DNA from: Octopus bimaculoides
Taxonomy: Eukaryota
Length of the DNA: 64,000 nt
Direction: 5' to 3'
Assembly: GCF_001194135.2 (NCBI RefSeq)
Contig: NC_068987.1
Coordinates: forward strand, 32,089,050-32,153,049
Positions 1-64,000 of the stretch are shown here, one piece after another. Position 1 is the first letter of the stretch, and the number at the start of each line of letters is the position of its first letter. The notes below the pieces were generated by a model. The model saw only the letters and a program-made list of their open reading frames with translations. It was not told the origin of the DNA and made no database searches. Both the position numbers and the translations under genes were made by a program.

Positions 1-215
1 GAGCGTGGCCGTTTTCGTGCGGGTGACACGTAAAAGCACCCACTACACTCTCTGAGTGGTTGGCATTAGGAAGGGCATCCAGCTGTAGAAACTCTGCCAA
101 ATCAGACTGGAGCCTGGTGTTGCCATCCGGTTTCACCAGTCCTCAGTCAAATCGTCCAACCCATGCTAGCATGGAAAGCGGACGTTAAACGATGATGATG
201 ATGATGATGATGATG
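1..215 (+). mobile_element. RTE-type LINE/SINE 3' tail ending in (GAT)n
   Basis: ccatgctagcatggaaagcggacgttaaacgatgatgat tail; about 97% identical inverted copy at 34346-34506. Confidence 0.8.
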
Positions 216-439
216 AATAAAGAGAAAATCTCAGATTAGCCTATCACATATATGGTATAAAATGGCCACCTGTGATTTGTCAGAAAGGTTCTTGACTTAG
301 AGATTTTGAGAGGATTAAATGTAGGCTTAAACAGCTCTTTTTTAATCCCTGACAAAAGAAAAACTAAGCACCACAGTAGGAAACATTATAAATATGGAAT
401 AATATTTTATTCTAGAACATATGTTTTTCTTTCATATGT

Positions 440-1600
440 TGACTTTAAATACAAGACCCGCTTCATAGAGAATGGCTTATAATACTATTTTATTCATAAA
501 TTCTATACCAACATGTCACAACAGTTATTAGAATTGAATTACAATCAAATAAAGATTAAAAGCAACATAAATATGAACAGTACATAGAAGAAAAAGAATC
601 TGTTACCATTTCAGTTTCATAGCATTCTAAGATTTTAAGGCCTACTTAAATATCTGAGCAATTGTTGGCCTTTCCAAATATCCAAGGATTCCACTCGTTT
701 CATAAAAGGCAATAGTTGTAATTGGCATGTTAAACCTACAGATCACAGCCATTTCATCTTTGATCTCAACACCCTTTCTTTACTAGTCTTTGTTTTATGA
801 GCATAAAACTGGTCCTGTACAAGTAGAGATGGCTTTTTTTTATGTTACCAAGATACCTTCATGAGGTTTTATTCAATCATAACCTTAAAATTCATCTATC
901 CACCCAGGAAGGAATTTTGTCTCCTTTCACAAAATTTTCTTCTTAAAAATCTCCACAAGCTGCGGTTTCAAACTGTTTAAGAACCACTCTTCTATTTGAT
1001 ACTGCATCAAATGTCAATGATTCCACCTATGTTTCTGATGTGACACAATTCAGTCAGTTTGTTTTCTTACTCTGAATACAAAACTGTAAATTTCAATTAT
1101 TTTGTTCTTATAATCTTCAGGTATTTATTTTGCTGTTCTTATTTTCATATTCATTACCAATCTGTAGCTCTTCATAAAGCTACAGCACCACAAAAATAAT
1201 CTAGACCTTCCACTGCTTTAAATTTAGATTCATTAATAAGAAGTTTTGATGATACTACCTGACTAAACCATCCATTTTTTTCATCTCCCTAATCTTCTCC
1301 CTAAACCATCCAATCTTTTAATCTCTTCAACCAATTCTGGGCCATTTAGCTGAAGATTTATATTTACCTCTTCGCACAAGATTTAACAGACTCTCTCACT
1401 TCTTCATATCATTTTCTCAATTGGAAGTGGTCCAAAATACTTACTTTCATCTATGTATGTTGCTATGCTGCTTGGCATATTTAATTACTTCAGTGCCATG
1501 TTGTTTGGCATATTTAATTACTTCAGTGCCATGTTGTTTGACATATTTAATTACTTGCAACTTTAGAAATACATAAGCGGGCAGTTTGAAGTTGTAGACC
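440..1600 (-). mobile_element. Highly decayed pogo/Tigger-like (POGK-type) DDE transposase fossil
   Basis: Frameshifted motifs on the minus strand: brinker-like FLKLQVIKYVKQHG (about 1540-1580), KWPELVEEIKDW (about 1310-1347), LTFD (about 1010-1020), AVIxxGLTCQLQ (about 715-750). Confidence 0.6.
1472..1556. repeat. 33-bp tandem repeat, about 2.6 copies
   Basis: Unit ttggcatatttaattacttcagtgccatgttgt; gives the KQHGTEVIKYA repeats in ORF 1447-1653. Confidence 0.95.
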
Positions 1601-4600
1601 ACTCCTAACCTGAACAAATTTGGGTTTGAACTGATTAAGGCCAATTCCTCCAAAATAATTAATGAGAGTTATAGTGATGGAACAAGCCATGGTTTATGTA
1701 TGAAGGTGGCTGTGATGGTGGTGGCAGTGGTGTTGGTGTTGTTGTGTTAATCACTATATCCTTCACTAAATGTGTTGTTTTATGCTGTTGAATTTTAAAC
1801 AATAGTAATTACATATTTTTCAGTTTTAGTGAGACATGCATAGCTAACAACTGAACAGGCATAGATTGAGAAACATTATCAACCATATCTAACAGTAAAA
1901 TATAGATGTGTAAGAAAAAGTTTTGATTAAAATATACTTAGGACATACAGTAATCTACTGGTGAAGTTGTCTGCTGAATTCATTAATTAGTAATAAGAGT
2001 TGACTGTCAAAGCTTGGGTCAGTGTTATAGACTGTTAGGTCAAGACAGATCAGCATCATTACACTTGCAGTGAAATAATGCAATGGAAAGATACTGTTAC
2101 ATATAATCCAAGGATGACATCATAAAAGAAGTGAAACATGAATTTATAGATAAACAAGGAGCAGTTCTCACAAAATTTTTCATGAAAAATGCAAAGCATT
2201 TTTAGACAACTAAAAGTACCAGATCTGTATAATGGCATTTCATATAAAAGTGGCTGTGTTTTATGTATACTTTTAAGTTGAAGCATTTTCAACAGGTCAC
2301 AGTTTTTGTTTTATGAAAATGTTCTTTAATATCAATTTCTATGCTTAAAACTATGGAAGCCAATTGTCTCCATTGCTTGCTGTTGCTGACTGAACTCAGT
2401 GATTGCAGTTGTATAAAAAAAAAAATTAGTGTTTTTATCCCCACCTTTACTAACAACATGTATAACTGTATTATATTCTACATCTATAATCATTCCATAT
2501 TTCTGTTTTGATACTTTTTTACTATTATATGTCTTTATCCTTCATATTTGGAGGTGACCCAGACTTCACATTTCATACACCACAACAATGGAGGATGAAG
2601 GCTTTCAAGTGACTAAAGATTTGTGATTGTTCTTGATTATACAACACCTTCCATGTAATGAAATTATGAAAGAGATGGAATTTCATTATTTCAGATGTGT
2701 CTATTACTTCAATCACCATAACAGCAGATTTGCCATCTGTTTGTGATTTGAAGAAGTTTGAATCTAGATTTGAACTGAACTTAAATTATAGTGAGGGAAA
2801 GGCTGTGCTGGACAACTAGCCTCATTCTCTCATCTCTGACTTCCTGGACCAGTGGCAAGGTGGCTCAGATGACTGGGGGTATAATGGGAATGTAGTAAGA
2901 TAACCTGGTGATCTATGCAATTCATCATGCTTGGAGGTACTCATCTCACAGCAACATTATAAGATATTGACTTTCTACTCATTGAAACAAAGCAATAGAG
3001 AGTTGGGTTTCTGCTGAACATCCAGTACCTGTTTGTGTCTTAAATATGCAGATATACACAATACTGGGTGACTGTTGACTCTCCTGGGTTCAATAACTCT
3101 TTGACATGTTTATTTTTTTTTTTCATCCTTCTGAATTTCAAAAATCCTCCTCCTCACCAAGCAAGCTTGGTGGGATTACTAATTTAGCTGGCAATGATCC
3201 AACCATGCAACAAATTGTGCTGGATTACATTTTACCAGTAGTGCACACGAGCAACCAAACATAAGCACACAAACACACAGATACAATGACAATGCTTACA
3301 AGTTCCACACACACCCTCTCTCTCCTCTCCTTAGCACACATTACTTGATGGATGCACATATACATAAATATGTGAAGTGTGAATAGTTGTCTGCATATTA
3401 ACTGGTTTTGTTCAGTCACTACATACCTGTTAACTGCAATTCTATTGGTGGGAAATGATAATTCAGGCACAAAATATTCCAAACTACTTTAAAACATTTT
3501 GATTGGCCAAAGCCCATTCTGGCTACAATTTATTGCCACCATATAACCTGGATATCACGTAAAGCATTGCATTCTAGTCACATAACTTGTTTCAACCAAT
3601 CAAATTAAGTATTTTCTCAAGTCCCTCAAATGAAAATGTTATCCTTCTAGTATTAAATTTCTACAATAAATTGTTGAGTAATTTTTCAGTTTGCCATTTG
3701 GCTCTAATAGAGTCTTTCACCTGCTGCCAATTTTGCTGTCTCTCTGAATGGCAACTCGCATGACAATCATTGTGATATAACCTCATAGATAATCACGCTA
3801 AATCTTTTGTTTATTATTCACAGACAATATTGGCGAATATTTCAACTATGACATATTACAACATTTGAATGCCTAAGAAGTATTCTGAACATGGTCTAGA
3901 ACTTTTAACATATTTTATTGCTATAGTATGTTATCATGCAGGAATTGTGTCTTATTGAACAATACAAAGCTGTAATGTTTTCATTTCTATGACATAGTGA
4001 ATCAGCATGCAGAAAGGTCAATATTGGCAGTTCATTTAATTCCCATTCATCTTTATACATACTACATTTTTTACTAAATGCCAAATAGCACTTCATTGCT
4101 GTTGTACAAATAATATTTTTCTCAGTTCAATCTGAATAGATCCATCTAAACTTCTTTATTTAGCATAATTAAACCTGTTATTTGGCGAAAATACTTTCTT
4201 ACCTTTTTTTTTTCAAGTTGTTTGCCATTATTAATTTTTTTTTTTACATATATGCAGGTTAGTTTTCATTACCTAATTTTCCTTATCATGCTAAACAGTA
4301 ACTGATCTTATGAAAATATAATCTATTGCAATTATAAAAATATGCTGGGTTTTATACAAAAAGGAAGCACAGTTTATACATCTTTTTTGCTATATTTCAA
4401 ATCTTCACACTCTTAACATTCACATATTCATTTCAGTAATTCATGAATACTGAATCAGATTTCCACACCTGCTGTTCCTGCTATTCTATTCCTTCCTAAT
4501 TTTGCTTTTCATGAGAATCAAAGATTTTCAAATTTCAAAGTTAAAAAAAAATCAAAATCAAATAAGAAAGCAGTTTGAAAATATCAGCATTTAAGCCACA

Positions 4601-5008
4601 GAGTTTCTGTTTACGGTAATGCTAGAATGTTATATGACAACAATCGCTAAATTTGCATCAAACATCACAAATTTACATATCACTAATTGCTAGATATGAA
4701 TAGACACTCTTATACAACTCTTCATAGATGTAACACTGAAAACGTTGTGTTGTGGTGTATAGTTTGAAGCAGGTATTTCTAATACAGCTCATTCTTCAAG
4801 TTACACCCTACACAAGAAATTGAAGTCATCACTGCAAGATAACAAAGCATTTGTGAATTAAAACCCAGAGACTCCAAACTAAGCACTTTACTGAACCTAC
4901 ATTCTGACCTGTTACTTAAAGCAATGATTTTGGTTGCTTGATATTCCACCCATTTAATGATGCTGGTCACTTGACTTTCTGATAAATTAATTAATAATAC
5001 TGTTCAAC

Positions 5009-5377
5009 GTGGAGGCGCAATTTCCCAGTGGTTAGGGCAGCGAACTCGCGGTCGTAGGATCGCGGTTTCGATTCCCAGACTGGGCATTGTGAGTGCTTAT
5101 TGAGCGAAAACACCTGAAGTTCCACATGGCTCCGGCAGGGGATGGTGGCGGACCCTGCTGTACTCTTTCACCACAACTTTCTCTCACTCTTACTTCCTGT
5201 TTCTGTTGTGCCTGTAATTCAAAGGGTCAGCCTTGTCACGCTGAATATCCCCGAGAACTACGTTAAGGGTACACGTGCCTGTGGAGTGCCCAACCACTTG
5301 CACGTTAATTTCACGAGCAGGCTGTTCCATTGATCGGATCAACTGGAACCCTCGTCGTCGTAACCGACGGAGTGCCA
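5009..5377 (+). mobile_element. Full-length tRNA-derived SINE (family A) with 10-bp TSD
   Basis: A-box/B-box-like head (cagtggttagg ... ggtttcgattccc); TSD ACTGTTCAAC at 4999-5008 and 5378-5387; homologs at 37823 and 58650. Confidence 0.85.
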
Positions 5378-5659
5378 ACTGTTCAACAAAATGAAACTCT
5401 TTTTAATCATCAGAGTTGCTGACTGACATTTCTGGGTTAATTTTTGATGCTGATTACGAATCTGAAGTCCAATTAATGATACCTGCTGTTTTAACTTATA
5501 GGATATGTAAAGCATGTCTATATAAAGTATATTGAATACAAGATATGATAATTTCATGGCTTTTTATTGTACAAAATTTAAATTGTTGTGTACAAATAAG
5601 TTAGAATACACTCAAATGCATAACAACTTAAAATCTTTGGGATTTGAACTTTCTATTTT

Positions 5660-5760
5660 TTTTGCCTCAGGTTCATCCCTGTATAGCATTCAACAGTAGC
5701 ATTCCAAAATCCTTCATATCGTTGTTTCATCGATGCAATATCTTGATGAAAGCCTTTGAT
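5660..5760 (-). mobile_element. Fragment of a DNA transposase C-terminus (FHQDIxxMxxRYxGxWN family, probably CMC/Chapaev-like)
   Basis: Minus strand reads GFHQDIASMKQRYEGFWNA, then after a frameshift C*MLYRDEPEA; superfamily assignment is from memory. Confidence 0.55.
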
Positions 5761-7069
5761 TTGGCTGTGTCTGGTGCAACAATGCTCTGCAGTTGCTGGC
5801 CAAAGTCAGCCATAAAATGTTTTGTTCTGATACCTGACACCAACTTTCAGTTTTGTCTATTTTGTGTTAGACGTTAGAAGGGTTAGTTATGAACTGTAGG
5901 GTCAAGGAAGGTCAAACCGACACTGCTCAATGATTGAAAAATATTGAACAAATAATTTTCAATATTGCCATGCTGCAATAGATCAACAAAAACATTAATT
6001 AACTGATTTGCCAAGATTAATGATCAGTGAACCAACATTTTGAATCAGATTTTGAATCTTGACTTGGGCTCCTGTTCCAAGTTAAAGCAATGTTACTAGT
6101 GTCTAGATATTCTGACTAAATAAACAAATTGATACTAGTCTCTGGACGTTTTGACCAATAACTAAAAACAACCAATGCTTTCTGACCAGTCATTGGCACC
6201 GGTCTTGGAACATCTAAACAAGTACTTAAATCAACTGATACTGCTCTCCTGGAGCTCCAGTTACAAATATACTTCCATTAAAAAATTTTGTTGTTGATTT
6301 GTTCATTCTGAAAGAAGGGACTGAGTTCATGATTTTTACATCCCTCACAAAATTGGTAACTACAAGAAATAGACTGGAGAGTATTTAATATCTCTTTGTA
6401 AGAAATTTCTCTAAAAGGATGAAAGTATTTTGTATCTAAAAGGTTGAAAGTATCTTGGTGAAAGTATCTTTTTGCATCAACATCATCACTTAATGCCTAT
6501 TTTCCGTGATGGCATGGGTTTGACAGGAGCTGGCAAATCAGAAGATTATGCCAAGCTTGACCATCTGCTTTGGCATGTCTCTAGGGTTATATGCCCTTCC
6601 TAATGTAAGAAATATTGAATTTTAATCATCACCTGTTTCTGTTATGTAGCTGGAATAGAAAACTTTTAAGGAAAACGATTAGCAGCTATTTTCTTCCTAT
6701 CTGACTGTTTCCTTTTGGTGTGAACATTTTTTTGTTTTACATTCTATGTCACATTTGGTCACCTAATACTAACTGCTTGACAGAAACTATATTCTCTCAA
6801 AACCCTGTATAAGAAGTATGTTCCCATTCACACAGCAAGGTGTTGACTACAGACTGTAAAGAACACTTTCTAACACAGATATACAAACTCACATAAAGCA
6901 ATCCAAAGAGCTTGCTGGAAGCCTGCATATAATCTCACATACATGCAGTTGAAGAAATATGCTCTTACTTGCACATATCGTTGGTTTGATATTGAGAACA
7001 AGCTCCTACACAGGCATATACATACTGACAAAAATACACAGAGGGGAAAAAAATTATGCCCCCTCACTT

Positions 7070-7104
<35 letters not shown>

Positions 7105-7454
7105 TTATACAATAAGTATTTTTTATATTATTACTTAGCATTTTTTCTGTTTTTGCTAATGAATATTTTGTTTAGATATGAGTTCTTCTACATCTTTGTG
7201 ACTATAAGTGTTTTTACAACTGTTGTTTATATATTATAATCCCGTGTTGCTTATTCAATTTTCTTCAGTTTATTAATCCTTTGTGTTAAAATAAATTTCG
7301 ACAGATATAGCACATCAGGAATTCTATCCATCCACTCCATGTTCAAATTATTTCGTTAAAAATCTTGAAATGATTCAACCGCATTGTTTTCTCTTTACCT
7401 TTTCTCTAACTTAAAAGGAAAGGAATTAATATAAAATTAAATATATTTGATGGT

Positions 7455-7660
7455 TCAAATTTCGGCACCAGGTGGCCAATTTTAGCGAGGCGGAGGTTAA
7501 TTGATTATGATAAAGTACGCAAGGACAACTTTATTTTATCGACCCTGGAGAGATGAAAAGCAAAGTTTATTTCGGCGAGATTTGAACTCAGTACATAGCA
7601 AGCCGGAACAAATACTGCAATGCATTTTTCACAATGCTGTAAGGATTTTTTTCTGATCGC
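7455..7660 (-). mobile_element. tRNA-derived SINE (family C), decayed
   Basis: Matches ttatcgaccc..ggatgaaa.gcaaagt..ctc.gcga.atttgaactcag seen at 10380, 14395 and in the 40.8-41.5 kb array. Confidence 0.7.
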
Positions 7661-8289
7661 CGCTTTCTGAATAATGTAATGTAGTTTTTAGTCACTTGCT
7701 TACAATGATAATTAAAAGAAATAAAGGATATGAAATAATTTTCAGTTGCTTTTCTTTTTTACACGAATAATCGATGAATCAATAAATATATTGCAGAACA
7801 TAAAGAGATAGTATTTTATTATTGTTATAAACTGGGGAAAAACTTTGATAGTTATTTCTCCTTGTACAAAAATTACCACCACACCTCACAAATTGTACTT
7901 ATATTTTATTGTTTCTAAGTGGCATTGCTCTCTACAGGCAGTTATGTACTTAAAAAGGTTTAGTAATTTCATTTATTAATTTTAAAAAAAAATTAACTTT
8001 TATTTCGTTTGTCAAGGAGGATTGTTAAAGCCAAAACAATGGGTGGTGATGGTTATGGATTAAGATTAAATCATTACTGAGATTGTGAAGAGTATCCTAT
8101 AACTTGAGATATGCAGCGTATCCCATTACTAAGATTGCAGAGCAGACAAGGAGTGAAAGAATGATGTATTTTGGGTCAAGGCGGTGAACAAACCCTATCG
8201 CACACTTAACTTGACGAAAATATCAGCACACAAGCAAATGTGTGTACTAGACATGCTGGAAATACCAGCATCATCTCCCTCATATTATA

Positions 8290-8495
8290 CTCTAACAGAA
8301 TTGTTTACGCGTTTGACAAAATACTTAGCGGCATATCTTCCGGTTTACGTTCTGAGTTCAGATACTACCGGAGTAAACTTTGCCTTTCATCCTTTCGGAG
8401 TCAATGAAATCAAGTACCAGTCAAGAAGTTGTGTCGGTGTAATTGACTTACCCCTTCTTCTCATATTACTGGCTTTGTGCTAAAATTAGAAAGAA
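8290..8495 (+). mobile_element. SINE family C copy
   Basis: acgttctgagttcag...ctttgcctttcatcctttcggagtcaatgaaatcaagtaccagt...ggctttgtgctaaaattagaa. Confidence 0.75.
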
Positions 8496-8687
8496 TTATA
8501 CTCTACTCTCTATAAAAAATAGAAGTTGAATAATATCACTCTTGATATTCAAAAAGACTATAATTTCAACTGGAAAACTTTGATCATAATGATCTGCCTA
8601 ATTTTTGCTGATCTAAGCCTCACCAACAGCCAACATTGCAGTTTTATAGAATAATCTTATGAAAAACATTATGGTATTCATTCTTTG

Positions 8688-9285
8688 GATCTTTCTGATT
8701 TGACGGGCAACACTTGTTTTCTTAACGAAACACTTTCAAACTTGGGATACTGGTAGAATGTGTCATATAAAACAACTTTTTCTCTTAGCCTTCTTAACAA
8801 AAATTGTACATCGCAAGTTATTTCATGTTAAAATTGTCGTATTTCTGTAATTTCAACCAATCACTGACGTCTATTCAGCTGAATACAGTTACTGCTGTTT
8901 TTGTAAACAATAATTTTTTGCCGGTGAGAAAAATGTTATTCCCTGTTAATTATTTCCTTTGGTTTTTTTGGTTTGTTTTCTTTTGAAGCAGACAAAATTA
9001 CAGAAAAATGGTAATTTATACGCATATATTGTTTATATAATAATTTACGCTGTGTGTATCTGTGTTTGTAACAATTTTTCGCTAATTTTCTATGTACTAA
9101 CACACGTGTTTACGAACAGTCTAGCTCATAGGAAATGTCAGAACTAACAGGGATTAATACCATATACACCGCCACAGCAGTAACTGTATTCAACTGAATA
9201 GATTGGTTGAAATTATCAAAATAAGACAATTTTTAACATGAAATAACTTCGAATACAAAAATTTTTATCTGTTCTATAACACAAA
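8688..9285. mobile_element. Non-autonomous TIR element (Merlin-like MITE family), right end in a gap
   Basis: Internal inverted arms (ttcaaccaatcactgacgtctattcagctgaatacagttactgctg / cagcagtaactgtattcaactgaatag); termini shared with 18886-19277 and 40131-40692. Confidence 0.7.
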
Positions 9286-9295
9286 NNNNNNNNNN

Positions 9296-9330
<35 letters not shown>

Positions 9331-9474
9331 GACGAGCTGTCCACAAGGCTCTGGCTTTATGGATATGAAACCTTTGGTAATATTTAAGGCTTTATATCTA
9401 TAATAAAAAAAAACGAAACTTTTGGTAACTCTATGTCTCAAATTAAGATTTTTGTTGTAATACACACACACACC

Positions 9475-9682
9475 AAGGGGTGCTGCAAAGTTCCTGGCTT
9501 TGGGTAAAATACAGGAGGATCAGTTAACTATGATTTTATTGAACATATTTCCCTCTTAGATTCACATACTTATCGCAGCGGTCCTTCAATTTTTCTAAGC
9601 CCTGCAAAACAACTCGGAATTTGAGCCTCCGACCAGGCCTTTCGTGACATCCTTAAAACCAGGAACTTTTCAGCACCCCTCA
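9475..9682. mobile_element. Mariner-type MITE, about 205 bp
   Basis: TIRs aggggtgctgcaaagttcctggcttt / aaaaccaggaacttttcagcacccct. Confidence 0.8.
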
Positions 9683-10379
9683 TATATCAGATTACTTTTG
9701 AGGTCTCTCATGAGTGCCACTGGTAACATGAAATTCAGTACAGCCTGTTGCATAATCGGGTCGTCAGCAACTAAATTGGCATTCCCACTAGGTTAGTCTG
9801 ATGAGGAGATTTGTTAGACACCCAGTAGGACGAAAACCTGTTAAAACGACAAATGAATCCAGGCTGGTGTTCGACGTGCTGTAAGACCACTGGAAATGAG
9901 GTACCTTTGAGCTTTTGTTAAAGCATGTCTCCAGAAGAAGGTTACTGATATAAAAACGGATATACAGTGAATGGCATTGGACATTTTGAGGATCTTTAGT
10001 CTACGCTTGATATCATGGTACCCCCAGATCCTTGAGCCTGCGACCCGTATTGGCACTAGACATCGTGTCTCAGTTTGTCTCTGGATCATGTCAATATGAT
10101 GGAAAGAGTCTATGAAGTGTTTTGCAAGCTTTATTGGATCTAAAATATTGCATAGGCATTGCTGACATTTTGCATGGGCAAGTTACACTAACTTGGAAAA
10201 TGGTCTTGATCTGGCTGCCATCCATCGTCCAACAAAAATTTGGTCTTGAACAGAGTTGATACAACTGATAAACAGCACGCTTGCTAGATATTTTAGCGAT
10301 TTTAGGAAGATAATAAATAATGAGGGCTTTGAAACTATTTGAACTCAGAATGTAAATGAATATTGATTTCAAATTACAG

Positions 10380-10590
10380 CATATAGGGCCAGCAATTTCG
10401 GGGGAGAAGGTAAGTCGATTGCATTGACCCCAGTGTTTAACTGGTACTAATGTTATCGACCTCAAAAGGATGAAAGACAAAGCTAACCTCAGCGAAATTT
10501 GAATTCAGAACGCGAAAACGAATAGTCGCTAAGCATGTTGCTCGGAGTGCTAACGGTTCTGTCAGCTAGCTGCCCTTTGAACGTAAATGG
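10380..10590 (-). mobile_element. SINE family C copy
   Basis: ggccagcaattt...cccagtgtttaactggtact...ttatcgacctcaaaaggatgaaag...gaattcagaacg. Confidence 0.75.
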
Positions 10591-12600
10591 ATATTACGAG
10601 GTATTTTGTATAGTTTACTATTGATCATATTGTCCATTGTTCCAATAATTAAATAATTGACTGCAACGGTGGTGAAGTTTTAATGTTTATAATGAAGCGG
10701 GGAGAAATGACTGAGGAACAATAGTTGACTGATTATTAAAATGGCCATTTATTAAGATGATTATGATATTAGTCGTGAGTGTTTCATCGATGCCGCTATG
10801 GTAGCTGGTTTAGTTAATGAATGAAAATATGTTCCTTAGCTGCGTGAAGAATAATTGAACAATACATGCAAATATGTATCAGAAAAATTTATTGTCGCTC
10901 GCAAAGACAATCTGCTTTGGCATTTTAACAACAGCTGTAATTACAGACTAGGAGGGAGCTACTGCTGTGAGATTACAGAGGCTATTGGTACAGCAAAATG
11001 TGGTTTACTCAATATATCTGAAAACAATTGTGCTATCTTCATGGTGACAGAAGTTCTTGGTCATCTATCTTAGCCGTCTGTTTTGTTGTCTTAGTGGGTC
11101 ATCTTGTCTTAACATTCTACCTGGCAAGAGGTGAGATGTGTGACTGAGTCGGCCACTCTCAACGCTACACTCTGCAAAGGGTGTACTCGCCATAAGCGGC
11201 TCTTTTGTAAGGGACAAGGAGATTGTGGAAGATTGAACCATGCAACGGCTTCATGCAGATAGGCCGATCAAATGAAATTATTGCAGTTCAGTCGTGGTGT
11301 CTGACCAGTTACCTATCGGTTCGGTTTCAAATTACCGCAACAGGCAGTATGGTCACGGCTAGAATAGCATTGATCATAGGCTTGCTTGATTAGGGCCAAC
11401 TTGCGATTAACCAACCATGATAATAACAATTTGTAAATTAAGCACGAGCCCAGATACTTGGGAGAGAGGATTCCAGTATTTGACTTTATTTTATTGACCC
11501 TGAAGAAATGTGTAGCAAGACGGCTTGACAAAATATAAAAAACCCTTTTGTCTTACTGTTTTTGCTAACAGTTCTTTCTACTGATCGCATATTTGTGTGT
11601 CCCACAAGCATTCTGGTGGGTGAGTTCTGTAGCAGAATGGATTGACAAAATAAAAGAAAGCAAATTATTCTCTCTCCCTTTGATTTATAGTTGTTGTTTG
11701 GACGTAGCAGAAAACACTTACCTATAAAGACCAGGTTGTAACCGTTGATACGATTGCTTACTTTTAGGTGCAAATTGTCCCCCTCACAATTGCGCCATAT
11801 TACACGGTCAACACGCTAAAATGGATCGCGTGTTCTCTTGTCGGAAAAAACTTCCATCACTCCTGGAAGCCCACTATTCTTTACGAATGCAGTTCTCGTC
11901 TGTTCTACGTCTTTGGCACACGTAACTCGTCTCCGACAAAGACGTGTGTGTGTGCGTATATACACGTGTTTTACCCTTATTGCTTTTTTACACATTTTTC
12001 TATATTTTGCCTTTAGCTGTTTTTTTCTTGTGCATGTGCATATATAGACGTGTGTATGAACCTTTTTTGCGCGCGTGTGTATGTGTGCAAGCATGTGCGT
12101 GTATGTATATATTTTTTGGCGAATGTGTGGGTGAGCATGTGTTTCAAGTGAGAGTGGATGAGGATATACATATGGGCGCATGTACGTGGTAGTGCAGGTG
12201 CGCATGTGTATGTATGGACTGGTGCGCTTACGCGAATACTATGGACATTTTTACTCCCTCCCCTCACTAAGCAGTCATTCTAATAGCTCTTTTGTCTTAA
12301 TAACTGTCAATCACACAGTAATTTCCCTTTGTTTAACGATCATTTGCATAGCATTTTTTTCGATGGCCAGATAACTGAAGAAATGGTGGCGTGGGTTTCC
12401 GCCCCGACATCCGAAACACGGAGTTTTATCATGGTTACCGAATAATTGTCACATATTATTTACAGATAAATTCCTCTATTTANNNNNNNNNNNNNNNNNN
12501 NNNNNNNNNNNNNNNNNNNNNNNNNNNNNNNNNNNNNNNNNNNNNNNNNNNNNNNNNNNNNNNNNNNNNNNNNNNNNNNNNNNNNNNNNNNNNNNNNNNN

Positions 12601-13771
12601 TAATGGAAACACCTCACATCATAATTTTGAAATATCTATAAAACCGTCAAAAGCTTGTTTATTTTTGTTTTTTAATTTATCATTAGTGTTCCTTAATATG
12701 TTTAGCTAAAATTGCTGTTTCTTTTCAGATATCATCAGAAAAAAGGTAATTAAAATGACAGATCTATCGAACTTTCAAAGAGATCAAATTGTTGGTGCTC
12801 GTATGGCAGGCGCTAGCGTAACGAAAACAGCCGAAATCTTTTGTGTATCTAGAAGTACTGTTTTGTAAGTAATGACAACCTTCGAGAAAGAGGGAAAAAC
12901 CTCCTCGTCGAAACAAAACTCCGGAAGAAAACTAAAACTTTCATATAGGGACCGTCGGACACTTACGCGAATTGTTAGAAAGGATCACAGAAGTACAGCT
13001 CCCAAAATTACTGCAGAGCTTAATGACCACCCCGAGATCCCAGTTTCCACAAAAATTGTTCGCCGGGAGCTGCACAGAGTCGGATTTCACGAGAGGGCTG
13101 CAATCAGAAAACCACTACTTTCAACAACAAACGTTGCAATGTATTTAGAGTGGAGTAAAAACCTACAGATTTGGTCCCAGAACAGTAGAAGAATGTAATT
13201 TTCTCGGACGAGAAGCATTTGACCCAGACTGCCTTCTTCCAACTGTTAAACACGGAGGAGGATGATATGGGGGTGGGTGGCTATATCTTGGAAATCTGCC
13301 GGCCCAATGATTTCTCTTCATGGCAGAATTAATAGTCAAGACTATTTTAGCATTTTATCTGATCAAATTCATCCTATGGTTGCGGAATTGTTTCCGGATG
13401 GAAACGCAATCTTTCAGGATGATAGCGTACCAATTCACACAGCTAAAGTTGTTACCGAATGGCACAAGAAGCATTCTAGTGAAGCTGAACATCTTATCTG
13501 GCCACCACAGTCCCCAGATCTCAATATCATTGATCATTTATGGTTCATTTTAGAAAAACAAGGAGTCGATGTCCTCCACCATCACCACTACAAGAACTGG
13601 TGACTGGTTTAGCTGAAGAATGGACAAAAATTCATTTGGAAACAATTCAAACTTTGTACGTGTCCATACCTCGTAGAATTCAAATTGTAATTACTGCCAA
13701 AGGCGGTCCTACCCCATATTAAAATAAATTTGTTTGAAATTTTAAGGTGTTTCCATTATTTTGTCCAACTC

Positions 13772-13773
<2 letters not shown>
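12601..13773 (+). mobile_element. Near-complete defective Tc1-family transposon with DD36E-type spacing
   Basis: Left TIR remnant taatggaaacacct (rest in gap), right TIR aggtgtttccattattttgtccaactctg next to (TA)n; transposase 12755-13722 with HTH, FSDE, FQDD, WPPQSPDLNII; stop, frameshifts and a deletion. Confidence 0.92.

Positions 13774-13774
<1 letters not shown>

Positions 13775-13831
<57 letters not shown>
13775..13831. repeat. (TA)n microsatellite, one of many; most N gaps abut such repeats
   Basis: Pure TA run directly after the Tc1 TIR; similar runs at about 9295, 16325, 18003, 26958, 52675, 53413, 57467 and 59030. Confidence 0.95.
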
Positions 13832-13832
<1 letters not shown>

Positions 13833-14394
13833 CCCTGAAACTCGAGTCGCCTTTATATTTTTATATTTATATATTTGATCCTTTATATTGAACACTCAAT
13901 ATTTCATCTACATTCAATACTTTCTTTCATGGTGCCATCCATTTTTATTTTATTTTATTTTATACTATATATTGTATATTATATTATATATTGTATATTC
14001 CATATTCTATACCCCACATTGGTTCTGCAGGAATATAAATAAAACATAAAAAACAGACAGTGTTGGAACTCTTTTAAACAAAATAATATATATATATATA
14101 TATGACAATAAGCATTCGAGTAATTAAAATTACCTATTCTAAACTTAGATTAACGTGGTTAAGGCTTTCACAGACACGTGTACTCTTATTGTAATTCGCA
14201 GGCTAACCGATACGAGGTAAAATTCGATCTTTGAATTACAGTACATCTAATGGGTTTCCATAAATTTTCCATCTATCCAATTATACCACCAAGACACCGC
14301 CTAATGGAATCAAAACTAGAATTTCAAGACTGAGAAGCGAACTTAGTTACTGCTCGTCAGTGCCTACCCTAGAATTGAATGGATTATTTCTGCA

Positions 14395-14600
14395 AAAGGC
14401 ACAAGGCCTGAAATGAGGTGGGGACGGGGGCAAGTCGATTACATCAACTCCCAGTATTTGGCTGCTACTTAATTTATCGATTCTGAAAGGTTAAGTCGAC
14501 CTTATCGACATTTTAAACTCAGAACGTAAAGACGGGCGAAATGCCGGTAAGCATTTTGTCCGGCGTGATGAAGATTCTGTCAGCAAGCTACCTTTAAATT
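14395..14600 (-). mobile_element. SINE family C copy
   Basis: ggcacaaggcc...caagtcgattacatc...ttatcgattctgaaagg...actcagaacgtaaagacgg. Confidence 0.75.
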
Positions 14601-14790
14601 TGAAAGGATTACAGTGTAACACGAATTTTGTCCTTGTGTAGCAACTATTTACTTAACACTAGAAAGTATGAAAAATGGCTAGTATTTCCTTCAAACTTTG
14701 TTATATTTATTTAAACCTCAAAGTATCCTTATCAACACATGGCCATGATGCTTCCCCAACTCCTGCTTATGATCAGAAATGCACATGTTG

Positions 14791-15213
14791 TCAATCACTA
14801 ATTGACATGCCCAAGTGGTGAAGGTCAAGCAACTGACCAGCAAATCTGTGGTATTGAGCAGAATATTTGCTGTAATGATATTTCTGCTTCAACAACTCAG
14901 AGCTGAAATGTATTGGAAAATAGGTCAGTTTCAAAACATTGATGTCCAGGTGACAAAAGTAAAGATTGAAGGGAATAGTAGACATTTCCTTTGATTTCTT
15001 GATAGAAGCAAATAGGAAATAATACTTACAGACCAAAGACTATAAGGAAAAAAAAAAAAAAAAGAAATGACACAGAGTTATTAAACGAAAAAAATTGTTT
15101 GGATGGAATAAGGACAACATTAATCTTGGCGGCATTTAACTTACAGGAACATAATCAAAGGTGTTTCGTTCAGCGTTCAGGTCTTCAATGATGGCAGTAA
15201 AAATTGTTGTCAT
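14791..15213 (-). other. Candidate divergent spliced transcript/ORF (exon 15213-15145, intron 15144-15040, exon from 15039)
   Basis: gccATG at 15213; GTAAGT donor; 105-nt intron ending (T)n-CCTTATAG; spliced frame stays open to TGA at 14791 (105 aa); no recognisable homology. Confidence 0.3.
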
Positions 15214-15930
15214 GGCACTTGACCACGATTTTTGTTGCAGTAAGGTACAATATCGAGCCATAGGAGGAAATCAAAGTCAATTCTGACTGGATTTAATCCC
15301 AGAATATTAAGGGACGTAACTAAATATTACAAAAAATTTTACTTCAAATCCTCCCGCAACCTCATGTTTAGCCCTGGGTCAATTTGATTAAGCAAATCAT
15401 TATCAAAATTATTCTAGCCACGACCATCCCGTTTTTGTAGAATGTAGGAATACATTGTCTAATGTCCCTTCCCTGTTTAAGATGATCTGGTTCAAGTTGA
15501 GTGAGATTAACTGTTGTTTCTGACACTTCGAGCGACCACATAGGGGCTCTGACGCCAAGTCTAAAGATGATTACGACGATGATGATGAAGATTATGAAGA
15601 AGTTGAAATTTTAACTATTCTTTATGAAAAAAGTATCGAGGAGATGAGAGAGAAGGTGCAGTTGTTTGAGTAGACAAAGAATTAAAAATGATGACTATCC
15701 TATTTTTTTTCTTTAGATTAAGTATATTTAAAATCATATCTAATGTACCATTCACTAAGTGTAATTTCAGAGTCGATTTGGGTACTATGTATAACTGAAC
15801 AAATGTCTACATAAAGACTTTCCTCATAGCCTCATCCTGTCATTAATTTAGACATTGTATAACTAGGACTAATATTAATTTTAAGGGAAATTTCACTGCG
15901 CTGTTTAGCATTGCCAAGTACAAGCACAAT

Positions 15931-16050
15931 GATTGGATGGCGGGAGGGAAAGTGATGTTTTTTTAAAGGGGAGACAACTGATGGGTCGTTGAAGAACTGT
16001 GTGACGCCACCTAGTGGCCATCATGATAAGTTAGAGCTAACGCCATTTTG
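15931..16050 (+). promoter_or_regulatory. Putative U2AF2 promoter: inverted CCAAT, GC box, CTCF-like motif, YY1 motif
   Basis: GATTGG 15931-15936; GGCGGGAGGG 15939-15948; reverse complement of 16003-16020 = TGGCCACTAGGTGGCGTC (CTCF consensus); CGCCATTTTG 16041-16050 (YY1), 127 nt upstream of the ATG. Confidence 0.6.
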
Positions 16051-16176
16051 TAACTTTGTATCACTGAACTATTTATTGTTGCTTAAAGTTATATTAATTA
16101 GATAGTTTATTGTGAAAAAGGATATTTTTATTTCATTGAAAAACATATATCACATTAGTAACAATCTAACACAACA

Positions 16177-16234
16177 ATGACAGACGCTGAATACCTCGAA
16201 TTTGAACGACAGATTGCTGAAAACCGGGCAGCAG
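16177..16234 (+). CDS. U2AF2: U2AF2 coding exon 1 (MTDAEYLEFERQIAENRAA, phase 1)
   Basis: ATG at 16177; EFERQxxEN matches the U2AF65 N-terminus (human MSDFDEFERQLNEN); donor CAG|GTAATC at 16235. Confidence 0.9.
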
Positions 16235-16323
16235 GTAATCGTTGTTTGGCCATGTACATTTGTGTTTGTGTGTGCGTGCGTGTTCTTTATCTCTCTTCAA
16301 GTCTTTATGTGATGTGCGTTGTG

Positions 16324-16370
<47 letters not shown>

Positions 16371-18002
16371 ATATATATATTGTGTGTGTATATATATATT
16401 GTGTGTGTATATATATATGTGTATATATATATGTGTGTGTGTATATATANNNNNNNNNNGTGTGTATGCATGCATGCGTGTGATTGCTCTCCTATATAGT
16501 GTGTATGTGTCGATTTAGATCTTTCTCTATATATATATATAGAGAGAGAGAGACAGACGGGCATATGCACACAGAAATATAGAAAGATGACTAGAATGTC
16601 TTGGAAAATTCATGTCTTCAATGGTTTTTAAACTAATTCCAAGTCAGACCTAACTGAGCGGAAGAATTATCTTCCACTTATAATCATTCTGCCGCCTTTC
16701 ATTCAGACATATTGTCTATAGGACGGCATTATCCCAATCTGCATTTATCCAATAGATTTGAGGGCAAATTTAGGTATTATCTTTATCAAGTCTACCGACC
16801 ACGTAACAGCAGTTGCACTAGCTCATTTCTAAATAATATATATATATATTATTCAGAAATGAGGTAGCGCAATATATATATATATATATATATATGCACA
16901 TCACATACACACGTGCACGCGCGCAATGTGTCCAGAACTTTTATGTTTAAAATAAAGAAAATTTTTAATTCAAAGTGAAATTTCTAAAATGTTTCATGTA
17001 TTTTTGTTATCCGGCCTTAAAACAATAAAATCTAATAATATAGGCATCCCTTCGATATTCGTTTACACTGTACAGTGTCGGTGTGAAGAGACGACGTCAT
17101 AAGGTTTTCGAAACTCTCCCTCTCTCTCTGTATATGTATGTATATATATATNNNNNNNNNNNNNNNNNNNNNNNNNNNNNNNNNNNNNNNNNNNNNNNNN
17201 NNNNNNNNNNNNNNNNNNNNNNNNNNNNNNNNNNNNNNNNNNNNNNNNNNNNNNNNNNNNNNNNNNNNNNNNNNNNNNNNNNNNNNNNNNNNNNNNNNNN
17301 NNNNNNNNNNNNNNNNNNNNNNNNNNNNNNNNNNNNNNNNNNNNNNNNNNNNNNNNNNNNNNNNNNNNNNNNNNNNNNNNNNNNNNNNNNNNNNNNNNNN
17401 NNNNNNNNNNNNNNNNNNNNNNNNNNNNNNNNNNNNNNNNNNNNNNNNNNNNNNNNNNNNNNNNNNNNNNNNNNNNNNNNNNNNNNNNNNNNNNNNNNNN
17501 NNNNNNNNNNNNNNNNNNNNNNNNNNNNNNNNNNNNNNNNNNNNNNNNNNNNNNNNNNNNNNNNNNNNNNNNNNNNNNNNNNNNNNNNNNNNNNNNNNNN
17601 NNNNNNNNNNNNNNNNNNNNNNNNNNNNNNNNNNNNNNNNNNNNNNNNNNNNNNNNNNNNNNNNNNNNNNNNNNNNNNNNNNNNNNNNNNNNNNNNNNNN
17701 NNNNNNNNNNNNNNNNNNNNNNNNNNNNNNNNNNNNNNNNNNNNNNNNNNNNNNNNNNNNNNNNNNNNNNNNNNNNNNNNNNNNNNNNNNNNNNNNNNNN
17801 NNNNNNNNNNNNNNNNNNNNNNNNNNNNNNNNNNNNNNNNNNNNNNNNNNNNNNNNNNNNNNNNNNNNNNNNNNNNNNNNNNNNNNNNNNNNNNNNNNNN
17901 NNNNNNNNNNNNNNNNNNNNNNNNNNNNNNNNNNNNNNNNNNNNNNNNNNNNNNNNNNNNNNNNNNNNNNNNNNNNNNNNNNNNNNNNNNNNNNNNNNNN
18001 NN

Positions 18003-18041
<39 letters not shown>

Positions 18042-18309
18042 ATTCGAATGTGTGTGTGTATTATAGCATATGAATTTCAAATGTGAATATTCCCGTCGCT
18101 TTATTGATGTTTGTTTTCCATGATGGATCTTCAATCGAAGTTTAAATTTTTAACTTGGTTTCTATGGCTAGATGACCTTCATATTATCAACCACTTTACA
18201 GGGTGTACCGGGTGCAATTTATCGTGGCACCAACACTTGTGTGGATTGTCATGTCCTTGACGTAACTAAAGACTTCTCTTCACCCCTTTTGTCTCTGCTC
18301 TCTTGTCAG

Positions 18310-18429
18310 CGTCCTGAAAGGAGTTTATAGGGCCAACAACACAAAAGTGAGGTTGTCTTGTGCCATGTAAGATTAGTCTTCAGCCCACTGTTCATTCCCT
18401 AAGGGGTGGTAATAGATGAAACCGGGCAG
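18310..18429 (+). other. Candidate stop-containing (poison) cassette exon in U2AF2 intron 1
   Basis: 31/35 pyrimidine tract then CAG at 18307-18309; donor CAG|GTGAGT; 120 nt; in-frame TGA at 18315-18317; all three frames closed. Confidence 0.5.
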
Positions 18430-18885
18430 GTGAGTAGGAAAGATCAGAAATGGTGCAAAAAGATCTTTTTGAATTATCTAGTGCGCCAAAAATCCTGCAA
18501 TTTCTTCAGATGCATGTTTAAACATTGCAGATTACTATTCGGGAGGGTTGGGGGCTTTGTTGGAAGTGAGTTCGTCTCCGTTTTTCTTTCTTTTTTTTTT
18601 TTTTTTTTNNNNNNNNNNNNNNNNNNNNNNNNNNNNNNNNNNNNNNNNNNNNNNNNNNNNNNNNNNNNNNNNNNNNNNNNNNNNNNNNNNNNNNNNNNNN
18701 NNNNNNNNNNNNNNNNNNNNNNNNNNNNNNNNNNNNNNNNNNNNNNNNNNNNNNNNNNNNNNNNNNNNNNNNNNNNNNNNNNNNNNNNNNNNNNNNNNNN
18801 NNNNNNNNNNNNNNNNNNNNNNNNNNNNNNNNNNNNNNNNNNNNNNNNNNNNNNNNNNNNNNNNNNNNNNNNNNNNNNNNNNNNN

Positions 18886-19277
18886 TAGAACAGAAAAAAA
18901 TTTTTGTATTCGAATTTATTTCATGTAAAAAATTGTCTTATTTCGATAATTTCTACTAATCACTGACGTCTATTCAGCGTAATTTATTATATAAACAATA
19001 TATGCGTATAAATTACGATTAAACCGGATGAAATATGTCACAGGGAATAACATTCTTATGACCGTCCAGCAGTAACTCTATTCAGCTGAATAGACGTCAG
19101 TGATTGGTTGAAATTACAGAAATACGACAACTTTAATATGGAATAACTTGCGATGTACGTTTTTTTGTTAAGAAGACTAAGAGTAAAAGATGTTTTATAT
19201 GACACATTCTACCAGTGTCCCAACTTTCATAGTGTTTCGTTAAGAAAATACTGGTGCCCCCGTTTTGAAATAGATCC
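18886..19277. mobile_element. Merlin-like MITE family copy, opposite orientation to 8688, left end in a gap
   Basis: Same inverted arms and terminus ...ccccgttttgaaatagatcc. Confidence 0.75.
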
Positions 19278-19956
19278 AATGTTTTTGTGAGTCCTAGCTA
19301 ATTTGTGGCTCTTGGGAATGCCTAAGGTGATTGCTCCTGTGTGTGTATAACATATGCATAGGCATGACCATATGGCTAAGTTCACTTTCCTTCTGGGTTT
19401 ATTCTGTATGCACACTTCTGGTATCATCTACCATATCTGCATGTGAATGAAATTTTGCAGAGGTAAACTAGAAGAAGCTCGTTTGTCTCTGTGAGTGTGT
19501 GTGTGTATATAGATCGATCCCAGTACTCAATTTATCGACCCCGAATATATATAAAATTTAACATTCACTCTTCTATGTTTGCATGTGTCAGACGAAGTTT
19601 ATTTCAAGCATATTTTCCCATTCATCAGTAATATAGAATATGCTTGTATTCTTACTTCATGCAAAGTAAGGCTGTGTACTATTTAAATTTATTTCATTTC
19701 TTCTTGGCTTGTACTTTGTTGTGAACAAATTGTTTAGTAGCTGATTTATGTTATTGCTTGGAAAAGGAAGCTGGATATGTCTCCTGAGGAGCAGTGAGCA
19801 AACTATGAAACAATCTGTCAGGTGACTCCTTGTTTTCTGCACATCGACAGCATAGAAAGAATGCTAACATTCTTTTACCTACAGACAGGCTTTTTAATAT
19901 CTCAGTTTATTTCATTCTTATTTACTTGTGCACAATCTCTCTCTCTCTTTTATCTA

Positions 19957-19984
<28 letters not shown>

Positions 19985-19991
<7 letters not shown>

Positions 19992-20400
19992 TTTACCATC
20001 CATGTTCCATACTGGCATGGGTTGGATGGTTTGACTGGATCTGATGGGTCCAAGGACTGTAGTATGTCCCAGTGTCTGCTTTGGCATGGTTTCTTTGGCT
20101 GCATACCTTCCTTACACCATATCAGTGTATAGAATGTACTAGGTGCTTTCTTCAGATAATCAGCACTAATGAGGTTGCCATGATCATCTACTTTTCCATG
20201 CTTGCAGAGATCAGACTAAGTTCATTCAGGCACATTTTCTACAGATGGATGCTCTTCTTATCCCTGGCTCTAATTTGTTCCCAAGTACAGATATTTCCCG
20301 TAGTCTTCAAATATGACCAGCCCAATGTTGGATATATTTTCACAACAGTTTGCAACCCCATGACACCACTTTTATGGTAGTGACATTTGTTTACAACTGG
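19985..20400 (-). mobile_element. Two decayed RTE-tail SINE/LINE 3' ends
   Basis: Reverse-complement remnants of gaagggcatcca.c.gtagaaa and gcatggaaaagt.ga tail motifs. Confidence 0.5.
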
Positions 20401-23400
20401 TGCATGATATCTAGATAAATGGAGACACACACAAAGGTTAACCTAAGGTTGTAGATAGAAGACTATAGTGGGACTGAACCCAAAACCATAGTTGTGAAGA
20501 GAGAAAGTTTTCCACTTTTTTTAATCATTTGAAGAAGCTAGGAAAAGTTTCAGTGAGTTGGATGGATTCCTCCTGCTTTTAGCAGCAAATTGTCAACATA
20601 GACTTGACTACTGTAAATTACTCCATTCGTGTCATCTCCAAGCACCGTTTTGAGATCGGATCAGTATTGGATACTTTACAGTAATATTAAGTCCTGTGGG
20701 CAATGTAAGCCCAAATGAAAATCCTGTACCACAACCACAAGAGTGACTACACCCCAAGAATATTTTCGTGGCACAATGGATGTTAGTAATTAATGAAAGT
20801 GTGGTTGGAGAGAACAGTGTTAATGGCTGAGGGATGGATAACATGAAGTGGTTCTGGCTACTAAGAAAAGTTGTGTCAAGAAAGAACTGCAATGAGAGAA
20901 GTGATGAGTGGTGGTGCTATATTTGAAGAGGAGCAAAATTGTGTGAAGGGGCCAGTTGTGCATGCAGGCTCCAATGAAGCTCTAAGGCGTTACTTAGGCA
21001 CTCAACTATGAGTCACTGCATCTTATAGCGGAAACAGCTGCAAGCTAATGAAGTTCATAAAATAATCATTTATTCCTTGGTCATCTCTTTTTCGTATATA
21101 GATTCACACACAAGTTCATATATTCAGCTTTACCAGAACTCTGTTTCCCTGAGGTAGGCAATTCTTCTCAAGAACCACATATTGCCAGTAATCCCAACCC
21201 ATTATCATCATCCCTTTCAGGTGCTCCTTTTGAAAATAATACTGAATATCAAGCAGAACTTTCTGTTCAACCTGATATGAGTAAAAACTTATTTTTACTT
21301 TCATGGGCAATCATATAATCTCTGTTAAATNNNNNNNNNNNNNNNNNNNNNNNNNNNNNNNNNNNNNNNNNNNNNNNNNNNNNNNNNNNGAAAAAAAATC
21401 AACCTGTTTAAATGAAAGCTTTAGTTTTCAAAATTCTGAAAACATATTTTTTACTCATGTTAAATCTCATAAAAAAAAACAAAAACAACCAACTCATTTT
21501 CCATAGATCACCGTTTCTGTGCTACTTCTCTCATTACCTGCTGACACCTAAACCTCATTTCTTAATTCTGTTTCATATCTACCATTGATCACTTCCCACC
21601 TTTGTTCACCATTTCATTCAACTCTATGTACCTCTGACCACTTCCATTTCTATCACTATACATCTCACCCTGTCCAACACACATTCTTGCAACCATTATC
21701 CATGAATCCCCACCAATATTCTTTATCTCTCATTTTCCCCCTAATTACTATATTATTCTGTTGTTTTTACTATTGCTATATTGCTTGCCATCAACTCTCC
21801 CCTGACATCCATCCCTCTTATCTCCCCCACAACTTTACCTTTAACCACCCCATTCACTACCTTCATTCTTACTTACATCCCTAAATCAATCTTCCTCTAC
21901 ATTCTTCTGCCTCACACTCTATTCACCTAGTGCTATTTTGTCCTGACGCCTTGTCACCACCATCTTAATCTCTTTTTCCAGCTCAACCCTCAATTACTTC
22001 CACTTATCCTTATATATTGTAAAGTAGCCATGTACTTCCTCTAGAGCAAGAAACGTGTTCCTATTATACTTTAAACTTCTCAGCACCTAGCATAAAGCTG
22101 CTTCCCTCTCTCTTATACTCTCATTCAGTTAAGGGGATGTCTTTAGTCTTGCAAGGTACATGTTGGCTTCACTAGTGCCATAAAAGAAGCATCTCATACA
22201 CTAAGTAGTTGGCATTGGGAAGGGCATTTAGCCATAGAAATCGTTCCAAAGCAGTCATTGGAGCATGGCATAGTTTTCTGACTTGTTGGATCTTGTCAAG
22301 CTGTTCAAGCAATATTACAACTACAAACAGCAATGTATTTTCTATAACCTCTACAGAGACAGTAGCAAAGTCATATAAAAAAGAAATATATTTATTATGT
22401 TAATTGTATTTATTGTTCATAAGTATCAGTTGCTGCTGTTACTTCAGTGTCTCGTATCAAATCATCGCACATACTTCCTAATGACTCAGCTATTTTTAAC
22501 ACTATGGCATAGTTGAATTGGCCTAATTTGTCACTTGAATTCCCAAATTTTGTTTAAGGAGTGGAGTATCATCAATTATATTATTATTGTTAATGGAGAT
22601 CAAGACTAGAAATCTTGGTGGTGGGGAAGGTGTGTCGCAAATTTGATTTGTTCAGTCAATATTGCATGTTTGTAAAGAATTGTAAATATGTGATAAAATA
22701 CTAAATTAACTCTGAAGGATGAAAAGTAAAGTCTTCTTTGGCTGGATTTGGGATCCAAATGTAACGAAATAAGTGTAAAGTACTCTTACATAAATCTACA
22801 GAAGAAAAAAATAGAGTTGATACATTTATGTTTTGACTGAAAGCAGTTATGAAGCTGTTTGATCTGATGATGTGTCCAATTCACATTTGTGGAGGATTAC
22901 TGTCAGTAATTGACATGTTTGGTTATGAAATCAGTATTGGCTTCATTCATACTAATATCAACCTTACTAAAACTCTAAACATCTATATAAGTGTTTAGTA
23001 ATGCCATAGTTATAATAGTGATTCTATGAACAGCTTGATTTTTATTTTATCAACTTAGTGTTAGGCATCTAGTAATTAATGTATGTGGACATTACCTAAT
23101 ATTGATTGTCAAGCCATGATTTTGTGAAAAGAGGATGAAAGTATACCACAATCCCCAAACGGGGATCATTGCCTAACCCACAGGAAAAAGAACCCACATC
23201 ACAGAAGCTGTCCCTCTAAGATAATGACTGCAACCAGAAATCCTACCTGCATCATTGTTGTAATGACCTGCTTCATGTTCTAACTACACATGATGCTACA
23301 ACTTCATTTCTTAACTTTTCAAACACTCATCCTAGACATGCACAGCTTCCATTATGGAGACCTCAAATAACTTGCAAGACATGGCATAACTTAGTTACTT

Positions 23401-24839
23401 TCAGCTCATATCAAAGAAGTAACCTTCCATTATATTGTTACTATAAATGAACAATACACTTTTTAATCTGTCAAGGTGTCCTCACATGTATATTATAGCT
23501 TTGTTAAAGCTGCATCCCAGTCCAAAGATTTGTTTCCTGAAAGTATTCCAGGTCTGTTCAGCTGCTGAATGTCTACGTAGTTCATACAACCCATAGTGGG
23601 CTATGCACTAGTTATTATATTACAATTCCTTTTATTCTTGTGAATGATGAGATGCTGTGCTAGAGAAAACCTGTGCAGTGCATGCAGGCACAGAAAAGCA
23701 GATGTAGAAAAATGGTGGTTGTAATGAACTAGCGAGTTGTATATCATGTCCACCTGGACAGTCTATTTCATTGTATTTTTATGTATATGAAGTGCTGGAC
23801 AGGTGGTTTGCTCCTAAACATTCAGTTAGCTGCCTGTGCTACTTGACCACACCACTGCTATCAGCAATAGCAGCAATAATATCACCATCAATAAAAAGGC
23901 AACAAGCTGCTTATATACTTGCCACTTAAAACAAATTTTCCATCAAATAAATCCCTCAGTTGCTTGACCTGTTTAAAATTTCAGAAAGAAAAGTTAAAAC
24001 ATTGAAGTTATGGGCTATCACTGAATTGCCATTCTACTCTGCTATTGTGTACTTGGATATAAACTTGCTGTTGTGAAAAAAGTTGACAAAATTATTAAGT
24101 TTCACCACTGTTTTAGACAATGTATGTTGAGCAGATGAGATTCCTGCTGGCTATATGTGAAGTCTGCCTATTAGTGTAATTCTATTAGGTTGGAATTGAC
24201 ACTAAAATACTTTCTGTTGTAACATGCATCAATTTAACTTCAATGAAAATGCAAAATGCATTAGTTATTTTGTCTGTACTTCTATACTTTTGCTTTCTAT
24301 TATGATCTCTGTTTTACTTTTTCTCTATTATTAAGCTTGTGCTATTCAGAGAGCACTTTTTATGGAGTTGGGTGAGCTGGTTAGAAAATGGGTTAATGAT
24401 GTCTGATGATAACTTAACCACAGTTGATTTGTAAAAAATAATAGTAATAATAAAAAATTTAAAAAATAAAAAAAGAACAACCATCCTTTTAGCATTGTAC
24501 ATTATCCAGTAATAATTCTAAATTTTAGGTGTTTAACTTGAACAAAAACAACTAGGATAAATCACAGGCCTGTATTGGCATGAAGAAGAAGAATTCTAAG
24601 CCTTAAATATGATAGTTATGTTAGTGTAACAAGGGGAAAACAATATATTTCAGGCTGTTGAAAATCAGTGACTATTTTGTTATGCTCATCAGGCTTTTTG
24701 GCATCAACATTATTCCAGTTAAATCTAGTCATGGTTTTTGAACTGCTTTGTGTGCATTTATGTATGTGACTGTGCATATTATGTGTGTATATATTTGTAT
24801 GTATATCTGTATGTATATATATATATATATGTATATGCA

Positions 24840-24870
<31 letters not shown>

Positions 24871-24994
24871 GTATATATCTGCCCTCCATGTATATATGTG
24901 TGTATATCTACTACATGTGGAAAATCAGTGTGCATTTGTTTGTGGTGGTGTTATCTAACTCCTACATCGTTTTATTGATTTTGATGAAACTTAT

Positions 24995-25400
24995 GTGAGT
25001 AGAACTCATGTCTGGAAACCTTGTAACATACTTAGATTTTGTTGAAAAAAAATCAATAATATGGCCCCTGGAAGGGGCCTAATATAGCTAAATTTTTTTA
25101 AACACTTAAGGGAAATAACTCATAGCATCTGTCCAATTTTTTTTTAAACACATGGGAAATAACCCATTTCATTTTGTATATTCGATTACTTTGAATATTG
25201 ATTTTTTGTGTGTCCTATTTCTAATTTTTGCAGACAATATTACTTTTATACCTTAACACGTGAGTAGAACTCATGTCTGGAGACCTCGTGACATAGATTG
25301 TTGAAAAAAAAAAATCGAAAATAGGGCCCTTTCAATGGATCCTTCTATCTACTACATATTATTAATATTTCATTTAAACAACCCAAGGGAAATAACCCAT
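24995..25400. repeat. Imperfect direct duplication (about 80-bp core at 24995 and 25260)
   Basis: gtgagtagaactcatgtctgga.acct.gt.acata...gattgttgaaaaaaa occurs twice; gggaaataac.cat occurs three times. Confidence 0.75.
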
Positions 25401-26232
25401 ACCACCTGCAGATTTTAGCAAAGTAATCAATATTTGATTCTCACAATCATCCGGCCTAATGCTGCATTTCACTACTGACAGTTTTGAACTGCTAAACATT
25501 GTTATTTGAATCTAAAACCGTTAAAGACTTCATTCATACATTTCTTGAATGCCCATTACTCCGATAATTCTGCATTTTTAGTGACACTTTTTCCATGACA
25601 GTAGATAATTTTTTTATTCCACAATGTATTTGTAGTGATTTCATGCAGGCATAGTGTTTATTCGATCCTCGATTCCCAAATTTCACTTATCACTTCAACA
25701 GCGCTTTTCTCAGTAAAACAATAGTTTTTATGTGAATGACAGCAGTTATACATTTCCCAGATGCCTTCGCTAAGCAGAATAATGTCTTTGCCTCTCGCCA
25801 ACCTCCAACAATCTCTGTCACCAACCTCCGACGATTTTTCTCGCCAACCTCCACAATCTCTCCCTCCTCCAGCTGTCAGTTTTTTATACTTTTTCGTGTT
25901 GGAAAATACCCCTTTTGTGGCAATTATAACAAAATTGCTTTCTTATATCATAGTAATAAGGCGTTTCAATAAAACATCTTTACCCCCAGGATATATATAT
26001 ATATATATAAATATATACACGTACAGACACATTTGAAACTCATATAAGTACCAATTCATGAAACTCTTGGCCCTTCCCTTGAGTTACTCTGCTAGTTGAG
26101 TGGACTTGAGCAACATAAACTGAAGTGTTTTGCCCAAGAACACAGTGCATTTCCTGGTCCAGGAATCGAAACCACAATCATGATTTCAACACCCTAACCA
26201 CTAAGTCATGCACACACACACACACACACACA

Positions 26233-26609
26233 TTCTTTTACTTATTTCAGTCATTTGACTGCGGCCATGCTGAAGCACCGCCTTTAACTGAACAAATCGA
26301 CCCCAGGACTTCTTCTTTGTAAGCCTAGTACTTATTCTATTGGTCTCTTTTGCCAATCGCTAAGTTATGGGGACGTAAACACCCCAGCATTGGTTGTCCA
26401 AGTGATGTTGGTGGAGACAAACATATAAACACACATACATATATATATATGCGACGGGCTCCTTTCAGTTTCTGTCTACCAAATCTACTCACAAGGCTTT
26501 GGTCGGCTGAGGCTATAGTAGAAGACAATTGCCCAAGGTGCCAGGCAGTGGGACTGAACCTGGAACCATGAGGTTGGTAAGCAAGCTACTTACCACACAG
26601 CCACTCCTA
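26233..26609 (-). mobile_element. tRNA-derived SINE (family B), antisense, ending about 30 nt before the exon 2 acceptor
   Basis: Head (reverse complement) aggagtggctgtgtggtaagtagcttgc...ggttcagtcccactg; homologs at 38331 and 53047. Confidence 0.85.
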
Positions 26610-26638
26610 TATACATATATCTTTTCTTTTTTCCACAG

Positions 26639-26759
26639 ATGAACGACGTCGTAGATCCCCTGGGGCTTCTGGCCAGCCTGGTCCTTTTCCTCAAGGTGCA
26701 CCTCAAGCTGGCAGGGGCCGCAGGTCTAGGTCAAGGTCACCACGCAATAGAGCACGTAG
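26639..26759 (+). CDS. U2AF2: U2AF2 exon 2, RS domain; 3' end lost in the N gap at 26760-26957
   Basis: Acceptor cttttcttttttccacag; phase-1 join gives DERRRRSPGASGQPGPFPQGAPQAGRGRRSRSRSPRNRAR. Confidence 0.88.
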
Positions 26760-26957
26760 NNNNNNNNNNNNNNNNNNNNNNNNNNNNNNNNNNNNNNNNN
26801 NNNNNNNNNNNNNNNNNNNNNNNNNNNNNNNNNNNNNNNNNNNNNNNNNNNNNNNNNNNNNNNNNNNNNNNNNNNNNNNNNNNNNNNNNNNNNNNNNNNN
26901 NNNNNNNNNNNNNNNNNNNNNNNNNNNNNNNNNNNNNNNNNNNNNNNNNNNNNNNNN
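26760..26957. other. Assembly gap truncating U2AF2 exon 2; a second gap at 27498-28049 could hide another small exon
   Basis: The N run begins in the middle of an RS-repeat codon. Confidence 0.95.
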
Positions 26958-27008
<51 letters not shown>

Positions 27009-30000
27009 AAGTATGTATGTATATGTTTATATTATTCACACGAGTGAGTGTCTGTATTTTTGCGTCTCTTTGTCTTGACATTACATAGTAGTTGTAAATG
27101 AATGTCTTTATCATACTAGCAACATCATTCCAATATTCTGTGAAAATGTCTGGCCATGGGGGAATATTACCTTGCTTGGAAACAGAGCATCTGACCATAG
27201 AAAATCTGCATTAATGAATTGTCTGGCCCATACAAGCATGGAAAAGTGTACATCTGTTATATTGATCCTAGCGTCATGCGCAAACATGTAGAATGAGCTT
27301 TTCATCTAAGAGATTTTGCTTACATAGACCAGCCTGAGACCATGACAGAAAATACTTGCTTAGGGTGGCCTCTATTGTGTTCTAACTCTGAGCCATTTGA
27401 CTGAATCTAACCTCTTTACTGAGCCTTTGTGTATAAAGGTATAAAATATGCTGTCTGTCTTTTAGTATTTTATTTTAAACTATAACTATAATAATGCNNN
27501 NNNNNNNNNNNNNNNNNNNNNNNNNNNNNNNNNNNNNNNNNNNNNNNNNNNNNNNNNNNNNNNNNNNNNNNNNNNNNNNNNNNNNNNNNNNNNNNNNNNN
27601 NNNNNNNNNNNNNNNNNNNNNNNNNNNNNNNNNNNNNNNNNNNNNNNNNNNNNNNNNNNNNNNNNNNNNNNNNNNNNNNNNNNNNNNNNNNNNNNNNNNN
27701 NNNNNNNNNNNNNNNNNNNNNNNNNNNNNNNNNNNNNNNNNNNNNNNNNNNNNNNNNNNNNNNNNNNNNNNNNNNNNNNNNNNNNNNNNNNNNNNNNNNN
27801 NNNNNNNNNNNNNNNNNNNNNNNNNNNNNNNNNNNNNNNNNNNNNNNNNNNNNNNNNNNNNNNNNNNNNNNNNNNNNNNNNNNNNNNNNNNNNNNNNNNN
27901 NNNNNNNNNNNNNNNNNNNNNNNNNNNNNNNNNNNNNNNNNNNNNNNNNNNNNNNNNNNNNNNNNNNNNNNNNNNNNNNNNNNNNNNNNNNNNNNNNNNN
28001 NNNNNNNNNNNNNNNNNNNNNNNNNNNNNNNNNNNNNNNNNNNNNNNNNATATATATATATATATAAAAAATTAAAGCAATAACTGAAATTTATGTGGTA
28101 TCTTCTGTAGTTACAATGGTTCCAAATTTTGGCAAAGGCCAGCAATTTTGGGAGAGGTTAAGTCAATAACATTGACTCTAGTGTTCAGTTCATTTTATCA
28201 ATCCCAAAAAGACGAAAAGCAAAGTCAACTATGGCAGAATAATAATAATGATAATAATAAATACATACATGTAAAAATAAAAGATGTACGTGTGTGTTTA
28301 ATAGTACAAAATATGTAACAGCATTCAATACATGTGTATCAAAAGTGTAGTCTTATGCATGGATGGCACCTGTAAGATAACCATGTTACAGCCTAATGCT
28401 TAAAAATGTTCTTGTAATCAACCTTACGGTCAACTGTATACTTCAGTTGGTTGTGAGAAAACGAAATCTGGCAGAATGGTTTGTCAGCTGTAAATATTGG
28501 CAGTGTCTTTAGAGCATCAGTAAAAAATGCCTTATGTTATTTATTGAGTTCCTTTTTTTTTTCTGAGTTCAAATCTGCCAAGCTCAACTTTGCCTTTCAT
28601 CCTTCCATGGTTAATAAATAAAGGATGATGAATTGTTGGAAATATTAGAGCGTCTAGTATTTGTATTGGTTGTTTGCATTCTCAGTTCAAAACCCTCAGT
28701 GGCTTACTTATGTGTTAGACTTAAATTGGAACCTAATTTAACACTACCACCTGCTGTTTGGGTGTCTTAGTGGTGTCCACTCTTGCATTTGGGTCATAAC
28801 TCCAGTTTGAGGATACTGACCTATAGTCTCAGAGACCTATAAAGGATCATGGACTATGTTCTTCCTTTCAGACGAGATAATTAAAAGTTTTGTACATGAC
28901 ACATTTGAAATAAAGGTATATCTTGAAATGTTTGGTCGCATGTATTAATACATTTCACATGTAGTATTTTTTTATAATCATGAATTTAGACTGGTTTCAT
29001 AAAACAACTTGACCTTTTATGTTAAATCAACATATTAATGTGATTTTTGGAACACAATTTAACAATAGGTTCTCAACAAAATCTTTCATAATTTTTGTCA
29101 CGTGGTGAGTCTAGTAACAGGTAAATACAGGTAAATTCAACAAAACAAAATAAGGTTTTGTTTAAACATTGGCATAGAAATTGAGTTGTTAGCTAATATT
29201 CACAGAGTATACAACATTTTAATCTAGAAGACCTGTGTAAATTACTGGATTATGTATTAGTCAAACTTAATGCACAAGACAGGTGGATCATAAAGGTAGA
29301 ATAGAACAAAATAGGTGTACCATAAAGGTAAAATAGATCAAAATACTGGAAGAAAACTAGGAAATGACATACACACCATCGACTAAATGAAATAGATGCA
29401 TACGAATACATAGAAACACTGGAGCACAATGATTCAAAATGCAAATTAATCAAAATTTGTCGCATCTTATGTGATTAAAAAATAAAAACAGTAGATTTTT
29501 AAAATAATATTTATAAATCAACTTTATACACACAAAAACAAACAATATTCCTAAAAATGCTCGGATTTCTCGCTTTCTTCCAAGCATGTACAAAACCTCA
29601 AACTCTTTTCCCCTCTGCTTTTATGTTCTGTGCAACACTTTGTTTCTGTAGTAATCACTTCAAAGGAAAAGGTAAGAAAAAGTAATCTAATGGTTTTGTT
29701 TCCTTGGAAAGACTCTGACTTTGTCTAATATCTTTCTAAAATACCTAAGAAAAACAGTTTTTAAATTCTTACTATATTCAGGTGCAAATTAATATTTTTG
29801 TTATAGCTATCATAACTGTTGTCAGAATTGTTCACTTTCAGGAATAGAAATATCTGATTCATAATCACACTCGTAGTTTTTATATTTACTGTATATTTTC
29901 TGAGAATTTTCTGTCTTCTTTTCAAAAACACTTCAAATTCAAACTCTTGCTTGACAACATGAAATTGTAATCCAGTTTCCATTCATAGTGAAACATAGTG

Positions 30001-30329
30001 TCAGTGGAAAAAATAGGATAAAAAGAATTCCCCCAAAATTTGTGGCACTCGGCTATCAGTATGAAATATTGACAGTGTAACTCACTTGTGTACATAGTGA
30101 AATCATGTGTTCCCATGACTGTATTTGTTAGATTTGCACTGAAATTCACATTAAAATATGAATAGGGTCATTTCCAGTGGTTACAAGCAATTTGGTGACA
30201 TTAATCAAAATTTTCTTCAGGCATCTACTGGCAGGTTAATAAGGAAAGAGTTAGCAAGGTTTCATGAACATTGAATTGTCAGAAATACTTCATGTTAATC
30301 ATCATCCAGTATTCTAAATTTGGGTTTTG

Positions 30330-30680
30330 TCTCCATTAATGGGAATAGCTGGATCTACCTCAATGCCATAGCAACTGCCCTCGCACCATCACCCAATCTT
30401 GTCCGGTTTTGGGTGTCCTCCCTTCTCAAACCAACCCTCTCAATCTTCTCCACCTGTTCCCTCCATGTTTTCCTCGGTCGACGTAGCTTTCTCGGTCCAT
30501 TTACCTCAAACTCAAGCACCCTCCTCAGAACCTGCTCCTCAACACATACCCATACCACCACACTCCGTTTGCCCTTGCCAGCCATTCCACTGATTCCTCC
30601 AACCCTAACATCCCCATGAAGTCCTCATTCCTCCTCTTATCAAACAACTTCACTCCACACATTTCTCTCACCATTGTTAA
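30330..30680 (-). mobile_element. RTE-clade LINE reverse-transcriptase C-terminal fragment
   Basis: VLRRVLEFEVNGPRKLRRPRKTWREQVEK resembles the RTE G.R.RGRP.KTW motif. Confidence 0.75.
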
Positions 30681-31028
30681 TGGTAATGAGAATAAATAAA
30701 TGAAAAATTACTAAAAGCTGTGTTAAAATGTGGCATTTTCTCCTAATTTATGGAGCTATTGAAGAGTCATTAATACTGCAGATTTGTTGATGTTGGCACT
30801 GAGTTTCTCCTTATATTACCAACTTTAAATGTCAGTGATATTATATTGATTTCATTACCACTATCATTATTATTTTATTCAACAAAATAGTGGAATAACA
30901 GAAAGAGTCCAGCCTTATGGTATGTAGTAGGATTTTTTTACACTGCTAAGGTGGATTTGTTGTTTCATCCTGTCTTAGTTAATATTGTAATCACCAATAA
31001 TGATAAAGCTCACTTCAGTTGTCTATAC

Positions 31029-31314
31029 CAGTACTACTCAAACTGGTGGTGCGTGGACCAGTGCTGGTCCGCGAGCTGTCGGCTGTGGGTATGCGGCGAG
31101 TTTCCAGTAAAGAAAGAAGCATTATGAAATGCTTATAAAATGCTTTTGTAATATAAAAAATATAATAAAAAATTGTCAACTTCTATTATATTTATTATAT
31201 ATATTGTTTCTGGTATAAATTAATATTACTAAGAAATATTACATGTCCCTAGCACATTGGAAAAAAAAAAAAAAAACTGCCGGTATGCCACATCAGATAG
31301 TTTGAGAAGCACTG
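31029..31314. mobile_element. hAT (Charlie-like) MITE, 286 bp, perfect 8-bp TSD
   Basis: TIRs CAGTACTACTCAAACT / AGTTTGAGAAGCACTG; TSD GTCTATAC at 31021-31028 and 31315-31322. Confidence 0.9.
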
Positions 31315-32749
31315 GTCTATACCACTTCACTGCAAATGCCTGGCCTTGAGCCAAAATTAGAAATACAATATTTACTTTGGTCTTTTTACAAAGTTTAAAT
31401 CCTGTTGTGGGTTAATATAACATTTCATGGGTCCTTATTTCCTAGAAAGGTTTGCTTGGTATAAAATACCAGTGAAATACATTGTTTTGATTCAATCAAC
31501 TATTCTTTGCACATTAGCTTTCTTGGATTGAAAATGGAAACCATTCATATGTATGAACAGTGTGCTTGTATGCATGTGTATGTTCTTGTATTGGATTCAA
31601 AAATTGAACTTGAGCTACCCTCGAGTTTCAGCCAATCATATCAATCCCGGTTCTTATTTCAGTCTGTTGCATATTTTTATTGATTGCTGTCTAATGGCTT
31701 AGTCCCTTTCTAATTTAAAATGATGCGTTTTGACACAGTACTCATGCAAACCTTTTGACACAATTTGCACTGCTAAATGCCATTCAAAAAACATTGATAA
31801 TCCTTAATCTTTTTGTGACCAGTGTTTGTTAATTTTGGAAATAATGAAGAATTTAATAAAATAATTTTTTCATTTTTAAACTGGGACCATGAAATTTTGA
31901 TAGAAGATTTTAATTTAGATAGCTTTAAACTAGGAAATTTCTAACATAGAATCAAAAACTGCAGTCAAGTTGGTATCTAAAGGGTCAATGCTACAGCAAA
32001 ATACACTTGCCCAAGTTCCCCTTAGTTTATTGAACCAAAAACCACATGGTTGGGAAACCAACTTCTTAACTATGCTAATATTTGTATATGTATCTTACAA
32101 GTGGGAAAACTAAGTAGATTTACCAATGTTCTATGCTGAGGATCAGAAGTGTGAAGTGTCGCATAAAACAAGGCATGTGTCAGTGTAAGTAAGGACTCAG
32201 TTGGTGAAAAGTGACTATGGAAATGATAGATGCACACTTGCCTTCACTGCTACTGAGAAGTGGCGGAAAATCAATACTACCAGTTGTTACTGAACAAGTG
32301 GAATGTGCAAGAGAAGAACATTTAACTAAGTGGATCCCAGTAGAAAGATCTATCACAGAAGTGGATATCTCTATCGGTCAAGGTTGCCCATGCATCTGTA
32401 CCTAAGTCTTTTTTTGGGACACAGGTTTGGGTTCTAATTTTTGGGGGTTTGTGGGAGTGGACCCACAGTCTCCCACTCAGCAGATCTCCCTCTCCATATG
32501 CCAGGCACAGGCCAACATACTGCAGCTTAGTGTCAGTGCAGGTAAGATTCAGAATGCAAAGAGATTTAACATAATACAAAGCATTTTTCTAACAAGTTGA
32601 TTCCATCAGCCCTCTACTTGGACTGGTGCTTTATTTTAAGAACACCACAATGGAGTTAAAACAAATACTGCAAGAAATTTTCTCCAATGTCTTAGCAATT
32701 CTGCCAAAAGGCAACATAAAAGGTTGACCATCAAGGATGGTCACAGAGG

Positions 32750-33860
32750 TGCTGAAAATTGTACAGGGATGTGTTATTGCCAATGATAGGCATAGCAACA
32801 TTTAAGAGCAAAAGAGATGCTTTAGGATGAAATAACTAGAGACATTAATAAACTGTAAGCATGGCAGTGAGAATTGTAGCAAAGTTTATAATGAAAAAAA
32901 GTATCTTTGAGATGCAGTTTGGTTTTGTGCCAGGTTGTGGAACTTCATTTTGGTGAGACAACTTCAAGATAAGTTCTTAGCCAAAAATGAACCATTTTGT
33001 TGACTTAGGGGAAATCCTTTACAGAATATCACATTCTGTAGTTTGGTGATTGTTAAAAAAAATGTGGGAAAAGGAATGATTTATAAAAGCTGTGTACAGA
33101 GATACTACCAGCAAAGTGAGAGTTAGTAATGGTGGGGTTCACATTTAACTACAAGCCAACAACTTAGCTCTCATAGTTGAATCAGACATGAGAGCAGGGT
33201 CTTGAATCAACATCAAAAGGTCAATTTTGCATAAAGAAAGAAAAAACTACTGCTATAAAACAAGAAGTTTCTATTCTCAATAGATAGAAACTTAGTTGGT
33301 ACCCAGTGCAAATAACATCCACAAAAAATGTAATGGGATTTCATGCAGGCTGACTGGTGTAGCTGACAATAAGAGCATTCATATAATGGAAGAAACGTCC
33401 CCTATAAGATGTGTTTGAACTTGTCTATTTTGTTTTGTTACCTTGGTGACCTAATCAGTGGAGGTAGGTGTTGCTTAGGCATAGTAGCCAGAGTAAGGTC
33501 AATTCACAGAGCTATCTTTATCAACAGAAATAATTTCTGTTGATCAAAATGTCTCTTGACAAATGAAGGGCAGACTGTATAACCTGTGTGCAAATTATGT
33601 TATGAGATAAGGATGATGAATGCAGAGGACACTTGAAGTTCAGTGAGAAATGAAATGAGCATGTTTCACTTGTCAGCGTTCATGAGTGAGAGTTTAAGTG
33701 TGTCTGCATTGTGATGCACATAACTGAACAATGCAAGTAGAAGGAGCCTGCAGAAAAGTGGAAGTGGTTAGGACTGTTCTTGGAAAGCTGACCCTCACAA
33801 AGGTGATGAATGATAGTAACAATTAGAGATGCTGTTTGAATTGACTCGGCTTAAATGTGC
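32750..33860 (+). mobile_element. Decayed RTE-clade LINE RT region
   Basis: EMQFGFVPGCGT at about 32910-32945, then LVRQLQDKFLAKNEP after a frameshift. Confidence 0.75.
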
Positions 33861-34345
33861 CAGCATAGAAAAGTAGATGTAAAGATAATGTGTGCTAATA
33901 TCTATATATTATAATGGTGAGAGCTGCTCATTAATTAGGTATATAACAGTTACTAAAGGAAAGCAATTATTAAAGGCTTGACCGGCTGGAAATTTTTTTA
34001 TCAATTTATGTTTCAAGAAATTTCCTGTAATTTCAATTTCTGAAGTTTATTGAATATTTGAACTCAAGCTTTTCACAAATTTAAATATTCGTTGCATTCA
34101 CTGCGGAGTAGATTTAATAAACAATATCGATTTGTTGCAGGTGAAATTTTCCGCTTTTATTTGCAACAGTCCTTTGCTCTCTCTCGCCTCTATTTTCATT
34201 AATGATAATTTAATATATATTCATTTCAATGTTTTCAAAATCCACAGTTTATTCTATATACATAATGTAAAAAAAATTATTTATTGAATGAATGAATGTT
34301 ATTAGACAAAATAGCTGTATAACTTTGAGGCTTCCATGTTATAGT

Positions 34346-34506
34346 ATCATCATCATCGTTTAACGTCCGCTTTCCATGCTAGCATGGATTGGACGATTTG
34401 ACTGAGGACTGGTGAAACCGGATGGCAACACCAGCCTCCAATCTGATTTGGCAGAGTTTCTACAGCTGGATGCCCTTCCTAACGCCAACCACTCAGAGAG
34501 TGTAGT
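34346..34506 (-). mobile_element. RTE-type 3' tail, young copy
   Basis: Reverse complement is about 97% identical to positions 43-205. Confidence 0.85.
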
Positions 34507-35749
34507 ATGTCTGTATTATTTAAAAAAAATAAAATTGGTTTTGTTGGTATGACTGTTTGGAAGGCTATAACCCTTACAATAATAACTATGTGATCTCTGC
34601 TATTTCTAGCATGCAAAACATGCTAGGGTTATCTTGAAGTTTCTTTAAATTAGAGATATATTACAACTACGATAAATTACTGAAAGAAATATTTACTGAG
34701 CGAGTGAGATTTTTTATAAATTGAAGTTTTCAGGAAAGTTTACTTTCTGAACTTACTTTTATTATTGAATATTTCAAGTTCACAAATTTAAATATTCAGT
34801 GCAAGATAGTTTGGCATTCTTTCGTTTGAACCCGCACACTTTGTTAATTTCTGTAAAAAAATTTTTATTTACTTTTCGCGTGCCGTGTTCAGCTCTATGT
34901 ATTTGTAATTAGTCTCACACATGTGTGTTTTTGTATGTACGTTTGTATACATTTATGCGTTTGTGTGAGAGAGTGAATGAATGAGTGAGTGAAGGGATGT
35001 GTTGTAATACATACATACATAAATAAATACATATGCATACATCTCTTTTTTTTTTTTTGTGTGTGTGTGAGATAAAGAGAGAGTAATGTCTAAGTGACAC
35101 ACACACACACAGCAACACACATGTCCGTTTCATATACATGTACATACATCTTTCACTTTAAGACAAAAGTAAATAAAAAATTTTACAGAAATGAACGAAC
35201 GGAACCAGCTGTTCATTTTGACATTTCTGAGGGTTCAACCGAAAGAATGCCGATAGTTTTTAACGAGCTTTTATTTATACGATTTTCTCATTTCATGTTT
35301 ATTTCATTCATTGTTTGCAATATTCTCTCTCACTCTCTCTGTTACACATACACATTCTGTCTCTGTAATATAAACACACACACCCCAGTTTTGGCTAGTA
35401 GAAAACCTCTTGGAGGAGGGGCTTTCTGTTCGTATATATAATGTGTTTGTTTTTCTTATCAATATGGATTGGGTGGGTTTCATCTCGCTTCTTGTCAACT
35501 GGTACACAGCAACAGAAAACTAGCCATTGTTGCTGTTTATGACTGGATGCCTTTACTGTCGCCAACAATTTAGCATCATGCATTAGAGAAGTTGTTGGTA
35601 GCAAGACCATAAGCTCTTCTATGTTGTTTCTCTTTGCACGTGTATGAGTAAGTTGGCCATATATAAAAAGGTTTTGTTTCCCCCTTGTATATACATTTTT
35701 TTTTTCTCTCTAGAAACTGAATATCTGTATTATATCATGATTGATGTTA

Positions 35750-36615
<866 letters not shown>

Positions 36616-36874
36616 AGATGAGTCTACCTGGTTTGAGTGTCAGTTGGGGGTTGAATGTTCCCCACAAAATCTTTTTTCATAGCTGTATGGATTGAATGTT
36701 CTGTATGAACTCTTGAGCTTGATAGTTGTGAGTGACCGAACAGAGACTTCTCAATAAGAGCAGGTAGTTAAATTGAAAGAGGGAAATTTTGTGAACTAGC
36801 TTAGGAGAGAAGTGCTGCTGTATTAATTGAAAATTATGGGTTAGTGTTTTCATTTGTATTTTCATTTATTTCAG

Positions 36875-37014
36875 CTGCTGGCCAGATTCCACAAACAATC
36901 ACAGTACCTAATGCGGCATTAACCCTGGATTCCTCAGTCCCATTTGCTGGCAGTGCCATCAGTCGACAAGCTCGTCGGTTATATGTAGGGAATATTCCTT
37001 TCGGTGTAACTGAG
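36875..37014 (+). CDS. U2AF2: U2AF2 exon, linker and start of RRM1 (RNP2)
   Basis: tttcag|CTGCT...; AAGQIPQTITVPNAALTLDSSVPFAGSAISRQARRLYVGNIPFGVTE; donor GAG|GTAAAT. Confidence 0.97.
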
Positions 37015-37822
37015 GTAAATAGTCTTTCTTTTCTAGTATGTCTGTTTAGTATCTAACAATATATAGTGTAAATAGTTAAGCTTGTCCAGTCCATCTAGCT
37101 GTAAATAGCTATTGCAGAATTAGACCAACTCTTTGTTTTATGTAAGTTAAGTTTCTATTTTAATGTTAGCTTAGACAGAGATAGCCACTACCAAGATCAC
37201 TTGCCTTAGAATATGCACTACATAAAGACCATCTTCATTATGGTCTGTACAACCCAGTGTGTTATGAGACTCACTGAAGTTGAACTGCTTGAGCCTATTT
37301 ATGGCACAAGATAATTGAGAGAATGTTTGAGAGTGATGCACACACATCCAACATTTCATGTTTGTCAAACCTCTCACTAATGCGTTGGCAATCAGATTAA
37401 AAACTACTCTTGCAAGTAAAAAAAACATTAGTGGCACTCTTGCTCAGAAAATTTTTTTAAAAGTTTAAAATTTAAGGGAAAATAAAAACAAAAGAAAGTT
37501 ATTACTTTGTATTATTAATCTCATTTATGTGATGTCAAATAAAATACATTTTTTTATACACTCAAGCATTATTATGGATATTGGTTATTCTGAAGCCTTA
37601 AATTTTGTTTTTTAAAAAAATCTACTGTCCACCGAGAAACACTGCCCTCACTAGTCTACAACCACATTTGCCTATTCTGTGGTGTTCACAGTAAATAGCC
37701 ATGGTCATTTCTAGTCCATTTAAAAATAAAATTATCAGACTTGCCTTTGTTGGGAAAAGTTAGCACCACATGGTCAGGAGTTAAATTTTACCTACCATCA
37801 GTGTTTTAATTTGCACTGGCTC

Positions 37823-38140
37823 TGTTGTTGTTGGCACTCCGTTGCTTACGATGTCGGGGGTTCCAGTTGATCCGATCAACGGAACAGCCTGCTCGTGAAA
37901 TTAACGTGCAAGTGGCTGAGCACTCCACAGATACGTGTACCCATAACGTAGTTCTCGGGAATATTCAGCATGACACAGTGTGACAAGGCTGACCCGTTGA
38001 ATTACAGGCACAACAGACAGGAAGTTAGAGTGAGAGAAAGTTGTGGTGGAAGAGTACAGCAGGGTTCGCCACCATCGCCTGCCGGAGCCTCGTGGAGCCT
38101 TAGGTGTTTTCGCTCAATAAACACTCACAATTCCCTGTCT
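37823..38140 (-). mobile_element. SINE family A copy, head lost in a gap
   Basis: Reverse complement matches the 5009-5377 body; (CAA)n tail. Confidence 0.85.
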
Positions 38141-38330
38141 NNNNNNNNNNNNNNNNNNNNNNNNNNNNNNNNNNNNNNNNNNNNNNNNNNNNNNNNNNNN
38201 NNNNNNNNNNNNNNNNNNNNNNNNNNNNNNNNNNNNNNNNNNNNNNNNNNNNNNNNNNNNNNNNNNNNNNNNNNNNNNNNNNNNNNNNNNNNNNNNNNNN
38301 NNNNNNNNNNNNNNNNNNNNNNNNNNNNNN

Positions 38331-38530
38331 TTTTCCACTTGTTTCAGTCATTTGACTGTGGCCATGCTGGAGCACCACCTTTAGTCAAGCAAATTGACCC
38401 CAGGACTTATTCTTTGTAAGCCTAGTACTTATTCTATTGGTTTCTTTTGCCAAACTGCTAAGTTACGGGTACGTAAACACACCAGCATCAGTTGTCGATT
38501 GATGTTGGGAGGACAAACACAGACACACAA

Positions 38531-38571
<41 letters not shown>

Positions 38572-38717
38572 CACAACGGGCTTCTTTCAGTTTCCGTCTA
38601 CCAAATTCACTCACAAGACTTTGGGTGGCCCAAGGCTATAGTGGAAGACATTTATCCATGGTGCCATGTGGTGGGACTGAACCCAGAACCATGTAGTTGG
38701 TAAACAAGTTACTTAAC
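38331..38717 (-). mobile_element. SINE family B copy ending about 45 nt before the 38763 exon
   Basis: Collinear with 26233-26609. Confidence 0.85.
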
Positions 38718-38762
38718 TGTTATCTCTTTTTAATTTATTGATTTTTCTCCATTTCTTTTTAG

Positions 38763-38924
<162 letters not shown>

Positions 38925-40130
38925 TAGGTTTGGATGAACTGTATGAATAGGTTATTACACTATCAACTCTGGTTTTTCAGTTTAAATCCATAGCTGGTAT
39001 TTTAGTGTGTATATAAGCAATATATTTAATTCTACATTCTTCTCTTCACCTAGATCTGGAATATAGGTGCCAAATCATTTAGGAATGTTACTTGTGCTAC
39101 ACTAGTGGCCTATCAAGAGTGGGGTATTTATCTTTTGTTGTCCTAACATTGACACCTAACTAAATTTTGGCTCTTAAAAGCTACTTAGAACTGCTGAAGA
39201 CATTTAGATGCTGCACTAATTTGGACTAAATTGCAAGAAAGAAGTTTTGATGACAGGCATTGATTTTATTATATCTCCAGGTCAAGCATTAATCTTTTTG
39301 GCCTCAGTTTACCTATATACCATCCTCTACTCTGCTCTACTCTTGAGTTTGAGCTAACATTCTTTCTCCTCTTGCTTATCTTTATTTCAGTCCTCTCAGC
39401 TTCTTAGAAGGCAGTGGCTTGTATCCATTCATTCTCTTCTTTGAAATGCATTCAACCAGTGATTGGTGCACTGAAAACTTGAAACCTAGTGTTTCTGAGA
39501 GTGGGCGGCACTACCCCCTGAAAATTTTATTGGGGTACTGGGGACAAAGGGGCAGTAAAATGCTTAAATTTTCTATAAATTGTTTTTTTTATTACTCTAA
39601 TTTTCGTGAATCATCTGGTAATATTAGTGGTTGAAATGTTTTGATGTTCTATATTTTATTGATGAAATGACTTGTGTGCAAGTAATTGTTTAAAAGTATT
39701 CAACCACCTGTTGGCAACAAAATTTTGTTGTGTATTTGTGTTGAAACATTGTTAGTAAAAGAAAGGAGGCAAAAGTTAAAAAAATAACATGAGAAACACT
39801 GGTGTAACCAGGTATTTCCTCACTGACTACAATATGAAAATGAATGTAAATAACTACTGGAATCCATGTAATTACCTATACTTACTCTCTTTCAAGATTT
39901 ATTTCTTCATTCGAATGATTGAAAATATTGGGGTAGAGTGATAGATGAAATGTCTTGAAAAAGTAAATTTTGAGGAAAATGCTCTGCAGGATTTGGTTAT
40001 GTTATTTTGTTATGGATCCAAAGCCAAACATTCTCGAGTACTGTGATCAAATTAAATATATTCTCTTTAAATTTGTGGTCTTGTTCTAGTGTTACATTCT
40101 TATTATGAATTTTGCCAGAGTTGGCTTCCC

Positions 40131-40692
40131 AGATCTATTTTAAAACGGGGCCCACATTTTTCATTAATGTTTTACGTAGTGTTTTTGGTACGGAAAGACT
40201 TTCAAACTTCGTATACTTATCTATTTTGTGTTATAGAACAAAAAAATATTTTTGTATTCGAATTTATTTCATGTAAAAAATTGTCTTATTTCGATAATTT
40301 CAACCAATCACTGACAAGTATTCAGTTGTATACATTTACTCCTTTGGCTGATTAAGCGGTGTAAAGCGTATTTAATCTCCATACCTTCGTTTTATTTGCT
40401 TTTTTCATTTTAAATTTGCTTTAACCCTAACCCTAACCCTACGGTTAGGGTTAATTGTTTCAGAATCGTTTGTTTATGTAGTCGGCACTTAATGTATATC
40501 GGCTGAATGGACGTCAGTGATTGGTTGAAATTACAAAAATACGACAACTTTAACATGGAATAACTTATGGATTTCTTTTTTTTTTAAGAAGACTAAGAGA
40601 AAAAGATGTTTTATACGACACATTCTACCAGTGTTCCAAGTTTCAAAGCGTTTCGTTAATGAAAAATGTGGCCCCCGTTTTAAAAAAGATCC
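40131..40692. mobile_element. Complete Merlin-like MITE with 8-bp TSD and an internal telomeric-repeat palindrome
   Basis: TIRs agatctattttaaaacggggcccacatttttcattaa / ttaatgaaaaatgtggcccccgttttaaaaaagatcc; TSD GGCTTCCC at 40123-40130 and 40693-40700. Confidence 0.85.
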
Positions 40693-40782
40693 GGCTTCCC
40701 TTCTAATCCTTCTAGGATTGATAAAGTAAACATTAGTGATGTACTGAACATTGTCATTATTATTATTATTATTATTATTACT

Positions 40783-41542
40783 AAGGTGGCAATGTTTAGC
40801 AGTATTTCTTCCAGCTTTATGTTCCGTGTTTGTATGCCACTGAGATCAGCTTGGGCTTTCTTCCTTTTGGGGTCAGTAGAATAAGTACCAGTCATACACT
40901 GGTTTTGATGTAACTGGTTTCCCTTTGACCGTTAAATTGCTGGCTGGTGCCAAAAATTAGAATTATTATTAAGGTATTGAGCTGGTAGAATTGTTAGCAC
41001 ATCAGACAAAGTCTGCTGAGATCAACTTTTTCCTCCATCCTTTTGACGTTGATAAAATGAGTACCAGTCAAATACCGGGGTCAATGAAATCAACTAGCCC
41101 AGCCACTTCCCAAAATTTCAGGTCCTATGCTTAAAGTAGAATTATTAAGGTGATGGATTTGGCAGAATGATTAGCATGCTGAACATTTCTAACAGCTTTA
41201 TTTTCTAAGTTCATAACTTGCTGAGGTCAATATTTTCAGAGTCGATAAAATAAGTACCAGTTGAGCACTGGGGTTGGTATAATCGACTAGTCCCTCCCCA
41301 CAAAATCTCTGGCTTTGTGCTTAGAGTAGAAAGGATTAATAAGGTGGTGAGCTGATAAAATTGTTAGTGTGTCAGACAGAATGCGTTGTGACATTTCTTT
41401 TCTGGCTTTTGTTCAAATGCTTTTGAGGTTGACTTTAGTTTTCATCTTTTTGTTGTCAAAATAAGAACCAGTTGAGTATTGAGGTCAACGTAATTGGCTA
41501 TCCCATCCCCTCAAGATTGTTGGCCTTGTGCCAAAATTAGAA
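40783..41542 (+). mobile_element. Head-to-tail array of four divergent family C SINEs
   Basis: Units start with aagg at 40783, 40971, 41147 and 41341, each following an att-rich tail; shared ataagtaccagt and aaaattagaa/agtagaa ends. Confidence 0.8.
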
Positions 41543-41569
41543 TGATTTGTTTATTTATTGTCTTTCTAG

Positions 41570-41752
<183 letters not shown>

Positions 41753-43855
41753 TAAATTTTGATTTACCTTTCCTACAGAGAATCCTGAGGATTGATGCAG
41801 CTCTGCTTTCTGTTGATGAGAAGCAACTAATCACTCTGTTATTCCAGTCCCTTGCTGGTAGATGTTTCTTGCAATGAGATCACAAAGACATTTGATCCAA
41901 TGGGTTGAGATTTCAGTGTGGTTGCTTGACCTGGTAGAAATAACAACCTGATTTCTGTCAACTCACACTAATATTTTTGTTATTAGCAAAGCCTGGAGAA
42001 AGGGTCAGTGACTATGGAAGTCACATAGCTCTCTGTATTTTGGGTGTCCATATCCATTTAACCCATGTGTGATGATTGACTGGATGGGCTTGTAATATTT
42101 GTTGAGGAACTGGGAAAAGTTAAACTGTTTTGTACTATTATATGAAAATAATGTTAGGAACCTTTGTATAAAGTTTAGTATTTAATATGACAAAGCCTTT
42201 ATAGAATTCTCTCAAGAAGAAGCAAATTTCCCTTTTTGACTTGAAGATAAAATCTACTGATACTACTACACTACAGAAGATGGAACCAATTTTACATAGC
42301 AGAAGAAAAACGAGTGAGATTACTTAAAAGTCTGGGCAGTTGTATATATGTAGTATACATGAACCCTGTTGCTTTGTAATGTTAATCAGTTTTGGCAAAG
42401 AAACCTGAAGCTCTTTCCTAAATTGTTTAGTGAGGCTTAGCTCAGTCCTCATGATGCAACACAGTCCTGCTGCTACCAGCTATCTTAGTTATTAGGACCT
42501 GCATTATCCAATCTATCTTAATTTTTTTTAAAGAAGGTTGGTTGTGATTTGGCTATTTCTAGCAGGCTATATATTGACATTGGGTAGAGTGCGATGAGAA
42601 AGTTTAAATTTATGCTGTATTAAATGTTATCAGAACCCTATTTTTACTGGAAGGTCCATTACTAAGGTTCTTTGAAAGTTGTAGCTAAGTGGGTTTATTG
42701 ATGTTGGCTGTGGAGTTTGTGGTGTAGCATAATGAAAGAATTCAATTAGGCACATGCTGATTGATTAGGAGATATTGAAGTTGATAAATAACTTGATAGT
42801 TATGACTAAAATATTTAACACTTCTATTTATAAAATTTATAAAAGAACCCTTTAACCAATTTCATACTAATTCACATGTGTACTAATAATTAATACTAGC
42901 TTAACTTTTAAATTCCTGTTGTGTTTTCATTATATAAATCTGGCTTATAGTTATTGCATGAATTTAGATGAAACTTGCTGAAATTATTATTGGTGCACGT
43001 TGTGAAAGTTGTTTTTGTTTCCAAGTTACTTTTACTCACCCAATTAGTTTGAGTACTGTATTCACCTTACATGAAAGTGTTTTACATATATTTATAAAAT
43101 ATCAATTCCTGGACATGGATTTGTGTTCTAGTACTTTTCTATAACTCGGAAGCTACACAACTAGCATCAAAAAAGCTTTCTGAGATATGTCTTCTATCGA
43201 TGTACTTAAGGTGACTTCCTGTGTTGATGCACATACCTTGTGGTGTCATTGTTCATCTCAAGAAATATTTCTTTAGGGAAAAACCAAGGATAAGCTGTAC
43301 GTTTTTTGTTTTTTACTTGAAAGGTTTTGTTGTGCCCACATCATAATGAAAACATCAGTGCAATGATCAGTTATGTGATCTCTCCACTCCTGCTCAAAAT
43401 TGATAAATCCTGATATCATTTAGATAGTTGCTGTGTACAGATGACACTAAAATATTATCTTTTAATTATATCATTAATAAATAATATCACCAAATTCTAA
43501 CTGATGTCTTGATGTATTAACTGCCATGATGCTAGAAAATTGAAGGAAGAAAACAATGTGAAGAAATTAACTTGATAAAAGACATTAAAAAAAAATTATA
43601 TACATGGTGTAAGCAAGAAGTCTTTGGACAAGTAGTTCTTTCTAAAATGAAACTAAACTTTCTTTCTTGTCTAGAAAAGTGTAGAACTTGTTTTCAGTCC
43701 TCAAACAACAACACTATTTGAACAGTGGTTATGTGCATATCATAATTTGGTAACAGTTGTGGTTATTTTACAGCATTAGGCCACTTAAACACACTAGAAG
43801 ACTATATGCTTATAGTTACAATCATAAATAAATTAAAAGAACATGGGAGTTTTGA

Positions 43856-44098
<243 letters not shown>

Positions 44099-47000
44099 TA
44101 AGGCCAGAACTTCAACTTGGCAACTACTTCATTGGCATATTTTGCCCTACGTTTTATAGCAGTGATTTGATTATTATTATTTATCCGTTTTAAAATTTAA
44201 TCTAGTTGTATTTATTTTTTAATATTTTATTTCTTCACAATTTCCAATTTTAAAGAAAATTTCAGGTCTTTTCTTTTTCTTTTTTTTTTTAATACTTTTA
44301 GCCCATCCATTTATTTTGAAAGCACTCAATATTTTATCCATTAATCCTTGAAGTTACTAAGTATACATTATTATTCACGTTAGATTGGAAATGTCCACAC
44401 AATTATCCCTTTTTATCCAATCATTAGGTTTCATTTATATCTCTGTAAACTGTTTATATCCTTCAATTCTTACAGGAAATTTGCCTTTTTTTTCTTTTTG
44501 TTTTATTTTGCTTTTTTCTCTTCAACCTGGGTATTCCTGAAAGGCTGACATATAAATGTATGTATATATGGCAGGTATTCATTATCTATACAGTTATTAT
44601 ATTACTTAACTGATGGTCCTTAATGTTAAGTTATACGTCGTTTCCCATCCAATTTTCTTTATTGTCTGCTTATGTCATGTAATATATCTGATTTTTTTTC
44701 TTTTTCTTTGTGAAACAATTACGACCAAGTTTAAAGGAAGCAAATTTCTTTTTTAAGCTAAATAGTGATATATATATATATATATATTGAATATAAATTA
44801 AGAAAAATGAAAAAAACTTCTATTTGGTCCTTTCGACATAAACTTGTTGGAAAGAGAGGACAATTTTTAATATTTACAGGGAGAGTGGGTAGGGAAAAGC
44901 TTAAAATTTAAAGGAGAGAAAAAAAAAATCTTCAATAATATTTGTTTGTTTGGCAAAGTACAAGAGTGTAACATAATAACATGACTGCTATTATGAATCA
45001 TTGCTCTTGCTTTCCTACTCCCGTCTATAACTCCCAAATTAAATGACTCTAAGAAGAAAATTTTTTTTGTCATTCATTATGCATTCTNNNNNNNNNNNNN
45101 NNNNNNNNNNNNNNNNNNNNNNNNNNNNNNNNNNNNNNNNNNNNNNNNNNNNNNNNNNNNNNNNNNNNNNNNNNNNNNNNNNNNNNNNNNNNNNNNNNNN
45201 NNNNNNNNNNNNNNNNNNNNNNNNNNNNNNNNNNNNNNNNNNNNNNNNNNNNNNNNNNNNNNNNNNNNNNNNNNNNNNNNNNNNNNNNNNNNNNNNNNNN
45301 NNNNNNNNNNNNNNNNNNNNNNNNNNNNNNNNNNNNNNNNNNNNNNNNNNNNNNNNNNNNNNNNNNNNNNNNNNNNNNNNNNNNNNNNNNNNNNNNNNNN
45401 NNNNNNNNNNNNNNNNNNNNNNNNNNNNNNNNNNNNNNNNNNNNNNNNNNNNNNNNNNNNNNNNNNNNNNNNNNNNNNNNNNNNNNNNNNNNNNNNNNNN
45501 NNNNNNNNNNNNNNNNNNNNNNNNNNNNNNNNNNNNNNNNNNNNNNNNNNNNNNNNNNNNNNNNNNNNNNNNNNNNNNNNNNNNNNNNNNNNNNNNNNNN
45601 NNNNNNNNNNNNNNNNNNNNNNNNNNNNNNNNNNNNNNNNNNNNNNNNNNNNNNNNNNNNNNNNNNNNNNNNNNNNNNNNNNNNNNNNNNNNNNNNNNNN
45701 NNNNNNNNNNNNNNNNNNNNNNNNNNNNNNNNNNNNNNNNNNNNNNNNNNNNNNNNNNNNNNNNNNNNNNNNNNNNNNNNNNNNNNNNNNNNNNNNNNNN
45801 NNNNNNNNNNNATATATGCATGTATTTATGGGGGTGTATGAATGTGTGTGTATGCATACATAGACCAATAGGTCTTGGCAGATGTAATCTCGTGTCTATT
45901 GAAATTGTCGTTTAGCTCATCTTCACTTCATTTTTGATAATCAAATGGGATTTCTTGTTCATTGTCTTGTTTTAAGGCAGGATTTTAGGATTCTCTTAAT
46001 GAGTTTTTTCTTTTCTTTTTAATGAAAGGGTTAGGTAAAACATGAAATAAAATTAATAATCTGAGTAGTTAAAGCTATCAAGAGAAGGCTATCCCATTGC
46101 TGAGGAAAATATCATCTGATTCACTTAAGTCATAGTGTATAGTTACTTTTGTATCAGTCTTCTATCTATAAAAATTAATCACACACATTGCAGCTAGATC
46201 TTGCTTATCATGGAGTGGGTATTAATCGTGGCTCAGTTACTTTCATGCTAAAAAAAAAGAAAAAAATACTTTTGCTCATTCCATTGAACACGGATCTAGC
46301 TATGTAGATACTGTGACAGTCAGTGCTGTAGCTTCCCCAACACTACATAGTCATGCACTTTATATCTATTCAGCCAACTGGCATACTCTTTAGAGACACA
46401 GTTTCTATGTAAGTTTATGCCTTGGAAAGCAGTTTCTAGTTTTTAACTGAAAGTGGAATGCTGGCTTTTAGGTAGTGTTAATGCTGCAGAATTTGGAGAA
46501 CATAATCCTGCTTGTATTTGTGGGATATATCTCTATGTCTAGTTACTGTCTAGACTGTGGTTATTCTGTTAGTACTTTGATCTCCACTACCATCTGTAAA
46601 AGTAGAATTTATTTAGTTGTGGGAGATCGGANNNNNNNNNNNNNNNNNNNNNNNNNNNNNNNNNNNNNNNNNNNNNNNNNNNNNNNNNNNNNNNNNNNNN
46701 NNNNNNNNNNNNNNNNNNNNNNNNNNNNNNNNNNNNNNNNNNNNNNNNNNNNNNNNNNNNNNNNNNNNNNNNNNNNNNNNNNNNNNNNNNNNNNNNNNNN
46801 NNNNNNNNNNNNNNNNNNNNNNNNNNNNNNNNNNNNNNNNNNNNNNNNNNNNNNNNNNNNNNNNNNNNNNNNNNNNNNNNNNNNNNNNNNNNNNNNNNNN
46901 NNNNNNNNNNNNNNNNNNNNNNNNNNNNNNNNNNNNNNNNNNNNNNNNNNNNNNNNNNNNNNNNNNNNNNNNNNNNNNNNNNNNNNNNNNNNNNNCAGCA

Positions 47001-50000
47001 TTTCTCGCCAATTCCATTTCAGCTTTCTTTTTACAGGAAACTCTCTCTAAATCTTTTTTTAAAAACTATTATTACTTGATTATTAAACATTTCCAATCTG
47101 TAAATTAAAAAAGAAAAAAAAAAAGATAAAAGGTGAGAATTAGTGTAGTGAAATAATTATAATTTTATTTAGATTTTAAGTAACCAATATTTCTGTACTA
47201 TGGTAATGCTGATAAATCTATTTCAGATATTATAGTTCTAAATTAAAAAAAAAAAAAAAAGCTTCTTTATTAAGTTAATTGCGTCATGTTATATGTATGT
47301 TTTTGATACATCAACTCATTATTCTTTTCTTGTTTCTTCCCCCTTTTGTCCCTAGCTTAGGGGAAGAGGTTGAAAACCTACCGCTGAATTTCATATTGTC
47401 GATAAACTGACCAAACCACAAAACCTTGTTAATGTGCTCATCCAAGACACAGGCAAGTGGTCAGTTTCAAGCTTGAGTGGAAGGGCCGTAATTATAGTGT
47501 TGGTCAAGGACATTGTTGTGGGCGTTGTGAGTATACCATACGAATGAATGAGAGCAGCTGGAATGAATGGCGGATGCCTTATATTACAGCTTCATTGTGA
47601 TGCTTGATACTACTTTCAGGTGCCAGGATACTCTTACTTTCATTTCAGATTACTCACTGAAACCATCTACTCAGTTTCTTTTCAAGTTTATTTTGGAAAT
47701 GTTTTGTTTGGAGAGATTTCTTAGACTTTCACTATCTTACATTGTTGTTGCTGCTGCAATCTCTCAAAGAATTCTATTTGTTTTGATTGTTCTGGAATTC
47801 TCTTTTTGAAATCTTTGTTTATAGCTGTAATTTCTTAACCACATATTTTGTATTATTGGACTATAAGCTGCTGAGGTCACTATGCACATAATTGGGACTG
47901 ATCACTTCTCTCTTAGATTTAATATCCTTCAAACATTTTCATCCCCGCTCTTTCTCTCTCTCTCGCTCTCATATATATGTAATTTTTTTTTTTAGTAACA
48001 ATATATATTAAATACTTTATTGAAATGAAAAAAAAGTATCAGATTTGTATAAATTTTTACTAATACCAGTTACTTTTAACATACTAGCTCCCCCTTCTTT
48101 TAAAAATTTTTGTGGGATTTTTGAAAAATTAAAATATAAACCTAGCTGACCTATTCCTTAATCAAACTGATATACGAAAAAAAAAAACCTTCTCTGAAAG
48201 AGATTTTAAAATGTGTTTTTCTTTTTCATCTTTGACTTAATAATTCAGTGAAGTCCACCACTAGTCTTTTCTGTTGCTTTCTGATCAGAACGTAGAATGT
48301 TATTAGATATTAAGAAGGAAACTGGAAGATTAGATCTCTATACAATTCATGCTCACTTTAGTGTAGTTTACTATTGTGTGATCTCAGGATTCTTTTGTTA
48401 GTTGTAATGAATTTGTTTCAAGTCTCTCCCCCACCCATATCTGCACTCTGTTTCCCAATTTTAGAATAAGCACACCATATTCCTGCATGTCACAAGAGGC
48501 AGCTAAAAGTGAAGAGTTTCTATCATCTATTTCCTGATCACAAGTGACCATTCTATATCTAATTACTACATTTTGCTTACCTTAAATGTCTTTTTGTTGA
48601 TTAGGAATGTTAAGCAAATTTTAAAACATCTAATATTATTATGGCATGACAACCTGTAGAGTGTTGACTGTGACTTGTGGAATTTAGTTAATCTCTTTTC
48701 TTTTAACTCACACTAACACTGAATTTAGCCTTCCACTTTACTATACAGCACAGCCAATTGTCACAAGCAGGTGTGACATAATACTTGTACTTTTGCTAAC
48801 TATTTTAGGTGCTTGTGCAGCTATGCTTTTGGTCCCTTATCTGTGAAATATCCAGAGTGTGCCAGCTGGAAACAATGTGTGTTTTACCAACACCCAGCTG
48901 GTACTCATTTCTCCAAAAAGACTGGAGTAGCTTAAAAAGAATTGTCTTGCTCAAGGACACAAAATGATGTTCAATCCCAGAATTTAACACTTCCTAACTA
49001 CTAGTCAATTTATAGACTATATACATGACTGTTGTTACCTATTGTATATGGATTGGTGCTGATGTAAGATTATTGTAACAATAGAGAAGAAATGTTAGAG
49101 CACAGTCTAAATGTCTAAAAATATTTTCATTCCTTTATTTAGTATTCATATATTGCTGAATGTATCTTTACTTTTCAAGTATTCTGTGTGTTTTTATTAC
49201 ATAGATAGACCAACTAGAACTGAAGTTTTGCCAAAAGCTGCTTGTCAAACTGAACATTGGACAAGCTACTCATGGCATAACTTCGAAGTTATGAATGATA
49301 TAGTCGCTCTGTGTATTATGTTCTAATTTTTATATTGATTTATTTCTTTAAACAATTATCTCCACTGCTAATTATGTTGCTTAAATTAGGCTATCCACTA
49401 GTAAGACAGCTGGTTATTTAAGAGAATCTATTTCTGGCATGCACTTAGTGCTTATTGTTCCAGTGCATCTACTACATACAAAACCTGCTTGTAATTCCAT
49501 TATATCTCTTGTGCATAGCATATGGGGTTCCAACCTATCCCTTTTCTGCATATTGAGCAAGGCTATTTCCTTGACTGTACCAAGGTCATGTCTTTTCTAC
49601 TTGATCACACCTAATTTTAGCTAAGTTTACCTAGAGGTCCATTGGTGAATTGTACTGGTAGTTTTGTAATGTTGTGCCATATTGATTCTACCTGTGAATT
49701 ATGTTATGGATTCATGTATCTCGAGAATACACAGCCGCTTATTAATTCAGGAGGAGGTAATTCAGTTGATTGAACATCACCATTGTTGAAACTGACAGAC
49801 CCATCAGTTAGTGTGTGTGTGTATGTATGCATATCACTCGTGCATATGTTTGATAGTAAAATTCAGTGGCTTTTTTTCTGTGTATATGTGTCCCCCCCCA
49901 TTATTTTAAAATTAAAGATCACTTTGTCACAATGTTTTTGGTTGATGTACTTTTAAGCATAAGCTCACATGCAGGAGAATATTTCAAACAAATCTAACCC

Positions 50001-51800
50001 CTAGAAGCTGCTAAACAAAAGAATTTTCTTCATTATTATATTAATGTATTTCAAAGTTTTTGCTGTCGTTTTTTAAATTACGGAATGAAAAAAAAAAGCT
50101 GAAAGGTGAAAGAATGTTGGTGTGAGTTGATTTCAGCTTGAAGCGGTATATAAACTGCAGTTGGTAGACAGTGAGATTAGAGATAGGATGTTGAAAACAT
50201 GACATACACTTACACACATGACATGAATGAAAATGCAGAAGAAATATGCTCGTGTGTTTGAAATGATATTGCTTATTAAGTAGATGAGAATTTTGTTGAA
50301 ACTGTAACTTAGTAAAATGTGTGTGTATGTGAATGAATGAATATAGGGTTTTACTTAGAGATTTAAGTTTTTTTCTTCACAGAATTCAAGGCAGTTTTGC
50401 TAGAATCAAGACAGTTCATGGAACTTGTGAATATGTGAACAAGTTAGTGCATGCATATATGTAGGTGTATGTGTGGATAAACTTCCGCTCATATATGGGA
50501 GTGCATATCACAGTAGTACATGATTGTATGTTTCATCATAATTTGTGTGTGTATGCCATATGCCACATTAATTTTTAATTATTTTCTCAGCCTTGGAGTA
50601 TCCGAGAAGGGGAAAACTCATAAACGTGCTTGTTGTTTAACCCCAGATCTATTCTAATCAAACAGAACTTTGATCAAAGACATTATAACCCTGACCATTT
50701 CATTTATTTTTTTATATTAGTGACTATATTTTCCGGTGTGTCCTTCCTTGTTTTTGGATTGCTGTTTCTCAGAGTTATTTTTGATTATGTGTTATTAGCA
50801 GACCTCATCATCATTTTCACATTTGATTTTCTATACTTAAATGGGTTGTTACAGCTTACTTTCTTGCTGGGTTCCAAACTCTGAATTTATGCCATGTCTT
50901 ATCTGGTGTTCTTTCAGTGTTTCAAACCTTGCCAGATTAACTTTGCTTTTCATCTCTTCAGAATTGATAAAATAAGTATCTTTATCGTATTGGTATCATT
51001 GAGTCTACTGTATTCATCTTCTATTAAATATGTAGCCTTGGACCACATTTTCTTCATTATTTCATCATCATTGTTGTTATTAAAATGCTAGATGCATAAT
51101 CAGCAGAGCACTCAACGAAATGCTTTGCAGCTTTTAGTGATTGTACTATCTAAATTCTGCATGGGTTGATAAAACAAGGAGTGTGTGTAGATTGCATTGG
51201 TTGTTTCCGAGCTATCCTTGTTCTTATGTAAGAAATAATAATTGTGATTAGATTTCTTCTAATTAAGCAGGTGACCAGTTTTATTGCCTAATATGAATCA
51301 GCTCTCCCTTATTGCTAATTAAACAGTGCCATCCTTCACTAAACACAGTCATACATCTACTTCAACACTTTGTTCATCTTTATTTATCTGGTCAAAGCTT
51401 TGATTGCTTTTAAGTAAGAAGTATTTCTCATTGCCTCTTAGCACCAACCAAAATTATTGTTTGTGTGATGTAAGTATAAATGAAGATTAGGTTGAAATAC
51501 TGTTCTGTTTAATTTGTAGAAATGAAACGAGTAGATAACTGTAAGTTATCACATCTGTCAAATGGACATGATTGTATATTGAATGGTATTAGACCTTTTT
51601 AGCTAAAGATCAGTGAGTTGATCACCCATTGATTTTATCACACCAAGGATGAAATTATATCCAGCAATCTTATCCTATTCATTGTTCTTTATTTGTACAG
51701 TAGGGAGTTTATAGAGGATCGGTATCTTTGAAATTTGGAATGGTTTGTGAGATATTGTTACATCAGAGTAAGAATAGCATCTTGATACAGTTAAATTGTC

Positions 51801-51948
51801 TCTCACAAATAGTTGTACAATGACAGCTCATTTTGGATTCTGTGGCCTCACAAATAGTTGTACAATGACAGCTCATTTTGGATACTGTGGCCTCAGAGAT
51901 AGTTGTACACTGACAGTTCATTTTGGATACTGTGGTCTCTCAAAATAG
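51801..51948. repeat. 45-bp minisatellite, about 3.2 copies
   Basis: Unit cctcacaaatagttgtacaatgacagctcattttggatactgtgg. Confidence 0.95.
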
Positions 51949-52665
51949 ATCATATTGTACTTCAGGCAACACTACACACTACTTATTTTGCTTTGCCAAT
52001 TCTTGCATATTATTTGTGGCTAAAAGAATAGTTAATAGGCAAATGTAGCAATTGTGTATTCAAAGATCCAGATTTTGGGAATGTCATCATCATTTAATAT
52101 CCATTTTCCATGCTAGCATGGGTTAGATGGTTTAACTGGAACTGGTTAGCTGGAGAGCTGCACCAGGTGCCTGTCTGTTTTGACTTGATTTCTATGGTTG
52201 GATGCCCTTTCTAATGCCTGTTATAAACTCATCAGGTCTACCCTAGTATAGGAGGTGACAATGTTTAGCCCTAATTAAGCAGATCTATAGTAAAAGGCTT
52301 CCTATTCTTAAACAATGAGGGGTCTTTTATTCAGACATATCAGTGAATACTTGGTATTACAATTGCAGTGTAGGTGAGAAACAATACATCTGCTGACAGT
52401 ATAAACGAGGTCATTGAATGAGCTTTGTGAACTCATTTACGTGGGAGCAAGTGCACATGCCTGAGAAACTAAGGCATCAGTGAATTAAACAGTCTGTAAA
52501 AAACAGGATCACTCCCCCTCTTTATCAGGTGGTGGTTTTGGAAGGTAGTTTAACTACCAAGCAGCTATAAAACCAGAGCTTGGAGCAAAATCTGCACTTA
52601 AGACTGAGCTCATGGTACTGTTTATGATGGAGCAGGTTCTTGTGTATGGTTTGGGTAACCATATA

Positions 52666-52713
<48 letters not shown>

Positions 52714-53046
52714 GGTGTATGTAGTGATAGCGATGGACCTATGCTCAACAATGGCTATCCAGTTGTTCAATAAGCTAAGCAACTTGCTCTTTAGTTATCA
52801 TGTATTCCATAAAAGTACCCTGGGGAGAACCAGCTTGACACTGTGACAAGACTACCATTTGAATTATTGGTACAATCCAGCCAATGCTCCTCTATACAGT
52901 TTCTCTCCATCCAGTTTCATATGCAAGGTATTAGTTGACTCAAAGCTCCAGAAAATATTTTTTTCATATTGCCAGAAGCATTAAATCCGGAGTCTCATGA
53001 CTACGAACTCATGTTCTTAATCATTCAGCCATACTACACCTACTAT

Positions 53047-53296
53047 AGGTGTAGGAATGGCTGTGTGGTAAGTTTGCTTCTCAACCACATGGTTCCAGGT
53101 TCAGTCCCACTGTGTGGCACTTTGGGCAAGTGTCTTCCACTATAGCCTTGAGCCGACCAAACTCTTGTCAGTGGATTTGCTAGACAGAAACTGAAAGAAG
53201 CCCATTGTGAGTATGTATATGCACATATATATATATGTATGTGTGTGTCTGTTTGATCCCCCTACCGCCACTTGACAACTGGTGTTGGTGTGTTTG
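53047..53296 (+). mobile_element. SINE family B copy, sense orientation, truncated by a gap
   Basis: aggtgtaggaatggctgtgtggtaag...ggttcagtcccactg...cttgggcaagtgtcttccactatagcc. Confidence 0.85.
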
Positions 53297-53412
53297 NNNN
53301 NNNNNNNNNNNNNNNNNNNNNNNNNNNNNNNNNNNNNNNNNNNNNNNNNNNNNNNNNNNNNNNNNNNNNNNNNNNNNNNNNNNNNNNNNNNNNNNNNNNN
53401 NNNNNNNNNNNN

Positions 53413-53463
<51 letters not shown>

Positions 53464-56400
53464 ACACACACACACTACCACAGCAGCACCTCCATTCCCA
53501 TCACCAATGCATGATTCCATTTTTATGATACACCTGTCACTTCTCAGTCATTAGTGTCCCTGCTACTTTGATGTTATCAGTGGTGGTTGTATTGGTGTTT
53601 GATCATAGAATACAAGAATGATTGATTCCTAGTGCTAGAAGGATGAATTTGGTAGTGTCTTTGTTAACTTAGATAACAATAATGGTTGTATGATGAAATA
53701 TGACAACAATATCCAGAGCTTTGATTCTGAGTGAATCTTAAATTTATTCTAATTAAAATTTTGGGGACTAATTTGTATAATAACTCTTTGTAAGTATTAT
53801 CCATGATTATAATACAATTATAATAAACTGCTTCCTCTGTATTTGGTGGCTGTTGTTTAGCCCCTTGTCAACTATCATCAAACTTTTTTCCTGTTGTGAT
53901 AAAGTATCACACTTTTTCTTAGGGCTGTAGGGATGTGATTTAATTGATATTTATATGCTATTTCTATCAGATAGAGATTTTTTCCTTACTTGGTTGTTTA
54001 TTCTTGTCTTAGAGATTGTGTACAGTGTGTGCGTTTTGAAAAATGAATTTCAATACATTTACACAAGTTCCTATTGTTTGATTTCCATTCACGTCTGTGT
54101 GTGTGTAATGGTGGTAATATGAGAACTATATCATTGTTCCTTCCCCATTCCTCTAAATCTAAGTATCATGTACCTACACAAACATCTTTCAGTACTGGTG
54201 GTGCAGGACTTAATTTGTTTGACTAACTTTGGAATTCAAATTCTGTCAACGGTAACATCACTTTTCATTCCTTGTAAGGAATAATAACATTGGTATATGT
54301 ACCTGTAATGTACTGGAACTGTTTGAATTGCTTATATTGGTTACCTGATTTGTAAGGTTAGTATTGAGTAGCACTAGTGTGGCAGAATTGTCAGGGTCAG
54401 TACTTTGATATTTGCTTTTTACATCCAGAATTTATATCCTGCCATGGTCAACTTTATTTTCTGTTCTTGTGGGAAAGTACTAGTCATGTTGTTGGTTTGT
54501 TTTGGCTCTGCACCCTCTCCCACCAAATCTATGGCTTTGTATCAATAAAAGACCATTATTATTACATCATCACTGGTGTTCCTGTAAATTCAGAACAAGA
54601 TATAAATTATCTGATTTGGCTGTTTTTCCATTCGCATTCATGGTATTAAAGAAATTTCTTTGCTGTCTGTGAAGCTTACTTGGATTTCCTGTTGAAACCT
54701 CTTTTTTCGTGTATCCTGTGTGTGTTACCCAGGAGCCCCCCAAAAGCATGTGCATTGTAGCTTCTTGTTTTCCACTTTTTCTGAAATCTGAATTAATAAC
54801 ATAAGTTGTTGGAATTGGTGCAAAAAGGAAAGAGAGCTGGATTGGATAATCTAAAGCAGTCTTTTGGGAATAAATTCCTTCTGGTATTGTTACAAGAGAT
54901 GCATAGTGTCCAAAAAGTGGGTTGTGGGTGGGTAAGGAAAATAGTAGCAATGATTTAATTCTGCAGAGTTTCATTTTTAAAAAGAAATAATTTTAATTAT
55001 TTTGTTACTCAAAAAATAAAATAAATTGATATTATTTTGGGTTAAAAATCCTGCTCGAGTCAGCTTTACCATCTGTCCTTCCTTATGAGGCTTGATTTAT
55101 TTCAGTGCCTCACAATTTGTGGCCTTGTACCTCTACTGAGAATTATTATCAGAGTACAGTGATGGAGTGGCAGTAACATGAATAGTAGTTTCACTCATTA
55201 GGTGATTAAACTTTTCCTCCAGGGTCAAGTGACAGTCAAGTACATGACTTGATTGAATTGACCAACTGCTACTCCCAAATAGGTGACCTTGTGTCTCTAT
55301 TAGAAATTATTATTCTTATTGAAGTTTAATGTCTGAAATGGTGGTGCTGGATAATGTGCATTGTGAAATTCAATGATGCTGAGTTCAAATTTTACCATCG
55401 TTTGTTTTGACTGGGTTGATCAGTTAAACTGTTTTCCTATAAATCTGTGTTCTTACGTCTTGTACCAGTGTGACACCTAATAAATAATGATTTATTAGAA
55501 TCAGTCAAGTTTCCAACTGAATACCATTGACATATTTTGTTTCTTCCCCCTGACCCTCACATTTTCTGAGATAAATCCTGTTGTGAACTTATCCTTTCAT
55601 CCTGTTGTATGTTTGGGGAGGTGGATATTCAGTAAGTATACTGTGCTTGTTTCATATACGACTTCACCTTCCCCCTTCGTAATGAAATTTATATTTCCAA
55701 TTTTTTTCCTCAAATCCCTCTTCCCGTTGCACATACAGATAACCTTCCCTGCTATTTTTTCATCATATAATATCACTTATTTTTGTTTCCAATATTATGT
55801 GACCAGATTGCAGCTTCTAAGGTTTGATATAAATGCTAGGAAAACAAAAGCATGCGCATAGACAACCATGTTTTCCATCATTTTGAAGATTAGGTTATTT
55901 TACTCTTCAATTCTGCTGATACCACCTTCCCTACATTTTTCTTTGCTCATTTGCCATTATTAAATTTCAATTCGTACATACAAACTATATGATGGCCTTC
56001 AAAATTTTGTCCACCAACACCCCATTTAAAAAAATTTTTTTTTTTAACTAAATATCAAACCAAATTTGAAAATTTTTTTTTTGCTTTTTATGGAATATTT
56101 TAAATTGGTTATTGTGATATATTTATGTACTTGCAAGTATGTGCACCCTAGCACGCAATTGCAACTTAAATATGCACTTGTATTCTATACTTAATGGTGT
56201 ACAGAGAGAAAATGTTACTATACTCTGGCATGGACAGAGCCAAGACACTGAAACCAGTACAAGAGTACTTAAGGGGATTTTGATCAGTACTCAGGTACTG
56301 TGATGCAGTGGTAAGTTCTCTGCATATCATATTTTTGACTCAGTTTCTTTTCCCAGATGTGGTCGTATTACTTCAATTAACATCCCCCCAGGAAAGTATA

Positions 56401-56859
56401 AACTAAAGAATTTTCGATTTCACTTTTCTTACCTGAATGCAAATATTTAATACTGTGGAGCATTTAGTTTCTGCTGAGCTCTGTCCAGAAATTGGTTTCA
56501 AAACCCTGCTGGAATTGATTCTCTTACTTCAATGCCATAACATCCTAGTTGTGGTCTTGCTTTGGAGCTTTGTGCTAAATTAAAGAAATATTTCTTCTTA
56601 ATCGCTGCTGTTTTTGATATATGTAAAACTTGTTCTTCATATAGACAAAACTAGAGGTTGAACTGAGCATGTGTAGACTGACATTTCTTGTTTTGTTGGT
56701 TAAGCTCTGTTGCTTCCAGTGAAGGATTTTGGGATGAAGTGCCTGCATACTTGTTGCAGGACGTTACATTTAGACCATTAATTTTTTTTTTTTTAAAGCC
56801 TAAGGTCGGGTAGTAATGATGTAGAGGGTGGTGAGATAGAACATTTGGGGTACCTTTGA

Positions 56860-57093
<234 letters not shown>

Positions 57094-57460
57094 TAGTGTT
57101 AAACTCTACAATCACTTATCATTCTTATGCTAAATTACCCAATTTTTGCCATTGGAAGGTAGTAACTTGTCCAAGACTGCATATAATGTTTATGATTAAA
57201 AACAAGTAATTCTGTTTTGTTTATATTATATGTCAGTCATGCTGGTAGAGGGAGATTTAAATAACTAAGTAGGAGTAAGTGAAAGTCAGTGATGCTAAAG
57301 CAAGTAAACTGTGGTAAAAGGTTTTGTTCTGAAGTCGCTGGTATTTTAATTAAAATAAAATTGCAAATTTTTATCATAAATTATATTTACTATTACTTTA
57401 TCAGTTTTGGACATTGACACACACACACACATGCATATATACGTATATGTACATGCCTAC

Positions 57461-57498
<38 letters not shown>

Positions 57499-57499
<1 letters not shown>

Positions 57500-58129
57500 T
57501 ATGTGGGCACAAGATGTCATGAAATGTGTACAACAAAAAAGTACAAAGCGGAGGGTCAAAACTGGTAACACAAACAGGAAGGGCTGCTAAGCCTAAATGT
57601 GGTTGTAGTGGTGAATGCGTAAATCAAGCTAGGACAAGAGACAAACAAGTACAGTCTTCCTTGTTCCAGCTATAATGGAGAGAAAGAAAGAAAGATGGCC
57701 AAACTGATGAAGGGTCGTTCTTTATGTTTGCTTTGTTTTCCACTTGTGTCTTTTGTTGTTGGAAAGAATAGTTCATGTACCATGTACTCGTGCTTCATAC
57801 TTTTTTATTGTACATGTTTTGTGACGTCCTGTGCCCCCTGTTTCTTTTCACTGTCCTGTTTGTGTTATCAATTTTGACCCTCCACAAAATCCCAAATTTT
57901 ATTTAATTTGCTTTGCGGGAGCAACTGTTTTATTGAAAGCATATATTGTTGTTAAATGCTCGAAATATGAGACTAGAAAACAGTCAACAACTGATGAAGG
58001 GTTGTTCTCTAGGTTGTTTGTTTTGTTTTCCGTTTGTGTCTTTTGTTGTTCGAAAGAATAGTTCATGTTCCATGTACTCATGCTTCATACTTTTTTGTAC
58101 ACGTTTCATGACGTCCTCTGCCCACATAT
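57499..58129. mobile_element. Cluster of direct and inverted partial repeats, Penelope-like pseudo-LTR arrangement
   Basis: About 135-bp direct repeats at 57702-57836 and 57989-58129; 57499-57580 is an inverted copy of their 3' part and of 57852-57882. Confidence 0.55.
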
Positions 58130-58649
58130 GCACATATATATATATATATATGAAACTGAATATTAAATGCTTCCCAAAATATTACCATTCACATGACACA
58201 TATACATACATACATACATACACATATACACAAACTTTTTTCTTTCATTTTACTCCATTTTTTTATGCTTGCCCTTTTTTTGAAACAGGATGTTATTCCT
58301 GTGAAATTGTCAATAAAAGTAAACAAGCATGCGTGTGCACTCACACATTTCTACAGACACATGTATAAGTAAGCACATGCATAGATATATATATGTAAAT
58401 ATGGATATGATAATGATCTATGAGTGTAATACAGAGAGAGATTACTGTGTGTATATGTGTATAATAAGTATATATATATATAAATATATATACATATATA
58501 TATAAATGTGTACACAAACTTTTAAAGCTGTGGATAGGCAGCTTGGGTGTCTTCCACTATATCCCAGGACTAACCAAAGCCTTGAGAATAGATTTGGCAG
58601 ACACACTGAAAGAAGACCAGCATATATGTGTGTGTGAGTGTATACAAGT

Positions 58650-58993
58650 TGTTGCTTACGATGTCGAGGGTTCTAGTTGATCCGATCAATGGAACAACCT
58701 GCTCGTGAAATTAACGTACAAGTGGCTGAGCACTCCACAGACACTTGTACACTTAACGTAGTTCTTGGGGATATTCAGTGTGACAAGGCTGGCCCTTTGA
58801 ATTACAGGCACAACAGAAACAGGAAGTAAGAGTGAGAGAAATTTGTGGTGGAAGAGTACAGCAGGGTTCACCACCATCCACTACCAGGGCCTTGTGGAGC
58901 TTTTAGATGTTTTCGCTCAATAAACACTCGATGCTCGGTCTGGGAATCGAAGCCGCGAGTCTGCTGCCCTAACCACTGGGCCATTGCGTCTCC
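58650..58993 (-). mobile_element. SINE family A copy with 10-bp TSD
   Basis: TSD GTATACAAGT at 58640-58649 and 58994-59003; head ggagacgcaatggcccagtggttagg. Confidence 0.88.
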
Positions 58994-59023
58994 GTATACA
59001 AGTAGTGTGTGTATGTATGTATG

Positions 59024-59066
<43 letters not shown>

Positions 59067-59598
59067 GTACATATATATACACATGTATCTGTGTGTGTGC
59101 TTAATATACATGTGCGTGTGTTTATTTTTTACTGTATCATTGTCATGCAAAGGTGTTCTTTGTTTCAAATCTGTCATGCAAACGTGTATGAATGGGTCTG
59201 GTGAACTATGTATGGAAAATAAGTAAAAGTTGTTAGGAAAGCTATTATACTATACAAAATCTATCTGATCCATGTGCTTCAAGTGATTCATTTCTTTGTA
59301 TATATATATTATTACAAATTAAAAGGGTAAAGATTTATCAATTTATTAATTTATTAATAAATGAACAATTAATGATTTTACCAAGCCCTTCGGTATGTAA
59401 GCCACCATTATCGGTGGAGAACTTATTTAAAAGTTCCCATACATTTATAAACATAATTAAGGGATCAGCAAGCATTTGCTTCACCATATACCGAAGTTCA
59501 GAAATAGCAGCTAAAAAAGCTGAGACTCCAACAGATAGCATTACTTGTAACTCACAAAGGCAAAAACAAGAAGAAAAAACAATGAAAACTAACCATTT

Positions 59599-60095
59599 AA
59601 AGTTAAACATAGACGCGTTTCTGGATTATGAATGGTAAAATTCAATTTCCGTCATCGGTATGATATTCCAGTAGTACATTCGACTGTGCTAGCAAACCGA
59701 GCAAGTATGAACGAGTGAAGATCATGCCTCGACACAATCTGAAAGCACAACCGAACTTACCTCGGCCAATCGTTCCATTACCTCCTCCTCAAGAAATTAC
59801 CATGTGCGTTACAAACCGCAGAAGCTTTGCGTTTACTATCAGCAAGTGAATGATTATTACAAATTAAAAGGGTAAAGATTTATCAATTTATTAGTAATTT
59901 CTTGAGGAGGAGGTAGTGGAACGACTGGCCGAGGTACGTTCGGTTGTGCTTTCAGATTGTGTTGAGGCATGATCTTCACTCGTTCATACTTGCTCAGTTT
60001 GCTAGCACAGTCGAATGTACTACTGGAATATCATACCGATGACGGAAATTGAATTTTACCATTCATATTCCAGAAACGCGTCTATGTTTAACTTT
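59599..60095. repeat. Long inverted repeat: 202-bp arms (59599-59800 and 59894-60095), 93-bp spacer
   Basis: 6 mismatches in 202 bp by manual alignment; 41-bp exact direct repeat at 59308-59348 and 59853-59893. Confidence 0.95.
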
Positions 60096-60436
60096 GACTG
60101 CTGACATTTAGTAAAGGCTTCTTTCATTGCTTTGATCTGCCATTTTCTATTATTAATAAGATTTTTGGCATTTTTGACGACACACAATAGTAATTATTAT
60201 TGAATTTAAGTGTCAGTCAGATATGTGAAGATAGTCACCTTGTAATTGATGTCTGGGATCCCATTACAGATTATAGAATACAGGTTGTATTCTGTACATT
60301 ACATATACTACTGCTCATTATAGAAAAACTTATCAATTTATGGAATTTATCAGTGGTTAGTTTCTATGAATTGACAGTTTTAAAATAATGAAAGTTAACA
60401 AAACACTTTTATTATAAAGTGTTTTCATATTTTTAA

Positions 60437-60679
<243 letters not shown>

Positions 60680-61399
60680 TAATTATCATTTAACAATAGA
60701 AATTATTTTATTGATTGCATCTCTGAAAATGAGTCAGCTTTTTCTCCTTAAGTTATATTCTTGATGATATCAGAATACTTTGATTTGCAGAGCAGTTAAT
60801 TCAGTCTGTCTTTTGCTGAAGTCAGACCACCAAGTATTTTTCACATGTATATTTCTGTGTTTAATCAAATGTAACACAAACCATTAAACGTATAAACTAG
60901 ATGTATGGAAAGGAATATTGAGAGATCATGTTTGTTAAATCCTTGTTGATCATTGTTTAAGAATAAATAGTCAAATATTCACGGTTGTTAAATATGGCCA
61001 ATCATCTTTTTACATTTCACATTCTGTAGGGATTGTTGCTTGATTCTAATTGATTCTAGAAGTTGACACTAGAAAAAATATTGAGCTATTCATACACGTA
61101 CTGTTATATATACAGTTACTGTAGTGCAACCCAATTAGTGTTGAATGCAGGAAAACAATACCAACTGACATAAAATAATATAGTAATGTTTTTAATGCAG
61201 TATAACAATTATCTGGATGATTATCTATAATTGTCGTTGTTGACATTTCTGGTAGTTAATTTCTAGGGTTAATGTTCAATTTCATCAGGAAATTGATCTT
61301 ACACTTGAATAGATGACATAAAATTTTCACAGTCTTTAGAAATAATAGGCCCCCACACATTTCTAACTTAACAAAGATTTAGCTTGGTGGTTAAGATTT

Positions 61400-61623
61400 C
61401 ACTTTAGTGTTTAAACCGGCCATATCCAGCCCAAATATTCTACATATTTTATATTCAAATGGGTGATATCTAGCCTCTCACACTTAGCCTACATTGACAT
61501 TCTAAAAATAAACAATCACATCATTGAAACCTCAAAGCTATAGGATAATGCATGATTAATTCAAAACGATTTAAGTGAAAAATTATTACATTTAACAGAG
61601 TAATCTGAATACTAAATGGTTAA
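61400..61623. mobile_element. Probable piggyBac-like MITE remnant
   Basis: Degenerate termini c.ctttagtgt / atactaaatgg followed by TTAA; body resembles a common cephalopod repeat as I recall it. Confidence 0.45.
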
Positions 61624-62108
61624 AAAATAAAGTTTCACTCCTAAAAAAATGCTTTTTTTTTTTTATATAAGGTATACAATTTGTTTAGTTATATTATATT
61701 TTTTTTGATAAGAAGAATTTTTTAACACATTTTAATCTTTGTATTGGTATGTATAAATATGTTTTGTATTTCATCACATATCATTGTATTTAAATGCCTG
61801 TACCATGTGATTTTCCAAATGAAATGAGTGATTTCAGAATTGAGATTGTAATTAATGGCAGTGGTAGTTGTGTTGCTAGTGACAAAACTGATTTATGATT
61901 AAAAATTTCGAGCTTTAGAAAGAATTGGTTGTTTTGCAGATTGGACAAATGTGTGCAGGCTTGTTTGCAATTGGTTGTACTGGGTGGGGAACCAATTCTT
62001 GGAAAATAAAAGATAATTCACCAAATTGTTTATTTTACAACACATAGCAACCTGATGTATAATTTTAACACAAGTTTATTGGAGTATAAAGAAGCAATTT
62101 ATTCAATG

Positions 62109-62940
62109 TCAACCTTCATTGTCCACCACAGCCTTCACATGCTGCCTGAAGGCAACACAACTCTTCATGATGAAGTACTCAGACATGTCCCACTCTTCCC
62201 TCAGGACTTGCTTAAGATGATCAACACTTTGATGTGAAGTTCTGTTGGTAGAGTGCTCCAATTTGCCCCATACGGCATAGTCCAGGGGTTTCAAGTCTGG
62301 GCTGGAAGAAGGCCAGAAGTTGGCAGGCCAAAAGTCAGCGAACTTGTCTTTGCAGAATTTCTGCACTTTCTTCACTGTATGTGCAGGAACACCATCTTGT
62401 GTCCACACATAATTACCATTGGGGTAGTTAGATTTAAGCCAAGGCAGAACCTTATACCTCAGGACTTAATAATAAACTTCAACCAACACCTTTTCTCTGG
62501 ACTTGGAAAAATGGCAAGGCATCTTTGTTACATCAAATGCCATGACTTGAGTTGGGTGCTTGATCCTAAAGACACCCTCTACTTCAGAAGGTGACTTAGC
62601 AATGTATCATCATTGTTACAGTTTAAAACAGCATCAATGGTAAAGATTTTTTCATCTGAAAATATTTTGACGGTTTGTTCATTGTGCTTAAGGTATCGCA
62701 ACATTTTTTTTGGCCCTTTCATGCTTTTGGCTTTCATTGCATGAGTCAGTAGGTGTCTCGGGGTCCTCTCATCCCAACTGTAAATCAGTGTGTGCAACAC
62801 TTCTGATGGTCTTTGGATCAACTTTCATGTCCATGGGCAGTTTTCTCATGGATGTTGTTTGGTCTTTCAAAATTTTGGCTTTGAGAGATTTAAGAAATGC
62901 ATTATCCCATTTTATGTTTATGCCTTCACTTTCTCTTGAT
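62109..62940 (-). mobile_element. Defective DD37D (maT-family) Tc1/mariner transposase
   Basis: IFSDEKIFT ... WTQDGVPAHT ... WPSSSPDLKPLDYAVW; 37 residues between the second and third D; frameshifted. Confidence 0.88.
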
Positions 62941-63421
62941 GCCCCCCCCCCATATCTAGCATTCAGTAGACAGTGCTCACAGAGGCCCTGGCAGTATCAG
63001 CATTACATCTAATTGCAATGTATTGTCTCTTGGCTTCTTGAGTGGACATGCTAGATCGTATGACTGGAACTTCTGCTTAAATTAACTCTATATGCCTCCA
63101 CCCCGAAATAGAAAACAATACTTTAGTATTTACACTCAGGGATATATGAACAATAAAGGCTTCCAAAATGTTCAAAGTCTTGCTTCCTCACCCTGTATAA
63201 CTGCTGTAAAAGTTGAGATACAAACTATACACTATTGTCTTTGTAACATATTTGATTCAAAGAGCATTATGTGGAGTTTTTGCTTTTAATTTCTCATAAG
63301 TTGTGGTTATAGCTGCATTGGTAGCTACTTCATATTTTGGTGTTTGTCCTTTTATTATCCTAATTTATGTTGTTAAAATTTCAAATCGATCTAACACAAT
63401 CTTAATTATTTTTATTTGTAG

Positions 63422-63592
<171 letters not shown>

Positions 63593-64000
63593 TAGTCTAA
63601 ACTTTTTTCTTGTCTAGCTGGAAATTTTACAATATTACAGCTACTTCACTGTGGCTTAGGTTGTTAACTATGTTGTGTATATATTTGTCTCAACAATTTA
63701 TATGCTTACATTTTAATTCATGAAAATATATATTCACAACATGCACTTAACTGATTTATAGAAAGTGTAGTGTTGTGAAGGGAACACACTTTCAAGGGTA
63801 AACTGTGTATAGATGGATTTACAGCTGGAAGGAATGTTGAACTGGCTCTTGGAAATGACTTGAAAATAAAAGATGTCTTTACCTCAAAATTATTTTGGCA
63901 TGAAGAAGGTTGATTGGACTTGGTAATGGTGGCTAGAGTGAGAAGTGAATGGTGTTTCTGAAAATAAAGGGAAAGGTATATGCTGTTTGTGTGTGAAGTA

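What the first reader, a model, noticed from the sequence alone, without database searches (positions are those of the whole stretch)
18273..18435. Candidate poison cassette exon in intron 1 of the splicing factor U2AF2
Seen: a textbook 3' splice site (TTCAC branch-like motif at 18279-18283, 31/35 pyrimidines, CAG), a 120-nt exon and a consensus donor CAG|GTGAGT, better than several constitutive donors in this gene. Spliced to exon 1 (phase 1) it reads GCG TCC TGA, giving a 21-aa product, and all three frames contain stops. Its 3' end AAACCGGGCAG is identical to 11 nt near the end of exon 1, in the same frame (NRA). Established: many splicing-factor genes (SR proteins, hnRNPs) autoregulate through stop-containing exons coupled to NMD. 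Inference: a very strong U2AF65-binding tract here could make inclusion sense U2AF levels, forming an undescribed feedback loop in a mollusc. The stop is AUG-proximal, so the result could be translational shut-off rather than NMD.
Basis: partly seen in the sequence, partly recalled or inferred. Interest (0 to 1): 0.75.

Follow-up and report, generated by a model that had tools for sequence, protein, structure and literature searches.

The report
Rarely used pseudoexon in octopus U2AF2
The sequence really looks like a stop-containing exon inside intron 1 of the splicing-factor gene U2AF2. Public RNA data show only its downstream splice site used, in one library at under 1% of transcripts, and it evolves like neutral intron, so it is most likely an ordinary cryptic pseudoexon, not a feedback switch.

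Summary
The sequence observation holds. At 18310-18429 a 120-nt segment lies between a good acceptor and a perfect donor, CAG|GTGAGT. That donor is the best-scoring one on either strand of the window. Joined to exon 1, the segment gives a 21-aa product ending in TGA.

The gene is U2AF2 (90% identical to the Argonauta hians protein).

RNA evidence:
- One contig in one run (X16, depth 4.5 against 763 for the main mRNA) joins 18429 exactly to exon 2 at 26639. It runs unspliced through the proposed acceptor.
- No exon 1->18310 junction was found in any run.
- In three raw RNA-seq runs, all 162 reads crossing the exon-1 donor go to exon 2, and none lies on the candidate.

Conservation and copy number:
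- A sister species (95.5% identical) keeps both splice sites. The exon diverges at the same rate as its flanks.
- In that species the branch-like motif and the 11-mer shared with exon 1 are both broken.
- Argonauta intron 1 has no counterpart.
- The exon is single-copy.

Verdict: a lineage-restricted pseudoexon whose strong donor is used sporadically. The cassette form and the autoregulation idea are unsupported but not strictly excluded, because no NMD-inhibited data exist. Interest is low.

The parts
16045..16234 (+). U2AF2 exon 1. Reads begin at about 16045-16050, the ATG is at 16177, and the exon ends in phase 1 with the donor CAG|GTAATC.
   Evidence: read starts; 162 reads cross 16234 into exon 2; 94.5% identical to Argonauta exon 1.
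16221..16231 (+). The exon 1 copy of the 11-mer AAACCGGGCAG.
   Evidence: It is conserved in Argonauta exon 1.
18148..18284 (+). Upstream flank with weak (74-85%) similarity to dispersed repeat fragments.
   Evidence: matches to window 22-92, 22203-22240, 34456-34493 and 52148-52209; several other contigs match 18203-18241 and 18244-18284 at about 80-85%.
18284..18309 (+). Polypyrimidine tract and CAG acceptor of the candidate exon. No use of this acceptor was observed.
   Evidence: 10.7 bits; conserved in the sister species; every RNA contig that crosses it is unspliced.
18310..18429 (+). The 120-nt candidate pseudoexon. It is single-copy, has stops in all three frames, and contains internal donor-like sites (exon ends at 18346 and 18366).
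18316..18318 (+). TGA that would end translation after 21 aa if the exon were joined to exon 1.
   Evidence: Unchanged in the sister species.
18419..18429 (+). The candidate's copy of the 11-mer AAACCGGGCAG. It reads AGACAGGGCAG in the sister species.
18430..18435 (+). Consensus donor GTGAGT. It is used, spliced to 26639, in run X16.
   Evidence: the contig covers 18232-18429 and continues ATGAACGACGTCGTAGATCCCCT, which is the start of exon 2; 13.5 bits, the best in the window.
26639..26759 (+). U2AF2 exon 2 (start of the RS domain), cut short by an assembly gap at 26760. Its acceptor serves both exon 1 and the cryptic donor.

Best explanation
The segment is a lineage-restricted pseudoexon (cryptic exon) in the 10.4-kb first intron of U2AF2. 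By chance, a perfect-consensus 5' splice site lies 120 nt downstream of a good 3' splice site.

The spliceosome almost always ignores the pair and joins exon 1 directly to exon 2. Occasionally the strong donor at 18429 is paired with the exon 2 acceptor; this was seen in one library at roughly 0.6% of the depth of the U2AF2 mRNA. The resulting RNAs still carry intron sequence upstream of 18310 and cannot encode U2AF2.

These products are splicing noise, presumably removed by RNA surveillance, and not a regulatory device.

Shown: the sequence features, use of the donor, absence of the cassette form in the data available, a neutral rate of change, and single-copy status.

Inferred: that the products have no function and are degraded.
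For: -: the X16 contig is 18232..18429 followed by the first 23 nt of exon 2. This is an exact GT-AG junction, but the contig is unspliced across 18310.
- that contig has depth 4.5, against 763 for the exon 1-exon 2 mRNA contig in the same run.
- 78+45+39 = 162 raw reads cross the exon-1 donor. The consensus of what follows is exon 2, with agreement 0.98-1.0.
- none of about 36 million raw reads from the same three runs lies on 18200-18560.
- 19 runs (14 typed as RNA, 5 of unknown type) hold exon 2 completely. Only X15, X16, X18 and X14, plus X4 (which looks like a DNA run), hold any candidate words.
- X14, X15, X17 and X18 also hold 30-41% of ordinary downstream intron. Their unspliced contigs on the candidate are therefore generic intronic or genomic background.
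- in the sister species there are 5 changes in the 120-nt exon, 6 in the 109-nt upstream flank, and 3 plus one indel in the 107-nt downstream flank. The TTCAC motif and the 11-mer are both broken.
- no homolog in Argonauta hians intron 1 (Smith-Waterman score 23; shuffles 22 +/- 2).
- several acceptor-donor pairs as good as the median real exon occur in the introns.
- no Rfam family and no unusual RNA structure (z = 0.09).
Against: - The donor is the strongest in the whole window, and only about 6% of such donors would have an acceptor this good 50-250 nt upstream (my estimate from the counts). The pair is therefore unusual for a single gene.
- Transcripts targeted by NMD are expected to be rare in steady-state RNA, so low counts do not exclude a regulated poison exon.
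- Logan contigs drop rare variants, so a low-level exon 1->18310 junction could have been filtered out.
- Only about 6% of each raw run was read, and the tissues and conditions are unknown.
- A sister species at 95.5% identity is too close for a powerful test of constraint.
Confidence: 0.6

Rival explanations
1. The segment is a genuine, lineage-specific poison cassette exon. Both splice sites are used, the exon 1-candidate-exon 2 isoform carries an early stop, and it is kept at very low steady-state levels by NMD or is not translated. Inclusion may be regulated, possibly by U2AF itself.
For: - Both sites score as well as or better than the real U2AF2 sites.
- The donor is demonstrably functional.
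- The stop and both splice sites are retained in the sister species.
- Splicing-factor genes often use such exons. PMC6547761 supports an event of this kind in U2AF1 and proposes, at low confidence, a poison exon in human U2AF2.
Against: - No exon 1->18310 junction appears in any run.
- The only spliced RNA reads through the acceptor.
- The exon shows no conservation above its flanks and has no counterpart in Argonauta. The well-studied SR and hnRNP poison exons, by contrast, are highly conserved (my own knowledge).
- A strong polypyrimidine tract should be a poor sensor of U2AF excess.
- By eye, the exon contains silencer-like motifs (UAGGG, GGGG). Their role is inference.
Confidence: 0.15
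2. The segment is an alternative first exon transcribed from a cryptic start site inside intron 1. Transcription would start near 18130-18150, possibly driven by the degenerate repeat there. The resulting leader would end at the strong donor 18429 and splice to exon 2. It would be non-coding or would allow only N-terminally truncated products.
For: - The X16 RNA contains intron sequence upstream of the acceptor, back to at least 18232, with a further short contig at about 18153-18187.
- X16 has no contigs at 18044-18139 or at 16560-16832.
- X16 is not among the runs listed as holding downstream intron.
- In X16, therefore, the covered block ends at the donor and does not look like uniform pre-mRNA.
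Against: - Contig coverage at depth 4-5 is patchy, and absence is not informative.
- No data on 5' ends are available.
- The signal is seen in one run only.
- The frame leading into exon 2 is closed by TGA at 18417-18419, and an ATG at 18416 opens only a 5-codon reading frame. No useful protein is apparent.
Confidence: 0.15
3. The 18429->26639 junction is not a splicing product. It would be a reverse-transcriptase template switch or an assembly chimera between intronic RNA or DNA and the very abundant mature mRNA.
For: - Both partners share CAG before the join and TGA after it: CAG|gTGA in the intron and CAG|ATGA in the mRNA. This microhomology could support template switching.
- The junction is seen in one contig of one run, at depth 4.5.
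Against: - The join falls exactly at a perfect GT donor and at the authentic AG acceptor.
- Logan assembly needs 31-nt overlaps, and the shared sequence is far shorter than that.
- Depth 4.5 implies several reads.
Confidence: 0.07

Closest known systems
Intronic pseudoexons and cryptic exons, i.e. consensus-like splice-site pairs in long introns that are normally ignored (reviewed in PMC8819188)
   Same: - Good 3' and 5' splice sites at exon-like spacing inside a long intron.
- Stops in all three frames.
- Essentially absent from mature mRNA.
- No conservation beyond the neutral rate.
- Sporadic use of one site.
   Different: The donor is unusually strong: a perfect match to the consensus and the best in the 64-kb window. 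The host gene is itself the factor that reads polypyrimidine tracts.
Poison exons coupled to nonsense-mediated decay in splicing-factor genes (SR proteins, hnRNPs, RBM39; U2AF1 exons 3a/3b; a low-confidence predicted poison exon in human U2AF2, PMC6547761)
   Same: It lies in a core splicing-factor gene, inclusion would introduce an early stop, and it is flanked by canonical splice sites.
   Different: - The upstream junction has never been observed.
- Inclusion is below about 1%.
- There is no elevated conservation.
- No evidence exists on NMD sensitivity or on response to the factor's level.
The C. elegans uaf-1 (U2AF65) alternative exon described in Zorio et al. 1997, cited in PMC2762039. 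The details (many UUUUCAG/R repeats, nuclear retention of the mRNA) are from my own knowledge.
   Same: It is an alternative, non-productive exon in the U2AF large-subunit gene that was proposed to involve U2AF binding sites.
   Different: The octopus segment has no internal run of 3' splice-site-like repeats, only one CTTCAG. It shares no homology with the worm exon and is not shown to be included.
Recursive splice sites and recursive-splicing exons in long introns
   Same: It lies in a long (10.4 kb) first intron, and the motif CAG|GTGAGT juxtaposes an AG with a strong donor.
   Different: - There is no polypyrimidine tract before that AG; the preceding sequence ggtaatagatgaaaccgggcag is purine-rich.
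- Joining exon 1 to 18310 gives CAG|CGTCCT, which does not regenerate a donor.

Membership tests
Poison cassette exon (alternative splicing coupled to NMD) | The downstream junction (exon donor to next constitutive exon) is present in RNA. | tested here: met
   the X16 contig joins 18429 to 26639 exactly. It is one run only, at about 0.6% of the mRNA contig depth.
Poison cassette exon (alternative splicing coupled to NMD) | The upstream junction (previous exon to exon acceptor) is present in RNA. | tested here: not met
   No 16234->18310 junction was found. All 162 raw reads crossing 16234 go to exon 2, and no raw read lies on the exon. Every contig crossing 18310 is unspliced. Sensitivity is limited for an unstable isoform.
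Poison cassette exon (alternative splicing coupled to NMD) | Inclusion introduces a premature in-frame stop. | tested here: met
   ...NRAA-A-S-TGA, 21 aa. Stops occur in all three frames, also in the sister species' sequence.
Poison cassette exon (alternative splicing coupled to NMD) | The isoform accumulates when NMD or translation is blocked. | not testable with these tools
   No run with UPF1 depletion or cycloheximide was identifiable, and run metadata are coded.
Poison cassette exon (alternative splicing coupled to NMD) | Inclusion responds to the level or binding of the encoded factor (autoregulation). | not testable with these tools
   No perturbation or CLIP data exist for this organism.
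Poison cassette exon (alternative splicing coupled to NMD) | Conservation of the exon and flanks above the neutral intron rate. This is typical of the family but not obligatory. | tested here: not met
   5 changes per 120 nt in the exon, against 6 per 109 and 3 plus an indel per 107 in the flanks; no homolog in Argonauta hians intron 1.
Pseudoexon / cryptic exon | Consensus-like acceptor and donor at exon-like spacing inside an intron. | tested here: met
Pseudoexon / cryptic exon | Absent or nearly absent from mature mRNA. | tested here: met
   most runs that hold exon 2 hold none of the candidate's words.
Recursive splice site / recursive-splicing exon | A 5' splice site is regenerated after the upstream exon is joined, or a polypyrimidine tract precedes AG|GTRAGT. 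| tested here: not met
   exon 1 joined to 18310 gives CAG|CGTCCT. The sequence before CAG|GTGAGT is purine-rich.
Exon derived from a transposable element (exonization) | The exon or its splice sites lie within a dispersed repeat. | tested here: inconclusive
   The exon is single-copy: one contig in each DNA run and no other copy in the window. Only the flank at 18148-18284 shows weak (74-85%) repeat similarity. No repeat library was available.
U2AF2 (U2AF large subunit) as the host gene | An N-terminal RS region followed by RRM domains, with orthology to U2AF 50/65 kDa. | tested here: met
   the best hits are U2AF 50/65 kDa proteins, with 90% identity to Argonauta hians. RRM_1, E = 7e-28.

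The most novel reading that the evidence does not exclude
An octopus-lineage-specific, newly arisen poison exon in U2AF2. Inclusion, or use of its exceptionally strong donor, would divert a fraction of transcripts into an unproductive form and so buffer U2AF large-subunit levels. This would be an evolutionarily young autoregulatory loop in a core 3' splice-site factor of a mollusc.
Probability: 0.08. Interest if true: 0.5.

Novelty: not a real feature. Interest (0 to 1): 0.15.

Why it matters
If the exon were a regulated poison exon, it would show the factor that reads polypyrimidine tracts controlling its own dose through one, in a cephalopod. It would also be an example of such a loop arising recently rather than being anciently conserved.

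As the evidence stands, the finding is mainly a caution. Textbook splice-site pairs occur by chance in long introns. Here even the best donor in 64 kb is used in well under 1% of transcripts. Splice-site strength alone should not be read as evidence for a regulatory exon.

Tried and rejected
- **Whole upstream intron in one read-laying run.** Joints between exon 1 and the candidate therefore had to be inferred from loose ends.
- **High-copy repeat.** Rejected. There is one contig per DNA run at normal depth and no second copy in the window.
- **Duplication of the end of exon 1.** Rejected. The similarity does not extend beyond the 11-mer (p about 0.05 by shuffling), and the 11-mer is not kept in the sister species.
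- **Intronic snoRNA, miRNA or other structured RNA as the source of the local RNA contigs.** Rejected. There is no Rfam match at the site; the only matches are microsatellite-driven miRNA hits below threshold elsewhere. The fold z-score is 0.09.
- **Recursive splicing.** Rejected on sequence grounds.
- **Unspliced contigs in X14, X15, X17 and X18 as a sign of local enrichment.** Rejected. The same runs hold 30-41% of ordinary downstream intron.
- **N-terminally truncated U2AF2 predictions from another cephalopod (P0020; loci L002-L004) as possible poison-exon isoforms.** L002, the one I compared, is a 5'-truncated normal transcript contig, co-linear with the full-length L005 at 88% identity. 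L003 and L004 carry the same predicted protein and were not aligned.
- **Zorio et al. 1997 (PMC231820).** The paper is not held. It is cited only through the reference list of PMC2762039.
- **U2AF2 loci of other Octopus species.** None were returned by the protein search. Argonauta and one sister species, seen through DNA contigs, were the only comparators.

Full report
**Observation.**
- Exon 1 of the gene has its ATG at 16177-16179 and ends at 16234 (…AAACCGGGCAGCAG|GTAATC) in phase 1.
- At 18310 a pyrimidine-rich tract ends in CAG (…tgtctctgctctcttgtcag|CGTCCTGA).
- 120 nt later comes AAACCGGGCAG|GTGAGT, so the candidate exon ends at 18429.
- Exon 2 begins at 26639 (…ttccacag|ATGAACGACG).
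- Joining exon 1 to the candidate gives …NRAA-A-S-stop, 21 residues. All three frames of the 120 nt contain stops.
- The pyrimidine count is 29/35 or 30/35 (by eye), depending on where the 35 nt are placed, not 31/35.

**Host gene.** The exons in the window, concatenated, hit U2AF large-subunit proteins. The best hit is Argonauta hians 'splicing factor U2AF 50 kDa subunit-like' at 90% identity over the full query. Pfam finds RRM_1 at E = 7e-28. The window ends before the 3' end of the gene. The source is evidently an octopod (inference from the best hit).

- The candidate donor scores 13.5 bits, the highest on either strand of the window. The nine real donors score 3.7-11.1.
- The acceptor scores 10.7 bits. 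Real acceptors score 3.9-14.6, and 16 equally good acceptors lie on the sense strand within the gene.
- This is the only acceptor-donor pair at or above these thresholds.
- From those counts, a donor this good would have such an acceptor 50-250 nt upstream about 6% of the time.
- At the median strength of the real exons there are nine pairs in the gene. Only two of them fall on a real exon (both on exon 9; just one has its true acceptor).
- The pair is therefore unusual for one gene, but pseudoexons as good as real exons are common here.

**The 11-mer.** The match to exon 1 does not extend beyond the 11 nt, and 14 of 300 shuffles give an equal local alignment score.

**RNA evidence.**
- Contigs from several runs that hold exon 2 join exon 1 directly to exon 2.
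- In run X16, one 221-nt contig of depth 4.5 covers 18232-18429 and continues ACGACGTCGTAGATCCCCT after the shared ATGA. That is the start of exon 2, so the donor at 18429 is spliced to the authentic acceptor at 26639.
- The same contig runs unspliced through the proposed acceptor at 18310.
- The main mRNA contig in X16 has depth 763, so this species is roughly 0.6% of it.
- Contigs from X15 (18129-18406), X14 (18341-18595), X17 (18376-18599) and X18 (18200-18356) are co-linear with the genome across one or the other splice site.
- Those same runs hold 30-41% of ordinary downstream intron. Their coverage is generic intronic or genomic background.
- X16 is not listed among the holders of downstream intron. 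It has no contigs at 16560-16832 or at 18044-18139. Its signal is therefore specific to the block that ends at the donor.
- In three raw RNA-seq runs, about 6% of each was read (36 million reads in all). In them, 162 reads cross the exon-1 donor and all continue into exon 2, with agreement 0.98-1.0.
- No read from those runs lies anywhere in 18200-18560.
- No run shows the 16234->18310 junction.
- Of the runs that hold exon 2 completely, only a handful hold any word of the candidate.

**Conservation and copy number.**
- A DNA contig from a closely related species (organism B) covers 18201-18536 at 95.5% identity.
- The acceptor, the core pyrimidine tract, the TGA and the GTGAGT donor are unchanged there.
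- The changes are spread evenly: 5 in the 120-nt exon, 6 in 109 nt upstream, and 3 plus an indel in 107 nt downstream.
- Three of the changes destroy the TTCAC branch-like motif. Two change the 11-mer to AGACAGGGCAG.
- The exon 1 copy of the 11-mer is conserved as far as Argonauta.
- The Argonauta hians locus (L001) aligns at exon 1 and exon 2 but nowhere in intron 1. A sensitive local alignment of the candidate against that intron scores 23, against 22 +/- 2 for shuffles.
- The exon is single-copy in DNA runs and in the window. Only the flank at 18148-18284 resembles dispersed repeats, and weakly.
- No Rfam family matches the site, and its predicted RNA fold is no more stable than that of shuffled sequence.

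**Interpretation.** The best-supported reading is a pseudoexon. A chance pairing of a very strong donor with a good acceptor is almost always skipped. The donor is occasionally used with the exon 2 acceptor and gives unproductive RNA.

It cannot be excluded for four reasons:
- NMD substrates are rare at steady state.
- Contigs drop rare variants.
- Only part of each raw run was read.
- No NMD-inhibited data exist.

A second live alternative is a cryptic start site inside the intron, with 18429 as the donor of an alternative leader exon. That would explain why the X16 RNA contains intron sequence upstream of 18310 but apparently none further upstream. An artefactual junction is unlikely, because the join falls exactly on GT and AG.

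The autoregulation idea is also mechanistically weak. A strong polypyrimidine tract would be occupied even at low U2AF levels, so it makes a poor sensor of excess. The fact that textbook sites are ignored points to repression or to missing enhancers, as in other pseudoexons. By eye the exon contains UAGGG and GGGG, which resemble silencer motifs; this last point is inference from my own knowledge.

**Comparison with what is known.**
- Stop-introducing events in U2AF genes are not unprecedented. PMC6547761 supports one in human U2AF1 (exons 3a/3b) and lists a low-confidence poison exon in human U2AF2.
- C. elegans uaf-1 has a described alternative exon (Zorio et al. 1997, cited in PMC2762039). 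Its details are from my own knowledge, because the paper itself is not held.
- The octopus segment shares neither homology nor the repeated 3' splice-site motifs of the worm exon.
- It fails the recursive-splice-site test on sequence.

**Verdict.** Interest is low. The decisive tests are junction counting over all raw reads, RT-PCR with and without a translation or NMD block, mapping of 5' ends, and alignment of intron 1 across more distant octopuses.

Noticed in passing
window 12710-13600 (+): Remnants of a Tc1/mariner-type transposase lie about 2.5 kb upstream of the U2AF2 start. They are split over frames: HTH_Tnp_Tc3_2 (E = 4.7e-13), DDE_3 (E = 3e-10), and a weak HTH_7 match. This is a decayed DNA transposon.
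   Followed up: partly
window 26450-26612 (+): A very abundant dispersed repeat, SINE-like, ends about 25 nt before the exon 2 acceptor. RNA contig word depths reach 10^5-10^6 there. An 85%-identical copy lies elsewhere in the Argonauta locus (L001:14028-14126), so the family is shared across octopods.
   Followed up: partly
window 18929-18983 and 19080-19134: A 55-nt inverted repeat, 85% complementary with 96 nt between the arms, lies in intron 1 just downstream of the candidate. It looks like a small hairpin or MITE-like element.
   Followed up: partly
window 17152-18002, 18609-18885, 26760-26957: Assembly gaps flank the candidate on both sides, about 300 nt upstream and 180 nt downstream. 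Another gap cuts exon 2 inside the RS-domain coding region. Both the local context and the full protein are therefore incomplete in this assembly.
   Followed up: no
window 16045-16050 and 16125: Raw RNA reads pile up with starts at 16045-16050, the likely U2AF2 transcription start, giving a 5' UTR of about 130 nt. A T>A variant at 16125 appears in a minority of reads in two of three runs.
   Followed up: no
window 16121-16176 (run X16): An 81-nt contig of depth 312 joins the 5' UTR to the reverse complement of its own sequence (loose end TGTTGTGTTAGATTGTTACTAATGT). This is probably a library or assembly foldback artefact.
   Followed up: no
window 18346 and 18366: Two further donor-like sites lie inside the candidate exon (AAA|GTGAGG and CAT|GTAAGA). 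Shorter pseudoexons, for example 18310-18366, are therefore equally possible on paper.
   Followed up: no
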